Part shown: in pieces, positions 1-64,000 of the stretch
Position numbering within the stretch: the first letter of the stretch is position 1
How the letters are laid out: each line of letters opens with the position of its first letter
Origin: an uncultured delta proteobacterium
GTDB taxonomy: Bacteria > Desulfobacterota > Binatia > UBA9968
NCBI GenBank assembly: GCA_963847445.1
Contig: CAWJZV010000046.1
Coordinates: 422,564 to 486,563, forward strand
Length of the DNA: 64,000 nt
Reading direction: 5' to 3'
Made by a program: the position numbers and the translations under genes
The notes under the pieces: model-generated
What the model was told of the DNA's origin: nothing
The model's database searches: none
The model's input: only the letters and a program-made list of their open reading frames with translations

Positions 1-993
1 CTGTGCGGTATCTGCGGCAGCGATTATCATTACTACGTCGAGGGCCACCATTGGCCGTACCAGCCGCCGCCGCAGATTCTCGGTCATGAGGTGGTCGGGC
101 GCATCAGCGATATTTCTAGCGAGGCCGCCAAACATTGGAAGGTGAAAGAAGGCGATCTGGTCATTGTCGAGTCGGCGGTCACTTGCCACCGCTGCCGCTA
201 TTGCACCACCGGCAATTCTTCGCTGTGCTCGACCAAACGGAGCTACGGCATGAGCGCGAGCATGAACGAGCCGCCGTACTTATGGGGCGGCTATTCGCAG
301 TACATGTATCTTCATCCCGATGCGATTCTTCACGTCGTGCCGGCCGGAGTTTCTGAGCATGAGGCGGTGCTGTTCAGTGGGCTGGCCAACGGCGTCAAGT
401 GGGCGCAGCGGATTCCGGCGTTGAGCCTCGGCGATGCCATCGTCATTCTCGGTCCGGGCCAGCAGGGTTTGGGATGCGTGCTGGCGAGTTCGATGACCGG
501 CGCCAATCCGATCATCGTCGCCGGCCTGGAGCGTGACGCCAAGCGCTTGGAAATTGCCAAAACATTGGGTGCCACGCATACGATCTTTTCCGACCAAGCG
601 CCGCTGCTGGAACAGATTCGAAACATTACCGGCCCAGAGCTGGCCGATGTGGTGGTCGATGTCACCGGCAGCACCGCCGCTCAGGAAGTCGCCGTCGATC
701 TGGTCCGGCGCGGCGGCACGGTAGTGCTCGCCGGACGGACGCCGAAAAAAACCATTCCCTTCGTCATGGACAAACTCACCAGCCGCGGCATCAAAATGAT
801 CGGCGTGCGCGCCCACGACTCGGAAGACGTGCGCAAGGCGGTGGCGGTCATCAGCGCGCGCCGGCATCAGCTGGCCAATCTGCTCACCCATGAAGTGTCG
901 CTTAAAGAGGCCGATCTTGCCTTGCGGCTGATCGGCCAGGAAGTTCCGGGCGAGGAAGCGATTCACGTCGCGATCAATCCATGGCGTGACTGA
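1..993 (+). CDS. Zn-dependent alcohol/polyol dehydrogenase (MDR family), 5'-truncated by window edge
   Basis: Frame from base 1 reads LCGICGSDYHYY...GHEVVG; structural Zn CHRCRYC..C; Rossmann GPGQQG. Confidence 0.9.
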   Translation: MCGICGSDYHYYVEGHHWPYQPPPQILGHEVVGRISDISSEAAKHWKVKEGDLVIVESAVTCHRCRYCTTGNSSLCSTKRSYGMSASMNEPPYLWGGYSQYMYLHPDAILHVVPAGVSEHEAVLFSGLANGVKWAQRIPALSLGDAIVILGPGQQGLGCVLASSMTGANPIIVAGLERDAKRLEIAKTLGATHTIFSDQAPLLEQIRNITGPELADVVVDVTGSTAAQEVAVDLVRRGGTVVLAGRTPKKTIPFVMDKLTSRGIKMIGVRAHDSEDVRKAVAVISARRHQLANLLTHEVSLKEADLALRLIGQEVPGEEAIHVAINPWRD

Positions 994-1039
994 GTCCGGA
1001 TGACCGCCATCGCTACATAACCCAACCAAGGAGTTCACA

Positions 1040-2140
1040 ATGGATAAGAAATCTCTCGCTGCCGTCATCGTCGACAAACGGCGCATGGAGATGCGCGAGT
1101 TCGCCGTGCCCGACCCCGGCGCCGATGACGCGGTTCTGAGAGTGGAAGCCTGCGGCATCTGCGGCAGCGATTATCACTACTACAAGGAACTCGATCACTG
1201 GCCCTATCTGCAGCCGCCGCATATCATGGGCCACGAAGTAGTCGGCCGCATCGGCGCCATCGGCCGCGACGCCAGCCGGCAGTGGAAACTCAAAGAGGGC
1301 GATCTGGTCGCCGTCGAAGCGCCGGTGACCTGCCAGCGCTGCCGCTATTGTCTCACCGGCAACGCGACGTTGTGCGCCGACAAGCGCAGCTACGGCATCA
1401 GCGCCAGCATGGCCGATCCGCCGCACCTATGGGGCGGCTACGCGCAGTACATGTATCTCCATCCCAATTCGATTCTGCACCCGGTGCCCGCCGGCGTGAC
1501 GCCGCAGGCGGCGGTGCTCTACACCTGCGTGTCGAACGGTTTGAAATGGGCGCAGCGCGTGCCGGCGCTCAGCCCCGGCGACTCCATCGTCATTCTCGGC
1601 CCCGGCCAGCAAGGTCTCGGCTGTGTCTTGGCCGCGGCGATGGCCGGCGCGGCACCGATCGTTGTCGCCGGTCTGGAAGCGGATGCGCAGCGGCTCGCCG
1701 TGGCCAAAGAGTTGGGAGCGACACACTTGATCTATTCCGAGCGTGGGCCGCTCGCCGAGCAGGTAAAAAATATTCTCGGTTCCGAGATGGCGGATGTGGT
1801 CGTCGACGTCACCGGCAGTGTGTCGGCCCAACAAGCAACCGTCGATCTGGTTCGTCGCGGCGGCACGATCGTATTGGCCGGCCGCACACCCAATCAATCC
1901 GTGCAGTTCGAAATGGACAAAGTCGCCAGCCGCGGCATAACCATGATCGGCGTGCGCGGCCATGAGTCCGACGACATCCGGCGCGCCCTGAGCGTCATCG
2001 CCGCGCGGCCCGACGCCGCAGCGCGACTGACGACTCATGAAGTGCCATTGAAAGACGCCGATTATGCGCTCCGGCTGATCGGCCAGGAAGTGCCCGGCGA
2101 GAATGCGATTCATGTTTCGCTCAATCCGTGGATGTCGTAA
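1040..2140 (+). CDS. Zn-dependent alcohol/polyol dehydrogenase (MDR family), tandem paralogue
   Basis: CGICGSD, GHEVVG, CQRCRYC..C and GPGQQG motifs; AAGGAG RBS upstream. Confidence 0.92.
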   Translation: MDKKSLAAVIVDKRRMEMREFAVPDPGADDAVLRVEACGICGSDYHYYKELDHWPYLQPPHIMGHEVVGRIGAIGRDASRQWKLKEGDLVAVEAPVTCQRCRYCLTGNATLCADKRSYGISASMADPPHLWGGYAQYMYLHPNSILHPVPAGVTPQAAVLYTCVSNGLKWAQRVPALSPGDSIVILGPGQQGLGCVLAAAMAGAAPIVVAGLEADAQRLAVAKELGATHLIYSERGPLAEQVKNILGSEMADVVVDVTGSVSAQQATVDLVRRGGTIVLAGRTPNQSVQFEMDKVASRGITMIGVRGHESDDIRRALSVIAARPDAAARLTTHEVPLKDADYALRLIGQEVPGENAIHVSLNPWMS

Positions 2141-2330
2141 GTGTCAGGACTCAGCAATTTGCAAATCGCGGGAATCCAGGTTCTGACGCTTCCACCTCAC
2201 CGCAGCTTGGACCAGCGGTCCAAAATTGATGGTGATAGTGTTCAAAGCGAAAGAAGGATGGACGTTAATTCTCCGAGCGCCGCCTGATCCCAAATGACAG
2301 GTGCCGCGCGAGTAACAATTTGCACATAAA

Positions 2331-2990
2331 ATGGAGGCGATCTTGAAAACCAGCGTCAAAAAAGTCGATGTGCCGGCGGAGCACTATGATCGATTATTTA
2401 TTCCGGTCGCCTGCGTCGTGTCGATCACCACTGTAGATACGGCCGGTCGGGTCAACGGCGCATCGTTTGCGACCTGCGTGAGAGTGCATCATGAGCCCAC
2501 CTGCATCGCGTTCTGCGTCGACTCGCATAAGGACACTTACAAAAACGTGCTCGCGACCAAGCAGTTTGTCGTCAACATACCGTCTTTCGATCGGGAGATT
2601 TTGGAAAAAGTCCGGACTCTGGGATTGCCCTTCGCGCCTGGTGTGAACGAGCTGGAAAAAGCCGGGCTGACGGCGCTGCCGTCGAAGGTGGTCAAGCCGC
2701 CGCGCATCGCCGAGTACAAAAGTCATTTCGAATGCCAGGTCGAATGGACCAAGGAATGGTTTGGCACGCGGCTCATGGTGGTCGGCCGAGTGGTCGCTGC
2801 GTCGGTCGATGAAGACTGTATCGATGAAAAAGGCTGGGCGATTCTCGACAAGCTGCGGCCGGCGCACTACTGTGGCCAGGCCTACTCGGGGGACAATAAA
2901 TACCGCTTCGTCGCGTCCTATGAAATGATGGAGATCGACACCGTCTATGATGGCCCCGAAGCGAGCGGCAAAGACACGCGCAAACCATAG
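2331..2990 (+). CDS. Flavin reductase family protein (DIM6/NtaB-like)
   Basis: ITTVD..GRVNGA, KDTYKNVLATKQFVVNI, PSKVVKPPRIAE..FEC pattern. Confidence 0.85.
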   Translation: MEAILKTSVKKVDVPAEHYDRLFIPVACVVSITTVDTAGRVNGASFATCVRVHHEPTCIAFCVDSHKDTYKNVLATKQFVVNIPSFDREILEKVRTLGLPFAPGVNELEKAGLTALPSKVVKPPRIAEYKSHFECQVEWTKEWFGTRLMVVGRVVAASVDEDCIDEKGWAILDKLRPAHYCGQAYSGDNKYRFVASYEMMEIDTVYDGPEASGKDTRKP

Positions 2991-3071
2991 GAGAGATGAC
3001 GTCGTGAAGCCCCGGTATTCTCTTTCACTGTATCGATCGCTTGGCCTGTCCGCGGAGCTCTGGCTCGGTCG

Positions 3072-3165
3072 GCTTACGTGAAGAGCTGCAATCGTTAGCT
3101 GACCGCCTGATGGTGCAGCCCGCCGAGGTGGTCAATCAGGTCAAGAAGATTTTGCGCCGAAATAA
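3072..3165 (+). pseudogene. C-terminal remnant of a TctC/Bug-type solute-binding protein
   Basis: LREELQSLADRLMVQPAEVVNQVKKIL resembles the C-terminus of the TctC protein ending at 47382 (GEELETIGKRVMTQPADVIERMKKIL); no upstream gene body. Confidence 0.45.
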
Positions 3166-3267
3166 GCGAGGTGATGAGAGCATGCGCTGCTGGTTCGGTT
3201 GCCATCTAGGTATCAGCGAGAGGCTTTGCTACTTTACCGGTGAATGCATCAAAGTTGGAGGCTCTCC

Positions 3268-3649
3268 ATGCCAACTGTCCGGTACCTAACGATCTTGTTC
3301 GCCTTGTTTCTCTCAATGCCGGCGGCGGCGCAGATACAGTATCAATTTCAGGACCAGCCCCGGCCTGAAGCCGACGTGGTCGTGGTAAACCATACGCTTC
3401 AAGTGCGCGGCTCGGCTGACGTTGTGGATGGTCGGCCGCGTGTTCAATCGCGGGCTCAAACCGGCGCGTAACGTCCGCGTAGTGCCGCTGCTGACGAACC
3501 TTTACGGCTCCCGGTTGCCAACCAATACCATCTATCTCAACCCGTCGGACGTGCTGCCGACGAGCTTCGCAAACTTTGAGGCGCGCGTGGGATCGTCGAT
3601 GGATGTTCGCGATGTGATTTCGCATGCAACGGCCGAGTGGGATCCATGA
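3268..3649 (+). CDS. Secreted protein with FxLYD-like beta domain (frameshift near 3420)
   Basis: GGAGG RBS, signal peptide MPTVRYLTILFALFLSMPAAAQ, second frame GRVFNRG.KPARNVRV...LNPSDVLPTSFANFE. Confidence 0.55.
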
Positions 3650-3799
3650 TCGGATTGAGAACACAATCGGCAAATTGTCAATGGTTGAGGCGGACAACCT
3701 GACCCCGGCAATTGGCGGTGCGGAATACAGCGCAGATCGCCGCAATCCAGCACGACAATTCATGCGCAGGATCTACACGGACCATGCCCGCCTCGATCG

Positions 3800-4117
3800 T
3801 TATAACGCTTCGGCGTGTAAACGAACGCCAAGGGCCTTGGCAACTCTCAGGACTGTGGCAAAGCTTGGATTACCTTTATTGCTCAGCGCCTTGTATAAGC
3901 TTTCGCGACTAAGGCCCGCATCGCGTGCCACACTCGACATTCCTTTGGCACGAGCGATATCGCCGAGCGCTCTAGCGATACCGGCCGGGTCATCTGGCGC
4001 TTCGTTCAGCCACGCGTCGAGATACGCAGCCCTTTCATCCGGTGTGCGCAGCTGTGCTGCTACATCATAAGGCACAGTCTTTGTTTTTCCGGTGGATTTA
4101 GATAACTTTTTGCGCAT
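3800..4117 (-). CDS. Addiction module antidote protein (HI1420-like HTH antitoxin)
   Basis: YDVAAQLRT..AAYL, ALGDIARAKGMSSVARDAGLSRESLYKALS..GNPSFATV. Confidence 0.92.
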   Translation of the reverse strand: MRKKLSKSTGKTKTVPYDVAAQLRTPDERAAYLDAWLNEAPDDPAGIARALGDIARAKGMSSVARDAGLSRESLYKALSNKGNPSFATVLRVAKALGVRLHAEAL

Positions 4118-4127
4118 GATTGTTCTC

Positions 4128-4415
4128 CTACAGATTTTGCGCCAGCGAAATGGCTTTTTGTATGTCTCGCTGTTGAGTTGATTTGTCCCCACCTGCTAGC
4201 AGAATGATGATTTCGTCTCCGCGTTCCATGTAGTAGACCCGATACCCGGGACCAAAATCGATCTTAAGCTCGCAGACACCTTCGGTGAGCCGCCGATATT
4301 GCCCGGGGTTTCCGTGCACGAGTCGATCGACCCGCACCTGAATGCGCGCGCGGCCTGTACGGTCTTTGAGAGAGTTGATCCAGTCCCGATAGACCTCGGT
4401 CATCCCCACTCGCAT
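4128..4415 (-). CDS. Addiction module killer protein (RelE/ParE-family toxin, HI1419-like)
   Basis: ARIQVRVDRL..GNPG, GVCELKIDFGPGYRVYY, LLAGGDKSTQQRDI. Confidence 0.92.
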   Translation of the reverse strand: MRVGMTEVYRDWINSLKDRTGRARIQVRVDRLVHGNPGQYRRLTEGVCELKIDFGPGYRVYYMERGDEIIILLAGGDKSTQQRDIQKAISLAQNL

Positions 4416-4589
4416 AGTTGCATTGTAACCTATAGGCTACATGCGTCAAGGGAGAAGTTGTTGATTCTAGGGAGAAGACCGCGATCACAGTCAGGAACTC
4501 TGTGCTAGCTCGATGAAATCCAGGAAGGGTTCAGCGTTTGCCATTGCGGTTGCCGATTACGTGGAATCGGCTGGTTACTCTGTGACATT

Positions 4590-5895
4590 TTACTGTTTGA
4601 TATCTCGCGGCGCGGTCTTTTTTAGCAACAAGGCGAGAAGCTCGAGGCGCTCCTTAGAAAGATTCTTGAGCGCGGATGACGAACCATCGCTCTCGCGGGC
4701 ATACGCCTCTTGCTTCACCGCAGGCACAGCAGCCAGATTTTCCAGATATTCCTCAACCGGCGCGATCGAAAGCTTCGAAACGTAATTCTCTGCGGCCTCC
4801 CGGGAGGCTGTGGATAGCTCGTCATAATGCTGCCGATCAGAGAGAAGTCGCTTCAACGCGTCGAGCCAAGGCCGAATATCTTGATCGGGGACGAACGGGA
4901 CTGGAAGCATCTGGTCATCTCGGCGCGTCTGGTAGCGCGCGATGGGCTCAACCGGCAAGAGATAGTCCACGCCTAGTTTTGCTTCGGGTAGGCCGCCAAG
5001 ATTGCTAGCCAAGACCGGGATTCCTCTGAGCATCGACTCGACGACGATCTTGCCAAAGGCTTCCCCCCACAGCGATGGCACCAGCATAATGCGGGTCCGG
5101 GCGAAAATCTGATCTATATCCTCGGTCGGCTGAAGCAGCTCCACATTAGGAAATTGTTTTAGGGCAACCCGGTCTGCAGCGGTAGTGGCCCAAGTCGGCA
5201 CTGCGGCAAACCTTTCCGCAGGTAAAGCGCGCGCCAGCTCTAAAAAAATGGCAATGCCTTTGATCGCCGACGGGTTGACCATCGTAATGAAGGCGTTATC
5301 CAATGATCCGGAGTGGGGCCACGGTGGGCTCCCGTAAGCCGGCAAGGAAATGGCGACCGAGTCCAGGCCGCCCCATTTATAAATATAACTCTTCAGGTAA
5401 TTGCTGACCGCTATGATTCCAGCCGTCCGCTGTAGCATTTGTGTCCTTCAACGGATCCGGCGAAAAACACTCGGGACCGAAAGGCAGAGTCGCCTGGCTG
5501 TGCGATAGATAAACAACACGTCCCGGCATGCTCTCCAGGGCAGCCGCCAGGGCAAGATAACTAGGATCCTCGGATATCAAAATCCAATCCGGCGAAAACT
5601 CTCCGACCTGCTTCAGAAGCTGGCCGCAAAATTGACTGGTGTCGGCGAGTTGGTGAACCTGAACGCCCTGGAGATCAAATCTCTCGGTGCAAGGCGAGAA
5701 TCCCGCTTCGGTCGGATTCAATGACTCGTTGCGCGATCCGCGGCGCGACGCGAAATGCGTTGCGGTGTGCGCCAACGCGAGGACTCTGCACAGGTGGCCT
5801 CTTCGGCTAAGATATTGCAGCAGCTCGCGGTTTGATTTTGCCGCCCCGGTCCAGCTCGGCGAATACGATAATTTCTGCGCCAGAAATATTTTCAC
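4590..5895 (-). CDS. Glycosyltransferase family 4 (GT-B) with C-terminal docking-like helix (frameshift near 5440)
   Basis: N-part MKIFLAQ..GAAKSNRELLQYLSRRGH; C-part PSLWGEAFGKIVVESMLRGIPVLASNLGGLPE; tail NLSKERLELLALLLKK. Confidence 0.85.
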
Positions 5896-5908
5896 GAAAT
5901 CGCCAAAC

Positions 5909-8107
5909 TCAGTCCTGGCTCTGATCTCTTCTGGCTAGCAAGGATTCAACCTGATCATCGGATAGTCCTTCGATTTTCTTCAAAACCGCATCAAGTTCAT
6001 CGACGCTGGCTGCATCGGCTTGTGCCATTAGAATCTCTCGGCAGAGTCCGCCAATAGTAAGTTTAGTCGTAAAGAATAGTCTCACTGGGAGCTCAACGCC
6101 CAAATCTTTTCGGATGCGGGAGAGAACCTGCATACCGAGAAGGGAGTGACCTCCCAAATCGAAAAAGTTGTCATCGACGCCAATACGCTCCAATCCCAGC
6201 AACTCCGACCACATGTGAGCCAGACGGTACTCGAGCGGAGAACGCGGAGGCACGAACGGCACGACGTCCCGCGGCAGAGGACGGCGCGTTTGTAAAACCA
6301 CCTGGTGGATTCGCTCGGCGTCATTAAGTTCAATGGCAATAGAACTTAACAGCGACGCCTTTTCTCGGGCATCTCCCGAATCGGCGGAAATGACCGAAGG
6401 AGCCTCGTTCTCGGCGCTCGTCGCGGTGATTGTCGCCGCCTCCGGCGGCCGGTATTCGATGGCCGCCGCATACACGGCGGGAAATCTGAAAAGAAAACCT
6501 CCGTCAATTGTTTCCTTCAAATCCGCGCCGACAATCTCCAAAAACTCCAAGGCGGGGCGATTTTTCTTGGTTTGGAGATAGCGCACTTCGACTCGGTTTA
6601 AACCTCGCTGCATGGCAATTTCGCCTAGTCTCGACAGCAGGCGATGCTCGACGCCTTTGCCGAGCGCGCGACAGCTCAGCAGGAAGGTGTCCACGAGAAT
6701 GCCATCAACGGCGGTAAAAATTATCACGCCAACGAGGCCATAGTCGCCAAACCGGTCTCTCAGGTTTACGATGAGACACTCCGCGTCGTGTCCTTGACAG
6801 AGGCGCTGAATGTCGCTCTCGGAACGTCGCTGGGTCGTAAAGTTAAACTGATTGGTTCTCTGGGTTAATTCCGCCACGCGGGGAATTTGCTGCGGAACTA
6901 ATGGCGAAATCTCAATTTTCAGATCGAGACCCGCTAGAAAATCCCTGAAACTAAGCGATGCATTGTGAAAGCTCGTCCGCTCTGAGCTCTGTTTGTAGGC
7001 TAGATTGCGTTGTTGCCCCTCGGCGGTGACCTTGAGATGATCAAAGATCCACAGATGTGATAAAAACCGCCCCGCCTGTTCCGGGTCCCGCGGAACTTGG
7101 AAGGTTAACACTTCAGGGCAGTGCGATTGCACTTCCGCGCACTCGACAGGATCGTCATCGAGAAAGATGAAACTGTCGCTGCCGAGGTTCAACTCCTGCG
7201 CTAAAGCTCTGATGTTTTCCGATTTTTGCCGCCAATTGATTCGCCGGGCGACAAAATGTTCGAGTTTCAAAGGCATATCGGAACGATTTGCAAACACCTC
7301 GACGACATCCGCTTCATTGTTTTTGCTGCACAAACAAAGAAGCATTCCGGCATGATATTGTTCGAGCAGGAACTCTTGGATTTTTTTCCACGGCGGAGTT
7401 ATCGCTATGCCAGCCGCGCCTTCTTCGCCGCATACCCCGCCCCAGAGCGTCTGATCGCAATCCAACACGATTACCTTATAGGGGTTGCTCGTAAGGCTGT
7501 AAATCTTCCGCGCGAGCATTGTCGCCAAGGCGCTGAAGAATAATGGCGTGTACGGGATATGGGCTAAACTGTCAGTGTGAGGATCATGATATTCCGCTAC
7601 CGGATAGCAGGCGAATAGTTCAGCTGGCGAAATGACGTGGACTCCAGGTATTTCTTGCAATTCGGCCTGCAGCGACGCTGCTATATCTTCGAAAAATCGT
7701 TTTCTGTCCGGGTCCATCACAACCGCCGGTGACGCCGGACACAAACAGACGATCTGCGGCGTCGCCGAGCGCTCGGCGGCGGTTGTAACGGCGCGCGCAA
7801 AGTCGCGCGCGTCACGTTCGAGCGCCGGAAACGACAGTTCGGCAGCTTGCCGCCCTGCGGCACTCTTTTGCCAGTCTTCAAAGCATACCAGAATAATATT
7901 GACACCCGTGCGGTTGGTGCCGAGCAAGCTAGACGGATCCACGAGCTGTTGAAATACCTGGTTGTACGGCGCAAAAGTGATCCGCGCCGGTATCTGGAGT
8001 TCCTCCAGCCAGAACGTCAGCGGTCGCTCGAGGGGCTCCGCCGTAAAGGTAGCAGTGATCGCAATCGTTCGCTCTGCGTTCCTAGGATCCAATTCATCAT
8101 TCAACAT
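5909..8107 (-). CDS. FkbH-like (HAD-IIIC) glyceryl transferase/phosphatase with C-terminal carrier (PP-binding) domain
   Basis: KVIVLDCDQTLWGG, CSKNNEADV, FLDDDPVEC, LTQRTNQFN, DRFGDYGLVG, LSCRALGKGVE; carrier motif FFDLGGHSLL. Confidence 0.93.
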   Translation of the reverse strand: MLNDELDPRNAERTIAITATFTAEPLERPLTFWLEELQIPARITFAPYNQVFQQLVDPSSLLGTNRTGVNIILVCFEDWQKSAAGRQAAELSFPALERDARDFARAVTTAAERSATPQIVCLCPASPAVVMDPDRKRFFEDIAASLQAELQEIPGVHVISPAELFACYPVAEYHDPHTDSLAHIPYTPLFFSALATMLARKIYSLTSNPYKVIVLDCDQTLWGGVCGEEGAAGIAITPPWKKIQEFLLEQYHAGMLLCLCSKNNEADVVEVFANRSDMPLKLEHFVARRINWRQKSENIRALAQELNLGSDSFIFLDDDPVECAEVQSHCPEVLTFQVPRDPEQAGRFLSHLWIFDHLKVTAEGQQRNLAYKQSSERTSFHNASLSFRDFLAGLDLKIEISPLVPQQIPRVAELTQRTNQFNFTTQRRSESDIQRLCQGHDAECLIVNLRDRFGDYGLVGVIIFTAVDGILVDTFLLSCRALGKGVEHRLLSRLGEIAMQRGLNRVEVRYLQTKKNRPALEFLEIVGADLKETIDGGFLFRFPAVYAAAIEYRPPEAATITATSAENEAPSVISADSGDAREKASLLSSIAIELNDAERIHQVVLQTRRPLPRDVVPFVPPRSPLEYRLAHMWSELLGLERIGVDDNFFDLGGHSLLGMQVLSRIRKDLGVELPVRLFFTTKLTIGGLCREILMAQADAASVDELDAVLKKIEGLSDDQVESLLARRDQSQD

Positions 8108-8128
8108 TGTGTCTATTGCTCCATCGAT

Positions 8129-9629
8129 TTAGGCGATGTGACCTGACCATAAATGTGCAGCAGCCTTACTGCTCTCGAGCTGGTGCACCGTCACGAGGCG
8201 TCCGACAACGGCTTCGGCGAGCGCGACGCGCGGATAGCGGCCCTGTGGCCCGCCCCCGGAAGCATCGATGTTTTTAGCGCCGGCGAGGTTGACCCAAAAG
8301 GGATCATCTTCGGTCCTCGGCTTATCTGGGCCGACCATACGGCGCAGCGCGGCCGCGCTGCGCCAGCTTGCGGCTCCAACGGCAATCCAGCATTGGTAGC
8401 GGTCCGGACTAGTCGTTAAAGTCAAAAACGCGTGAGGTCGCACCGCTTCGGCTGCCTGAGAATCGAGTTGATCGACCATTACCATCAAGGGTTCGCCCGG
8501 CCGGTCATTGGTCAGAGGCCGGATCATAACGTTTAAGTTTCCGATCGTCTGCAGCTTGCAAATGCGCTGGCAATCTCTCGAATAGTTGGTCGGGATCTAA
8601 AGCAGCCTCGGAAACAAGCAACTCGCCGGAATCAGTCGTCAGCAACAAGTCAAACCGATCCTTATCGACAGACAAAAATAGCGCAATGATGAGCTGCGCC
8701 TGCTCCAAGCAGGAGCGGGAATCAGTCGGTCCAGTTTCGCGGACGTCGAGACCGGTCATCAGGCGACGGTGCCCTCGGGCCCAGCGTGAAGTTGTGTGAT
8801 CCGCTTCAGGTGCAGTCTTGTCTGTAAAGAAGCGCACGGTCGCGACGTTCCACTTTTGATTAAAATGCTGGACTGTCCTCAGGTTCCAAGCTTCACTCCA
8901 GCGCAACATGAAATAGGGTAGATCCGACTCTTCACAAGGAGGCGGCGGAACGTAGCTGGTGACCGCCGTCGGCTCGATGTATACCGCTCCTCCGGCCTTT
9001 TGCACTTCCAAACACAGGTCAATGTGCTCCTGGTGGCTCAATAACTTTTCATCCAGCGGGCCGAGTTTCGCGAACACGTCCGTGCGAACCAACATGCAAT
9101 GGAATTCCGCGTAGTCCCAAGCGCTTCTTTGGAGCGGCACTTCTAGGTTAGCCATGGGAGTATCGAAAAGATATTGCTCGTCGTAAAGCACTCTTTGCCC
9201 TTGTTGCTCGGTGAATTTTAAAATTCCCCCCGCCATGTGGATCTTCTGGCGCTCGATCTCACCAAAAAGATAAAGCGGTCCGACAATCCATGCTCCTGTT
9301 TCTTCGGCGCATTGCACTAAGGCCTCGAGCCAACCGCGCGTGACCAGCGCATCATTGTCCACGAAGACGATGTATTCGGTGCTGATCTCGCTGGCGCCGA
9401 GATTTCGCGCTTGGTTAGGCGACAAAAATTGGTCCGTGTGGATAAGTTTGAAGCCCTTTGATTCCGCCTTCGCTGCGATCCGACGGTACATAGGTTCGGG
9501 GGTGCCGGCGCTGACGTAAATCAGTTTGAAAGGAAGTGTCGTTTCCTGGTAAACGTTTTCGAGGGTGCGCTCACTATGGCTGAAACGCTCCCTCGGTACT
9601 ATCACGACGGTGACTTGTGGTTCTGACAT
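8129..9629 (-). CDS. Glycosyltransferase family 2 fused to a RepB'-type DNA-primase-like domain (apparent single-base frameshift at about 8533)
   Basis: GT2: VTVVIVPRE, ARNLGA, FVDNDA, EHIDLC. Removing one A joins DDRKL to NVMIRP...VDQLD...AFLTLTTSPDRYQCWIAV...LAGAKN...YPRV, a RepB-primase-like pattern. Confidence 0.7.
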
Positions 9630-10019
9630 AATAAAAGACTCAGGTATCGGCCGATCCCGTTGCAGATCATTCCAGCTTCTAACTTCCTTTTGCGGAATCT
9701 GACCGGCCGCATGCGGTCCTGACTTCTTGCTCCTTTTTGTCCATCACCGGCATTATCGTACATTATCCACGTATCCGCCAAGCGAATACATTATCGGCAG
9801 TCGATCGAGCTTCGGCGGTCTGAGCTGCAATATGACGGAGTTCGCTCTAGCGGTTAAAATCAGTCAGAGTCTTCGGGTCGGAAGTCTCAGGGCGGGTTCA
9901 GACTTCGTGACAAACTAAGCCTAGTCGCGCCTGCCGGTCGGTAGTGCAAAGCTCAAAATGAAATCCACGGGGGTTCGGTTTTTACCTTATCAGTTACCGC
10001 TGGCAAAACCCGAAAATGA

Positions 10020-11042
10020 TTAAGCTGATTGGGGCTTGGTTTTTCCCATTCCAAACGACTCCGCCAGCAGTTCGTAGGAGCGATGGCGCGGCGCGGGATC
10101 GTAAGTCCATGTGACCACGACCAGCTCGTCGAGGTCGAGACCTTTCGCGAGTTCTTTCAATCGCGTGGTGACCTGGTCTGAAGACCCGACAATCGCTTTC
10201 CGGTGTAACTTTTCCGCAATCGCCAATTCAGCGGGCGAATACGGGCGGGTGGCTTCCTCCGGCGACATCAGCGGCTGGCGGATGCCTAGTTTGCGATCGA
10301 TCATGGCGCGCTCGCGCGATTTGAACTGGAACAGGGCTTCTGCTTCGGTATCGGCGGCCAGCGCCCAGACGCATATCGTGCAGATCGGCTTGGGATTATT
10401 TTCGCTCGGGCGATAGTTCTTGCGGTAAAGATCCAGTGCTTGCTCGACACCAAAGCCGTCGCTGAAGAAGTAGGCGAAGGCGTAGGGCAAACCAAAATAG
10501 GCCGCGAGTTGGGCGCCGTAGTCTGAGCTGCCGAGAATCCACATCTCCGGACTCGTCGGTCCCGTCGGTTGGGCAACGATTTTCTGAAACGGGTGGCCTT
10601 CGGGCAGCGGTTTCCCGGACACCCAGTGTTGCAGCTCCTGGACTTGCCGGGGAAATTGATCATGGACATTCTGCGGGTTCGGATTGAGCGCGTAGGACGT
10701 CAATTGATCCGATCCGGGGGCGCGGCCGATACCCAGGTCGATGCGTCCCGGCGCGATGGCCTCCAGGACGCGGAACTGCTCGGCGACTTTCAGCGCCGAA
10801 TAGTGCGGCAGCATGACGCCGGCGCTGCCGATACGGATGCGCGGCGTGGTGGCGGCGATCGCCGCCATGAGGATCTCGGGCGCGGTGCCGACGATATTAC
10901 CGGAGTTGTGATGCTCCGAGACCCAGTAGCGATGATAACCCAGCGCGTCGCAATGGCGCGCGAGCTCGAGGGTCTCACGGATCGCATTGTCCTGCGCTCG
11001 GCCCTTGGCCGCCGTCGATTGATCGAGTACTGACAATTTCAT
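10020..11042 (-). CDS. LLM-class flavin-dependent oxidoreductase (luciferase-like)
   Basis: MKLSVLDQS, RYWVSEHHN, RIGSAGVMLPHYSALKVAEQF, GRIDLGIGRAPG, WILGSS. Confidence 0.93.
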   Translation of the reverse strand: MKLSVLDQSTAAKGRAQDNAIRETLELARHCDALGYHRYWVSEHHNSGNIVGTAPEILMAAIAATTPRIRIGSAGVMLPHYSALKVAEQFRVLEAIAPGRIDLGIGRAPGSDQLTSYALNPNPQNVHDQFPRQVQELQHWVSGKPLPEGHPFQKIVAQPTGPTSPEMWILGSSDYGAQLAAYFGLPYAFAYFFSDGFGVEQALDLYRKNYRPSENNPKPICTICVWALAADTEAEALFQFKSRERAMIDRKLGIRQPLMSPEEATRPYSPAELAIAEKLHRKAIVGSSDQVTTRLKELAKGLDLDELVVVTWTYDPAPRHRSYELLAESFGMGKTKPQSA

Positions 11043-11250
11043 GGATGACCTGCGTGTCGGGCACAGTTCATTGTCGAGTTTGTTGGGAAGAGCATTCATC
11101 ACGAATAATACAGTGCGGCAAGGCCGCAACCAAACACCGGAATATCTCGCGCCAAGCTCGCAAAGACCACCAAGTTGTGAGATCAAATCTCCTTGGGGCC
11201 GGGGTTGGGAGGCGTTCGCGTGCGCGCACTTGGCGCGAGAAACGCCTCGG

Positions 11251-12167
11251 TTAACCGAGCCGATCGCCGACGTTTAATCCCGCCTGTTTGGCAAATTCCG
11301 CAGCCGCTGACTCTTGGCGCCTGCGCCGCGGGCTTTTTTCACGGTTAGAGTGCCACCGTTGAGGGCGATGGTGATTTCTGCTCCACCGATGCCGGTCACC
11401 TGTCCGGCTGGCGCGGCATTATTGCCAGTCTGCAGCCGCGCGTCGAAGATGCGCACCAGCTTGCCGTTGTAGGTCGTGTGCGCGCCGGGTTGGGGGTCGC
11501 AGCCGCGGATTAGGTTATAAACTTCCTGCGCCGGTTTGGACCAGTCGATCTTGGCATGGGCGTCGTCGCAGATGGGGTCGTAATTGGCTTTGGATTCGTC
11601 TTGGACGATGCGCGGCGGGTTGCCGGCTTTGATGAGGTCGACCGCTTCGCCGATCGCTTCGATGCCCAGGGGAAAGATTTTGTTGAAGTACAACGATCCG
11701 GTGGTGTCGTCCGGCTCGATCTTCACTTCCTTTTGCAAGAGGATCGGCCCGGTGTCGATGCCTTTGTCGACCCAAAATAGCGAAAGTCCGGTGACCGATT
11801 CGCCTTTGATCAAGGCCCAGTTGATGGCGCTGGCGCCGCGATACTTGGGCAAAAGCGACGGATGAAAGCAGATGCTGCCGAGTTTTGGCACGCTGAAAAC
11901 TTGCTGCGGGACGATCTGGGTGACGAACGCGAGAATCGCTAGATCGGCGTTCAACGCGACGAATTCGTCACACACTTCCGGCGCTTTGAAGGATTTAGGC
12001 TGGCGCACCTCGATGTGGAGATCGATGGCTTTCTGTTTTACCGGGTCGAATTTGCCGTTGGGCGGATCGGGCGGGCAATAGACCGCGACCACTTTCTCGC
12101 CTTTGCCGACGAGTTTTTCCAGAGTCTTTTCGGCAAACGCCGCTTGTCCGATCAATATTATTCGCAT
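11251..12167 (-). CDS. Formyltransferase (Fmt / 10-formyl-THF dehydrogenase N-domain-like); indels near C-terminus
   Basis: FHPSLLPKYRGASAINWA, DKGIDTGPIL, IDWSKPA..VYNLIRGCDPQPGA. Confidence 0.85.
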
Positions 12168-12232
12168 TTGGTGAAACTCCGAAATTGTAGAGCTAGCGCG
12201 TTACGAAGACGAGCCACGATCACGATTTCTCG

Positions 12233-12760
12233 TTAGCCGATGATTTTAAAGTCGCCGCCCTTGTAGCTCCGGCATAGATTGACGTAGGTGGTTGAGCCCA
12301 TCTTGATCCAGTGCAGCGCTTCGCCGGTAATTTCCTTCTTGACCTTGGCGGGCGCGCCGGCAGCGAGCACTCGAGGCGGGATGATCGTGTGCGGCGTTAC
12401 CACGCTGCCGGCGCCGATCAGGGCTTCTTCGCCGATCTCGACATGTTCGAGCAGGGTGACGTTCATGCCGATGATCGCGCCGCGCTTGACCAGCGGACCT
12501 TCCATGATTGCGCCGTGGCCGATGGTGCAATCTTCTTCGATGATCGTCGGTGCTTCGCCGGAATGAATCACGCAGTTGTCTTGCACGCTGGTGCGGGCGC
12601 CGATGACGATGGGATTGGCGTTTTGATCCGAGCGCAAGACCGCGCCCCACCAGATGCTCGCTTCATCGCCGATGGTGACATCGCCGATGATCACTGCGGT
12701 GGGCGCGATGAACGCCGTGGGAGAAACATGGGGCCGTTTGCCTTTGTATTCGATGAGCAT
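12233..12760 (-). CDS. Gamma-carbonic anhydrase family hexapeptide-repeat protein (YrdA/CaiE/PaaY-like)
   Basis: AFIAPTAVIIGDVTIG, IGARTSVQDNCVIH, TIGHGAI, AGAPAKVKK. Confidence 0.9.
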   Translation of the reverse strand: MLIEYKGKRPHVSPTAFIAPTAVIIGDVTIGDEASIWWGAVLRSDQNANPIVIGARTSVQDNCVIHSGEAPTIIEEDCTIGHGAIMEGPLVKRGAIIGMNVTLLEHVEIGEEALIGAGSVVTPHTIIPPRVLAAGAPAKVKKEITGEALHWIKMGSTTYVNLCRSYKGGDFKIIG

Positions 12761-12970
12761 GAAGAGCGAACCTCCGTAGATAAGTCACGATATTGGACGT
12801 GCCCGGGGAAATCAAGATTGTTGGTGCAATGTCGCGAGTGTGGATTGACTCGATTGGTAAAATTGTTAATGCTTTGCCAACTTTGCAGACCCTCAACCTA
12901 GCCCTCTCCCGCATGCCCGGGCGAGGGGAAAAGATTAGGAGAGCGGTCGATACCTATTGGAGGTTAGATT

Positions 12971-14038
12971 GTGAGATATTTTGCTGTCTTTGCGGTTTCG
13001 CTTTGGCCACTCATCGGTGCAGTGGACGTCGCGCTCGCGCAGACCCGCGAGGCGACTCTCGCGGCGCTGGGAAAACTTCCCGCCGCGGAGCGCCAGGCGC
13101 GTTTGGTCGAGGGGGCGAAGAAGGAGAACGGACTGGTTTGGTACTCGAGCACGACGGCGGAAGATGCGCTGGCGCTGAGCAAAAAGTTCAATGAGCAGCA
13201 TCCGGCGATCAAGATCAATCACTTCCGTTCGTCCAGTGAGAAGTTGCTCGAACGGATTCTCGCCGAATCCCGCGCCAATGCTTTCAAAGCCGACATCGTT
13301 ACCTTGCCCGAGCTGGAACTGTCGCTGATGATCCGGCGCAAACTGTTGCTGCGCTACGAAGCGGTAGAGAATTCTTTCTATCCCGCCGAGACCAAGGATC
13401 CGCGTGGTTTCTGGACCGGGCTGTACACCTCGGCGTGGGTGCCGGGCTACAACACCAAGCAGGTGGCCAAGGATCAGGCGCCGCGGACTTACAAAGATCT
13501 GCTCAACCCCAGGTGGAAGGGCAACATGGCGATGGATAACGAGCCTTTCAACTGGTACGTGATCTCGCTCAATTATCTAGAAAAGCGCGACGGCAAGGAG
13601 GCCGCGGCCAACTACATGAAGCAACTGGCGGCGCAGCAGTTGCAATGGCGCAAAGGCCATTCGTTGATCGGCCAACTGATGGCGGCGGGCGAGTTTCCCC
13701 TCGCCGCCGAGCTGCAAGTGCACACCGTGGAGCGCGCCAAAGCGACCGGCGCACCGGTCGAATGGTCGGTGCTCGACGGCGTGATTCCGATTTCTAAAGT
13801 CGGCGCGGCGGTCACCAGTACCGGGAACAGTATTTACACTTCGGCGCTGTTTTTTGATTTTCTCTTGTCGCGCGGCGGCATGGAGACGATCCGCGCGAGC
13901 CGGCGGATCCCGACGCGGCCGGATGTCACGGCGCCGTACTTAAAGCCGTACAAGCTCATCCCATTCGAGCCCCAGGCGATCGACGATTTCGACAAATACG
14001 TGACGTTGTTCCGCGATACCTTCAAGCCGGGAAATTAA
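12971..14038 (+). CDS. ABC transporter extracellular solute-binding protein (Fe3+/AfuA-like family)
   Basis: Signal peptide; GAKKENGLVWYSS, YNTKQV..PRTYKDLLNPRWKG, ALFFDFLLSRGG. Confidence 0.85.
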   Translation: MRYFAVFAVSLWPLIGAVDVALAQTREATLAALGKLPAAERQARLVEGAKKENGLVWYSSTTAEDALALSKKFNEQHPAIKINHFRSSSEKLLERILAESRANAFKADIVTLPELELSLMIRRKLLLRYEAVENSFYPAETKDPRGFWTGLYTSAWVPGYNTKQVAKDQAPRTYKDLLNPRWKGNMAMDNEPFNWYVISLNYLEKRDGKEAAANYMKQLAAQQLQWRKGHSLIGQLMAAGEFPLAAELQVHTVERAKATGAPVEWSVLDGVIPISKVGAAVTSTGNSIYTSALFFDFLLSRGGMETIRASRRIPTRPDVTAPYLKPYKLIPFEPQAIDDFDKYVTLFRDTFKPGN

Positions 14039-14210
14039 AATACTGGACACTGGAGAATGCAAAATTGACAACGCCGGTCGGAGTTAAGCGCGTGAGTGAC
14101 TCTTGGCGTTGAGCTGGTCTCAATTCCTTCTACGGCGTGGCGCGGGTAGAAAGCCTTTCGTTGCTGTGGTTTAACTATTGCGCCGCTCTGCATTTTGCCG
14201 CTACCGACCC

Positions 14211-15636
14211 GTGATTTCACCGTCATCGACTCATAACAGCGAAACCATTCGCCGTCTGGTTCTGATCAATTCCATCTTGGGTGTGACCATCGCGGGAGCT
14301 TCCGCGCGGGTCTTCATGATCTCGGTGCCGACGCTGGCAACGGCGCTCGATACCGACATGTTGGGCATCTCTTGGGCGCTGATTGTTTACCAGATGGCAG
14401 GTATCGGCCTGGGCGTGATCTGCGGCCGGCTGGGAGATATTCACGGCCACCACAAGACCTACGGGATCGGTATGTGGGTGATGGCGCTGGCTTCACTGCT
14501 CTGCGGCTTTTCACAAAATATCTGGCAGTTGATACTGTTCCGCTTTCTCCAGGGTATCGGCGGCGCGATAATTCAATCTTCGGGACGCACGCTGGCTTTT
14601 AAAGCGATGCCCGCCGGCGTCCGAAGGAAAAGCCCAGGGGTTGATGGCGATGTCCCATCAATTGGGCTTCTTTATCGGTCCCCCTATCGGCGGGCTGATC
14701 ATCGATCTGGTGCATTGGCGCGGGGTTTTTTTTCTCCTGTTTGTCCCGAGTCTGGCGGGCGCGGCTTTGTGCATGATGACGGGGCGCGCCGCGGCTGCCG
14801 CACCAATGCGCCGGCAGGCGATCGATTACCGCGGCGCCTTGCTGCTCTTCGCCTTGACGGTACTCGCGACGTTGTTGCTTGATCAAAAAGTCGCCCAGGC
14901 GGTGGGCACCGGCAGCGAGCTGTTGTTGGGGTCGGTATTTCTCGCCGCGCTGTGGCTTTTTCTTGTCCACGAAAAGCGCGCGCCCAGTCCGCTAGTCGAT
15001 CTATCGATTTTCTCGGTTAAAGTTTTTGGCTATGGCTCGGTGGGGCTGTTGTTCTGCAACATCAACCAGGGCCTGTCCACCTTCATCACGCCTTTTTACC
15101 TGCAACAGGTGCTCAACTTATCGCCGACGTTCATGGGCGCGATTTTTCTCGTGCCGTCGTTGTTGAGCATGGTGTTGTCGCCGGTGAGCGGCGCTCTCAC
15201 CGACCGCATCGGTTCGCGCTTGCTGTTGATTGTCGGCGTGCTGGTGCTGATGGCGAGCTTTATCATCGGCGCCTACCTGCGCAGCGATTCTCACTGGCTG
15301 CTGCCGACGATTTTGTTAGCTCTTACCGGTATCGGTTCGGCATTTTTCAACACGGCATCGCAGGCGGCGATGATCCGCGCCTTGCCCAAGGAAAATTGGG
15401 GCACGGCGATCGGCATCATCAACGGGGTTTTCGGTCTTGGCCATATGCTCGGCATTTCCTTGAGCGGCATCTTCTTGACCCTGGCGTTTCGCTACTACAC
15501 CGGCGATGCCGGCGCGACGCCCGACCCGGCGAATAGCTCTTTGTTCGTGGCGGCGATGAATTTGACCTACGTCTTTGCTTTGGCGCTCGCCGTCATCCCT
15601 TTGTTTACCTCGACTAAGATCAAGGGCAGGGAATAG
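14211..15636 (+). CDS. MFS transporter (DHA2/EmrB-like; frameshift near 14620)
   Basis: GRLGDIHG, LILFRFLQGIGGA, GPPIGGLI..HWRGVF, GALTDRIGSR; many hydrophobic helices. Confidence 0.88.
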
Positions 15637-15646
15637 CGCGGCGCCA

Positions 15647-15674
15647 GTGTCGTCAGCAACGTGTCGTCAGCAAC
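15647..15674. repeat. Perfect tandem duplication of 14 bp (GTGTCGTCAGCAAC x2)
   Basis: Read directly at 15647-15660 and 15661-15674. Confidence 0.85.
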
Positions 15675-15830
15675 CGTAAATTTAGGCGCGCGACTCTTGT
15701 CATAGAGCTGAAATTTTTATTTTGGACTGCGCCCCTCCGACTGCAGAGATTTCACCAAGAATTGAAGGGGAGCCTGATCGGTTCAGTTCTGGTTGAGTGT
15801 GGGTCACGAATAAGCGTTAGAACCGGCGCG

Positions 15831-17062
15831 CTACTTCAAGGCAAAATTTTTCTCAGCCATGGCGCAAATGCTTTGGCCGATGGCGAGGGACGCGGTGGCG
15901 CCGGGGGATGGCGCGTTCAAGACATGAATCGCGTTCTGGCTCTCTTTGATGACGAAGTCGTCGACCAAGGCGCCGCTGGCGGAGACCGCTTGGGCGCGCA
16001 CGCCGGCGCCGCCGGGAACGAGATCGTCCGCGCCAATCTCCGGCAGCAGTTTTTGCAGGGCACGCACGAAGGCTTTTTTACTCAACGAGCGGTAGAGCTC
16101 GCCAAAACCGGTCTGCCAATATTTCGCCGGTGATCGCCCAGAAGCCTTTGAATGAGACGGTGCGCCATAGGTCGCTCAAATTGATGTCGCTATGGCTGTA
16201 ACCTTCGCGGGCGTAGGCGAACACGGCGTTGGGGCCGGCTTCGACGCCGCCGCGCGCCATGCGCGTGAAATGCACGCCCAAAAACGGAAAAGTCGGGTCG
16301 GGCACCGGGTAAATCAGATTTTTCACCAGATGTTCGCGCGCCGGGCGCGATTTTGTAATACTCGCCGCGAAACGGGATGATGCGGTGCTCCTCGCCTTGG
16401 CTGTCGTGATTCTTGCCGCCCATCATTTGCGCGACGATGTCGGATTGCAGGCCGCCGCAGTTGATCAAATTTTTCGTCCGGTAGTCGCCGCCGGAAGTTT
16501 GCAGGATGATCTCTGCGCCGCGATCGAGAATGCCGACCACTCTTTGCGACAGGCGAATATCGCCGTTGGCGTCGCGCACCTTCTCGCCGTAGGCGGCGGC
16601 GACTTTGCGGTAGTCGACGATGCCGGTTTCGGGCACGTAGAGCGCTTTGATGCCGGTGGCGTGGGGTTCGATCTCTTTCAATCTTTCCGGGCCGATGATC
16701 TCCATGCCTTTGAGGCCGTTGGCGACGCCGCGGCGGTGTAGTTCCTCCAGGCGCGGCAGTTCGGCCTCGCTGGTGGCGACGACGACCTTGCCGCAGATTT
16801 CATAGGGGATGTTGTTGGCGTCGCAAAAGGCGATCAGCTCGGTGCGGCCGCCGACGCAGCTCTGGGCTTTCAACGATCCCGGCCGGTAGTATAGCCCGGA
16901 ATGAATCACGCCGCTGTTGTTGCCGGTCTGATGGCGCGCAAGTTGGGCTTCTTTCTCGAGCAGCAATAGCCGGATGTTGGGATGGGCCGCGGTGATTTTC
17001 AGCGCCGTCGCCAGGCCGAGGATGCCGCCGCCGATGATGGTGAGATCGTATTGTGAAGCCAT
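15831..17062 (-). CDS. lhgO: L-2-hydroxyglutarate oxidase (two frameshifts)
   Basis: [78 protein letters not shown]. Confidence 0.9.
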
Positions 17063-17143
17063 AGTGAAGTTCAACGTTCAAGGTTCAAAAGTTCAAGGTC
17101 GGAAGCCGAATCGTTCAGCTACGCCGTACCTTGAGCTGAATGA

Positions 17144-18080
17144 TTATAGGTGCAGCAGGCGGCGTGAATTTTTTTCCGTAAAGCTCTTAAAATGCGCTGG
17201 ATCAGCCAGCCCGTTGACCGCGTTGAAGGCTTTGCTGAGCGGTCCCAAGCCGCCGCAGTAGTCCGAGCCGAAGACGATATTGTTCTCGCCCATCTTGTGC
17301 ACCAGAAACGCCAGCGTCGTGGCGTCCGAACTGGCGCAGTCGATGAGAAAGTGTTCGAGAAAGATTTCCGCATATTTCTTCTCTCCGTGCGGTCCTTTGT
17401 GCTTCCAGAAAGAAGCGGTGCATCAACAGCGGAATGCCGCCGCCGGAGCTGCGGATGACGATTTGCAGATTAGGATGGCGGTCGAAGACTCCGCTGGCGA
17501 TCATGCGCAGGCAGCATTCGGCCACTTCGCCGTCGGACAAGACGGCGTAGGCGACGCCGGCGCCGCCGTCTTCGAGCTTTTTCAGCGACGGGCTCTGCGC
17601 CGTGCCGGCGCCATGGAGAAAGATCGGCAAGTTAAGCGCGTTGATCTTGGCGTAGAGCGGTTCCATGGCCGGGGTGTCGACCAACATTTCGCCGTCGACA
17701 TGGGGATACATGAGCACGGCGCGAAACCCCTGCTGGGCCATGCGGTCGATTTCGTTTATCGACTCGGCAATGTTTTTCAGCGACAGCGCAATGATGCCGC
17801 CCAGGCGGTCTTGGTGCGGCGCGATGCGCTGGGCCAGGACATCGTTGGACTGGTGCATCACCTCCAGCGCCTGCGCGGCGGTCAATTGATCGGCGTAGAT
17901 GCCGGCGCCCTGGCAAATCAGCTGCATGTCGATGCCGGCCTCGTCCATTTCTTTGACGCGCTTGGCCAGATCCGGGGAGTCGTAGGCGTCGATATGCGGC
18001 TTCTTGCCGGTCAATTGGCCGATGCGCTCGGCGACTTCCGGCGCGGTGTGATGGGCGTGCCAGTCGATTACGGTAGCCAT
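17144..18080 (-). CDS. Amidohydrolase family 2 protein (frameshift near 17410)
   Basis: IDWHAH, LPIFLHG, GVFDRHPNL, C-terminal frame VFGSDYCG. Confidence 0.8.
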
Positions 18081-18315
18081 GGCGAGTCTCCTTCGTACTT
18101 GTCGGTTGAGTTGGCAATACTGCGTCTGACTTATCACAGTCAAGCGCGCTTTGGTAAGTTCGTGCTTGCCGAGAATGAATGTAGTTGGGTTTCTACCGGG
18201 ATCGCCGAGCCGAAAAGATTTCTCGCACGGCTCGAAATGACCGATTGTCTAGAGCGCAACCAGGATGAGGTGCCGAGAGCGCTATCTGCGAACGATCTTG
18301 AAATGAGCCAGCGGC

Positions 18316-18949
18316 CTATTTCTTCGGCGCGCCGGCGAATTCGTTCTTGTCTTTGAGGCGGCGCACCAGCTCTTCGTAGGAGGATTTGGCGATCACGCGG
18401 TTGAACTGGGAACGATAGTTGTTGACCAGGCTGATGTTCTCGGCAACGACATCGTAAACCTTCCACTCGTTGCCGACCAATTGAGCGCGGTAGTTGATCG
18501 AGTATTCTTCGCCCTTGCTGGTGACAATTTTGCTGTTCACGTCGGCGTAGCCGCCGTCGACTTTTTCGGTCAAGTAGACGATTTTTTCGTCGATATAGGA
18601 CTCGATGATATCGGCGTAGGCACGTTCCAGTACCTCGGTGAACAGGCGGACAAATTCTTCCTGTTCCTGAGGCGTGCGCCGGGTCCAGTTGGGGCCGAGA
18701 GAACGCTTGGCCATTTCGGCAAAATTGAACCGGCTAAATAGCACCTGTTTTAGTTGTTCGCGTCGTTCGGACTGCTTGGTCGGCGGCTTCAAGCGCGGGA
18801 TCTCTGAGCACCACTAAGGCCTTGTCGACGGTCGCCTTGATCTGGTCCGTGGGCAGGCCGGCGCGGGCCTGGGAGGCGGTCAGGGTGACTGCTGCAAACC
18901 ATAGGGCTATTAGAAGCTTCACTGGATTATTTAGACTTAGGGGTCTCAT
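18316..18949 (-). CDS. mlaC: Phospholipid-binding protein MlaC/Ttg2D (frameshift near 18795)
   Basis: FNFAEMAKRSLG, WKVYDVVAENISLVNNYRSQF; operon position. Confidence 0.88.
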
Positions 18950-19409
18950 CTTTTTTTTCACCTTTAGACGTCAGATCGCCGCCAACAATTTTACCGATCA
19001 AATCGGGAATATCCGGCGGGGAGTCGGTTTCGCGAATTTTCCCGCCGGCAGGGATGATTTTATCCGATGCGCCGGGCGATACCAAGACAAATTTATCGCC
19101 GATCAAGCCGCGCGCCCGAACTGAGGCGATGACATCTTCCTGGAGCTTGACGCCGTCGTTAAGCCGCAGGGTCAAGCGGGCCTTATCTTCGGCCAAGGTC
19201 ATGCCTTCGACCCGGCCGACTTTGACACCGGCGATCTCCACGGGATCCCCGAGCTTTAGACCGGCAACTGAGGCAAAATCGGCGAAAAGCACGTAACCCT
19301 GGGCGCCGAACACTTCAAGCTTGCCGAGACGGATGGCGAGATAGCCCAGGCAGGTAATGCCGACCAGGACAAAGATGCCGACTAATATATCAGTGCGTGT
19401 ATGATTCAC
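18927..19409 (-). CDS. mlaD: MCE protein MlaD
   Basis: N-terminal TM helix, GLKLGDPVEIAGVKVGRV, GLIGDKFV. Confidence 0.92.
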   Translation of the reverse strand: MNHTRTDILVGIFVLVGITCLGYLAIRLGKLEVFGAQGYVLFADFASVAGLKLGDPVEIAGVKVGRVEGMTLAEDKARLTLRLNDGVKLQEDVIASVRARGLIGDKFVLVSPGASDKIIPAGGKIRETDSPPDIPDLIGKIVGGDLTSKGEKKDETPKSK

Positions 19410-19420
19410 TGTCGCAACTC

Positions 19421-20169
19421 CTAGAGGACTTGGATCGGTCCTTCGGTTTTCCCATGGATGAATTGCTGTACCACTGGATTCGCCGATGCACAGAACTCCG
19501 CCGGCGGCGAAATGTTTTCGATGATGCCGCCGGCGAGCATAGCAATGTAGTCTGAGATTTCAAAGACTTGCGGAATGGTATGACTGACGATGATGCCGGT
19601 ATAACCAAACTCGTTCTGAGTGCGGGCGATCAGTTGGTGAATGCTGGTGGCCAACACCGGGTCCAAGCCGGTGGTCGGTTCGTCGAACAGGACGATTTCC
19701 GGGTCCATGATCAGCGCCCGCGCCAATCCGGCGCGCTTTCTCATGCCGCCGCTCAGCTCGGCGGGAAATTTGCCGCCCATCTTGCCCAGGCCGACCTGCT
19801 CCAAGCGGCTATCGACCTTCTTCTTGATGTCGCTTTCGCTGGCATGCTGGTTTTTTCGCGCAGGGGAAAGGCGACGTTGTCGAATACACTCAGCGAGTCC
19901 AGCAGGGCGGCGCCTTGAAACAGCACGCCGAATTTGGCGCGCACTTCGTAGAGTTCTTTCTGGCGCAGTTTGGTAATGTCGACGCCGTCGACGAAAACTT
20001 CGCCGGCATCGGGCAGATAGAGGGCGTTCAAATGTTTCAGCAAGACGGTTTTGCCGCAGCCGCTGGTGCCGACGATGGTGGTGATCTTGCCGGTGGCGAA
20101 CTCTAGGTTCACGCCGCGCAGGACCTGTTGGCCGCGAAAGCTCTTGTGTAGATTGGCGACTTGGATCAT
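19421..20169 (-). CDS. mlaF: ABC ATPase MlaF (frameshifts near 19810-19840)
   Basis: Walker A GTSGCGKT, LFQGAALLDS, LSGGMRKRAGLARAL, DEPTTGLDP. Confidence 0.9.
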
Positions 20170-20174
20170 GGCGC

Positions 20175-20945
20175 TCAGAGCATGATGGAAGTCAGGAAGT
20201 AGTCCCAGACCAGAATGAAGACGAACGACAAGACCACCGACTCGGTGGTCGCTTGGCTGACACCGGTGGCCATGGGCGGGGCGTGAAAACCCTTGTAACA
20301 ACAGATCCAGGTGATGATCAGGCCGAAGGAAATCGATTTGACGAAGCCGCTGTAGACATCGTGGAACACCACGCTGTTTTCGATGCCGGCAAAAAAACTG
20401 CCGGAACTAACCCCCAACATGGAGACCCCGACTAAGTAGGAGCCGAAGATGCCGATGACGTCGAAGATGGCGGTCAGCAGCGGCATGGCGATCAGACTGG
20501 CGATGATGCGCGGCGAAACCAGAACTTGATCGGGTTGATCGCCATGGAGTCGAGCGCGTCGATCTGTTCGGTGGCGCGCATGGTGCCCAGCTCGGCGGCC
20601 ATGGCGGAGCCGGTTCTGCCGGTGACCATGAAGGCGGACAGCACCGGCCCCAATTCACGCAACAGACTCAGGGCGGCGGCCGAACCGAGATAGCTTTCGG
20701 CGCTGAATTTGCGCAGGCTATAGTAACCCTGGAAGCCCATCACCATGCCGGTGAAAAATCCCGACAGCGCGACCACGGACAGCGAATCCACGCCGATGGT
20801 TTTGATGTGGTAGACGATCAGGTTAAGCTTGGCCGGACGGCGGAACACCAGCATGATCGCCGACAGGAGAAAGTTAAACATTTTCCCCATGCCGGCGATG
20901 CGTTCGATGTGAGCGTTGGCCGATGTGGCCTAAGAAAGAAATCAT
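20175..20945 (-). CDS. mlaE: ABC permease MlaE (frameshifts)
   Basis: RELGPVLSAFMVTGRTGSAMAAELGTMRATEQIDAL, GVSQATTESVV. Confidence 0.9.
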
Positions 20946-21126
20946 CAGTGTTTACGGTAAAACAGAATGAAATTTGATTTTCGAAGTAAATATAGAAATC
21001 CGCCAATCATTGCAAGGTTTAGCGACAATTACGCCGCGTTCGCAGCGCATGCGTGAGAGGAATTTATTCGGAACATTCGCTGCGGCAACGACACGAGACG
21101 CGTGGTCACTCGAGCAAATTAGCAAC

Positions 21127-21892
21127 ATGAGCGAAGATACGTTGGACACGCTGATCGACGGCAAGCTGCGGCTTTACCAGAGCCGCACGGGCTACCGGTT
21201 CTCTCTCGACGCGTTGTTACTCGCGCATTTTGTCACGGTCAAGCGCGGCGACCGGATCTGTCGATCTTGGCACCGGCAATGGTCCGATCGCGCTGTTGTT
21301 GAGTCATTTGCATCCCTCGGCAGCGCTCGCCGGTTTGGAAGTGCAACCGGAGATGGCAGCGCGGGCCAAGCGCAGCGTCGCTCTCAACCGGCTCGACGAT
21401 CGGGTGGAAATTGTTACCGGCGATCTGCGCGAGATCGGCTCAATATTCACGCCATCGTCGTTCCATGTCGTCGTCAGCAATCCGCCCTTTCGTCCGGCCA
21501 GCAGCGGCCGGATCAGCCCTAATCGGGAGAAACAGTGGGCACGCCATGAGATCAAAGGCGGATTGACAGATTTTCTCGCTGCCGCGGTTTATCTGCTTCG
21601 ACCAAAAGGGCGGCTGGCGTTGATCTACTCAGCCGAGCGGGCGGTTGAGTTGCTCGTCAGCCTGCGCCGCGCCGGTCTCGAGCCCAAACGGCTGCGCTGG
21701 GTCCATTCCTTCGCCGCGGACGGAGCACTGCTGGTATTGGCCGAAGCGGTCAAGGGCGGTCGAAGCGGCATCGAAGTCGAGCCGCCGCTGGTGATTTATC
21801 GCAAGGGCAAGGAATACACAGCGGAAGTCGCCAATATTGTCGCCGGTATCGCCAAGCCGAGCGCTAGAACGGCGCTGCCCGATGACGAGTAG
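21127..21892 (+). CDS. tRNA1(Val) A37 N6-methyltransferase-like SAM-dependent methyltransferase (frameshift near 21258)
   Basis: GYRFSLDALLLAHF, DLGTGNG, VVSNPPF, ARHE, LEPKRLRWVH. Confidence 0.85.
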
Positions 21893-21909
21893 AACCGGTT
21901 GTAGCAATT

Positions 21910-22372
21910 TCATTCGGGCTTGGTTGGACGGCGGGCGAAACTATTTAAGAGTTTTTTAAAGGCGTCGCGGATTTCCGGATCTTCGATGGTTTCAATGAAC
22001 CCGGCATCGACCAGCCGTGGCGGCGTCGCAGCTGGCTGATCGGTGCTTGCCTCGGGCGGCAGGTCGATCCGGCCGACGATGAAAAAAATATTTTTGACGA
22101 CGTTGCTTTTCAGTTGCTCGTTGAGCTTAGCGGTGATCATTTCCTTCATGAACTGGAGTTGCTGCATCCACACCGGGCTGGATACTTTGACGATCAGGGT
22201 GCCGTTACGGATCTTTTCCGGTTGGGCGTTACGGGCGATGGCGCTGCCGACCGCTTGATTCCAGATCGTCCAAACGCCGTAGTCTGCCAGGCGCGAGTCC
22301 AAGTCGAGGCGCTTGAGCGAGGTGTCCAGCAACTCGCCCAAGCCGTTCGATCTGTGGGTATTTTCGCGCCAT
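21910..22372 (-). CDS. DUF721/DciA-family helicase-loading protein (indel near N-terminus)
   Basis: WNQAVGSAIARNAQP..IRNGTLIVKVSSPVWMQQLQFMK; ATG at 22372 gives MARKYPQIERL. Confidence 0.8.
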
Positions 22373-22504
22373 GAATCAGACTTTCGCCCCTGTAACTACC
22401 AGATCGGCGCCGTCCATGCTAGCCGCTGCGATGCTGCCGCAAGTTTAGTAATTTCCGCAAAAGTGGCGAAAAGTCACAACAAATTCCGCTGCCGAAAATT
22501 TTTA

Positions 22505-22534
22505 TTGACAACCAAGGGAATAGTCTCTAAAAAT
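22505..22534 (+). promoter_or_regulatory. Putative sigma70 promoter of nrdJ
   Basis: TTGACA at 22505-22510, 17-bp spacer, TAAAAAT at 22528; overlaps the first NrdR box. Confidence 0.5.
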
Positions 22535-22579
22535 ACAAAATCTAGTGTAGATCTGACTGTTTCACACCATATATTGGGC
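22533..22579. promoter_or_regulatory. Tandem NrdR boxes
   Basis: ATACAAAATCTAGTGT (22533-22548) and ACACCATATATTGGGC (22564-22579) match consensus acaCwAtATaTwGtgt; 31-bp period; directly upstream of a ribonucleotide reductase. Confidence 0.85.
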
Positions 22580-22608
22580 GTTACCAGGGAGAAGGGAGAG
22601 ATGGACCG

Positions 22609-25379
<2,771 letters not shown>

Positions 25380-25501
25380 GTTGTTGAAGTACATACGCTG
25401 GAAGAAAACGGGCCGGTCGAAGGTATTCGGTCGGCCCGTTGTAGCTTTGATGCAGAGAACTGCAGGTTAGCACAAATCTAGAATCTGGATAGAATTCAGA
25501 A

Positions 25502-26410
25502 ATGGCTCTAGTTTTTCTATCGCATAGCAGCTGTGACAAGGAACTCGCCCGGAGACTCGCGATTGATCTGCGTATGTCGCGAATACGTGTGTGGTTTGAC
25601 GAGTGGGAAATCCACGTGGGTCACTCTATAAGTCAGCGCATTGGAAAGGGCTTGGACGAGGCTGATTTTGTTGTTGTTCTTTTGACAAAACAGAGCATCG
25701 CTTCTGGTTGGGTTCAAAAAGAATGGATGAGTCGGATCGGAGACGAAGCAATTTCTCAGGGTATCTTTGTCCTTCCGGTTCTTGCAGAAGACTGCGTTAT
25801 CCCACGCCTACTTCAGGATAAGCGGTATGCCGATTTCCGGTCCGACTACGAATTGGGCCTACGTGACTTAATCTCATCAATCCAGTTGCATGCAGCAAAT
25901 GAACTTACGATTTCGGGCGGCGCGACAATTGAGTCGGGGCGAATAGTGTATGAAGACGTGATTCCCGATATTCCGATGATGCGAGGACTCATAAACACGA
26001 TAGAAAGCGGATTTTTTGAAAGACACAAATACGGACTCAAAGCGCATGTGCAATTCATATCTTCGCATCAAGCGCTACAGGACTTCGCGGACACGTGGAG
26101 TGCGAACCGGGTAACATTAGAAAGTACTGACTATTCGATTTCATGTGACCCAGGCAAACCCTCAGAATTTGTTGCAACGCGTAGCATCAAACTCCCAGCG
26201 GGATCGCTTCTTCCAGATATATCGACAGGGAAACAGCTGCGACTTCCGCTTTCCATTGATATGGATGTTGCCACCCGGGTTGTTGGTAGATTTACAAACG
26301 GTACAGTCGTTGGAAAGTTTTATCAGACCACCTTGCTCAGGTCGGCAATTCCACTTCCTATTCCTGATATAAATGTGAGCGGTAGCTTCAAGGCCATTGT
26401 GTCAGTGTAA
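25502..26410 (+). CDS. TIR-domain protein (TIR_2) with unrecognised C-terminal domain
   Basis: VFLSHSSCDK, VWFDEWEIHVGHSI, SGWVQKEW (catalytic Glu position), VLPVL, YADFR; AT-richer codon use. Confidence 0.88.
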   Translation: MALVFLSHSSCDKELARRLAIDLRMSRIRVWFDEWEIHVGHSISQRIGKGLDEADFVVVLLTKQSIASGWVQKEWMSRIGDEAISQGIFVLPVLAEDCVIPRLLQDKRYADFRSDYELGLRDLISSIQLHAANELTISGGATIESGRIVYEDVIPDIPMMRGLINTIESGFFERHKYGLKAHVQFISSHQALQDFADTWSANRVTLESTDYSISCDPGKPSEFVATRSIKLPAGSLLPDISTGKQLRLPLSIDMDVATRVVGRFTNGTVVGKFYQTTLLRSAIPLPIPDINVSGSFKAIVSV

Positions 26411-26620
26411 TTTGTTGGTCATCTCGACGAAAAAGAAGAGGTTTCCGATTCCTCAACTCAGCGGTGACTCTGCAATATGCGCTGAAGATATTAAGCAACG
26501 CGGCGAATAGGTGATTATCGATGTCGGCAAAAATCGAAGTGTGTCGTTGACGAAACTACGCAGCGGCAGCCGCAGCGACTTCAGGGATGTTGTTAGTCAG
26601 GCGATCGGGGTCTACTTTTT

Positions 26621-26700
26621 TTCACAACAATCTGAAGAGAAAGTCTTGAAACAAAAGTTTTACTCGTTTTCTTTTTCTTCATAAGTCGTGCCCCGCTGCG
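26621..26700 (+). repeat. Island repeat family 2, copy 1 (about 80 bp)
   Basis: TTCACAACAATCTG...AAAGTCTTGAAACAAAAGTTTTAC...AAGTCG...CGCTGCG recurs at 31825-31904. Confidence 0.8.
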
Positions 26701-27612
26701 GCCACAGGCGGAACGGACTTAGGGGACATCCTATAATTTTCTTGTCAAGTAGTATTTTAAAAAAACTTATCCGTCGAGCTTTACAGCCTGAACAATCTTT
26801 TTGTCCACCAGCACCAACGGCGAGTCTCTCACTTTATTCGAACTCTGCACCTAAGCGTTACAATTATCCGGCGTACTTGCTTTCAGTCGCCCAGCATCCC
26901 TTATCCAGGTTGCAGCAGTTCAGTGAGAGAGGCCCCGAGAAATTGTCCCTTTACGAGGTCCATTTGGCCTCCATGCTATTGACCGGGGTCCTCTCTCGCC
27001 CGCAGAACCGATCTTATTACGGACCGGCTCTGCAGTAGCTCAGCGCGATCTTTCTCACGCTGAGAGTTCGTTTCACCGGTGCGGCTTTAAAAACGGCTTC
27101 CATAAAAGCCCTATAACGCACGCGCCGCGTCGGGTTGGACCTTTGGTATACCTCCGTTTTTCATCTTGGCGTTGCTGGCGGCTGCGATCATCTGATCGCC
27201 GGCACCGAGATAGCCAGGGTCAGGAGAAGGGGTCAGACTCTCATGTCTCGACTTTCTTCATCGGGTTCTCAAATCCCGCCGCATTTCTTCATCATTTTTC
27301 AACCGTGAAGCAATCGATGGACGTTGTTGACTAGCTGGACAACGAGGATCCGAGGGTCAAATAGTTTCGACTTATTGCCAAGCTGATTTGAGCCGGTCGA
27401 AACCGACTTTTCCTTCGCTTCTACCTTTTCAGAGCATGCTCGGAGGCTCGCTCTTTTTCGCGCTCCCAACGCGGTCGATAATTGCGTCCAGCAATTCATC
27501 GACCCTCTTCGGCTTAAGATTGAACAACAAACCCGCTTCTCATGGTTTCCTTCCTGCTGATCCTGAATCCGGAAATAGAGTTTTGCTCCGCTCACGCGCT
27601 TCGCACAGTTCC

Positions 27613-27862
27613 TACAAAGACGGCACCACCCATATCTCATGTCGCCGCTGGAATTTATGCAGCGACTCGGCGCGCTGGTACCGCTCGGGCAGTTTGCGCG
27701 AGCGTCGGGACAGGGAACAAATCAAGCGCATCCGACCGCTACATCGCCCGAATCGGCCGAAGCAAGATCCGCGATTGTCAATCAACACACGTGCGATTGA
27801 CGGCCCGCCGGTTCGGCGCTATAGCTCCCGTCAGCGAAAAAGGCTGTTTAACTGTCGTATAC
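27613..27862 (+). mobile_element. IS91/ISCR-derived remnant A: transposase fragment joined to oriIS-like end
   Basis: YKDGTTHI/MSPLEFMQRLGALVP at 27613-27684; core CAGGGAACAAATCAAGCGCATCCGACCGCT; ends GTTTAACTGTCGTATAC. Confidence 0.75.
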
Positions 27863-27941
27863 AGCAATGGCGTCTCTCTCGTTTGTCTATTTGCCCGTTC
27901 GGCGATGCTCTGTTAAAGTTATGGTGAGTTGAGGATCACTG

Positions 27942-28181
27942 ATGGAAACCGTAAATATCGATGAGATGCATCGTGACTTTGCTCGCGTCATGGATAGGGT
28001 CGCTAAGGGCGAAGAAGTTGTGATTACCAGCGCGGGGAGTCCGGTGGCGAAATTGGTGCCTTTCAATCGGCCTTCTGTGCGGCGCGTGCCGGGTTGTTGG
28101 AAGGGTAAAGTTCGTATCGCTCCTGATTTCGATGTTCTGCCACCAGAAGTGGCGGCGGCCTTTCGCGGCGACGTTCCGTGA
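27942..28181 (+). CDS. Phd/YefM-family antitoxin
   Basis: FARVMDRVAKGEEVVITSAGSPVAKLVP, DFDVLP; overlaps toxin start. Confidence 0.9.
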   Translation: METVNIDEMHRDFARVMDRVAKGEEVVITSAGSPVAKLVPFNRPSVRRVPGCWKGKVRIAPDFDVLPPEVAAAFRGDVP

Positions 28182-28555
28182 ATTTACTTCTGGACACCCA
28201 CGTCCTCCTATGGTGGCTGGCGGACGATGCTCTTCTTCAGCCTGCAGCTCGCGACGCCATCCGAGACCAAGCGAATGTTGTCTATGTGAGCGCAGCGACG
28301 GCATGGGAAATCAGTATTAAGAAAGCGCTTGGAAAGCTCGATTCACCGGACGATCTCGCCAACACTCTTGAACTCAATAACTTTCATCCTCTGGAAATCA
28401 CCATTGCCCACGCCACGATGGCTGGGTCCCTGCCGCGTCACCATGATGACCCTTTCGACAGAATGCTAATCGCCCAGGCTCAAGCCGGCCAGCTCACCTT
28501 GGTTACACATGATGGATGGTTTCGCGCTTACGGAGTTGCGGTAATTTGGACCTAA
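28178..28555 (+). CDS. vapC: PIN-domain (VapC) toxin
   Basis: LLLDTHVLLW, VSAATAWEI, HDDPFDRMLIAQA, LVTHD. Confidence 0.93.
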   Translation: MNLLLDTHVLLWWLADDALLQPAARDAIRDQANVVYVSAATAWEISIKKALGKLDSPDDLANTLELNNFHPLEITIAHATMAGSLPRHHDDPFDRMLIAQAQAGQLTLVTHDGWFRAYGVAVIWT

Positions 28556-28714
28556 TGAGCAGTGGGCGGCGTGCTCGATGCCATCTGTGCTAATGCATTC
28601 TTCCGACGTTGGGCCGAAGAGTAACTTCAAGGACACAGGCTGTAATGTGGAGTCTTTGCTTGATTGAAATCTACGCTGTCTGCCGCATTCTCGGTCGATT
28701 GTAAGTCGTCGATC

Positions 28715-28975
28715 ACTAGGAACTAAACAATACCTGACAGTTGTTTTCCTCTGTTGAGAGCGGACACTTGTTTTCAACGCAGGCCGACGATGCTGCTCGG
28801 TCACGCGTTTGAGCGAGCGCACCGACAGGGAACAAATCAAGCGCTTCCGACCTCTGCATAGCCCGAACTATCCGAAGCAAAACGGCGATTATCACCCAAC
28901 ACTCGTGCGCTCGACGACTCGCCGGTGCGTCGCTACGGGTGCCGTCAGAATGTGAGTTGTTTAAATTTCTTATCC
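28715..28975 (+). mobile_element. IS91/ISCR-derived non-coding element B with oriIS-like end
   Basis: Colinear with 29907-30154; core CAGGGAACAAATCAAGCGC; ends GTTTAAATTTCTTATCC. Confidence 0.72.
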
Positions 28976-29046
28976 AGACAAAGGTAGATGGCTACTCCGT
29001 AGCAGCCGGCGCTTGACGGCGGTGGGTCAATGGCCGCCTTCTGCTT

Positions 29047-29337
29047 TCACGCCGCTAACGCCTTCAGCACGGCTTTCGGGTCAGTCTTGATCGCTCGCAG
29101 CAGAGCCTTTGCCGGGCCAGTGGGCTCTCGTCTGCCCTGTTCCCAATTGCGCAAAGTACCAACGTCGACGTGCAGGAGCTTCGCGAACTGCGGCTGACTG
29201 AGGCCGGTCATGGCTCGAATCTCCTTGACCATTGCGGCATCGACATAGAACTCTCGCGACGGCGCGCGAACGCCGCGCACGATTTCATCCATCTGACTCA
29301 TGCTTTCTACTAATCGCTTAAACAGCTTCTTGTCCAT
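29047..29337 (-). CDS. XRE/HTH antitoxin (HigA/NadS-like)
   Basis: IRAMTGLSQPQFAKLLHVDVGTLRNWEQGRREPTGPAKALL. Confidence 0.92.
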   Translation of the reverse strand: MDKKLFKRLVESMSQMDEIVRGVRAPSREFYVDAAMVKEIRAMTGLSQPQFAKLLHVDVGTLRNWEQGRREPTGPAKALLRAIKTDPKAVLKALAA

Positions 29338-29339
29338 CG

Positions 29340-29654
29340 TTACCACCCCGCATTAATTTTGCGCAACACGGTCTTTTCCTTGGGCGTCAAGTCGTCTTTG
29401 ATTCCCTTGCGGTAGATCAGAATCAGTCGAATCTGAGCTTGTGCGACCACGTGGTAGTAGATCACGCGCGTGCCACCACGTTTGCCCCGTCCCGCCGTCG
29501 TCCATCGAACCTTTCGCAAGCCGCCGGTGCCGGCAATGACATCCCCTGCATCCGGTTGGCTGACCAGATGCCGCTGCAGGGCAGCATAGTCCTTATCGCT
29601 GAGCAGCGCTTGCACATCTGCAGTGAAAATCGGCGTCTCAACGAAGACCATCAC
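29340..29654 (-). CDS. RelE/HigB2-family toxin
   Basis: FVETPIF, PDAGDVIAGTGGLRKVRW, GKRGGTRVIYY, KDDLT. Confidence 0.92.
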   Translation of the reverse strand: MMVFVETPIFTADVQALLSDKDYAALQRHLVSQPDAGDVIAGTGGLRKVRWTTAGRGKRGGTRVIYYHVVAQAQIRLILIYRKGIKDDLTPKEKTVLRKINAGW

Positions 29655-29906
29655 TTACAGTACACTAATGGCGTTTACTACGTCAATGACTTACCCTCGA
29701 AACGGTCAAGACCGAACGCGCGTGGGTCGATGCAAGAAGCGGGGAAATCTTCATGCGTTCTTTTAAGGTGCTCAACAGAAGCTCGGCCTTTTCATGTCCC
29801 GTTCGAATTTCGCCGCTGATCTTGCTCAGACGACGAATTGTGCGATAGAAAAACCATTCGGGTAGTGAAACAGACTACGAAGGAGCCGCGCCATGTCCAG
29901 ACGGCT

Positions 29907-30154
29907 ACTAGCAACTAAACAATACCCGACAGTTGTTTTTCTCAGTTGAGAGCCGCAAGCTGGTGCAACGCAAGCCGACGATGCAACTCAGTTTCGCGTT
30001 CGAGCGGGCGCGCCGACAGGGAGCAAATCAAGCGCATCCGACCGCTGCATCGCCCGAACTATCAGTACCAAACTCGTGATTTTCACCTTGACGACTCGCC
30101 GGTGTGGAGATATAGCTCCCGACAGAGGAATGAGGGTGTTCAAATTTCCTATAC
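29907..30154 (+). mobile_element. IS91/ISCR-derived non-coding element C with oriIS-like end
   Basis: Colinear with element B; ends GTGTTCAAATTTCCTATAC, close to the ISCR oriIS terminus as recalled (GCGTTTGAACTTCCTATAC). Confidence 0.75.
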
Positions 30155-30203
30155 GTAGAACCGACTACATTGCCTGAAACACAAACCAAGACACATCAAC
30201 TTT

Positions 30204-31739
30204 ATGAGCACTAAATGCGTCATCAATGTGGATCTGGCCGACGTGTGGGGTGAGGCTGGTCGTAAAAAATTCCTGCGCACACTCGGGTGGGGCGATGAAG
30301 TCCTCGTGACCGGGCAGAGCTCCACCAGCATTGAAATCGAGACGGTTTATTTCAACGAGCAGCCCGATGGCAGCATCCTGTCCGTGAAGGAGGCGGGCGT
30401 CATCGAGCCGAGAAAATCATCCGGCATCAAAACCGCCGATGTGGTGCGCCCGCGCAATCAGAACGACGTCCTCAAGGTCAATTGCGTGGACGTCCAGCAA
30501 GGCGATGGCTCCGTGATCGAGTCACCCGACGGCAAGGTCATTCTCGTGGATGGCGGCGACAACCAGTTGTTTGCCCGTTACCTCGCGGGGCGGTACCGCG
30601 GAACGACGCCTGAGAATCCGAAGGAAATTGATTGCATCCTCGTGACCCACGGTGACGCCGACCACTTCGCCGGCCTGCCTGAAATCTTTAAGTCCGAGAC
30701 CAACAGCAACAAACGAAAGCGCCTCTTCATCCAGCCGAAACGGTATTACCACAACGGCATCGTCAAGCGCCCGAGCAAGAAGAACGGCAAGAGCGTGCCG
30801 GACGTTGAACTTCTCGGAGCGACGCGCAAGGTTGGGAACCAGACGTTTCTCACCGGCCTGGAATCCGATTTGTTGAAGGTGCCGGACGCGGAGATGAATG
30901 CTCCGTTCAAGGAATGGAAGGGCGCGCTCCAGGAATACAACAAGCGCTCCAAAATTGAATTCCGCCGGCTTGAGTTCGGCGACAATCAGGCCTTCTCATT
31001 CTTCAACCAGGGTGACCTCCGCATTGAAGTGCTGGGCCCGTTGGTGACCCAGGTTGGCGGCAAGTCTGCACTCCGCTTTCTCGGCGACCCTCCGAAGGGA
31101 CCGCGCGTCGGCCACGAATCCTTGAATCTGGGCGAGGAAGGATTCAAGGGACACTCCGCGTCGCACACCATCAACGGCCACTCCATCGTCTTCCGCCTTG
31201 TTTACGGCGGCTTCAGCTACCTCTTCACGGGTGACCTGAATGACGAGGCCAGCCGGTTCCTCACCCGTGAGCACAACGCGGGACGCCTCAACCTCATGGC
31301 CGAAGTCTTCAAGGTGCCGCATCATGGGTCCGCGGATTTCTCCGGCGCATTGTTCCAGGCCGTCTCACCCGTCGTCAGCATCGTTTCCAGCGGCGACGAA
31401 AGCGCGCGGAAGGAATACATTCATCCAAGGGCGACCCTCGTGGGCGCTTTGGGCAAATGGTCGCGAGTTCCCGAGCCGCTCATCTTCGTCACCGAACTGG
31501 TGGCATTCTTCAATGTTGAAGGCTGGTCGAAGCTAGCGGACCCAAAGACGAAGGCGCAAAAGGAGCGCGGCGAATTCTTTGGTTTCAGCCGCACCGCCTT
31601 CGGCATCGTCAAGACACGGACCAACGGCAAACGCCTGTTGGTCTATACCGACAGCGGCAATGTGCAGATGAAAGAGGCGTATGCCTACGCCCTCGACTCC
31701 TCCGGCGTTCCGCAGCCTGCCGTTGTTCTGCGCGCATGA
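30204..31739 (+). CDS. Metallo-beta-lactamase-fold hydrolase (ComEC/Rec2-like MBL domain, no TM part)
   Basis: DVQQGDG, ILVDGG, THGDADHFAG, NGHSIV, LFTGDL, KVPHHGS, YIHP. Confidence 0.88.
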   Translation: MSTKCVINVDLADVWGEAGRKKFLRTLGWGDEVLVTGQSSTSIEIETVYFNEQPDGSILSVKEAGVIEPRKSSGIKTADVVRPRNQNDVLKVNCVDVQQGDGSVIESPDGKVILVDGGDNQLFARYLAGRYRGTTPENPKEIDCILVTHGDADHFAGLPEIFKSETNSNKRKRLFIQPKRYYHNGIVKRPSKKNGKSVPDVELLGATRKVGNQTFLTGLESDLLKVPDAEMNAPFKEWKGALQEYNKRSKIEFRRLEFGDNQAFSFFNQGDLRIEVLGPLVTQVGGKSALRFLGDPPKGPRVGHESLNLGEEGFKGHSASHTINGHSIVFRLVYGGFSYLFTGDLNDEASRFLTREHNAGRLNLMAEVFKVPHHGSADFSGALFQAVSPVVSIVSSGDESARKEYIHPRATLVGALGKWSRVPEPLIFVTELVAFFNVEGWSKLADPKTKAQKERGEFFGFSRTAFGIVKTRTNGKRLLVYTDSGNVQMKEAYAYALDSSGVPQPAVVLRA

Positions 31740-31824
31740 CAAAAACTGGCAACAGCGTCCTTCGGCAGCTTGGGCAGTTCGCTCGCTGCCCACCGACGAA
31801 GATTGATAGGAGTCAGATAATTAT

Positions 31825-31904
31825 TTCACGACAATCTGCAAAGAAAGTCTGGAAACAAAAGTTTTACCGATTTCCTTTTTCTACAGAAGTCGCGCAGCGC
31901 TGCG
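31825..31904 (+). repeat. Island repeat family 2, copy 2
   Basis: Matches 26621-26700. Confidence 0.8.
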
Positions 31905-31907
31905 CGT

Positions 31908-32052
31908 GCAAGGCGCAGGCAGCCGATTTATTCCAAACTGCCTGAAGGTTGGATCCTGGTGCCAACGTAACCGACGGTGCTGCTCGGCCTCGCGTTGGAG
32001 TGAGCGTGCCGCCAGGGCACAAATCAAGCGCATCCGAGCGCTGCAGCACCCC
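31908..32052 (+). mobile_element. IS91/ISCR-derived remnant D: transposase C-terminus plus truncated core, no ori motif
   Basis: AQAADLFQTA-stop at 31945, then CCGACGGTGCTGCTCGG...CAGGGCACAAATCAAGCGCATCCG. Confidence 0.65.
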
Positions 32053-32274
32053 GCTTCACCATCGCCAAATGGCTTCCGGAAATGGTCTGCGAATATTACC
32101 ACTTTCCGGCCGCCACGAAAGAACCGGCCGTACATGGACACATTTAAATTATTGGGGTTGGAAGAGTTCAGCGAATGGGCGCAGTTGGATTGAGTTGATT
32201 TCTCGAGCGAGCGGGACGTCGATCTACTAGATCCATGATGTGCCAGGTCAATAAAATCGTTGCTCTCCCTCGGG

Positions 32275-32694
32275 TTAGGGCTTGAATGGGATAATATGCA
32301 GGTTGGCGATCGGGCGATAGTGTTTAAGATTGGCGGTCGCCAGTGATCCGTTTGTGTCCAGCGTCGAAGCGGCAATCAGCGCATCGACGACACGCAGTCC
32401 ATTCGGCAATGCGTGTCGATCGAGCAGGTCGCTGGCTTTTCGACAGTTTGTTTCATTCAAGAATATAACTTGAGCGAAATTTTCCGAGACGAACAGTTTG
32501 ACTTCGCGTATTTCCGCATTGTTTCGGCAGCCTTGGGTCAACTCCATGATGCTCAGTACGGAGATCGCACGTCTGGAATAGGCGATGGCATCGATCGCCC
32601 GAAGCGCTTTTTCACTGCCTCGCAAATACCAGATTAAGATGTCGGTATCGAATACTACCGGGTAACGCGAGGTTGCCGAAGTTTGCTCAGCCAT
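32275..32694 (-). CDS. vapC: PIN-domain (VapC) toxin
   Basis: VFDTDILIW, SIMELTQG, DALIAAS, TANLKHY. Confidence 0.9.
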   Translation of the reverse strand: MAEQTSATSRYPVVFDTDILIWYLRGSEKALRAIDAIAYSRRAISVLSIMELTQGCRNNAEIREVKLFVSENFAQVIFLNETNCRKASDLLDRHALPNGLRVVDALIAASTLDTNGSLATANLKHYRPIANLHIIPFKP

Positions 32695-32897
32695 TGTTCC
32701 ACGTTGCGATTGTCTTTTCGGTCTTTCCAGATGCCAAAGCCGGCCGCTTTCAGCGCTTTGGGTCGCTTTGCGTCGATGGGCGCTAGCACCGCGATGGGTT
32801 TGTTGCGATAAGTGATCGTCACCGGTTGGCCCTTGCGGACTTCGTCGAGAATGAGCGCGGTTTTATTTCGCAAATCTTTAGCTGTCGCCGTTCTCAC
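32655..32897 (-). CDS. Phd/YefM-family antitoxin
   Basis: TAKDLRNKT..ILDEVRKGQPVTITYRNKPIAVL, FGIWKDR; GGAGG RBS before GTG. Confidence 0.9.
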   Translation of the reverse strand: MRTATAKDLRNKTALILDEVRKGQPVTITYRNKPIAVLAPIDAKRPKALKAAGFGIWKDRKDNRNVEQWLSKLRQPRVTR

Positions 32898-33232
32898 GGT
32901 TGCCTCCGAATAAAGTATGCACTTCAAAGTATATACTTAGGGCAGCGCCGCTACAAGGAATGGGGAGAAAATCTGCCGGATCGCCTCATCCCCGGCAGCA
33001 AGTGGCCGAGGGTCCTCTTTTGCGGTTCGAAAGGACGTTATGTTGCCTGTGATAGGGAATGATATATGGATTAGCCGTGGCAAAGGATGACTCACTTGCT
33101 CGACTCTGCCCAAGGGTCTCATTATTCGGGAAAGTGATACCAAGAGTCTGTTAATAAGTGATTTGGCAACTCGGACGGGACATAGTAAAGATCGATCACT
33201 TGTTTATCTAATAAACTTCAGAGGAGATTTTC

Positions 33233-34262
33233 GTGAAAAGAATTTTGCTACTTTTACTGTTTAGCTTGATTGCGATTTCGCCCGTCTCAGCCCAGACGCC
33301 CTTCTACCAGGGCAAGACCGTGCAGATCCGTGTCGGCTTCGCCGCGGGCGGCGCGTTCGATGTTTGGGCGCGGGTGATCGCTAGTCATCTCGGCCGCTTC
33401 GTACCGGGGAATCCGACGTTTGTCGTGCAGAATATGACCGGCGGCGGGTCGATGGTTGCGGCGAATTATATTTATAGCGTGGCCAAGCCGGATGGCTTGA
33501 CGCTCGGTGTGGTCAGCCCGGCGATGTATATCGAGCAGGTGACCGGCAAGAAGGAAGTGCAGTACGACTGGTTCAAGTTTAGTTTTATCGGCTCGCCGGA
33601 GAAGACCGATCGGATTTTCTACATGCGCGCCGATTTGGGAATCAAAACCCTAGAGGACATGCGCACGGTGGCGGAAACGCCGCGGTGCGGGTCCACCGGC
33701 ATCGGCAGTGCGGCCTATTATTTCCCGCGTTTGTTGCAAGATACGTTTGGGCTCAAGCTCACCATCGTGCCGGGTTATCCTGGAGCTGCCGATGTCAATC
33801 TTGCCATCGAAAAGGGCGAGGTGCACTGCTTTAGCGGCACGTTGCAAGCGTACTTTGGCAGCGAGCCGTTGCGCACTTGGTCAAAGACCGGATTCGCCCG
33901 TGTGCTGGTGCAGGGCGGGACCAAGCGCGATCCGCGCATGGCGAGCGTGCCGACATTGTGGGAGTTGATGGACAAGCATAAGTCCAACGAGATTTACCGC
34001 CGTTTGGCGAGAGATACTGCTCATTCCCGACGATATGGGCCGGCCGCTGTTCGGCCCGCCGGGCATGCCGGCTGATCGTTTGAAGGCGTTGCGTGACGGT
34101 TTCAATAAGATGATAGCCGACCCGGAGCTGCTCGCCGAGGCGAAGAAAAAGGGTCTCGATGCTACGCCGCTGAGCGGCGAGGAACTCGACGCGCTGATTA
34201 AAGAAGCCGGCGTGCCGTCGGCGGATACCATTCAACGGCTGAAGCCGCTGATGGAAAACTAG
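33233..34262 (+). CDS. Tripartite tricarboxylate transporter substrate-binding protein (TctC/Bug; frameshift near 34010)
   Basis: FYQGKTV..VGFAAGGAFD, PGNPTFVVQNMTGGGS, KPDGLT, GYPG, RPLFGPPGMPADR. Confidence 0.88.
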
Positions 34263-34466
34263 CTCACCGGCGTATGGACAGGAGTTCGCAGAAATAATTA
34301 AGCGTGCACTGGAAACCGCAGCGAGATAGGCCCGGTCACGGTGCGCCGGCCATCCATGCGGCGTGAAAATATTGCGATCGCGCAAACGCTCCGACGAAAA
34401 CACAAAGGCCAAGAAACACCGGCTCCTCGGCGTGCTTGGCCTTTGTCACTCGCGAGCGAGTAAAAG

Positions 34467-34776
34467 TTATTTAACGTGCTTGCTGACCAGCTTGGTCATC
34501 TCGAACATGGTGACGGTCTTCTTGCCGCCGAACACGTCCTTCAACGCGTCGTCGGCGTTGATGTTGGTGCGTTTCTTTTGATCCTGCAGGCCGTTCTTCT
34601 TGATGTACTGCCCACAGCTTCTTGGTCACTTCGGTGCGTGGGATCGGCTTGCTGCCGACGACCAGGGCGAGTTTGGCGTCAGGCTGAACCGGCTTCATGA
34701 ACGCCGCGTTGGGTTTTCTCTTCTTTTTCGCGGCGGCTTTCTTTTTCGCGGGCGCTTTCTTTTTCGCTGCTGCCAT
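34467..34776 (-). CDS. SWIB/MDM2-domain protein with Lys/Ala-rich N-tail (frameshift near 34610)
   Basis: KRKPNAAFMKPVQP..LA.VVG..PIPRTEVTKKLW, then YIKKNGLQD..RTNINADD.LK.VFGGKK.VTMFEMTKLV. Confidence 0.9.
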
Positions 34777-34816
34777 ATTGTTTTCCTCCTTCAGGAAATA
34801 AATTTATTTCGTCAAC

Positions 34817-36589
34817 TTATAGCAGAGGTACTCCGATCTTTGCGAGCGAATTATCCGAATTTTCCTCGTAAATGGCGTAGTTTCTCCCTCGTGGAGAGCT
34901 CGGCTCGCCGTCGACGATATGGGCGGCGACGCCGTAGTCGGACTGGGCGCGGGCAACGGAGACATAGCCCTGGCGCAGGTCTTCGAGGACTTTTTCGACG
35001 GGGCGTTCGAGCGGATTTCCCAGGCCGCCGCCGCCGGGGCGTTCGACGCGGATGGTATCGTTTCGCCTTAACCGATGGTCGCCGAAGCGGGACGGCAGCG
35101 CCTTTTCATCTTTGGTCGATGGATTGATCCGGCAGGCACCTTTAGCGCCGGGTAGGCCGGCGGAGCTGCCGAAGGGCTCGACGGCATGCTTGTCGGTGCG
35201 CATCGAGAAGCGCACTTCGTCGGCGAGTATTCGATATTCGCGGACAAAGCCCAAACCGCCGCGCCACTCGCCGGCGCCGCCGGAGTCGGCGAGCATCTCG
35301 AAGCGCTCGACCCGGGTGGGGAACTCGGACTCGATGATCTCGATGGGCGCGGTCTTGCAGTTGCTCAGGTGAAACGCCGTCGCCGAGACACCGTCCTTGC
35401 CGGCGCGGGCGCCGGTGCCGCCGCTGAAAATCTCATAGTGGACATAGGCGCGCTGGCTGTGCGCGTCGCGGCCGCCCAAGACCAGCGCCGCGCTGCCGGA
35501 GCCGCCGGCGATGCGTTTGTCGGGGACGAAGTGCGCCAGGGCGCGCAGGATCGCTTCGGTGGCGCTGAGCGCCGTCGGCATATAGGTATTCACCGCGGCG
35601 GGAAAGCGCGGATCGACGACGCTGCCTGCGCGAAAGGTGGCGTCGACGCAGCGGGCTAGTCCATGATTGATCGGCAGGAAGCGGTCCACCAGGGCGACTA
35701 GACAATAGGCGCAGGCGGCGCGCACCAGCGGCGGGCGGATGTTTGCCGGTCCTTGGGTCTGATCGCTCGATTCGCTGAAGTCGAAGTGCAGCCGGTCGCC
35801 GGTCTTTTTTACTTTGACATGAATGCGAATCGGTTTAGTCAGATCGATGCCGTCGTGATCGACGAAGCTCTCGCCCGCGGATTCGCCGTCCGGCCACGCG
35901 GCGATAGCCCGGCGCACCCGGTTCTCCGTGTGGGCGGAAAGCAGCTCGGTGGATTCCAAAATGATCGCTTTGCCGTAGCGCTCCATGAGCTCGCTGACGC
36001 GCCGCTCGCCCAACCGCGCCGCGCCGACCTGGCCGCGCAGGTCGCCCAACACCAGCGCCGGTGTGCGGCTGTTGGCCGCGATCACGGCGTCGATCTCCTT
36101 GACCGGCTGAAGCCGCGCCATGAACTTGACCGGCGGCAGGTGCAACCCTTCCTGGTAAATCTCCCGCGCCGTGCCGCTGCCGCTGCCGGGCACGGTGCCG
36201 CCGATGTCGCTCTTGTGCGCCATGTTGGCGGCGAAGCCGACCCATTCGCCGCGAAAATAGATCGGCGTGAACACGCCCATGTCGGGGGCGTGGGGGCTGC
36301 CGCCCAAGTACGGATGGTTGGTGATGAAGGCGTCGCCGTCGTGAATGTCGTCGGTGGAGAATGTTTTCAGAATCGCCGCGGCGCAGGCGGGAAAGGCGCC
36401 CATGTGGAGCGGCAAGACAACATGCTGGGCGATCACCTCGCCGCGGGTGTTCAACACCGCGCAGCTGGCGTCCTGGGATTCCCGGATGATCGTCGAATAG
36501 CCGGTGCGAAATAAAGAGTTCTGCATCTCCTGGACGATGCCGGCCAGGCGCGCTTGGATGACTTGCAGGGTGATGGGATCGACGGTCAT
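34817..36589 (-). CDS. Hydantoinase B/oxoprolinase family protein (copy 2; C-terminus uncertain)
   Basis: DPITLQVI, RTGYSTIIRESQDASCA, TNHPYLGGSPHAPD, HKSDIGG, DSGGAG, PGGGGLGNP. Confidence 0.9.
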   Translation of the reverse strand: MTVDPITLQVIQARLAGIVQEMQNSLFRTGYSTIIRESQDASCAVLNTRGEVIAQHVVLPLHMGAFPACAAAILKTFSTDDIHDGDAFITNHPYLGGSPHAPDMGVFTPIYFRGEWVGFAANMAHKSDIGGTVPGSGSGTAREIYQEGLHLPPVKFMARLQPVKEIDAVIAANSRTPALVLGDLRGQVGAARLGERRVSELMERYGKAIILESTELLSAHTENRVRRAIAAWPDGESAGESFVDHDGIDLTKPIRIHVKVKKTGDRLHFDFSESSDQTQGPANIRPPLVRAACAYCLVALVDRFLPINHGLARCVDATFRAGSVVDPRFPAAVNTYMPTALSATEAILRALAHFVPDKRIAGGSGSAALVLGGRDAHSQRAYVHYEIFSGGTGARAGKDGVSATAFHLSNCKTAPIEIIESEFPTRVERFEMLADSGGAGEWRGGLGFVREYRILADEVRFSMRTDKHAVEPFGSSAGLPGAKGACRINPSTKDEKALPSRFGDHRLRRNDTIRVERPGGGGLGNPLERPVEKVLEDLRQGYVSVARAQSDYGVAAHIVDGEPSSPRGRNYAIYEENSDNSLAKIGVPLL

Positions 36590-36689
36590 AGGAAAAGTTT
36601 CGAGTTTCGGGTCACTAGTTTCGTGTGGGATAGCCGAACTCGATCGATAGTCTTTTAACGCGAAACCCGACACGCGAAACCCGAAACGT

Positions 36690-38434
36690 CTAGTTCTCTG
36701 GCCTGCGCGCGCAGCTGCGCTGTCGCGGTTTGGTTAATGATGAAATCGCTGTCGGCACTGTCGATGGCGACGCGATAGACTTCGCGCGCACGCTGCCTGC
36801 GTCACGTAGCCGTTGCGCACGTCGTTCAAGACGCGCTCGGGATCGCGTTCCAAGGGGTTGCCCAAACCGCCGCCGCCGGGGGTGTCGAGGCAAAAAACTT
36901 CGCCGGGGTGGAGCACATGGTCGGAGAAGCGCGACGGGATCACGCGTTCATTGATTGCGCCGGGATTCAACACGCAGTGGCCGGTCTTGCCGTCGGCGCC
37001 GCCGTCGATGCCCTTGGGCGCGATGTCGTGTTTAGTCGAGCGCAGGGAAAAGCGCGCGTCGTTGTCGAGCACTTCATACTCGCGGACAAATCCCAAACCG
37101 CCGCGGAACTTGCCGGCACCGCCGGAGTCGGCGATGAGCTCGAAACGTTTCAACCGGGTGGCGAATTCCGACTCGATGATTTCAATCGGCGCGATTTTCG
37201 CATTCGATTGATTGACGTTGGTGCCCGACACGCCGTCCTTGCCGCTGCGCCCGCCGGAGCCGCCGCCGAAGATTTCATATTGCACATAACCCTTGCCGGT
37301 CTTGTTGCTGCGGCCGCCGATGATAATCGAGCGGCTGCTGCAGCCGTCGCCGACTTTTTTATGCGGCGTGATCCGGCTCGACGCTTCAAGGAGCGACTCG
37401 ACCAGGGCGTGGACCGTGGGATTGTAGGTATTCACCGGCGCGGGGAAGATTGGATTGACCACGCTGCCGTCGCGCACTTTGATTTCGATGCAACGGGCTA
37501 GACCGTAATTGATCGGCAGCGCTGGATCGACCAGACAGGTGAGCAGATAGGCGCAGGCGGCGCGCACGATGGTCGGGCGAATGTTGGCCGGTCCTTTGGT
37601 CTGGTCGGCGCAGCCGGTGAAATCGAACAGCAGCCGGTCGCCTTTCTTCTCCATGCGCACATGCAAACGCACCGGTTTGTCGAGGTCGATGCCGTCGCTG
37701 TCGACGAAGCGCTCGCCTGTGCCCTCGCCATCGGGCCAGGAGGCGATCTCGGCGCGGACTTTCGCTTCGGTCAAGGCGAATAGTTCTTCGAAGGATTGTA
37801 AAATCGTCTCCTTGCCGTAACGTTCCATCAGTTCTTGAAAGCGCCGCTCGCCCAAGCGCGCCGCGCCGACCTGGCCGCGCAGGTCGCCGATGACTAATTC
37901 CGGCGTGCGGCTATTGGCGCCAAGCATGGCTTCGATGTCCTTGCTGATTTGCAATTTATGCACGAACTTGATCGGCGGGACATGCAGCCCTTCCTGGTAA
38001 ATCTCCCGCGCCTGGCTCCAGCAGCTGCCCGGCACCGGCCCGCCGATGTCGCTCTTGTGCGCCAGATTCGCCGCGAAGCCGACCCACTCGCCGTGAAAAA
38101 ATATCGGTGACAACACCGCCATGTCGGGAGCATGGGGACTGCCGCCGAGATAGGGATGGTTGGTGATGAAGGCGTCGCCTTCGTGCACTTCGTCGGGCGT
38201 ATAATTTTTCAAGATACCCGCGGCGCAGGCGGGAAAGGCGCCCATGTGGAGCGGCAGGACGACATGTTGAGCGACCACTTCGCCTTGGCGATTGAGCAGC
38301 GCGCAGCTGGCGTCTTGCGACTCGCGAATGATCGTCGAGTAGCCGGTGCGAAACAAGGAGTTCTGCATCTCCTGGACGATGCCGGCGAGACGCGCTTGGA
38401 TGACTTGCAGAGTTACCGGATCTACGTTGGACAT
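36690..38434 (-). CDS. Hydantoinase B/oxoprolinase family protein (copy 1; indel near C-terminus)
   Basis: Same motif set as the neighbouring paralogue. Confidence 0.9.
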
Positions 38435-38546
38435 AATTCCTCATAACGTTTTGAACTGCTTGAACGACTTGAACGATTTGAACGACGCGCCGCACTGAGG
38501 TTCCAGCCGGTCAAAACGTTCAAAACGTTCAAGTCGCCGGAGTCGA

Positions 38547-40616
38547 TCATGATTTTTTTTTGATGATGATATTCCGATACTCATCCACGGCGGCTTCTTG
38601 TTCGGGTTGAATTACCGTCGTGGTGTCCAATTGCTCGACGATGGCGGGCCCGGTGATCTGGTGGCCGGGCTCGAACAGGTCGCGGTTGTAGACCTGGGTG
38701 GTGAGCACACCATGCTCTTTGCCGAAATAAACTTTGCGTTCGCCGAGTTGCGCTGCTGCAATCTTTCGTCCCGTGACTTTGCCGGGAGACAGTTTGGCCT
38801 GTGGCACCAAGCCGAGGGAGATCAAGCGCAAGCTCACCAGCTCCACCGGTTCACTCTCGGCTTTATGGCCGGAATTCTGCTCGTGAATGGTGTCGAAACG
38901 GCCGCGCATGATGGTCAGATCATGCTGGGTGTATGGCGGCATCGGCGAGGGGACGGTGAGCTCGTAGCCCTGGCCGGCGTAGCGCAGATCGAGATAGGGC
39001 TCGATCTTGATCTCTTCGTCCGTGAAACCTTCGCTCATGAGATCGGCTTTAGCGCGCTCGATCAGCTGATAAAACATATGGTTGATCTCGGTGAGATCTA
39101 AATCTTCCAGGCCCACCAGTTTGGAGCGCACATAGTCGTGTTTGACGTCTGACATCAGCAAGCCCAGCGCCGAATGGACGCCCGGGGTGAGCGGCACGAG
39201 CACCGATGGAATGCCCAAATCCAGCGCCATGCGACCGGCGTGCATCGGTCCGCCGCCGCCGAAGGCGACCAGGGTGAAGTCGCGGATGTCGTAGCCGCGC
39301 GCCGATGACACCGCTTTGATCGCTTCTTCCATCTTGGCGTCGATGATTTTCAAGACGCCGTCGGCGGCTTCGAGGAGATCGAGCTTCAACGGCTTGGCTA
39401 ACTTTTCCTCGAGGACGCGCTGCGCCTTCTGCTTGTCGAGCTTCATGCGGCCGCCTAGGAAATGATTGGGATCGAGGACGCCGCAGACCATATTGGCATC
39501 GGTGACGGTGATGTTTTCGCCGCCGCGGTCGTAGCACACCGGACCGGGATCGGCGCCGGCGCTGTCGGGGCCCACTTGCAAGCCGCCCACCGCGTCGATG
39601 CGCGCGATGGTGCCGCCGCCGGCGCTGACTGTGTGGATGTCGAGCATCGGCAGGGCGATGGGGCGCAGGTTAATTTTCCCTTGCGTGGTGATCACCGGAT
39701 TGCCTTCGTGGATCAGCGCGACATCGCAGCTGGTGCCGCCCATGTCGAAGGTGATGATGTTGTCGATGCCGACCCGCTCGCAAGTGCCCATGGACGCGAT
39801 GACGCCGCCGGCGGGGCCGGAGAGCACCGTCGCCACCGGTTTTTCCGCCGAGCCTTTGAAGGTCGACACACCGCCATTGGATTGCATGATGTAGAGCTTG
39901 GGCGTGGTCACGCCCATCTCGCGCATGCGGTTCTCCAGGCGGCCCAGGTAGCTCGCCATGACCGGCTGGATGTAGCCGTTGATCACCGTCGTGCTCAAGC
40001 GGTAGAACTCGCGAATCTGCGGCAGGACTTCATAGGACAGCGATAGCCGCGCTTCGGGAAACTCCTGGGCGAACAGCTCTTTGATCTTGAGCTCGTGGTC
40101 GGGATTCAAAAACGAAAACAAACAGCACACCGCCACCGACTGCACGCCTTTTTTCTTGAGCCGGCGGATCGCTGCGCGCGATGCTTCGACGTCGATCGCT
40201 TTCAGCACGTTACCTTTGAAATCGACGCGCTCGGGAATCTCTTCGGTCAAATAGGGCGGCGCGAGCAAGCGCGGCTTCTCGAAAAACAGATCGTAGGTCG
40301 CCGGGCCGTAGCCGCGGGTCTGTTCCATGACTTCGTAGATGCCGCGAAAGCCCTGGGTGACCATCAAGCCGGTCTTGGCGCCTTTTTCCTCGAGCAGCGC
40401 GTTGGTGCCGACGGTGGTGCCATGGCAGAAGAATGAAATATCGCCGGCGGCCACGCCCCGGTCGAGCAGTTCTTTGACGCCGTTCAAAACCGCTTGAAAC
40501 GGCTCCTTCGGCGTCGACGGAACTTTGGTGATGGCGATCTCGCCGCTGTCTTCGTTGAAGAAAACAAAGTCGGAAAAAGTGCCGCCGGTGTCGACGGTAA
40601 CGCGGTACTTGGACAT
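38547..40616 (-). CDS. Hydantoinase A/oxoprolinase family ATP-binding subunit
   Basis: VDTGGTFSD, HGTTVGTNALLE, SGPAGG, DMGGTSCD, GPDSAGADPGPVCY, AFGGGGPMH. Confidence 0.93.
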   Translation of the reverse strand: MSKYRVTVDTGGTFSDFVFFNEDSGEIAITKVPSTPKEPFQAVLNGVKELLDRGVAAGDISFFCHGTTVGTNALLEEKGAKTGLMVTQGFRGIYEVMEQTRGYGPATYDLFFEKPRLLAPPYLTEEIPERVDFKGNVLKAIDVEASRAAIRRLKKKGVQSVAVCCLFSFLNPDHELKIKELFAQEFPEARLSLSYEVLPQIREFYRLSTTVINGYIQPVMASYLGRLENRMREMGVTTPKLYIMQSNGGVSTFKGSAEKPVATVLSGPAGGVIASMGTCERVGIDNIITFDMGGTSCDVALIHEGNPVITTQGKINLRPIALPMLDIHTVSAGGGTIARIDAVGGLQVGPDSAGADPGPVCYDRGGENITVTDANMVCGVLDPNHFLGGRMKLDKQKAQRVLEEKLAKPLKLDLLEAADGVLKIIDAKMEEAIKAVSSARGYDIRDFTLVAFGGGGPMHAGRMALDLGIPSVLVPLTPGVHSALGLLMSDVKHDYVRSKLVGLEDLDLTEINHMFYQLIERAKADLMSEGFTDEEIKIEPYLDLRYAGQGYELTVPSPMPPYTQHDLTIMRGRFDTIHEQNSGHKAESEPVELVSLRLISLGLVPQAKLSPGKVTGRKIAAAQLGERKVYFGKEHGVLTTQVYNRDLFEPGHQITGPAIVEQLDTTTVIQPEQEAAVDEYRNIIIKKKS

Positions 40617-40964
40617 GGTCCGTTTCGTCTACCATGGAATTTTCGCGCCTTCAATCGCGCGACGGAAACTGCACGGCGTTGCGCCAGCGCGTCGCGCGTT
40701 CTGGTCGGCGCCGGAGATTGGCGCGCGCAACTGCGCCAGCTCTTGTGCTTGTAACGAGTCTGTTTTACAGCTTGGGTCATCGTCCGGGCCGAGGAGAAGT
40801 GGCCGGCGCCAGCAATCACCGGACCGGCAACCAGGTCAGCCGCTCGGTGAGCGATGCGCTTTGGCTCAAATAAAAGATTCACCACGAAGTGTTTCATGAT
40901 CTTACGCTCGTCTACAGAAAATGAAAATGGCTGGGATTCCCTCCATAGGCGGTCTGCTTGACGC

Positions 40965-41041
40965 GTCATTCCCGCGCACGCGGGAATCCAGGTTTGGTCT
41001 GCGCCCAATTAGCCTGGATACCCGCTTTCGCGGGTATGACG
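40965..41041. repeat. Double-hairpin palindromic repeat (GTCATTCCCGCG..GCGGGAATCCAG / CTGGATACCCGCTTTCGCGGGTATGAC)
   Basis: Two internal palindromes that are also inverted copies of each other; half-copy GCGGGAATCCAGG near 2168. Confidence 0.8.
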
Positions 41042-41069
41042 GAACCCCGGTGGTGGAGACCCTCCCCTT

Positions 41070-41361
41070 ACATGTATTTTCTAAGAAGGCGAGCGATTAT
41101 CTGCGCCGGCAAATGCGCGACGGGCGCATCTATGTCGGCTTCGACGTCGACGACGACGGTTTGGGCTTCGCCGTGCAAAAAGCCGGACCGGACGCGTTTA
41201 TTTTTGGCAGCGACTTTCCCCACGAGGTTTTCAACGCCGAGAAATGCCGTCATGAGATCGACCAGCTGCTCGCGCGCGGCGATCTCGACAGCGCCGACAA
41301 TGCGGCGGTGCTCGGTGGCAACGCGCGCCGGTTTTATCGGTTGGGCGCCAATGGCAGATAG
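41070..41361 (+). pseudogene. C-terminal fragment of an amidohydrolase family 2 gene
   Basis: KKASDYL..GRIYVGFDVDD..FIFGSDFPHE..LGGNARRFYRL; no N-terminal HxH region upstream. Confidence 0.7.
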
Positions 41362-41509
41362 TTTGTTGGCGTCTTGGCGGGAGTCAATCTCCTCTTCGGG
41401 TATTCCAGATCACCCGAAATTTTGCGCGCGCCGCGTCAGTGAGAGTGCTAGTAAGTATCGCTAGCGTGCGCAGCACAATCTTAACAAGAGCGGAGCAACA
41501 AACACGACG

Positions 41510-42967
41510 ATGAATAACCAACAGCGCTTGCAAGCGGCACTCGACCTGCGGAGTTTTATTGACGAAGTTCGAGTCGCCGGAGAGCTAAAAGAGATCTCGG
41601 GGGCGCATTGGAATCTGGAAATCGGCGCGTTGACCGAGATCTTCGCCGAACAGACATCGACGCCGGCGCTGCTGTTCGACGCCATTCCAGACTATCCCAA
41701 GGGCCGGCGCGTCTTGAGTAACTTGCTGTACTCTCCGCTGCGCCAGGCTCTGGCTTTGGCCATGGCGCCGGAGCTGCGCGGCATTCCCTTGGTGCAGGCG
41801 GTCAAGGCGCGGTTGGCCGAGCTCAAACCGCTGCCCCCGGTTGAAGTCGCCGGCGCGCCGGTCATGCAGAACATTATCGCCGGCGATCGGGTCGACGTTC
41901 TTAAGTTTCCCGCGCCGCACTGGCATGAAAAAGACGGCGGCCGCTATATCGGCACTTTTGATGCCGTGATCAGCCGCGATCCCGATAGCGGGTATGTCAA
42001 TGTCGGCACCTACCGGGTGCAAGCGCATGACGACAAGACCGTCGGCTTGTGGATCATTCCCGGCAAGCATGGCAATTTGATCGGGCAAAAATATTGGAGC
42101 AAGGGGCAGGGCTGTCCGTTCTTGATCGCCTGCGGTGTGGCGCCGTCGATGCTGTTGGCGAGCGCCGTGGGCATTCCCTGGGGTGTGAGCGAGTATGATT
42201 TTCTCGGCGGCCTGTTGGGCGCGCCGGTGCCCATCGCCATCGGCAAACAGACCGGCTTGCCGATGCCGGCCAATGCTGAATTAGTTCTCGAAGGTTTCGC
42301 CCCTCCGCCGGAGAAGGTTTCCCGTCCTGAGGGACCATTCGGCGAGTGGCCGGGCTACTACGCATCCGGTACGGTGGATCGCCCGGTGGTGCAAGTTTCG
42401 ACGGTCTATCATCGCGACGATCCGATCATCACCGGCGATCCGCCGTTCAAGACTTATCTCAACACCGATATCTACATGTATATCCGTTCGGCCAACATCT
42501 GGTCGGCGATGGAGCGCGGTGGCATCCCCGATATTCGCGGTGTGTGGTTTCCGCGCCAAGGCCGCTTCGTCGTCGCCGTGGCGATCAAGCAACGCTATCC
42601 CGGCCATGCGCGCCAGGCGGCCCATGGCGTGCTGGCGACCCGCGACGGCGGACGCGACACGCGTATGGTCATCGTCGTCGACGATGACATCGACATCACC
42701 AATTTGAACGAAGTGTTGTGGGCGGTGGCGTCGCGCTGGGATCCCAAGCGACAGTCGGAGATCGTCGAAGTGCCGGCGAGCGATTTGAACCCCACGCTGA
42801 CGGCGCAGCAGCGGGCGGCAGGCGAGATGGTCAGCTCGTGCCAGATCATCGATGCCTGCCGGCCATTTGCGCGAAGAGATGAGTTTCCCCAGGTGAGCAG
42901 TGCAAGTCCGGAGTACAAAGCGAAGATCATGCAGCAGTGGGGCCATTTGTTTGGCCTGAAAGATTGA
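41510..42967 (+). CDS. UbiD-family (prFMN-dependent) decarboxylase
   Basis: DLRSFI, PALLFDAIPDY, HEKDGGRYIGT, NVGTYR, PANAELVLEG, EGPFGEWPGYY, VVDDDID. Confidence 0.93.
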   Translation: MNNQQRLQAALDLRSFIDEVRVAGELKEISGAHWNLEIGALTEIFAEQTSTPALLFDAIPDYPKGRRVLSNLLYSPLRQALALAMAPELRGIPLVQAVKARLAELKPLPPVEVAGAPVMQNIIAGDRVDVLKFPAPHWHEKDGGRYIGTFDAVISRDPDSGYVNVGTYRVQAHDDKTVGLWIIPGKHGNLIGQKYWSKGQGCPFLIACGVAPSMLLASAVGIPWGVSEYDFLGGLLGAPVPIAIGKQTGLPMPANAELVLEGFAPPPEKVSRPEGPFGEWPGYYASGTVDRPVVQVSTVYHRDDPIITGDPPFKTYLNTDIYMYIRSANIWSAMERGGIPDIRGVWFPRQGRFVVAVAIKQRYPGHARQAAHGVLATRDGGRDTRMVIVVDDDIDITNLNEVLWAVASRWDPKRQSEIVEVPASDLNPTLTAQQRAAGEMVSSCQIIDACRPFARRDEFPQVSSASPEYKAKIMQQWGHLFGLKD

Positions 42968-43093
42968 ATCTCAACGGATCTGTCACACCCTTGAGACGAC
43001 AGAAAGTGTTTCTCCATTTGTCATTGCGAGCGTAGCGAGAAATCTCTTCGGTGTTTGCGCGAGTCAGTTACCGATCAGGTGAAGGGAATCAAA

Positions 43094-43810
43094 ATGATTA
43101 CCAAAGAGGATGTTTTACAAGCGGTCGCCGAGTCATGGTGGGAAGCCACGCCGAGGATTATCGAGTTCGTCAACCATCATCTTACCAAAGCAGGGGCGCG
43201 GATCTTTACGCCCGAGCATACCTATTTCGCGGCGCATTTTCCGCGCTGGTTCGGAAATGTCATCGCCAACTGCCCGGACATCGGGCCGCGCTCCTACATG
43301 ATCGGCAACATTTATGTAGAGGAAGTCGACGATCCGACGATTCACGACACCCATCATGGCAGCATGGTGACTTTCGGCGAAGGCTTGGGCATGACGCGCG
43401 ATGAGGTGCTCCATCATGTGCCGAGCATTCCGATGCGCATGGGCATTCACTACTGGGACAACATGAGCCGCACCCGGCCATGGCTCGAAGGCTTTGCCGC
43501 GGTGGGTTCGCTGGAACTTACCAATCACGGCGCGCTGGCGGCGCGCTACGGCGAGGTTGCGCTCAATGCTCGCAAAAAATGGCAGCCGCTGGGGCTCGAT
43601 GCCAAATATCTCGTTCATTGGGAAGCGGCGGATGCCGCCGATCCAGGAGAGGGCGGCCATGCCGACGAGACCGCGCGCATACTCGTCCAGTATGCCAAGA
43701 CCGATGACGAAGGCCGGCGCGTGCTCGAAGTGGTGCGCGAAAGCATCAGCGTGTTTCGCTTTATTTATGACCATATCGCCGAGCGGGCGATCGCGGCAGG
43801 AAAGAAATAG
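43094..43810 (+). CDS. Heme-oxygenase-like di-iron redox enzyme (PqqC/CADD/TenA superfamily)
   Basis: NIYVEE...THH, FGEGLG, WLEGFAAVGSLE, HW..AD....GH; helical character. Confidence 0.7.
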   Translation: MITKEDVLQAVAESWWEATPRIIEFVNHHLTKAGARIFTPEHTYFAAHFPRWFGNVIANCPDIGPRSYMIGNIYVEEVDDPTIHDTHHGSMVTFGEGLGMTRDEVLHHVPSIPMRMGIHYWDNMSRTRPWLEGFAAVGSLELTNHGALAARYGEVALNARKKWQPLGLDAKYLVHWEAADAADPGEGGHADETARILVQYAKTDDEGRRVLEVVRESISVFRFIYDHIAERAIAAGKK

Positions 43811-43877
43811 GGGTGGCCGCACCCTTCGACATGCTCCGGGTGACCGTTCTTCGCCACGAGTGCGAGACCACTTGGCA

Positions 43878-44654
43878 ATGCTCATGATCGCAAATAACCC
43901 GATATCAAATCTGAACAGACCGCCGGTGCTCCTAGTGACCGGCGGGGATTCGGGCATCGGCCTTGGAATCGCGCGCAAGTTCGTCGAAGCAGATTATCGC
44001 GTGGCGATCGGCGGTCTGGACCGGCGCAAAGGGAGCCGGGTTGTGGCGACACTGCGGGCCCAGGGCGGCGACGCGGTCTATTTTCTTGCGGATGTGCGCA
44101 GCGAGTCGCAAATCCGCGCTCTGATCCGCCGCACCGTGCAGCGCTTTGGCCGCATCGATGTCCTGTGCAACAACGCCGGCATTCAGAAACTCGCGCCCAT
44201 CGACAAGGCTTCGGCGGCGCAGTGGGACGATGTCATGGCGGTCAACGCGCGCGCGGCATTTCTCAGCAGCAAATATGGCTTGCCCCACCTCAAGTGGAGC
44301 AAGGGGACGATTATCAACATCGCTTCAACCGCCGGACTGGTTGGTTATGCCGGCGGCTTGGCCTACTGCGCGTCGAAAGCCGCACTGGTGATGATGAGCA
44401 AGACCACCGCCCTGGAATTCGCGGCCTATGGCATTCGGGTGAACTGCATCTGCCCCGGCGCGACGCGCACGCCGTTGATTCCAACCCACAAGATCAAGAA
44501 CTTGCCCAAGCAGATTCCCCTCGGCCGGATCGGCGAGCCGAGTGACGTGGCGGAGTTGGCGTTGTTTCTCGCCTCGGAAAAAGCCCGGCAGATCACCGGC
44601 GGTGTCTACGTCATCGACGGCGGTAGCACGGCTGGGCGGGCAAGGTTGGCGTGA
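43878..44654 (+). CDS. Short-chain dehydrogenase/reductase
   Basis: TGGDSGIG, NNAG, YCASK, IRVNCICPG, ITGGVYVIDGG. Confidence 0.92.
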   Translation: MLMIANNPISNLNRPPVLLVTGGDSGIGLGIARKFVEADYRVAIGGLDRRKGSRVVATLRAQGGDAVYFLADVRSESQIRALIRRTVQRFGRIDVLCNNAGIQKLAPIDKASAAQWDDVMAVNARAAFLSSKYGLPHLKWSKGTIINIASTAGLVGYAGGLAYCASKAALVMMSKTTALEFAAYGIRVNCICPGATRTPLIPTHKIKNLPKQIPLGRIGEPSDVAELALFLASEKARQITGGVYVIDGGSTAGRARLA

Positions 44655-44668
44655 GAAGAATTGGATGA

Positions 44669-44985
44669 TTAACCGCAAAGGGCCTAGCCCGGCAGAGCCG
44701 CAATCAATGAAGAAACCGGGAATTCACCGCAGAGGCGCGGAGTTCACAGAGTTCGGAATGTGTCTTTATCAAGAAATTCTTGACTCTGCGTTCTCGGCGT
44801 CTCGGCGGTGAGTCTTCCGAAAGTTTGCGCAGACGACGCAAATTCTTATGGATAGCAGTGCAAAGAACGCAAAAAAATTCCAGCGTAGGGGCGGGTTTGA
44901 AACCCGCCCTCTTGGTTTTCGATCGCGGTAATTGGGAGAATCTGCCGGGTTATTGTCGGGGCGAAAAACTTTCGCCCCGACTTAC
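44669..44985. repeat. Stack of intergenic palindromic repeats between convergent genes
   Basis: CACCGCAGAGGCGCGGAG...CTCTGCGTTCTCGGCGTCTCGGCGGTG; GTAGGGGCGGGTTTGAAACCCGCCC; GGGGCGAAAAACTTTCGCCCC. Confidence 0.75.
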
Positions 44986-45002
44986 TTAATTGAAGCCGTG
45001 AA

Positions 45003-46082
45003 TTATGCCGCTTGCACCAGCGCCCGGTAATGTCCAGCCTTGGAGATCGGCGCCAATCCTTTGACGACGACCTTCCAGCTATCGCCGAGATCCTGGCTGC
45101 AGAGGATTTCGCCGGCGGTGGTCGCGGCGTAGATCTCGGTGGATGATCCCGCTTCTTCCAGACAGAACGCTTCGATGCTCGCTTGCAACCGGTCGGGGAG
45201 ACCGTTCTTCAATATTTCCCAACTGCGGCCGCCATCTTTGCTGCGCGAGATGCGCGCGCCGGCGAAGTGGGTGTGACGCCAGGTGCCCGGCGCGTCGTGG
45301 GCGGCGGTCATGAAAAGTAGTTTCGCATCGCTGGGGCGAAAGACGAAGCCGTCGGGGTAGCCGCCGATTTCGTCTTCTCTTTTGGTCCACTGCTCCCAGC
45401 GCGCGCCGCGCTCCGGGCCGGTGTAGAGGCCGCGGCCGGTGACGGCGTATAGGAAGCTCGTGTCGGTTGGATGAATCATCAAGCGATGCACGTCTTCGTA
45501 GAGGCCGGGAAATTCGTGCCAACTCTCGCCGCCGTCGGTGCTGCGCAACAAGCCGCCGACTTCGACCGATGCATAGATCGTATTCGGCTTGTCGGGATCG
45601 AAATTGATATGTTTGACATGGCCAACATGGGGCGGCGCCGGGAAGCTCCACTTGGGCACGCTCGGCACCGAACGCAGAGCGGGCAGTTCGCGCCATTTGA
45701 GACCCAAGTCTTCGCTGACGAAAAGATGCGCCGGCTCGGTGCCGGCGAAAAGGCGCACATGGCCGTGCATATTTTTCGCTGCCAGCGAGTAGACATTGTT
45801 TTGCGTCATGCCGTTGTTGCGCGCTTCCCAGCTTTTACCCTCGTCGGCGCTGACCATGACGCCGCCTTGAAACGCCCCGGCGAAGACCAGGCCGCTCTCC
45901 GGTTCTTTCATGATCGCGCTGATATGTTTGTCGGTGACGGCGCGCTGGCCGATGCGCCATGGCGCGCCCGGTGCGTCACGCTCGATGCTGACCGCGCCTT
46001 CGCGAGTGCCGACGAGGATTCGCTTTGAAGGTGTCGGCGATGAATATATGGTCGTGCCGCCGTGGGACAAACCGATGGTCAT
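45003..46082 (-). CDS. BNR/Asp-box beta-propeller protein (WD40/YVTN-like)
   Basis: Repeated S.D.G.SW boxes: SADEGKSW, SEDLGLKW, STDGGESW, SKDGGRSW, SQDLGDSW; AGGAGG RBS. Confidence 0.85.
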   Translation of the reverse strand: MTIGLSHGGTTIYSSPTPSKRILVGTREGAVSIERDAPGAPWRIGQRAVTDKHISAIMKEPESGLVFAGAFQGGVMVSADEGKSWEARNNGMTQNNVYSLAAKNMHGHVRLFAGTEPAHLFVSEDLGLKWRELPALRSVPSVPKWSFPAPPHVGHVKHINFDPDKPNTIYASVEVGGLLRSTDGGESWHEFPGLYEDVHRLMIHPTDTSFLYAVTGRGLYTGPERGARWEQWTKREDEIGGYPDGFVFRPSDAKLLFMTAAHDAPGTWRHTHFAGARISRSKDGGRSWEILKNGLPDRLQASIEAFCLEEAGSSTEIYAATTAGEILCSQDLGDSWKVVVKGLAPISKAGHYRALVQAA

Positions 46083-46353
46083 AGTTTTGTCCTCCTGATG
46101 ATTGGTTCTTGCGGCGCAATGATGCCACAGACAGCGCCCACCATTCCACCGCGCTGTTTTTCTGTCAAGGCGATAACCGCGCGGTTGCGGGCGTTGGCAT
46201 AGCCATTGTTTCAATGGCCGGATCAAATTCACTGCCCGTATCGGAGTAGGTTATCGGCTGAACGGCTTGACGGGAAGGTTAGCGAGCTATAAACGATTGA
46301 TCTACGGCAAATGGCAATTGGCCGCTACACCGAACGGGATTGTCGGAGGATTT

Positions 46354-47382
46354 TTGCGACGCCTTGGGCTATCGATATGGATTATTTGTTGGCTTGGCGC
46401 AGGGGCACAGGCGCAGAGCAACTTCTACGAAGACAAAACCATTCGCCTGGTCATCGGCTTTTCCGCCGGCGGCATCAGCGATCTGTGGGGGCGGGCGCTG
46501 TCGCGAGCGATGAGCCAGCATATTCCCGGCAAACCGCAGATCATTCTCCAAAACATGCCCGGCGCCGGTTCCCTGACGGCGGCGAATTATCTCTATAGCG
46601 TCGCCAAACCGGACGGTTTGACCATGGGTTTTTTCACGCCAGGGCTGTTTTTCAATCAACTGATCGGTGCCAAGGAAGTGCAGTTCGATTGGGCCAAGTT
46701 CGTTTGGCTCGGCTCGCCGGAACAGACCCAGCGGATTATTTACATTCGCGGCGATTCGCCGTTTAAAACCATCGAGGACATGCGCGGCGCCGCCGAGGGG
46801 CCGCGCTGCGGCGCCACGGCGCTGGGCACGGTGGGACATTACTTCCCGCGCTTGGTTGAAGAAGCGTTAGGGGTGAAATTCAATCTCGTCCTCGGCTATC
46901 CCGGCGCGGCGGAAATCGATCTGGCGATTCAAAAGAACGAAGTGCAGTGCCGCGCCGGCAGTTTGGAAGGCTACTTCGGCAGCGAGCCGAGCAAGAGCTG
47001 GGCGAAGAACGGCTTTGCCCGGGTGCTGATCACCGGCGGCGCCAAGCGCGATGCGCGGATTGCCGACGTCGCGACGCTTCATGAATTGATGGACAAACGC
47101 AAAGCGCCGGATGTCACGCGCCGATTGGCGACGGTCTTGCTTTCGCCGGACTACATCGGCCGGCCGCTGGCGACGACGCCGGGCGTGCCCGCCGACCGGG
47201 TGAAGCTCTTGCGCGACGCCTTCAACAAGGCGCTGACTGCGCCGGAGTTAGTCGCCGAAGCAAAGACCCGCGGTTGGGAACTCGAACCGGTGACCGGCGA
47301 GGAATTGGAAACCATCGGCAAACGCGTCATGACCCAGCCAGCCGACGTGATCGAGCGCATGAAAAAGATATTGGGACAGTAG
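46354..47382 (+). CDS. Tripartite tricarboxylate transporter substrate-binding protein (TctC/Bug)
   Basis: GGAGGA RBS then TTG; FYEDKTIRLVIGFSAGG, QNMPGAGS, KPDGLT, GRPLATTPGVPADRV. Confidence 0.9.
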   Translation: MRRLGLSIWIICWLGAGAQAQSNFYEDKTIRLVIGFSAGGISDLWGRALSRAMSQHIPGKPQIILQNMPGAGSLTAANYLYSVAKPDGLTMGFFTPGLFFNQLIGAKEVQFDWAKFVWLGSPEQTQRIIYIRGDSPFKTIEDMRGAAEGPRCGATALGTVGHYFPRLVEEALGVKFNLVLGYPGAAEIDLAIQKNEVQCRAGSLEGYFGSEPSKSWAKNGFARVLITGGAKRDARIADVATLHELMDKRKAPDVTRRLATVLLSPDYIGRPLATTPGVPADRVKLLRDAFNKALTAPELVAEAKTRGWELEPVTGEELETIGKRVMTQPADVIERMKKILGQ

Positions 47383-47593
47383 GAAAAAGAATTTAACCAC
47401 AAAGAGCACAAAGGGCACAAAAAGTAGATTGGCTCGAATGCGACGGCGCTCGGACGTCGCCTACTGAGTCGTTGAGCGCATGCAAAAATACGTCCAACCT
47501 GCGCGAAGAGTTGGCGATCCCTATCCGAGACGGCTTCTCACCTTTGCGATCTCTGTGCTACTTTGCGGTTAAATATCCGGAGGAATTATTTCA

Positions 47594-48817
47594 ATGTACA
47601 AAACCACCAAAGAAGAAAATGAAATTCTCACCCGCACCGGCAAGGGCACGCCGATGGGGGAGTTTTTGCGGCGCTATTGGTGGCCCGTCGGGATTTCCGC
47701 GCATTTGAAAATCAAGCCGACGTTCATTCGCGTGTTCGGCGAAGATTTAGTCCTGTTTCGCGACGGCAACGGCAAAGCCGGCGTCATCGGCGCCTACTGC
47801 GCGCACCGGCGGGCGAATTTATGTCTCGGCGATGTCGAGAAGGACGGCGTGCGCTGCCGTTATCACGGCTGGTTGTACGACCGCGACGGCCGCTGCCGGC
47901 AGATTCCCGGCGAGCCGCCCAACAGCGAGTTGAAAAAAGAGTCGATCCGCCTGCCGGCCTATCCCGTCGAAGAACTCGGCGGTCTGATCTTCGCTTACTT
48001 TGGACCGCAGCCGGCGCCGTTGGTGCCGCGCTATAATTTCCTCGTCGGCGACGGCGAAGTTTATATTACGATCCAAGGCATACAGAATTGCAATTGGCTG
48101 CAGTGCGTCGAGAATGGCATGGACCCGGTGCATCCGAGTTTCACCCATGGCGGCGCTTGGCCGGATATCATGAGCAGCGAGCCGGAGCTGGGCTTTCACG
48201 AAACCGAATGGGGCATGGTTTACAAAGCCTATCGCAATACTAAAGAGCCGGGCCTGCTCAACTACCGCGAGCATCACTTGCTCATGCCCGGGGTCAGTTG
48301 CGGCGGCAGCGGCGGGCGCTATTTGTCCGGTCAGAACGCCAACACGCCGGTGTCGGCGGCGCGTTGGAGCGTGCCCATCGACGACACCCACACGTTGCTC
48401 ATGCGCGTGCGCTTCAAGCCGTCGGACAATCCCGGCAAGTATGAAGGCGATCCGTTCAGCAAGCGTTGGAAGCCGCCGCAGCAGTTCATCGTGCCCTACA
48501 AAGAATATATGGATTCCGACAATCCCGAGCTCGGCTATCCGATCCCGCCGCTGCATTTCATCGAGGACGGCATGGTGGTCGACAGCATGCCGCCGATCGC
48601 CGACCGCGAAAATGAAAATCTCGGCCCGGCCATCGACGACGGCATTATTAAATTGCGCCAGATGTATTTGCGCGAGATCGACAAGGTAAAGCGCGGCGAG
48701 GATCCGCGATGCATCGTGCGCGACCCGGCAAAGAATAAAATGATCGTCATCCCCGCTTACGAAAAATGGGTGCCGGAGAGCGAGCGCAACCTGGGAATAA
48801 CCGCGACGGTGGGATAA
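47594..48817 (+). CDS. Rieske non-heme iron oxygenase alpha subunit (phthalate 4,5-dioxygenase/LigXa-like)
   Basis: GTPMGEFLRRYWWP, CAHR...CRYHGW Rieske motif, NWLQCVENGMDPVHPSFTH. Confidence 0.92.
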   Translation: MYKTTKEENEILTRTGKGTPMGEFLRRYWWPVGISAHLKIKPTFIRVFGEDLVLFRDGNGKAGVIGAYCAHRRANLCLGDVEKDGVRCRYHGWLYDRDGRCRQIPGEPPNSELKKESIRLPAYPVEELGGLIFAYFGPQPAPLVPRYNFLVGDGEVYITIQGIQNCNWLQCVENGMDPVHPSFTHGGAWPDIMSSEPELGFHETEWGMVYKAYRNTKEPGLLNYREHHLLMPGVSCGGSGGRYLSGQNANTPVSAARWSVPIDDTHTLLMRVRFKPSDNPGKYEGDPFSKRWKPPQQFIVPYKEYMDSDNPELGYPIPPLHFIEDGMVVDSMPPIADRENENLGPAIDDGIIKLRQMYLREIDKVKRGEDPRCIVRDPAKNKMIVIPAYEKWVPESERNLGITATVG

Positions 48818-48895
48818 GCGGGATTGGCCGCACCCTTCGACAAGTCTCAGGGCGATCGGCAAGCGCAACGGGCAGCAGAGTTAGGATAGGGATGA

Positions 48896-48976
48896 TTCAC
48901 CACGAAGGCACGAAGACACGAAGTTCGGAAAATCGATATGTCCGAAACTTCGTGCTCTTCGCGTCTTCGTGGTGAA
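48896..48976. repeat. Inverted CACGAAG-type repeat pair forming a long hairpin
   Basis: TTCACCACGAAGGCACGAAGACACGAAG...CTTCGTGCTCTTCGCGTCTTCGTGGTGAA; related copies near 47395-47571 and 53110-53188. Confidence 0.8.
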
Positions 48977-49006
48977 AAGCGAGCTTCATATTACGCTGGA
49001 GGGGTT

Positions 49007-49327
49007 ATGGCGATACATGTAGTGAATGAAAATGATGTCGAGCAGGTCAAGAGCGGGCGCGGCTTTACCAAGTGGCTGCATGTCTCGCCGGGTGGAAGCG
49101 GACCGGAGATGATGATCCGCCACTGGGGGCCGGACACCGATATTCCGGTGCACAGTCATCCATATCATGAAATGTTTTATGTGCTCGAAGGCGAGATCGA
49201 GGTCGGCGGCACGACCTATTCCGCCGGCTCGTGCATCTACATCGAAAAAGACACGCCCTACGGGCCGACGCGCGCGCCCAAGGGCGGCAAGGTGCTGCGT
49301 TATGCCGAAGCCGGCATTGGCAAATAG
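49007..49327 (+). CDS. Cupin-domain protein
   Basis: PVHSHPYHEMFYVLEGEI, GSCIYIEKDTPYGP. Confidence 0.85.
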   Translation: MAIHVVNENDVEQVKSGRGFTKWLHVSPGGSGPEMMIRHWGPDTDIPVHSHPYHEMFYVLEGEIEVGGTTYSAGSCIYIEKDTPYGPTRAPKGGKVLRYAEAGIGK

Positions 49328-50136
49328 CGTGGAAGCTTACATCGATGCCGACGGGCTGAAAACATTCTACGTCAAGGCCGGCAGCGGCTTTCCCGTGGTG
49401 TTGTTTCATGGCGCGGCGCCGGGCGCATCGGCTCAGGTCAATTGGCAGTTGAATATTGAACCGCTGGCCGCCGCCGGATTCACCGTCTACGCCTACGATC
49501 AAGCGGGGTACGGCCGCAGTGACAATCCCGCCGATCTGTCCATCGAATATCGCGTCACCCATGCCAAGGCGTTCGTCGATGCCGTGAAACTCGATCGTTA
49601 CCACGTCATCGGCAACTCCGTCGGCGGTTATATCGCCGCGCGCTTGGCCCTCGAAGATTCTCGCGTCGGCAGGTTCGTCACCACGACTAGCGGCACCTTG
49701 GCGCCGAAAGGATCGGCCGCAGTCCCAAGCCTTGGGGCAGAAACATTCCGAAGAGCTGCGCGAGTATGTGCCGAGTCTGGAAAACATGCGCGCGCTGACG
49801 CTGGGCACGCTGCACCGCAAAGAGCTGGTCACCGAGGAGTTGGTGCGAGCGCGTTACGAGATGAGCATCGGCAAGAATCAAGCAGCGGCGCAAGCGCGCC
49901 AAGGCGTCAAACCGCCGCGCTCGCTCACCGACGAACTGCCCAAGCTCAAAACCAAGACGTTGCTTTTGTGGGGCAACCAAGACCGCGGTGTTTCAGTCGA
50001 ACGCGGCCTGTTGCTGTTTCAACTGATTGCCAACGCGGAGTTTCACTTGTTCGACCAGTGCGCCCACTGGGTGCAGTGGGATCAAGCCGACCGTTTCAAC
50101 CGGCTGGTGAGTGGATTTCTTGCCGGCGACCGGTGA
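49302..50136 (+). CDS. Alpha/beta hydrolase, MhpC/BphD-like (frameshift near 49725)
   Basis: FHGAAPGAS..NW, GYGRSD, GNSVGG nucleophile elbow, WGNQD, CAHWVQWD. Confidence 0.85.
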
Positions 50137-50179
50137 AGGCGGCGTGACCCCGCGCGGAGTTCGTGAAAGTAAAAGTACC

Positions 50180-50581
50180 ATGCTAACCAGGCTACAAGCC
50201 AAGGAGTTGATTCTGGCGCGTCTAAGTTCCGGCGTTGCGTCCGCCGAGCTTTCAGTCGTCGAGTGTGCCGGCGCGGAACGCGCTTTCGGTTGGGTTTTTC
50301 AAGTGAGCGGAGGCCATGCCGCAACCGGCGCAACCCTGCCGCGGCTGGTGATCGTCAATAAGACTTCCGGACAAGTGGTCGCGAGCCGCACCGAGTATGA
50401 AGTCGAGCAGTTTGTCAGACTTTATGAAAAGTTGTTGTCGCAAAACCAAGCGCGCAGTCAGGGCTGGTGCGGCACTCTGCCGCTGCCTTTCCCATGGTCG
50501 CTGTGGCGCAAACGGACGGTTGCGGAGCGCGCCAAGGATGGCGGTTTCTATGAAATCGGCGGTAAGGAGGGCGAGCCATGA
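50180..50581 (+). CDS. Hypothetical protein, YrhB/Imm35-like N-terminal pattern
   Basis: MLT..QAKELI..L, ERAFGWVF, VIVNKTSGQV; overlaps next start codon. Confidence 0.5.
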   Translation: MLTRLQAKELILARLSSGVASAELSVVECAGAERAFGWVFQVSGGHAATGATLPRLVIVNKTSGQVVASRTEYEVEQFVRLYEKLLSQNQARSQGWCGTLPLPFPWSLWRKRTVAERAKDGGFYEIGGKEGEP

Positions 50582-51579
50582 ATCGACGGTTGATCGCGTG
50601 CGGGGTTATCTCGGCTTGGATGTTTCTGGCGGCGGCTGTCGGAGCCCAAGATAAGAAGCTCGAAAGGCTGCGCATCGGCGGCGGCTCGGCGTCGTCGACG
50701 CAGATGTCGCTGTGGTTCGCCAAGGAAGGCAACTTCTATGATAAGCATGGCCTCAACGTCGAGGCGATCAGCATCCCTGGCAGCTCGCTGGCGCTGCAGG
50801 CGATGCTCTCCGGGGAACTGCCGATCATCCAGCTGGGCGGCGCCGCCTCGATCCAGGCCAACCTCGCCGGCGCCGATACGGTGATCATCGCGACCATCGT
50901 CAAGAAATTTCTCTTCTGGGTTTACGCCGTGCCGGGCATCAACCGGATGGAAGACCTCAAGGGCAAGGTTTTCGGCGTCACTCGCTTCGGCACGCTTTCG
51001 GATCTCGCCTCGCGCATCGCTCTGCGCGCCCATGGTGTCGAGCCGGACCGAGACGTGACCATGGTCCAAACCGGCGGTCCGGCGGAAGGTCTGTCGGCAA
51101 TGGCTGCGGGGAAGGTCACCGCCGCTGCGCTGACGCCGCCGGGGACGCTTGCAGGCGCGCAAACTGAAATTCAAACTGCTCTTCGACATGACCAAGCTCG
51201 ATGCCGAGTATCACATCAACGGCGTGCTGACGACGCGGAGATATTTGCGCAGCAACGAGGACACGGTGCGGCGTTTTCTCCGAGCTTACATCGAAGGAGC
51301 GGCGCGCGCGCCAGAAGGACAAGAACTTCGCCTTCAAGGTCATGGGCAAATATTTTCGCACCGACGACAAAGAGATCTTGGAAGAAAGCTACGACACGAC
51401 GATCCGGACCAATTTCGCGATACCGCCTCATCCTTCAATGCCCGGCGTAGCGAGCTTGATCCAAGAGTTGGAGAAACTGAATCCCAAGGCCAAGGGCGCC
51501 AAGCCGGAGGAGTTCGCCGATGGCCGGCTGGTGCGCGAGATCGAGCAGATCCGGATTTATAAAAGCGCTACAGCAGTAG
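50578..51579 (+). CDS. ABC substrate-binding protein, NitT/TauT (NMT1/SsuA) family (several frameshifts)
   Basis: WFAKEGNFYDKHGLNVE, DLKGKVFGVTRFGT, VRRFLRAYIEG, NPKAKGAKPEEF. Confidence 0.85.
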
Positions 51580-51582
51580 CGC

Positions 51583-51712
51583 CGTTCAAATCGTTCAAAA
51601 CGTTCAAGCCGTTCAAACCCACCTTCTTCGTCGCCCCCGCGTCGCGGGGGAGGATGAGGTGGGGGATTGAACGGAGCGCAGCGGTTGAACGGCTTGAACG
51701 TTTTGAACGAGT
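51583..51712. repeat. Inverted arrays of 9-bp TTGAACnnn units enclosing a CCCCGCGTCGCGGGG hairpin
   Basis: GTTCAAATCGTTCAAAACGTTCAAGCCGTTCAAA ... TTGAACGGCTTGAACGTTTTGAACG between convergent stops. Confidence 0.8.
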
Positions 51713-51714
51713 TC

Positions 51715-52753
51715 TTACAGCTTGTAGAACCGCTTGGCGTTGTCGTAGATGATTTTCTTCTTCGCCGCCGGGCTCAGGTCTTTGCGCGCGAAGTGTTCTT
51801 TGACCAGCTTTTTCATGTCGGTGCGGGTCGCTTCGTGGGGGAAGTCGGAGGCCCAGAGCAGGCAGTCGTCGCCGAGCAGCTCGACATCGCGTTTGGTCGT
51901 GACTTCCTCGCCGCATTGAAAATAAAGCTGCTGGCGCGCCAACAGTTCGCTCGGCAGCACCGGCCGCTCGGCCGGCGCGACCCGTTGCGAGGCGATCTTC
52001 GATCTTGCTGATCAAGTAGGGCGTCCAGCCGCAGCCGGCTTCGAGAAAACCGAGGCGCAGCTTTTTCAGTTTGTTCATCACGCCGGAGAACATGATGTTG
52101 GTGAACTGGCGCATCTGCGGGATGACATGGGTCAGCGTCGCCGCTTCATTGGGCACCAGATAGCGGTCGTTGTCGCGCAGCGAGTTGCACGAATGGACCG
52201 ACAGCGTGCAGCCGAGCCGGTCGGCCTCCTCGTAAGACCGGCCAGTACTGCTTGTGGCCGAGGGGCAGCTGCAAGCCGTCGGCGGGGAGAATGCCGCCGA
52301 CCATGCCATAGCGTTTCACCGCCCGCCGCAGTTCCTTGACCGCGGCTTTTGGCTCCTGCATCGGTAACAGCGCCATGCCGCGGAAGCGCCGGTCGTGGAT
52401 CAGGAAACGATCGTTGCAGATAATCGTTGTAGGCGCGGCACAGTTCGACGGCGTAGGTCGGATTGCCGATCTGGCCGACATGCATGAAGCGGGTCGGATA
52501 GAGCACGGTCAATTCGAAAGTGACCTTCATCGAGTTTGTCGACCCACTCGCGCCAGTCGGGCACGCGGAAATCCGACGGGCGAAAATCATTGGCGGGTAT
52601 CGAACGATGCCAGCCATGATGCGGCGTCAGCGGGAAATACAGCATGGCGTCGCGCCGGTTGCGGTAGCCGGCGGACATATATTCGATGATTTCCTCGTCG
52701 GTCTCGCGCACATGGCCGTCGGCGTCGATGATCCGCGTTGCATTGGTTTTCAT
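51715..52753 (-). CDS. Amidohydrolase family 2 protein (multiple frameshifts)
   Basis: IIDADGHVRE, VLYPT, CRAYND, FLEAGCGW, LWASDFPHE, DNAKRFYKL. Confidence 0.85.
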
Positions 52754-52856
52754 GCTGCCTCCACGAAATTGTTCAGAGATTTTGTCGCATGCGCTACGAT
52801 GAGTTGTCAATTGAAAGTTGGTATTCGACTGCGACGACATGAAGGGACGAGCGCAT

Positions 52857-53188
52857 CTCACCACGAAGGTCCTAGCGCAGCGAAGCCGCAACCGAATTTC
52901 GCAATATCTCGCGCAAAGCACGCAAAGGCCGCAAAGGAAGAACGTTGTCATTTCGAACGGAGAGAGAAATCCTTCTTAGATCTTTTGCATTCGCTCGGGA
53001 TGACAGGCCTCTGGCCTGTCACTTCGCGACCTTGGCGGCCTTGGCGCGAGGAATATCCGAATCCAAGGGGTCTCGGCTCTCGGACAATTTGCGCAAGCCG
53101 CGCAAATTATCACGGGAGTAGTACGAAGAGCACGAAGTTCGGAACATTGTTATCCTAACCCTTCGTGTCCTTCGTGTCTTCGTGGTGA
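52857..53188. repeat. Stack of nested intergenic palindromic repeats
   Basis: CTCGCGCAAAGCACGCAAAGGCCGCAAAG / CTTGGCGGCCTTGGCGCGAG pair enclosing TGTCATTTCGAA...GGGATGACA; followed by a CACGAAG pair. Confidence 0.75.
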
Positions 53189-53278
53189 AACAGTCTCTTT
53201 CAGTTGGCAGCCAGAGCTCTTTAATCCAAATATGCTGCCAGTCCTTGGTTTCGCACCGCTAATCATAGACTTCTCTCG

Positions 53279-56200
53279 ATGCGTACGTTAACCTTATCAG
53301 TTCGAAATGGGATATCTGACCGACGAACTCGAGGCGAGACCGCGCCGATAACGCAGAAGCGCGGGCGCACTTATTTTGCCCATGGCGCGGTGCGTCTGCT
53401 CGACGCCGGCGATAGCAGTGTCAGCGCCCGAGTGCAGGGATCGCAGGTTTATCGCGTGAATTTGGCGGTCGCCGACGGCTTTCTCGACTACTCTTGCACC
53501 TGCCCGTTTTTCACCGGCGATCTTAATGCCTGCAAACATATCTGGGCGACCGCGATGGCGGCCGAGCTGCGCGGTTGTCTGAAAAAAATTCTCGATTCCG
53601 ACGACCATCGCAGTGGCCGCAGTTCCAGCGATCAGCCGGCGGCCACGGCGGCGCGCCGGACGCGTCCGGCAAAAGCGCAGGCGCCGAGTTGGAAGCAGCA
53701 GCTGCAAACCCTTCGTCACGCTTTGACGCCGGCGGTGTCGCCGTTCAACGACCGGCCGGCGCCGGAGCGCCAACTGTTTTATCTGATCGATGCCGATTAC
53801 ACCCTGAGCCGGCAAAAATTGACCCTCGAAGTCGCCCGCCGCGAGCGCAAGAACAACGGCGAATGGGGCAAGCTCAAAAGCCAACGGCTCTACTCGCGCG
53901 AGCTCGACGCCCTGACCGATCCGGCGGATCGGCGCATCACCGCCATGCTGTTCGGCGCGCGCCAGGACTTGGGCTACAGCTATTCGTCCTACTACGATTC
54001 CGCGCCGTCGTTGTTCGCCGTGCCGGAAAATTTGTGGGAACTGGCGCTGCCGCTGATGTGCCAGACTGGACGTTGTCTGTTGCGCAGTCCGAAGTTGGAC
54101 GATGCGACGCCGCTCGGCTGGGATGACGGCCCGGCTTGGGAGCTTTGTCTGACGGTGGAGCGTGAAACCGACAGCGCGCGCTATCGGCTCGCCGGTTCGC
54201 TGCGCCGTGGCGGGGAAGTGTTGGATTTGTCGCAGCCGGTCTTGCTGCTCGCCGGCGGTTTGGTGTTTTACGATGGCCGCATCGCGCGCTTGAACGATCA
54301 CGGCGCTTTTGCCTGGGTCGCGGTCCTGCGCGCGCCGTCGCCGCTGACTTTCGCGGTGGAAGACAGCGAGGTCTTTCTCGACGAGCTGGTAGCGATCCCC
54401 AATCGGCCGCGCTTGGAGTTGCCGGCCGAATTGCAGTTCGAAACCGTCGCCGGCGCGCCGCAGCCGCGGCTATTGTTAAAACCCGGTAAACAAAATAATT
54501 GGAGCCGCGAGCGGCTCACCGCGGAACTGTCCTTCGACTATGACGGCTCGGTGGTGCCGCACCAGCATCGCGGCGGCGGCTTTTATCAGAAGGAGCAGCG
54601 CCGCTTGGTGACCCGCGATCTTGGCGCCGAGGACAGGGCGCGCGCCCGGCTCAAGCAATTGGGCTTTCGCAAAGGCTGGGAATACGAGCGCGCCGACCTG
54701 CAGCTTGCGCCCGACCAGCTTTCCCGAGTGGTGCGGGTGTTGTCCGCCGAAGGTTGGCATATCCATGCTCAGGGTAGCCTTTACCGCACCGCCGGCGCGC
54801 TCACCATGCAAGTGAACTCCAGCGTCGATTGGTTCGGCGTCGACGGCGCCGCTGAGTTCGGCGATAGCCGGGTCGGCTTGCCGCGCTTGTTGCGGGCGAT
54901 CAAGCAGGGCGAGCAGACGGTGCGGCTGGACGACGGTTCACTCGGCATCATTCCCGAAGAGTGGATGAAGAAATACGGCATGCTCGCCGGTCTCGGTACT
55001 TTCGAAGGCGACGGCATGCGCTTCAAGCGCTCCCAAGCCGGCCTGCTCGATGCGCTCTTGGCGAGCGAACCGGCGGTTTCCTTCGACGCCGTGTTCGAGC
55101 GGGTGCGCCAAGAGCTGCGCGATTTTTCCGGCGTGGCGGCGGTGGCGCCCGCCGGCGAGTTTCACGGCGAGCTGCGCCACTATCAGCTCGAAGGTTTGGG
55201 CTGGCTGCACTTTCTCCAGCGCTTCGGTTTTGGCGGCTGCCTGGCCGACGACATGGGCTTGGGCAAAACCATTCAGGTCCTAGCGCTGCTCGAAGCGCGC
55301 CGGGTACTGCGCCGCAACGACCCGGAAAACTCGCCGCCGCCGGCCTTGGTGGTGGTGCCGCGCTCGCTGATATTTCATTGGAAACAGGAGTCGGCGCGCT
55401 TCACGCCCAAGCTGCGCATTCTCGACCACACCGGCGTCGCAAGGCTTGAACCCGGCGATCATTTCGACAATTACGACGTAGTTTTGACGACCTACGGCAC
55501 GCTGCGCAGCGACGCCGTGCGGTTCAAAGATATTCGCTTCGATTATTGCATTCTCGACGAAGCGCAAGCGATCAAGAACGCCAGCACGCTGGCGGCCAAA
55601 GCGGTGCGCTTGCTCAAGGCCGATCACCGTTTGGCGATGAGCGGCACGCCGGTGGAAAATCACCTGGGCGAGCTGTGGAGCCTTTTCGAATTTCTCAATC
55701 CCGGCATGCTTGGCACTGCCGCGGTGTTTGGCCGCGCCGGCAAGAATCCCGACGACAATACCCGCCAAGTGCTGGGCAAGGCGCTGCGGCCGTTCATTCT
55801 GCGCCGCACCAAAGCGCAAGTCGCCCCCGAGCTGCCGGAGAAAACCGAGCAGACGATCTATTGCGACCTCGAAGGCAACGACAAGAAGCTCTACGACGAG
55901 CTGCGCGATTACTACCGGGCGCGGCTTTTGCAGAACGGCGCCGGCGAAAATTCGGGGCAGTATAAAATCCAAGTGCTCGAAGCGCTCCTGCGGCTGCGCC
56001 AAGCGGCCTGCCATCCGGGGCTGATCGATAAGAGAAAAATCGCCGAACCCAGCGCCAAAGTCGACACGCTGTTGGCCCAGCTCGATCAGGTGCTCGAGGA
56101 GAATCACAAGGCGCTGGTGTTCTCGCAATTCACCAGCCTGCTGGCGATCGTGCGCAGCCGCCTGGATAAGCAAAACATTCCCTACGTCTATCTCGACGGC

Positions 56201-56557
56201 CGCACCCGCGACCGCCAAGCCAAGGTCGAGGAGTTTCAAAACGATCCCAACGCCAAATTGTTTCTGATCAGCTTGAAAGCCGGCGGCCTGGGCTTGAACC
56301 TGCACGCCGCCGAGTATGTTTATCTGCTCGACCCCTGGTGGAATCCCGCCGTCGAAGCCCAAGCCATCGACCGCGCCCACCGCATCGGCCAGACGCGCAA
56401 AGTATTCGCCTATCGCCTGATCGCCCGCGACACGGTGGAAGAAAAAGTATTGGAATTGCAAAAGTCCAAACGCGACCTGGCCGACGCCATCATCACCGCC
56501 GACAATAGCGTGATGCGCAACCTGACCCGGGATGATCTGGAACTGCTGCTGTCGTGA
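53279..56557 (+). CDS. SNF2-family helicase with N-terminal SWIM zinc finger
   Basis: CTCP..CKHIWA; LRHYQLEG, LADDMGLGKT, LDEAQAIKN, SGTPVEN, FSQF, KAGGLGLNL, DPWWNPAVEAQAIDRAHRIGQ. Confidence 0.95.
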   Translation: MRTLTLSVRNGISDRRTRGETAPITQKRGRTYFAHGAVRLLDAGDSSVSARVQGSQVYRVNLAVADGFLDYSCTCPFFTGDLNACKHIWATAMAAELRGCLKKILDSDDHRSGRSSSDQPAATAARRTRPAKAQAPSWKQQLQTLRHALTPAVSPFNDRPAPERQLFYLIDADYTLSRQKLTLEVARRERKNNGEWGKLKSQRLYSRELDALTDPADRRITAMLFGARQDLGYSYSSYYDSAPSLFAVPENLWELALPLMCQTGRCLLRSPKLDDATPLGWDDGPAWELCLTVERETDSARYRLAGSLRRGGEVLDLSQPVLLLAGGLVFYDGRIARLNDHGAFAWVAVLRAPSPLTFAVEDSEVFLDELVAIPNRPRLELPAELQFETVAGAPQPRLLLKPGKQNNWSRERLTAELSFDYDGSVVPHQHRGGGFYQKEQRRLVTRDLGAEDRARARLKQLGFRKGWEYERADLQLAPDQLSRVVRVLSAEGWHIHAQGSLYRTAGALTMQVNSSVDWFGVDGAAEFGDSRVGLPRLLRAIKQGEQTVRLDDGSLGIIPEEWMKKYGMLAGLGTFEGDGMRFKRSQAGLLDALLASEPAVSFDAVFERVRQELRDFSGVAAVAPAGEFHGELRHYQLEGLGWLHFLQRFGFGGCLADDMGLGKTIQVLALLEARRVLRRNDPENSPPPALVVVPRSLIFHWKQESARFTPKLRILDHTGVARLEPGDHFDNYDVVLTTYGTLRSDAVRFKDIRFDYCILDEAQAIKNASTLAAKAVRLLKADHRLAMSGTPVENHLGELWSLFEFLNPGMLGTAAVFGRAGKNPDDNTRQVLGKALRPFILRRTKAQVAPELPEKTEQTIYCDLEGNDKKLYDELRDYYRARLLQNGAGENSGQYKIQVLEALLRLRQAACHPGLIDKRKIAEPSAKVDTLLAQLDQVLEENHKALVFSQFTSLLAIVRSRLDKQNIPYVYLDGRTRDRQAKVEEFQNDPNAKLFLISLKAGGLGLNLHAAEYVYLLDPWWNPAVEAQAIDRAHRIGQTRKVFAYRLIARDTVEEKVLELQKSKRDLADAIITADNSVMRNLTRDDLELLLS

Positions 56558-56570
56558 TCCGGAAGGGATC

Positions 56571-56730
56571 GCTCAAATAGTTCAAGCCGTTCAAAGCGTT
56601 CAAATTGTTAAATCAAGAGCCCCGGATTCCGCTCCCGCTGCATCCGGGCTACGATCTTGTAAATTTTCCGGTTCCGAATCTTCTTCCGACAACGATTTGA
56701 ACGGCTTGAACGGTTTGAACGACTGGAACG
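56571..56730. repeat. Inverted TTGAACnnn arrays enclosing a REP-like CCCGGATTCCGC..GCATCCGGGCTAC element
   Basis: Read directly between convergent stops at 56557 and 56735. Confidence 0.78.
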
Positions 56731-56734
56731 CGCT

Positions 56735-57784
56735 TTATCCGCTGCCCTTGCGGGTGATTTCTTTCATCAGTCTATGCCAGCCGTCGAGCGCTTCTTCGTA
56801 TTGCGCCAGCGTGCCGCCTTTTTCCGGATACCAGCGTTTCCAGCCGTAATCTTTCTGGGCAACGCCGAAGAATAGGTCTTCGTAGAGTTTCTGGCCGTCC
56901 GGGCTCATCAGGAAATCGGTGAACAGCAGCGCGGCGTGGGGCCGCGGCGCCTGGGCGGAAACCGCGGCGCCGCCGGCGCTGGCGACCACCAGATCCATGG
57001 GCACCCAAGCCACCGGCGCGCCGCGCTTGGCGGCGACGTTGGTCGCGCTGTAGAACTGGCTCGGCGACGCGTAGATCTCGCCGGCGGCGACCAGTTGGGT
57101 GAGCGCGCTGCCGGCCATCATGTGGATGCGCATGTTTTGTTCCCTCAGCTTGCGCACCCAGGCTTCGCCTTTGACTTTGACCATGGCGCCGATCATGCGC
57201 GCGCCGGTGTCTTCGCCGGCGATGCCCATATTGTCTTTCAGCGCCGGGCGCATCAGGCCGTCGAAGTTTTTCGGCACATCGGCGGCGTTGACATGCCGCT
57301 TGTTGTAGGACAGGCCGACGTAGGATTCGCGCACGGTGGTCCAATAGACCAGCGTCTTGGACGCCCGCTCCTTGGCGTCTTCGGGAAACGCCGCGAGATG
57401 CGGCGAGGTGTAGGGCAGAAGCAGCTGGCTGTCGCGGAACGTCATCAATCCCGGCGGCGTGGTCTCGATGGCGTCGGCGATATAGCGGCGCGCTTTGGCT
57501 TCCGTCAGCAGCCGCTGCGCCAGCGCGCTCGAGCCGGTGCGAAACGTGTCGACGCTGACGCCGGGATATTTTTTCTCGAAGGCGGCGGCGATCTGCTTGT
57601 TCTGATCGCTCGCCAAAGTGGTGTACCAAACCAGTTTGCCCTCGCGCTTGGCGCCTTCGAATAATATCTTCTCGCGGTCGGCGCCGCTGTAGCTGCCCAG
57701 CTCGGCGGCGGTTTTGGCGGTTTGGCTCCACGCCGGGGCGCTGGCGAGCGAAATCAATAGTAAGATTACGGTGAAAAATTGCAT
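56735..57784 (-). CDS. ABC transporter extracellular solute-binding protein (Fe3+/AfuA-like family)
   Basis: Signal peptide; GAKREGKLVWYTT, APRPHAALLFTDFLMSPDGQ. Confidence 0.87.
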   Translation of the reverse strand: MQFFTVILLLISLASAPAWSQTAKTAAELGSYSGADREKILFEGAKREGKLVWYTTLASDQNKQIAAAFEKKYPGVSVDTFRTGSSALAQRLLTEAKARRYIADAIETTPPGLMTFRDSQLLLPYTSPHLAAFPEDAKERASKTLVYWTTVRESYVGLSYNKRHVNAADVPKNFDGLMRPALKDNMGIAGEDTGARMIGAMVKVKGEAWVRKLREQNMRIHMMAGSALTQLVAAGEIYASPSQFYSATNVAAKRGAPVAWVPMDLVVASAGGAAVSAQAPRPHAALLFTDFLMSPDGQKLYEDLFFGVAQKDYGWKRWYPEKGGTLAQYEEALDGWHRLMKEITRKGSG

Positions 57785-58036
57785 TGGTCATTACCAATCC
57801 TTCTTAGTTCGGTGCGTTCGCAGGTTGCTGAAACTCTCTCGGAGTCCTTCGACACGGCTCAGGAGCGAGACAAGGAGGGTGTCTGATTGTCCGATGATTT
57901 TCCGTTCTGCCGGCTATGCCGAGCATGAGCCACTCGAAGCATCCTAAGCCGTTTTCCACAAGGTGTGACGCCGTTAGTTGCCGCGCGCTAGTGGAATTCT
58001 GTAAACGACGCAACTATTTTGCGTGGTTAGAAATGG

Positions 58037-58066
58037 TTGACAGTTACGCCATAGTCTCGGTAAGCT
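58037..58066 (+). promoter_or_regulatory. Putative sigma70 promoter
   Basis: TTGACA-18 bp-TAAGCT upstream of AAGGAGG RBS and ATG at 58103. Confidence 0.4.
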
Positions 58067-58102
58067 CAGAAAAATTGCCGGCAACCCAAGGAGGGTACTT
58101 TC

Positions 58103-59819
58103 ATGGCTTACGATATTTTGATCAAAGGCGGGCGGATTTATGACGGCAGCGGGCTGCCGTCTTATCTGGGCGACGTGGCGGTGCAGGATGGCAAGATCGT
58201 CGAGACTGGGGCGGATCAACGGCAGCGCTAAGCGAGTGGTGAACGCCGACGGGCTGGCGGTGTCGCCGGGTTTCATCGACTTTCATACGCATCTCGATGC
58301 CCAGCTGTTGTGGGACCCGCTGGCGACTTCGTCTTGCTATCACGGCGTGACCACGGTCATCCCCGGTAACTGCGGCTTGTCGTTGGCGCCGTGTAAAGAA
58401 CCGGATCGCGACACGATCTTGAGAAGCTTCGAGCGCGTCGAAGCGATCACGCTGCCGGCTTTGAAAGCCGGAGTGAAGTGGGGCTTTACCACCTTCGGGC
58501 AGTATCTCGACGCCATGCGCGGCAATCTCGGCGTCAATGTCGCTTCGCTGGTGGGCCACTGTGCGCTGCGCCAATTCGTCATGGGCGAAGCGTCCCTCGA
58601 ACGGGCCGCCACGCCGGCGGAAATCCATCAGATGAAAGAAGTGCTCAAAGCCAGCGTGCGCGCCGGCGCCGCCGGTTTCTCGACCAATCAGAACCCCGTG
58701 CATATGTACGCCGACGGCACGCCGATCCAGAGCCGCTTCGCCACCGACGAAGAGATTATCGAACTGGCCTGCGCCCTCGGCGAGATCAATCAGGGCGCCG
58801 TGCAGATTTCCCGCGGTTCCCTCGGCGTCTCGGTGCCGATGCGCGAGAGCGTGAAGTTGTTCGAGGAAATTTCCAGCCGCTCCGGCCGGCCGGTGATCTG
58901 GCAGAGCATCACCCACCGCTGGGACAAGCCCAATGAATGGCGCGAGCTGTTGGACCTGGCCGGCGAGACCATCGACCGCGGCGTGCAGTCCTATCCGCTG
59001 TGCAACGCGCGCTTGTTCAACAACCGGCTGACCATGAAGACCGCGCAAGTGTTCGACGATCTGCCGACCTGGAAGACGATTCTGTTCCTGCCGTTGGAAG
59101 AGCGCATCAAGGCGATCAAGGATCCCGAGACGCGCAAGAAGATGCGCTTCGAAGCGGTCGAAGAGACCAAGTCGTCGCGCTTCTCGCGGCGCTGGGATCT
59201 GGTTTACTTGATCAACGCCGTCAAACCGGAAAACAAGCACCTGGAAAAAAAGAGCGTCGTCGAGATCGCCAAGATTCGCAATCAAGACATCATCGACGCT
59301 TTCCTCGATTTGTCTTTGGAAGAAGGCTTGGACACCGAGTTCCAAACATCGAGCACCAACGGCGACGAGAAGGCGGTGGCGGAGATCATCAAGAGCCCCT
59401 ACGTGCTGGTCGGCCAGTCCGACGCCGGCGCGCATTTGATTTACGACGCCGGCTTCGGCTACGCGACGCGGCTGTTGGGCTACTGGGTGCGCGAGAAACA
59501 GATCATGACGGTGGAAGAAGCCGTGCGCAAACTGACCTTCATGGTCGCATCGATCTTCGGCCTGCCGGATCGCGGCTTACTGCGCCGCGGCATGGCGGCG
59601 GATCTGTGTCTGTTCGATCCGGCGACCGTCCGGGAGTGCGACGCCGAGATGGTGCAGGATCTGCCGGGCAACGAGAAGCGTTATATTCAAAAAGCGGTCG
59701 GCATCGAGATGACCGTCGTCAACGGCCAGGTGCTGGTGGAAAAGGAAAATCACACCGGCGCGTTGCCGGGAACCGTGCTCGGCGGCGGCAACGGCGCGGC
59801 GCTGCAGGCGGCGGCGTAG
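58103..59819 (+). CDS. N-acyl-D-amino-acid deacylase-like amidohydrolase (frameshift near 58210)
   Basis: MAYDILIKGGRIYDGSG, PGFIDFHTHLDAQ, HGVTTV.PGNCG, SDAGAH, DRGLLRRGMAAD. Confidence 0.9.
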
Positions 59820-60056
59820 GGAGAAGAATTAGCCGCAAAGTTGTCCGAGCGAATGCGAAGGAACTGGAGCCACGCAAAGGCGCAAAAAAAAACTCGGAAT
59901 ATCTCTCGCAAAGGCGCTAAGGCGCAAAGTTCGGACCTCCACATTCCTTCCTCCCCCGCGACGCGGGGGAGGACTGAGGAGGGGGCTTGAATGACTGGCT
60001 AGCTCCGCGAAGCGGTTGAACGGCTTGAACGATTGGAACGGAAGTTAGAGGAGATA

Positions 60057-61453
60057 ATGGGCGCCACTGAGAAAATTGCCCGGTTCATAGTCGACACCGA
60101 CTACGCGGACATACCGCGCGACGTCGTTGAGAAGGCCAAGCGCTCGGCGCTGGACTGCGTCGGAGCCGCGCTGGCCGGCGTTGCCGAGCCGGTCAGCCAA
60201 ACCATCACAGGTTACGTAACCAAGCTCGGCGGGCCGCCTCAGGCATCGGTGTTCGGCGCCGGCGTCAAAGTTTCGGTTCCAGACGCGGCCCTGGCCAATG
60301 GCTCCATTGCCCATGCCCTCGACTACGACGACTGCGGTGTGAAGATCGGCCATCCCAGTGTCTTGGTTCTGCCCGCCGTGCTGAGCCTCGGCGAGCATCT
60401 GGGCGCGTCGGGCCAGGATCTCCTCACTGCCTACATCGTGGGACTGGAAGTCGAGGGCAAGCTGGCGCTGCATGCGGACTTCAAGCTCATGCAGGCGCGT
60501 CTGAACCACCAGACCTGGTACGGTTCCATCGGCGCGGCGGCCGCCTGCGCCAAGCTGCTCAAGTTGGATGTCGCGAAAACTCGAATGGCATTGGGCATCG
60601 CGGGAAACTCCGCCTGCGGCCTGTCGGCCAATCACGGCAGCATGGCCGGCGCGATGGCGGCGGGCAACGCCTGCCGCAACGGCGTGATCGCCGCGCTCAT
60701 GGCGCCAAGCGGGGATCACGGCCAATCCCAACATCATCGAAGGCGAAGAACGGTTTCTACGACACGCTGGTGGGCCCAGGCCACTACGACGCCGAGCGCA
60801 TGGCGGACGGTCTGGGCAAGCCCTTTTACATCGAGTCTCCCGGCATCAGTCTAAAAATGTATCCGAGCTGCTACCACACGCACCGGGCGCTCGATGGCGT
60901 TTTCCAGTTGTTGGACGAACACCACCTTAACGATAAAGATATCGCCGCCGTCGACGTCGGCACCTCGGAGCGCGCATTGCGCGTGTTGGCATTCTCCGAA
61001 CCGGCCACGCCGTACCAAGCCAAGTTCAGCATGCCGCACTGCATCGCCGCCGCGGTGGTGGATCATCAGGTGACGCTCGAGACTTTTACAGATCACAAGC
61101 TTAACGATCACAATATCGTCGAGGCCCGCAAGAAGGTTCAGCTTTCCTTCCCCAACGTGCCCATCTGGCCCGGCCTCGCGGACGTCGGCCCGGACATCGA
61201 GTTCGTCGGCAATCCGGTGACGATCAAGACCACCGATGGGCGGAGCTTGAGTGCGCGAGTGGATATACCGCGGGGCGATGCCTCGCTGCCGCTGACCGAC
61301 GACGAGCTGCTAGGGAAATACCGTGACTGTGCACGCGCTCAGTTAAGCCAGGACAACATAGAGCGCAGCGTTGGCTTGGTTCGCGAGTTAGAGAAGGTGG
61401 GGGATGTCGGGACGCTGATGGCTATTCTCAGATCGCCTTTGCACAAGGCTTAA
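60057..61453 (+). CDS. MmgE/PrpD family protein (frameshifts near 60705-60745)
   Basis: LDCVGAALAG, AHALDYDD, GHPS, KMYPSCYHTH, AKFSMPH. Confidence 0.9.
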
Positions 61454-61515
61454 AATCTCAGGCGATAATTAAGTTTGAAATCATATAAAGATTTGCCCAG
61501 AACCCCGCTAGAAGC

Positions 61516-62484
61516 ATGACACGCAACTTATGGAGTTTGCTTCTGGCGGTCCTGCTCGGCGCGAGTTCTCGACCCTGCGGCGCGGCGGACAAGGCCAATT
61601 TCGCTTACAGCGCGCTCAGCGGTCTGCAAGCGCCGCTGTGGGTCGCTAAAGAAGCCGGATTTTTCAAGAAGCACGATATCGACGCGCAGGTTCTGTTCAT
61701 CGTCGGCGGCCGGGTGATCAGCCAGGCGATGTTTGCCGGCGAGCTGCAGATGGGACTGTCGAGCATGGCTGCGCTGCTGCAGGCAAACGCCGTCGGCGGC
61801 GACCTGACCTACGTCGCTTACTTCGGCAGCAAGACCGACTACGCGCTGTTCTCGACCAAAGACATCACCGACGTCAAACAGCTGCGCGGCAAGCGGCTCG
61901 GCATCGGCCAATTTGGCGGCGGGCCGGATTTCGCCTCGCGCATCGTTCTGGAAAAACACGGCCTCATCCCCGACAAGGACGTGCGCATCGTCCAGATGCT
62001 GGTTCCCGACTCGGGACGGTTGGCCGCGCTCCAGGCCGGAGTCATCGAGTCGATCCTGCTGCAAGCGCCGACCAGCCTCAGAGCCATGTCCTTGGGATTC
62101 AGGCAGCTGCTGGATTACTCCAACGAGCTGCTGTTCCCGCTGGCGAGTTTGACGACGACACGGGCTTATATTCGCCAGAGCCCCGCCGTCGTCAAGCGCA
62201 TCGTCAAAGCCCACCTCGATGCCGTAAGATTCATGTTTGCCAACGAAGACGCGACGCTGAAAATCTTGGCAAGATATACCAAGATCGACGACACGGCATT
62301 TCTGCGCGAGTACCATAGGAAAATTATCCTGCCGAGGTTGAGCCAAACCCTCGTCCCCGACCGGGCGGCGATCGAGTTTATTCTCGATGTCGAACGAAAA
62401 AGAAATCCCGCCGTCGGCAAGCTCAAAGCCGAGAGTTTTTTCGATTCCACGTTCATCGACGAGCTGCGCAAGGAGGGGTACTGA
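61516..62484 (+). CDS. ABC substrate-binding protein, NitT/TauT family
   Basis: PLWVAKEAGFFKKH, LRGKRLGI, RLAALQAG, FFDSTFIDEL. Confidence 0.87.
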   Translation: MTRNLWSLLLAVLLGASSRPCGAADKANFAYSALSGLQAPLWVAKEAGFFKKHDIDAQVLFIVGGRVISQAMFAGELQMGLSSMAALLQANAVGGDLTYVAYFGSKTDYALFSTKDITDVKQLRGKRLGIGQFGGGPDFASRIVLEKHGLIPDKDVRIVQMLVPDSGRLAALQAGVIESILLQAPTSLRAMSLGFRQLLDYSNELLFPLASLTTTRAYIRQSPAVVKRIVKAHLDAVRFMFANEDATLKILARYTKIDDTAFLREYHRKIILPRLSQTLVPDRAAIEFILDVERKRNPAVGKLKAESFFDSTFIDELRKEGY

Positions 62485-62528
62485 CCGGCCGTTACGGAAT
62501 TAAATGGGGGCGTCGCACGCCGCATGGC

Positions 62529-62660
62529 AAGCTTTCCGGCTTCGACGCATCGCCGTTGCTGCCGGAAGAGCAGGACAAAGCGATCCGCGAACTGCCGCGC
62601 GACCGCGACGTGGTCGAGCTTTTTAAAAAGCTGTCCGGCGCCGATCCGTTGCCGCCTCTA
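62529..62660 (+). pseudogene. Probable C-terminal remnant of a TctC-like gene
   Basis: KLSGFDASPLLPEEQDKAIRELPRDRDVVELFKKLSGADPLPP with coding-like codon use and no start; family assignment is from recall. Confidence 0.4.
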
Positions 62661-62703
62661 GCCGTCTATTGCGATAGCTGAGACCAATAATTAATTTAGG
62701 AGA

Positions 62704-62922
62704 ATGCTCATGCGAAGATTTCTTGCCGCCTGTCTGTTTCTGCTGCTCATGGGCTGCGGCGATAAAGCGAAGGATCTATACGATACCGCGCAGTTGGAAG
62801 AGAAGCAGAACAATAGGCCGCACGCGACGAAACTTTATCGGCAGATCGTGGAAGAATATCCCGACTCGCCTTACGCGAATCAGGCGAAATCTCGTCTGGC
62901 CGAGTTGGAGAAAGCGCGTTAG
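62704..62922 (+). CDS. Small TPR-like lipoprotein
   Basis: Lipobox LMGC; LYRQIVEEYPDSPYANQAKSRL; AGGAG RBS. Confidence 0.8.
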   Translation: MLMRRFLAACLFLLLMGCGDKAKDLYDTAQLEEKQNNRPHATKLYRQIVEEYPDSPYANQAKSRLAELEKAR

Positions 62923-63046
62923 ACAGGATAAGTAGCGGTTGTCTGTGCTCCGTTAAGATGCGCATACGGTGCGATACTAGACCTATGAAGTTTCTCATGA
63001 CGCGAGTTCGTCTCCGGTCGGTCAGCCACCGCGTTCGAGTCAGATC

Positions 63047-64000
63047 ATGAACGGTGTCCTGCAACAGGTTGAATGGGAGTCGCCCCTGGTCGAGCCCGTT
63101 CCAGACCCGGCGCTACAGTCCTACGCGCGGCGAAGGCAAGGGATTCCCCACCCGATGATCGCCTACTTCACACCAGTCCCCTGGATGGCGCGAGCCGTGA
63201 TCGATATGCATCCCGAGTACGGGCTGCTCATGCACCTGGATCAGGACGTAGCGGATCTTGTCGTGCTGGTGGTCAGCCAGGAGAACTCATGCCGTTTCTG
63301 CTACGCCGCGGTCCGGGGACTGCTGTGGGCTCAGGGCATGTCCTGGGAGCGTATCCAACGCATGGAACAGGACCTGACCCGGGCCGATCTGCCGCCGCGG
63401 ACCATGGCGGCTGTCGCCTTCGGGCGCAGCCAGTCGCGCTCGGGTCCCGCCGGAGCGCGGGCTGCCCGTGAGACTCTGCGTCGTTCGGGCTTGGGGCTCG
63501 AAGAGATGAAAGAAATCGCGTTCACGGCGGCATTGACGGATTTCCACAACCGCACCCATACGATCCCCGCGATCCCTGCGTATCCGATCGAGAGCATGCC
63601 CGATCACCTTTTCGTACGGTTGCTCCGGCCCTTGCTCGGCCTGATCGTTAAAAGATATCGTTATCGCGGCCAGCCCACCGTGCTCGACCCGGTGCCGCCT
63701 TATGCCTACGGCCGGCTGGTGGAAACCTACGCGGGTACTCCGATCGGCGCGATATTGGCGCGAACCCTCGCTGAGATGTGGGCATCTCCCCATCTCACGC
63801 GACGCTGCAAACTTCTGATGATCGCCGTCATCGCGCGCGGGCTCGGCTGCGAGGCCTGCGCGCCGGAGGTGAGTGAAACTCTCCAGAGAGAAGGATTGAA
63901 GGAATCGACGATCGCCCAGGTCCTGACTCATCTCGACGCGCCCGAGCTCGACGACATCGAGCGGCTGCTCGTGCCGTTCGCTCGTGAAACGATTTGGTTC
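63047..64000 (+). CDS. AhpD/carboxymuconolactone decarboxylase-like protein with two CxxC motifs, 3'-truncated by window edge
   Basis: Open frame from ATG 63047 (MNGVLQQVEWE...) with VSQENSCRFC and IARGLGCEAC; absent from the ORF track because no stop is in the window. Confidence 0.8.
   Translation, partial: MNGVLQQVEWESPLVEPVPDPALQSYARRRQGIPHPMIAYFTPVPWMARAVIDMHPEYGLLMHLDQDVADLVVLVVSQENSCRFCYAAVRGLLWAQGMSWERIQRMEQDLTRADLPPRTMAAVAFGRSQSRSGPAGARAARETLRRSGLGLEEMKEIAFTAALTDFHNRTHTIPAIPAYPIESMPDHLFVRLLRPLLGLIVKRYRYRGQPTVLDPVPPYAYGRLVETYAGTPIGAILARTLAEMWASPHLTRRCKLLMIAVIARGLGCEACAPEVSETLQREGLKESTIAQVLTHLDAPELDDIERLLVPFARETIWF

Follow-up and report, generated by a model that had tools for sequence, protein, structure and literature searches.

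A glycosyltransferase with a RepB'-type primase fold, encoded next to an FkbH-carrier gene in an uncultured bacterium

A fusion gene at the likely head of a three-gene operon

The locus lies on the minus strand of the window (the whole 64,000-nt stretch of DNA analysed here), where a gene for a glycosyltransferase with a primase-like C-terminal part, broken in the assembly, precedes genes for an FkbH-domain protein with its own carrier domain and for a further glycosyltransferase:

9630 to 10019, minus strand: intergenic region of 390 nt ahead of the fusion gene, where the three-gene operon probably begins, with no minus-strand ORF of at least 80 aa
8129 to 9629, minus strand: fusion gene, GT2 with RepB'-type fold, 499 aa, broken by a one-base surplus into two ORFs one frame apart; its orthologues are intact at 499 aa
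8940 to 9620, minus strand: domain of the GT2 (GT-A) glycosyltransferases, spanning residues ~4-230 and containing an invariant D-N-D (PF00535, PF13641)
8132 to 8714, minus strand: RepB'-type (AEP) primase-fold domain with an incomplete catalytic set, residues ~306-499 (~194 aa), spanning the frameshift; supported by profile, model and residue tallies
8537 to 8543, no strand assigned: site of the surplus base, T-run 8538-8540, which splits the gene in the assembly; the closest relative lacks one base at 8538, and public contigs bear on the same site
5909 to 8107, minus strand: protein of 732 aa with an FkbH domain and, at the C-terminus, a carrier domain of the PCP type; the gene starts 21 nt after the stop of the fusion gene
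4590 to 5895, minus strand: GT4 glycosyltransferase, third gene of the operon, split into ORFs 5377-5895 and 4590-5438, with Glyco_transf_4 in one and Glycos_transf_1 in the other

The earlier note on this DNA had placed the fusion gene within an FkbH/GT4 operon, and the FkbH and GT4 genes do adjoin it downstream. The product of the second gene matches FkbH (TIGR01686) with 307.1 bits (cut-off 146.65) over residues 211-530 and PP-binding (PF00550) with 58.1 bits (cut-off 20.8) over residues 629-691, the latter region resembling the PCPs of NRPSs; the GGHS serine motif of the carrier is invariant in 12 sequences. With an FkbH domain above the cut-off and a carrier bearing the phosphopantetheinyl serine, the protein belongs to the FkbH type. 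The GT4 gene is one base longer in the window than in the closest relative (genome G003) at position 5444, and in the latter it forms a single ORF of 434 aa. A scan for promoters and terminators gave counts at chance level, and a promoter-like site at 9781-9752 (minus strand) is not evidence for a promoter, 6 such sites having been found where 4.6 are expected by chance. No NRPS or thioesterase gene occurs within ~8 kb of the window locus or of its in-genome paralogue.

The two ORFs of the first gene (8505..9629, 374 aa, and 8129..8527, 132 aa, both on the minus strand) share 23 nt and are offset by one frame, and removal of one base near their junction gives a single frame of 499 aa. The earlier note had proposed precisely such a joining, by deletion of a base from the T-run at 8532-8534; the joining stands, whereas the base itself is probably to be sought in the T-run at 8538-8540. 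A deletion in either run restores the frame, but in a DNA alignment with G003 the surplus base falls into the latter (GTTTCC in the window against GTTCC), and this comparison favours the reading ..DDRNLNVMIRP.. across the junction. The three public-run contigs that bridge the junction (X1, X7 and X10, from three studies) all have one base fewer than the window, at 8537, 8543 and 8537, respectively; these contigs represent relatives 90-99% identical to the window rather than reads of the window genome itself (a further contig, X2, leaves the junction uncovered), and the highest share of window words in any public run is 0.53.

The claim that the fusion is a true one gains support from intact genes elsewhere, and the search for such proteins that had been suggested was successful. 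The orthologue in G003, 92% identical over the 132-aa downstream ORF, is one unbroken ORF of 499 aa, seven further relatives or paralogues (eight with G003) have likewise intact ORFs, their lengths falling within 492-510 aa, and 9 of 11 clusters from a collection of 5.8 billion proteins consist of a single ORF of 498-500 aa. The division of the window gene by one surplus T is most probably an indel introduced by the assembly or, failing that, a mutation of very recent date; an assembly error is likely because, in the window, the syntenic block of 11 kb contains two further split genes, GT4 and an MFS gene, the former being unbroken in G003. A real frameshift in the strain, which would have left a fresh pseudogene, or a separate GT2 beside a 132-aa fragment, or a gene read by programmed frameshifting, would account for the presence of the extra base in the assembly and for the ATG with which the downstream ORF begins. 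We nevertheless consider it improbable, as the orthologues are all in frame, the base is missing from each bridging contig of the close relatives, dN/dS over the downstream part (0.18) speaks against relaxed drift, and splits of the same kind affect two other genes within 11 kb. Moreover, a fragment started from that ATG would lack ~60 N-terminal residues of the domain, among them the first helix and two strands of the structural model. Programmed frameshifting was rejected specifically, a frameshift at this site being absent from all relatives compared.

The glycosyltransferase domain

The fusion protein is a soluble family-2 glycosyltransferase. Its N-terminal part scores above the Pfam cut-offs (in parentheses) for PF00535 with 47 bits (23.3), PF10111 with 34.7 bits (27.3) and PF13641 with 31.3 bits (27), the match to PF13641 covering residues 4-230, and contains a DxD-type motif whose residues D91, N92 and D93 do not vary among 8 relatives. 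The closest NCBIfam match of this part is the mycofactocin glycosyltransferase MftF (TIGR03965), a distant likeness with 63 bits, far under the cut-off of 280, and a search of the ESM Atlas with the full-length orthologue returned generic GT2 clusters only, with scores of at most 0.87. Much nearer is the FMLRWSE/LSPNQARN subfamily of soluble GT2 proteins (330-400 aa, common in cyanobacteria), to which the N-terminal ~300 residues of the fusion are 40-52% identical. Members of this subfamily have the same invariant DND, but they carry neither a primase-fold domain nor an FkbH-carrier gene as a neighbour (0/65).

A RepB'-type primase fold at the C-terminus

Primase domains of the AEP/RepB' kind have been described in replication, in repair and in mobile elements. 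The C-terminal part of the fusion protein is homologous to one of them, RepB' of plasmid RSF1010, in both sequence and fold. As the earlier note had stated, it follows the RepB primase pattern: the motifs NVMIRP, VDQLD, YQCW and LAGAKN are present and align with the RepB-primase consensus. A profile built from 8 C-terminal domains and searched against PDB sequences retrieved RSF1010 RepB' (3H25 with an E-value of 5.2e-8, 3H20 with 1.2e-7), it also picks up 494 representatives at E<=1e-3, and 30 of 42 profile-retrieved proteins that were scanned match Pfam RepB_primase (PF16793) and/or RepB_primase_C (PF22448) at E<=1e-4. An AF2 model of the domain, computed for the orthologue sequence from a 78-row alignment, has a pLDDT of 93.4 and a pTM of 0.89; it replaces an earlier fold from 8 sequences only, with a pLDDT of 60.9. 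The structural comparison with RSF1010 RepB' that the note had called for gave a clear outcome, Foldseek matching the model to 3h20 with an E-value of 7.3e-9, a probability of 1.00 and a TMq of 0.67. VIA-align superposes the model on 3H20 over 158 residues (Z 14.9, rmsd 3.0, 19% identity), and its Z-scores fall from 14.9 and 14.0 for RepB' to 10.4 for S-2L PrimPol, all other structures staying at or under 7.1. The model and both comparisons identify the fold as that of the RepB' catalytic domain.

Against PF16793 itself the downstream ORF reaches 12.6 bits (E 0.13), under the curated cut-off of 24.3, and none of the 8 full-length fused proteins matches this family at E<=1. Annotation pipelines miss the domain because it falls below the Pfam threshold, and automatic annotation will read the locus as two genes. 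When the C-terminal helix-bundle domain that priming requires, RepB_primase_C (PF22448) or PriCT-1, was sought, no match to PF22448 was found in the 8 fused proteins at E<=1, and according to the secondary structure of the model the fold ends within ~10 residues of the protein C-terminus.

Depleted catalytic residues and an acidic charge

At the positions of the catalytic aspartates the window orthologue has D, Q and D, i.e. D-Q at the DD motif, and the motif IV Arg before LAG, which we take to be R145 of RepB', is replaced by N; the alterations noticed before, from DDL to DQL and from R to N, are both confirmed column by column. Among 16 alignment rows from GT2-fused proteins, Asp1, Asp2, Asp3 and Arg are kept in 10, 6, 4 and 3 rows, compared with 51, 50, 50 and 50 of the 51 canonical RepB-like rows, and the Asn of AGxxN in 2/16, compared with 51/51. 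The Ser of the TS motif is found in 0/16 fused rows, both aspartates of the first motif occur in 6/16, and the Gln of motif II is kept in 13/16. The residues retained in fused and canonical domains alike are the Arg (15/16) and Pro (16/16) of IRP, the Trp (16/16) and the Gly of LAG (16/16). Hence neither the aspartates at the positions of D77, D78 and D134, labelled as the catalytic ones of RepB' in a figure legend of PMC4434180, nor the motif IV Arg together with the AGxxN Asn are preserved as sets in the fused rows; motif II Gln and an essential motif IV Arg are described for the AEP family in the text of its survey (PMC5862659). The charge has changed as well, the median pI being 5.6 for the fused domains (range 4.3-6.9) and 9.3 for the canonical RepB-like ones.

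The relationship to RSF1010 RepB' (3H20, 3H25; PF16793; AEP superfamily) can accordingly be described as a shared fold with IRP, the motif II Gln within YQxW and LAG in common, from which the fused domain departs in lacking the conserved Asp/Asp/Asp/Arg, AGxxN and TS positions and the C-terminal helix-bundle domain, in being acidic instead of basic, and in standing behind a glycosyltransferase in a biosynthetic operon rather than being plasmid-borne or associated with a relaxase. Judging from its residues, the fold would no longer make primers. Measured against G003, the GT2 part has a dN/dS of 0.21 and the C-terminal domain one of 0.18, and the latter value indicates that the domain is still functional and under purifying selection. 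Some members may retain residual nucleotide chemistry, because 6/16 keep both first-motif aspartates and 3/16 the Arg. We also considered NDP-sugar synthesis, i.e. nucleotidyl transfer by the primase fold, and judged it unlikely, as the metal-binding aspartates are not conserved.

Linkage to an FkbH-carrier gene among relatives

Within the best 80 of 531 related loci, an FkbH-carrier gene directly follows the fused gene in 15/15 cases and a GT2-only relative in 0/65, with the qualification that the other loci could include fused genes that lack FkbH; in the count of 15, the FkbH-carrier ORF is truncated at a contig end in two loci (L019, L030) and present as two ORFs in two others (L026, L027). 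The in-genome paralogue has the same gene order as the window, and a second glycosyltransferase gene comes next in most of the fused loci among these 80. NRPS genes near fused genes encode C-A-T-TE (L018, L023), C-T-TE (L025) or a GT4-C-A-T fusion protein (L021), a PPTase gene is found at L018, and A-T proteins also occur in related loci.

The fusion has been retained in 15 species-level genomes. In a quick tree of the GT2 domain the fused proteins stand on one side of a branch with an SH-aLRT support of 99, and the 15/15 linkage does not amount to 15 independent events, because the fused proteins group together; on this sequence evidence, the fusion and the FkbH linkage may have arisen once and then been inherited. 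The C-terminal domains have meanwhile diverged to 23-45% identity in records labelled as several phyla, and other neighbours vary over the same span, with a GT4 or a GT1-type enzyme and with an NRPS present or absent. The possibility that the domain is the remnant of an inserted mobile element was rejected in view of the 15 species-level genomes, the purifying selection and the absence of relaxase and integrase genes from the scanned ORFs.

What the primase fold may do

Taken together, these observations make it quite possible, and we tentatively propose, that the fusion protein, the FkbH-carrier protein and the second glycosyltransferase operate together as one functional unit, the dead primase fold serving as an adaptor and the surplus T splitting the gene in the window. 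FkbH domains load 1,3-bisphosphoglycerate onto T domains and dephosphorylate it, as described in the text of PMC8949500. In the proposed scheme, whose acceptor substrate, on-carrier glycosylation and adaptor role we infer, the FkbH domain, following the established chemistry of its family, would load glycerate from 1,3-bisphosphoglycerate onto the phosphopantetheinyl carrier domain of the same protein, and the tethered glycerate would be glycosylated by the GT2 domain and then by the GT4 or GT1-type enzyme. The dead primase fold would present the transferase with the FkbH-carrier protein or with the loaded arm of that protein, and in related loci an NRPS of the C-A-T-TE type would join an amino acid to the glycosyl-glyceryl unit by condensation and release the product. 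A complex prediction for the C-terminal domain and the full FkbH-carrier protein, run without controls, scored 0.27 against a mark of 0.32. An initial idea of charge complementarity, with a basic DNA-binding surface reused for an acidic carrier, was dropped, since the C-terminal domains are acidic and the carrier regions range in pI from 4.1 to 11.3.

Two other views of the domain have to be weighed against the adaptor. The primase fold may serve the glycosyltransferase itself, as a module for structure, oligomerisation or allostery, and never touch the FkbH-carrier protein directly, the linkage then reflecting shared descent of the operon. The single origin of the fused clade on the GT2 tree agrees with this, as does the fact that the residues common to fused and canonical domains (the Arg and Pro of IRP, the Trp, the Gly of LAG) look like fold core and not like a new interface. 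We regard it as rather unlikely all the same, given that the linkage was kept while the C-terminal domains diverged so far and every other neighbour changed, and that the unfused sister clade never has FkbH nearby (0/65, in the best 80 of 531 loci). Still less probable, in our opinion, is a domain that continues to bind nucleic acid or a nucleotide, as in the nucleic-acid-directed modification (here glycosylation) or the new nucleotide-handling step that the earlier note had suggested. The fold is, to be sure, that of an NTP- and ssDNA-binding enzyme, and the motif II Gln, Asp1 and, less often, the pair of first-motif aspartates persist. Against this stand the depletion of Asp3, the Arg, the AGxxN Asn and the TS Ser, the D-Q and N of the window orthologue, the acidic pI, which argues indirectly against DNA binding, the lack of a helix-bundle or PriCT-type domain, and a neighbourhood of FkbH, carrier, GT and NRPS genes with no genes for DNA modification or restriction.

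The GT2/RepB'-fold architecture appears to be undescribed. In agreement with the earlier note, no description of it was found in the literature searched, and the word 'glycosyltransferase' has no occurrence in the text of the AEP-family survey (PMC5862659); for AEP architectures, that text speaks of three patterns and gives primase with PriCT-1 and relaxase with primase. Glycosylation of carrier-tethered glycerate was likewise not found in the literature searched. An old DNA-replication fold thus seems to have been reused in small-molecule biosynthesis, and a selected, catalytically depleted primase copy on a glycosyltransferase would represent a clear case of a replication fold put to use outside nucleic-acid metabolism. 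With more reserve, we raise the rather doubtful possibility that a RepB'-type fold from the replication of mobile elements was turned into a non-catalytic carrier recognition domain, that the GT2 glycosylates glycerate on the FkbH-loaded PCP, and that the triad marks an undescribed class of glycosyl-glycerate (peptide) pathways in uncultured bacteria of soil and sediment. The strict pairing with the FkbH-carrier gene leads to a testable idea, namely that sugar is transferred to a carrier-tethered glycerate starter with the help of a new kind of docking domain, and the compact triad of GT2-primase fold, FkbH-PCP and second GT can be used for genome mining.

Assembly lines primed by FkbH from a glyceryl-S-carrier, such as those for cystomanamide and vioprolide or, for tetronate and methoxymalonyl units, their counterparts, have the same combination of FkbH with its own carrier domain. 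The NRPS C-A-T-TE that follows in several of the related loci is a further resemblance, which the window locus, with no NRPS nearby, does not share. What sets the present loci apart from these lines is that two glycosyltransferase genes bracket the FkbH-carrier gene, one of them with a primase-fold domain.

A single gene interrupted by a surplus base

The features of the fusion locus and of the other split genes nearby are as follows.

Split genes in the window.
8505..9629, minus strand: upstream ORF of the fusion gene, 374 aa, family-2 glycosyltransferase (GT2)
8129..8527, minus strand: downstream ORF of the fusion gene, 132 aa, part of the C-terminal domain (C-domain)
4590-5895, minus strand: GT4 gene 3' of the FkbH gene, split into ORFs 5377-5895 and 4590-5438
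14178-15636, plus strand: MFS transporter gene, split into two overlapping ORFs of 234 and 331 aa

The first two ORFs overlap by 23 nt and are offset by one frame. The upstream one is a GT2 protein (PF00535, 47 bits; cut-off 23.3), and the downstream one, taken alone, scores 12.6 bits (E 0.13) against RepB_primase, below the cut-off of 24.3. The earlier note had read the pair as one fused gene broken by a single base, and the comparison with relatives indeed bears out the fusion. The orthologue in the closest relative genome, G003 (92% identical), is one ORF of 499 aa; seven more relatives, including a paralogue on contig 42 of the window's own genome, have fusion ORFs of 492-510 aa; and of the 11 clusters matching the C-terminal part in a collection of 5.8 billion proteins, nine are 498-500 aa long. 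The 132-aa piece is present in 6 of the 41 related genomes searched (the window's own counted), all six from the window's genus, and in none of the 16 genomes of other families of the same order. Eight of its nine matches besides the window's own copy sit in open frames of 497-517 aa, the ninth being a weak match of 37 residues in a related genome, G008.

DNA alignment with G003 confirms that one base is surplus but places it in the T-run at 8538-8540; the adjoining run at 8532-8534, to which the indel had been assigned, is a substitution site relative to G003. All three public-run contigs bridging the site, from three studies, are one base shorter (at 8537, 8537 and 8543), these contigs representing relatives 90-99% identical to the window rather than source reads. 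Contigs from a fourth run lack coverage of the site, and any one public run holds at most 0.53 of the words of the stretch. Against G003, the GT2 part has a dN/dS of 0.21 and the C-terminal part one of 0.18, and we conclude that the fusion gene is functional in this lineage.

The likeliest cause of the split is an indel in the assembly; a very recent mutation is less likely. Two other genes are split within the 11-kb block syntenic with G003, namely those for GT4 and the MFS transporter. At 5444, in the GT4 gene, the window is one base longer than G003, where GT4 is a single ORF of 434 aa. In the MFS region the window has bases that G003 lacks, at 14466 and 14619. The block holds several one-base differences inside coding regions, pointing to indel errors in one of the two assemblies or in both.

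A predicted RepB'-type primase fold

Eight C-terminal domains were combined into a profile (A2), which at E<=10 hit three sequences in the whole PDB: RSF1010 RepB' (3H25, E 5.2e-8; 3H20, E 1.2e-7) and a Bep effector (E 0.63). Against 1.84 billion representatives, the same profile retrieved 494 proteins at E<=1e-3. When 42 of these were scanned against Pfam, 30 had RepB_primase and/or RepB_primase_C, four were GT2 fusions, one had HTH domains only and seven matched no family. An AlphaFold2 model of the orthologue's C-domain from a 78-row alignment (pLDDT 93.4, pTM 0.89) has RepB' as its top Foldseek hits (3h20, E 7.3e-9; 3h25_A, E 2.2e-8), followed by the AEP domain of cyanophage S-2L PrimPol (8.3e-4) and then by cellular and plasmid primases. 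VIA-align gives Z scores of 14.9 (rmsd 3.0, 158 residues) and 14.0 against RepB', 10.4 against S-2L PrimPol and at most 7.1 against all others. The C-terminal domain is thus, judging from profile and model, of the RepB'-type primase fold, in agreement with the likeness recognized in the earlier note, which had staked its reading on the existence of fused homologues and of an AEP/RepB' structural match; both were found.

Three further database proteins carry the domain in other architectures. P0124 (749 aa) has a GT2 match in two stretches and a primase-fold domain at 555-702; P0022 (572 aa), near the fused clade (E 2.9e-42), combines an unknown N-terminus of 285 aa with a retained RepB_primase_C; and P0013 (312 aa, PF06283) matches the first ~52 residues of the C-domain only.

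Degeneration of the catalytic site

In RepB', the conserved catalytic aspartates are D77, D78 and D134, according to PMC4434180, and the motif II Gln and the essential motif IV Arg are described in PMC5862659. Alignment A4 sets 16 GT2-fused domains against 51 canonical RepB-like proteins of ~300 aa.

Conservation of motif residues in canonical and GT2-fused domains.
DD motif, first Asp: canonical 51/51; GT2-fused 10/16
DD motif, second Asp: canonical 50/51; GT2-fused 6/16
Third Asp (GAD): canonical 50/51; GT2-fused 4/16
Arg before LAG: canonical 50/51; GT2-fused 3/16
Asn of AGxxN: canonical 51/51; GT2-fused 2/16
Ser of TS motif: canonical 50/51; GT2-fused 0/16

The window's orthologue has D, Q, D and N at the four catalytic positions, so that the suspected alteration of key residues holds for it and for much of the fused family. 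Common to both groups are the Arg and Pro of IRP (15/16 and 16/16 of the fused rows, respectively), the motif II Gln (13/16), a Trp (16/16) and the Gly of LAG (16/16). The fused clade is characterized by the Cys of YQCW, seen in 13/16 of its rows versus 1/51 of the canonical ones. The fused domains are acidic, with a median pI of 5.6 (range 4.3-6.9) versus 9.3 for the canonical proteins, and no helix-bundle domain was found after the C-domain in the fused proteins. The lost catalytic residues, the acidic pI and the missing helix bundle together make primer synthesis by the fused domains very unlikely and, as far as sequence can tell, DNA binding doubtful; the nucleic-acid-directed function proposed earlier is not supported. 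The paralogue on contig 42 retains the DD motif.

Linkage to an FkbH-carrier protein

The fusion gene opens an operon on the minus strand with an FkbH gene and a GT4 gene, as the earlier note had it. Beginning 21 nt past the fusion gene (8129-9629), the gene at 5909-8107 encodes the FkbH-carrier protein (732 aa), in which an FkbH domain (TIGR01686, 307 bits; cut-off 146.65) is joined to an NRPS PCP-type carrier domain at the C-terminus (PP-binding, 58 bits); the GT4 gene follows after 13 nt. No NRPS or thioesterase occurs within ~8 kb of this locus. Upstream, a G003-syntenic block (10020-12760, minus strand) encodes an MsnO8-family luciferase-like oxidoreductase, an fmt/ArnA-like formyltransferase and a gamma-carbonic-anhydrase-like hexapeptide protein, none of them conserved beside the fusion in other loci. 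A second, intact triad lies on contig 42 of the same genome (locus L013, 18000-37999; genes 10446-15398), with a 496-aa fusion, a 746-aa FkbH-carrier protein and a GT28/EryCIII-like transferase instead of GT4, surrounded by NMT1-like binding proteins and a DUF5924 protein.

Scanning 185,579 species genomes (one per species) yielded 531 loci that encode a relative of the GT2 part. The 80 best of these were scored with HMMs of our own making, one each for GT2 part, C-domain and FkbH-carrier protein. The fusion is found in 15 of these best 80 of 531, with an FkbH-carrier ORF directly downstream in all 15 (truncated where the contig stops in L019 and L030, and present as two ORFs in L026 and L027). 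These are not 15 independent observations: a quick tree of the GT2 domains, built by maximum likelihood, puts the 15 fused proteins on one side of a branch (SH-aLRT 99), and the fusion with its FkbH linkage may have arisen once. With the 11 protein clusters, these counts mark the family as rare. The other 65 loci, mostly cyanobacterial, are GT2-only (open frames of 323-629 aa, most 330-400); our HMMs found neither the C-domain nor an FkbH gene in any of them, and a single one, L056, has a carrier-domain match and nothing more. Several Leptolyngbya-type genomes carry unfused GT2 relatives as tandem paralogues, two or three within ~8 kb in the cyanobacterial loci L037, L044 and L049.

The third gene in most loci scanned encodes a second glycosyltransferase, GT4 or GT28/EryCIII-like. 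As exceptions, a 4Fe-4S protein follows in L015 (the same locus as L024), and a DUF6817/HD protein lies between the fusion and FkbH genes in L016 (the same as L019). NRPS parts occur at some fused loci: C-A-T-TE in L018 and L023, C-T-TE in L025, A-T proteins in L018 and L016/L019, and a phosphopantetheinyl transferase in L018. The C-domains have diverged to 23-45% identity while the FkbH pairing persisted, other neighbours have been exchanged, and the record labels cover several phyla; because the pairing outlasted all this, a functional link between fusion and FkbH is favoured.

Comparison with known systems and a possible role

Structurally the C-domain resembles RepB', but it departs from the primase family in most defining features: its score is below the Pfam threshold, its catalytic residues and motif IV Arg are not conserved, and both a helix-bundle domain and a mobile-element context are missing. 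The name that suits it best is RepB'-derived pseudo-primase domain. The part of PMC5862659 on domain organization gives three patterns for the RepB' family, naming primase + PriCT-1 and relaxase + primase, and the word 'glycosyltransferase' is absent from its main text. A full-text literature search turned up no description of GT2 fused to a primase, nor of FkbH-loaded glycerate being glycosylated. What appears new is the combination, the parts (GT2, RepB' fold, FkbH loading) being known, and it leads to a concrete and testable functional hypothesis.

FkbH domains are known to take 1,3-bisphosphoglycerate and dephosphorylate it to give glyceryl-S-carrier, as described in PMC8949500. Sugars might be put on the tethered glycerate first by the GT2 domain and next by the second glycosyltransferase, the dead primase fold being a putative adaptor to the FkbH-carrier protein. 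At loci with NRPS modules, the glycosyl-glyceryl unit would be condensed with an amino acid and then released. In L021 (11764-16311), GT4 is fused to NRPS C-A-T in one 1515-aa protein encoded directly after the FkbH-carrier gene, physically tying glycosylation to the assembly line. The N-terminal and HAD part of the window's FkbH-carrier protein (residues ~47-365) matches 3slr_A (BF1531; E 1.7e-38), an uncharacterised solved protein, and a structure without an assigned function thus exists for this part.

Follow-up and report, generated by a model that had tools for sequence, protein, structure and literature searches.

A decayed ISCR-like accretion locus behind nrdJ, punctuated by IS91-family tails

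The closest described counterparts of the locus analysed here, which lies in a stretch of 64,000 nucleotides (the window), are ISCR1 and ISCR2, to which it is related through the Y2 HUH transposase family. In the passages cited, oriIS sits downstream of the transposase coding sequence (PMC5737581) and in ISCR1 forms a 232-bp non-coding region with functional outward promoters (PMC6218425), variable genes lie on the oriIS side, and whole or partial copies bracket cargo in ISCR2-cargo-ISCR2 units and tandem structures (PMC6218425, PMC7722449). The corresponding region here measures 208-262 nt and carries a conserved motif that resembles an outward promoter. These arrays differ from ISCR elements in being chromosomal, in an environmental genus, in that most units are without any transposase and up to five tails follow in a row with one gene per tail pair, and in their cargo of toxin-antitoxin (TA), defence-type and small metabolic genes instead of drug resistance; the tails stand between TA and defence-type genes in a way reminiscent of ISCR elements around plasmid resistance genes. 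To the same IS family belong IS801/CRR1 and the solo ori801 copies of Pseudomonas syringae plasmids, for which the cited account describes many truncated copies keeping the ori end, ori801 interleaved with TA systems (eight ori801 and seven TA systems on one plasmid), and ori801 fragments regarded as recombination sites and, whatever the fragment, as potentially mobilisable by a transposase in trans (PMC6354349). In the same account the plasmid-borne IS801 copies lie dispersed, together with virulence genes, point in either direction and show GAAC/CAAG borders (PMC6354349), whereas here tight co-oriented arrays occupy a chromosomal hotspot and no tetranucleotide of that type was found. With integrons and integrase-less attC clusters there is analogy only and not homology: a repeat alternates with single promoterless-looking genes and TA pairs and strains differ unit by unit, but tyrosine integrase and attC are both lacking, the repeats come from an HUH transposon end, and each may bring its own promoter as against the one Pc of a whole integron array.

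Layout of the array behind nrdJ

Synteny with relatives stops at the terminator hairpin 3' of nrdJ, which ends at about 25450 (against contig C10 of genome G008 it breaks off at 25450); the nrdJ frame is interrupted near 24520 and 24620 in this assembly, according to the ORF list. Past this point four co-oriented repeats, A to D, alternate with TIR, VapBC, HigBA-like, MBL-fold and VapBC genes (Table 1). This order, with its co-orientation and alternation of cargo, had been described in an earlier note on this DNA and was recovered by repeat search, alignment and Pfam. The CAGGG..TCCG core that the note had pointed out is invariant in the MAFFT alignment (CAGGG..CAAATCAAGCGC.TCCGA), and the ends that it quoted for A (...GTTTAACTGTCGTATAC), B (...GTTTAAATTTCTTATCC) and C (...GTTCAAATTTCCTATAC) are present in the sequence. 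Its borders held in part, since D is longer, homology of B to a relative's copy begins at 28651, and a fifth remnant has to be added to the four repeats.

Table 1. Features of the nrdJ-downstream locus (positions in the window)
Feature	Position	Strand	Basis
nrdJ, class II B12-dependent ribonucleotide reductase	22609..25379	+	Pfam Ribonuc_red_lgC 8.8e-121, Ribonuc_red_2_N, TSCPD
TIR-domain protein, 302 aa, first cargo gene	25502..26410	+	Pfam TIR_2 5.8e-27
84-nt block, copy 1	26617..26700	+	repeat search, family D3
Decayed IS91-family transposase relic	27363..27683	+	tblastn with 36 full-length transposases
Tail A (profile positions 26-234), fused to transposase relic	27656..27863	+	repeat search, MAFFT, profile
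VapBC-type pair: Phd/YefM antitoxin 27942-28181, PIN toxin 28178-28555	27942..28555	+	Pfam PhdYeFM, PIN
Tail B, full-length (profile 1-234)	28715..28976	+	repeat search, MAFFT, BLAST, profile
HigBA-like pair: RelE-family toxin 29340-29654 upstream of HTH_3 antitoxin 29047-29346	29047..29654	-	Pfam
Fifth tail-end remnant, 25 nt, then gutted cupin cassette	29795..29899	+	alignment with G000:C21 and G003:C22
Tail C, full-length	29907..30154	+	repeat search, MAFFT, BLAST, profile
MBL-fold hydrolase, 511 aa	30204..31739	+	Pfam Lactamase_B 3.3e-13
84-nt block, copy 2	31821..31904	+	repeat search, family D3
Relic of last transposase codons (...DLFQTA) and stop	31905..31948	+	ORF 31736-31945 ends DLFQTA
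Tail D	31930..32194 (profile 31930-32157)	+	repeat search, MAFFT, profile
Second VapBC-type pair: PIN 32275-32694, Phd/YefM 32655-32927	32275..32927	-	Pfam PIN, PhdYeFM

The repeat search gave a 74-nt family of four copies (27692, 28807, 29998 and 31994; 70-82% identity to the reference) and also longer three-copy blocks. B was matched six times when compared by BLAST with the whole 7.19-Mb genome (C at E 2.7e-45, A at 3.9e-28, D at 3.3e-16), and beyond A-D there were just two weak matches, on contig C21. The tail profile used below was built from A-D, whose own matches to it are by construction. In D the 5' half is like A-C, invariant core included; the tail extends to about 32157-32194, and its 3' part (32053-32194) is another variant without the A-C type of end, 91% identical to positions 22877-23023 of C21 in this genome (G000) and 75-80% identical to two places on C34. 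After the fifth remnant, at about 29795-29820, comes what is left of a cupin cassette, its 80-nt leader and first codons (29821-29899), the cupin gene having been deleted; this stretch is 93.8% identical to one directly past a tail in G003:C22.

The TIR gene, which has PADLOC PDC-S66 and ThsB-like TIR matches, is low in G+C (0.46-0.49 versus about 0.58-0.60 in nrdJ). The first VapBC pair starts 79 nt past tail A and the MBL hydrolase 50 nt past tail C, each in the direction of its tail. For this hydrolase the NCBIfam Avs1a and ComEC matches are weak, far under cut-off, the PADLOC matches (LmuA, RTasMBL, Avs1a) are confined to the MBL core, and the query found no match in the 30 other genomes of the genus. 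Other blocks recur in relatives: VapBC (27949-28570) at 93% identity in G007:C22, with a tail remnant 134 nt downstream there; 28861-29700, which includes the 3' part of tail B, at 87.6% in G014:C10 and 89.6% in G023:C397; and the HigBA-like stretch 29018-29453 at 94.5% in G003:C22. The two copies of the 84-nt block are 83% identical, each upstream of a transposase relic, and are the only two genome-wide. The assembly is supported by contigs of another metagenome (X2), which bridge the A-VapB, C-MBL and MBL-D junctions.

The repeats as tails of an IS91-family element

The repeats are the non-coding 3' tail, on the oriIS side, of an IS91-family insertion sequence specific to the genus. With 36 full-length IS91-family transposases as tblastn queries (best E 1.3e-5), the best 40 rows all fell on the relic at A, where residues ~364-399 (DGTTH / SPLEFMQRLGALVP) lie in two frames at 27562-27683, with 81-93% identity over SPLEFMQRLGALVP; residues ~280-363 are faintly traceable upstream as far as 27363 (E 0.022, G008 protein). 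At D the ...DLFQTA-stop aligns as DNA to the transposase ends of G008:C51 and G003:C32, and intact relatives end in ...DLFQAA or ...FFQTA. At three same-genus loci (L051, L055, L032) the profile begins where the detectable C-terminal part of the transposase ends, or within ~70 nt of that point. The intact element L062 has a tail that is matched by the window profile (E 7.2e-10), the match ending 223 nt past the stop, and among 36 intact elements of other phyla, 30 have a terminal motif, TTT[AG]W2-5..C[CT]TAT, that ends 217-316 nt past the stop, with near variants in four of the six without the exact motif. The earlier note's assignment of the repeats to IS91-family oriIS ends is thus upheld by the relics, the transposase-tail junctions of relatives, L062 and the terminal motif, and its transposase peptides at A and D by tblastn and DNA alignment. 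The best named match of the genus transposase is from a Candidatus Acidoferrum MAG (84% identity). The intact cognate transposase that the note had proposed to look for was absent from this assembly, which is 91.8% complete (no match at E <= 1e-5); its sole full Y2_Tnp gene, on C30, shares 24-25% identity over 76-80 residues and is without a window-type tail.

Tails in relatives and at other loci

The spot behind nrdJ is a recurrent landing place for such material. On G008:C10 nrdJ is directly followed by an IS91-family transposase gene that is nearly complete, its 438-aa ORF running off the contig end (Y2_Tnp 3.4e-30, Zn_Tnp_IS91 3.8e-19), and arrays punctuated by tails lie behind nrdJ in three relatives: G003:C22, with five co-oriented tails past a second nrdJ, G023:C397, with two in the profile scan and, at 12374, one more co-oriented ori-end match in the census, and G014:C10. 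That such material collects at this site, as the earlier note had suggested, is therefore borne out. Co-oriented arrays exist at other loci too, two of them in this genome (C21 with three tails, C7 with two) and one on G003:C32, with three tails, two of which have transposase fragments between cargo and tail; such fragments are also kept in the units of G003:C22. The cargo of other arrays is metabolic (cupin, CMD, NHL, TctC, GST) and not defence. A check for genome-wide scatter went against the capture platform of the earlier note: the tail 3' module is dispersed, with 14 copies on at least nine contigs here, and 28 of the genus's 31 genomes have matches, G008 as many as 27. All profile matches in this genome retain the 3' end and their 5' start varies from profile position 1 to 163; on C7, C45 and C26, lone tails directly precede unrelated genes.

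Between genomes, a comparison of the kind that the earlier note had called for downstream of nrdJ, units differ with breakpoints at or inside tails. The cupin unit directly follows a tail end at each of its three places: in G003:C22, in G000:C21 and, as a gutted remnant, in the window. The NHL unit of G003:C22 is missing from G000:C21, where about position 71 of one tail is joined to about 163 of the next; the single resolvable unit loss is therefore an out-of-register deletion between tails and not a precise ori-to-ori excision.

Origin of the array and the genes downstream of tails

The locus is a real, decayed ISCR-like accretion locus. Probably, tails of an IS91-family (ISCR-like) element accreted behind nrdJ and the transposases have eroded since. 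The spot past the nrdJ terminator would have been hit repeatedly, in one orientation, by IS91 copies or by one-ended transposition products in which the oriIS end is always retained, the tail being the ~210-260 nt from transposase stop codon to oriIS end, and small horizontally acquired genes (TIR, two VapBC, HigBA-like, MBL-fold and formerly cupin) would have ended up between tails. Erosion would next have left ~36 clear transposase residues at A, the last codons at D and nothing at B and C, and thereby a tail-punctuated array whose own transposase is gone from this assembly. A transposase in trans could still set rolling-circle mobilisation going at any such tail that is intact, as reported for IS801. 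Serial insertion would on this reading be how the array was built, although the tails could instead have been placed singly into an existing island. The latter we consider quite improbable. It takes the tails as one-ended products, an oriIS end with a variable stretch of the IS, which landed one at a time in intergenic DNA; their co-orientation would reflect a preference of single-strand transposons for one strand with respect to replication, a bias that for IS91 would be extrapolated from other such transposons. The dispersal of the 3' module and the lone tails fit it, as does the constant 3' end with variable 5' start, a signature of one-ended transposition in the passages cited (PMC6354349, PMC13181058). 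However, the transposase fragments kept between cargo and tail indicate that at least the units at A, D, G003:C22 and G003:C32 came from longer copies; moreover, empty sites were found for none of the tails, and a 675-aa gene on C7 has its tail in all three genomes that hold it.

It is also possible, but in our opinion unlikely, that each ori-to-ori stretch is a non-autonomous unit, excised as a single-stranded circle by an IS91-family transposase in trans and re-inserted beside another oriIS end, which would make the array an integrase-free analogue of integrons. Co-oriented tails that bracket one gene or TA pair at several loci, the recurrent position of the cupin unit, and the VapBC block with its downstream tail in G007 speak for this, and the cited sources describe trans-mobilisable ori801 fragments (PMC6354349) and IS91 single-stranded circles that insert (PMC13181058). 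On the other hand, the left (terIS) end was found for no unit, and when the 84-nt block was compared with the leader of the cupin cassette and with the left flank of the G008 element, similarity was not significant (z -0.2 to 1.4). The bases past tail ends (AGCA, AGAC, GTAG and others) include no GAAC/CAAG-type (GTTC/CTTG) target tetranucleotide. In addition, the cognate transposase is absent here, the NHL loss is out of register, many tails are 5'-truncated at varied positions, vertical descent from a single ancestral array would account for shared blocks such as HigBA, and no joint or circle was found in assembled contigs of metagenome runs. The missing terIS end, target tetranucleotide and cognate transposase count against the serial-insertion reading as well. 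The capture platform proposed in the earlier note is supported in part: stacking of cargo stands, and mobilisation of units in trans is a hypothesis. The note was right that integrase and attC are missing: Pfam gave no integrase domain among the ORFs of 25.4-33.2 kb. That the repeats are attC-like sites of a degenerate, integrase-less integron is practically out of the question and is refuted by their homology to IS91-family tails joined to transposase relics; they do alternate, as short repeats, with single genes and TA pairs and their ends start with GTT, but their length is 208-262 nt, the 3' module yielded no consensus fold, and GTTTAAC, GTTTAAA and GTTCAAA misfit the attC core consensus, GTTRRRY.

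In the tails themselves a conserved TTGAC-N17-TATAGC motif points outward, 35-39 nt from the tail end, with TTGAC exact in 27 of 30 aligned copies and TATAGC 17 nt on in 16 of 30. By analogy with ISCR1, tails may still serve neighbouring genes through it. Its -10-like hexamer is without the final T, and a consensus promoter scan made no call at the motif sites. Two imperfect palindromes are nested here (pairing in 74.6% of cells, without covariation), the outer one formed by TTGAC and GTCAG, and it may therefore be for the transposase and not for RNA polymerase that the motif is conserved. Promoter use is impossible for HigBA and the second VapBC, since both run opposite to the tails. Neighbouring tail pairs within 5 kb are co-oriented in 18 cases and opposite in seven, among 150 listed of the 232 census matches. 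Tails are linked most consistently with the gene downstream: a co-oriented ORF starts within 200 nt in 16 of 27 tails, and an opposite one in four.

Four repeats behind nrdJ and the genes between them

Downstream of the gene for a class II ribonucleotide reductase (nrdJ), the repeat search detected a four-copy family of 74 nt, starting at 27692, 28807, 29998 and 31994 with 70-82% identity to the reference, together with longer blocks present in three copies in the same region. MAFFT alignment of the four repeats (A, B, C and D) gave CAGGG..CAAATCAAGCGC.TCCGA as their invariant core, and an exact-pattern scan of genome contigs for this core returned 0 stretches. When repeat B was used as a BLAST query against the whole 7.19-Mb assembly there were six matches in total, with C at E 2.7e-45, A at 3.9e-28 and D at 3.3e-16; besides A-D only two weak ones were found, both on contig C21. 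The four co-oriented repeats of the earlier note are borne out by the repeat search, the alignment, BLAST and the four-copy profile, which was built from A-D themselves, so their own matches to it hold by construction. Pfam also confirmed the genes which that note had placed between them. Three gene pairs are predicted type II toxin-antitoxin systems because they are adjacent members of known families, PhdYeFM with PIN twice and RelE-family with HTH_3 once.

Positions of the repeats (tails) and of the genes around them in the window
Feature	Position	Strand	Basis
TIR_2 gene	25502-26410		Pfam
Tail A	27656-27863	+	four-copy profile
PhdYeFM + PIN	27942-28555		Pfam
Tail B	28715-28976	+	four-copy profile
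RelE-family + HTH_3	29047-29654	minus	Pfam
Tail C	29907-30154	+	four-copy profile
MBL-fold protein gene	30204-31739		Pfam
Tail D	31930-32157	+	four-copy profile
PIN + PhdYeFM	32275-32927	minus	Pfam

No conserved right border of the array was found. The TctC-family solute-binding gene at 33233-34262 is a member of a large paralogue family, and none of its close orthologues in relatives is a neighbour of nrdJ; those in the genomes G004 and G003 are 90-91% identical and lie elsewhere. In the window the gene is broken up into two ORFs (280 and 75 aa), which overlap at 34035-34075. The frame of nrdJ itself is broken twice, near 24520 and 24620 (within 24400-24950), giving three overlapping ORFs, and is uninterrupted in the G008 orthologue; either a pseudogene or assembly indel errors could account for this. 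Two nrdJ 3' ends, 96% and 89% identical, are present in G003. Further downstream, on the minus strand at 34471-34776, a lysine- and alanine-rich ORF of 101 aa that contains 18-nt tandem repeats and is unmatched in Pfam looks like a histone-like or DNA-binding protein. There is no tRNA or tmRNA in the window, and an Rfam scan of 24000-35000 at E <= 1 gave only a chance HIV-1_SD match.

Transposase relics and the origin of the repeats

Pfam and NCBIfam called no transposase family when translated frames of the repeats were scanned up to E 10, nor did either database place the transposase domains in any ORF of the region; the transposase relic in the window was detectable by tblastn only. Searching the relatives of the same genus with repeat A led to contig C10 of G008, in which a 438-aa ORF, open at the contig end, directly follows nrdJ and has the domains Y2_Tnp (3.4e-30) and Zn_Tnp_IS91 (3.8e-19). 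Synteny of this contig with the window ends at 25450, just past the nrdJ terminator. The transposase linked to the repeat is present in the window as relics only, and with both domains at the same site in G008. The G008 protein as query gave 371 relatives among 509 candidate stretches, from which 80 loci were kept; 36 of these 80 were used, namely those in which the longest ORF is a transposase with the conserved C-terminal motif and at least 350 nt of downstream sequence is available. Comparison of these 36 transposases with positions 25001-34000 by tblastn placed all of the best 40 matches at 27562-27683, which corresponds to transposase residues ~364-399 (DGTTH, SPLEFMQRLGALVP; best E 1.3e-5), with a weak extension back to 27363 (E 0.022). 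A minus-strand resemblance of 26702-26794 to residues ~101-141 (E >= 0.12) was taken as chance. Ahead of tail D, the sequence ending in DLFQTA-stop (31905-31948) aligns at the DNA level with the transposase ends on G008:C51 and G003:C32, and intact proteins have similar ends, ...DLFQAA and ...FFQTA.

The position of the repeats in relatives agrees with this. At three loci of the same genus (L051, L055 and L032) the profile starts at, or at most ~70 nt from, the end of a transposase C-terminal fragment. The non-coding tail of the 36 intact elements is 217-316 nt long and ends with TTT[AG]W..C[CT]TAT in 30 of them, near variants being found in four of the six misses; the ends of A, B and C match this terminal motif and that of D is a divergent variant. 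The window profile also matches the tail of an intact betaproteobacterial element (L062, E 7.2e-10) at the correct distance from the stop codon. The relics, the tail position in relatives and the shared terminal motif together identify the repeats as oriIS-side tails of an IS91-family element, as had been proposed from the sequence, which accords with the published location of oriIS at the IS 3' end, beyond the transposase gene (PMC5737581, PMC6354349). Among named proteobacterial contigs from different genera, near-identical copies of a related IS91-family element were found (L090-L108); in nine of ten copies the sequence preceding the transposase is shared as far as it is readable (at most 260 nt), and L105 diverges ~108 nt upstream. 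This upstream DNA looks as if carried along with the element.

The tails differ in what has been retained. Tail A is joined to the transposase relic; missing from it are ~110 residues at the transposase C-terminus and ~25 positions at the start of the tail. Tails B and C begin close to the last transposase codons. Tail D has a normal 5' half, followed by a different variant (32053-32194) that is 91% identical to G000:C21:22877-23023 in the same genome and possibly represents the end of a different IS91-like lineage. This 3' part represents a separate small repeat family, with further members at G000:C34:130158-130304 and 137105-137181 (75-80% identity). A fifth tail-end remnant at ~29795-29820 is followed by an 80-nt leader and the first codons of a cupin cassette; since this cassette is intact in G003:C22 and G000:C21, an internal deletion has removed the cupin unit from the window. 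An 84-nt block at 26617-26700 and 31821-31904 (83% identity), of which these are the only two copies in the genome, stands upstream of a transposase relic in each case. Its interpretation as an IS left end, or as a homologue of the cupin leader, was unsupported by local alignment against shuffles.

Arrays in the genome and in the genus

The full-length profile matches 12 places in the genome, four of them in the window, three on C21, two on C7 and one each on C48, C26 and C45; all 12 copies keep the 3' end and their 5' start is variable. For the last 84 nt, a model based on sequence alone and made from 30 copies with G005 left out had matches in 28 of the 31 genus genomes; this genome has 14, and the highest number is 27, in G008 (the tallies include G005, an unpublished genome). 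Behind nrdJ, we surveyed 15 loci of relatives and G008:C10. The latter has a near-complete IS91 copy, G003:C22 five co-oriented tails, G014:C10 three tails, G023:C397 two tails by the profile scan plus, in the last-84-nt census, an ori-end match at 12374 as the third, and G006 one weak match; IS91 material was absent from seven relatives' loci, within the 12-16 kb examined in each, and four contigs were of insufficient length to judge. The G014:C10 locus includes an inverted pair of tail ends (5000-5080, minus; 5097-5163, plus), back to back with 17 nt between them. Arrays also exist elsewhere, with three tails on G000:C21, two on G000:C7 and three on G003:C32, where two units have transposase fragments between cargo and tail. 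Their cargo is metabolic or unknown (TctC-like, cupin, NHL, CMD, GST, DUF4136). In the 150 matches listed out of 232 in the census, which come from related genomes and are not independent, neighboring pairs at most 5 kb apart are co-oriented in 18 cases and opposite in seven. An empty site was sought for the C7 tail and none was found. On the same contig a 111-nt stretch occurs twice, 5.4 kb apart (139301-139411 and 144699-144809, 99% identity), inside two same-strand ORFs, the second with an MBL fold, and one tail stands between the two copies; the stretch is single copy in most relatives.

Individual units can be followed between genomes. The stretch 28861-29700, which comprises the 3' part of tail B and the HigBA pair, is 87.6% identical in G014:C10 and 89.6% in G023:C397, the DNA to its left being different, and a portion of the stretch reaches 94.5% identity in G003:C22, which indicates that the nrdJ arrays share an ancestral piece. 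A counterpart of the VapBC block at 27949-28570, with 93% identity, is present in G007:C22, where a tail remnant follows after 134 nt. The MBL gene as query had no match in the 30 other genus genomes, and near-identical contigs are present in other metagenomes. The metagenome contigs compared (X1, X2, X6 and X10) showed no joints, although rare circles would not be visible in contigs, so that this result has no bearing on mobility; they leave part of the region, 25574-26721, uncovered. Loose contig ends, from 29899 in X2 and 31873 in X6, enter cupin-like sequence, for which the C21 paralogue and other strains are both possible sources, and were left out of the comparison. The NHL unit of G003:C22 is missing from G000:C21, and since the junction there passes from roughly position 71 of one tail directly to roughly position 163 of the following one, its loss was an out-of-register deletion. 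Tail C looks like an in-register hybrid of the two corresponding tails. Loss of units through ordinary recombination or deletion between tails is thus observed.

Element ends, possible promoters and the formation of the array

The tail contains two nested imperfect palindromes, TGACG./.CGTCA and CGCCG/CGGCG, and two subterminal (imperfect) palindromes are described in the oriIS of IS91 and IS801 (PMC13181058). They are paired in 74.6% of cells, compared to 24-45% when slid, for a structure drawn from the same sequences, and covariation is absent (score 0.059, shuffled mean likewise 0.059); for the 3' module of the tail RNAalifold predicted no pairs, and no consensus fold was found. The same bases include TTGAC, exact in 27 of 30 aligned copies (mean column identity 71%), and TATAGC, found 17 nt after it in 16 of the 30 and 35-39 nt from the end. 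The TTGAC/TATAGC tails resemble the 232-bp oriIS region of ISCR1, for which two outward promoters and a 13- to 15-fold increase in expression of the oriIS-side variable genes are described (PMC6218425). A sigma-70 consensus scan found no site in the tails, and its totals were not above those of shuffles. For tails with an ori end at 11 loci, a co-oriented ORF starts at most 200 nt after the tail in 16 of 27 cases and an opposite ORF in four, three of which are the same HigBA block. The conserved bases may represent an outward promoter or the oriIS palindromes, and these readings cannot be separated here.

The locus is best explained as a decayed ISCR-like accretion site. An IS91-family element would repeatedly, and in a single orientation, have landed behind nrdJ, acquired genes of small size would have ended up between its copies, and the transposase genes would then have eroded, leaving tails as portable homology and possibly as promoters. 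The earlier note went further and proposed ori-ended units mobilised as cassettes by a transposase in trans. This is conceivable. Any IS801 fragment that carries ori801 is considered mobilisable by a transposase in trans, and eight ori801 together with seven toxin-antitoxin systems are described on a single plasmid (PMC6354349). Several results argue against it. No cognate transposase was found in the genome, with 0 matches to the G008 protein at E <= 1e-5 in an assembly 91.8% complete, and the IS91-like element on C30 was rejected as a helper, being distant and devoid of this tail. No terIS was recognised, as the candidate left-end blocks are unlike each other and the G008 left flank in local alignment. 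The GTTC/CTTG target (GAAC/CAAG on the transposase strand) does not abut oriIS, the flanks being AGCA, AGAC, GTAG, GTAT, AGAT and others; the intact relatives of the subgroup likewise have no flank of this type, so the subgroup may use another target. Finally, the genome-to-genome unit comparisons contained no precise transposase-mediated excision.

We consider improbable a joint reading in which the tails would be both HUH-transposase cut and join sites for ori-to-ori units and promoters of the units that follow, making the nrdJ-downstream arrays an integrase-free, rolling-circle analogue of chromosomal integrons which shuffles toxin-antitoxin, defence and small metabolic genes. A third explanation is that a pre-existing island received short one-ended products one at a time; the dispersed 5'-truncated copies fit with this and the units keeping transposase fragments do not. 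An integron or attC cluster is excluded because the repeats are homologous to IS91 tails; there is also no integrase domain among the 16 ORFs scanned.

IS91 and ISCR elements are known mainly as collectors of resistance and virulence genes on proteobacterial plasmids. ISCR copies, intact or partial, that bracket cargo have already been published (PMC7722449, PMC6218425), as have ori801 fragments mixed with toxin-antitoxin systems (PMC6354349). Full-text searches returned no description of co-oriented tail-only IS91 arrays around chromosomal toxin-antitoxin, defence-type or metabolic genes. This locus shows that the IS91/ISCR machinery leaves ordered arrays of this kind on the chromosome of an environmental genus, at a repeatedly used hotspot behind nrdJ. 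The units are natural material to ask if the oriIS tail alone is sufficient for mobilisation in trans, if tails act as portable promoters, and if toxin-antitoxin pairs anchor the arrays against element-caused deletions. Should the tails prove inert, the locus would still illustrate clearly how the repeats left by IS decay may pass for a dedicated cassette system.

Between two tails on C21 (locus L137) we also observed a 509-aa protein in which TIR is fused to an FHIPEP (FlhA-like) C-terminal part (9563-11092), an unusual pairing that is possibly a defence gene. The same inter-tail stretch encodes, at 11704-12816, a second FHIPEP C-terminal protein of 370 aa.
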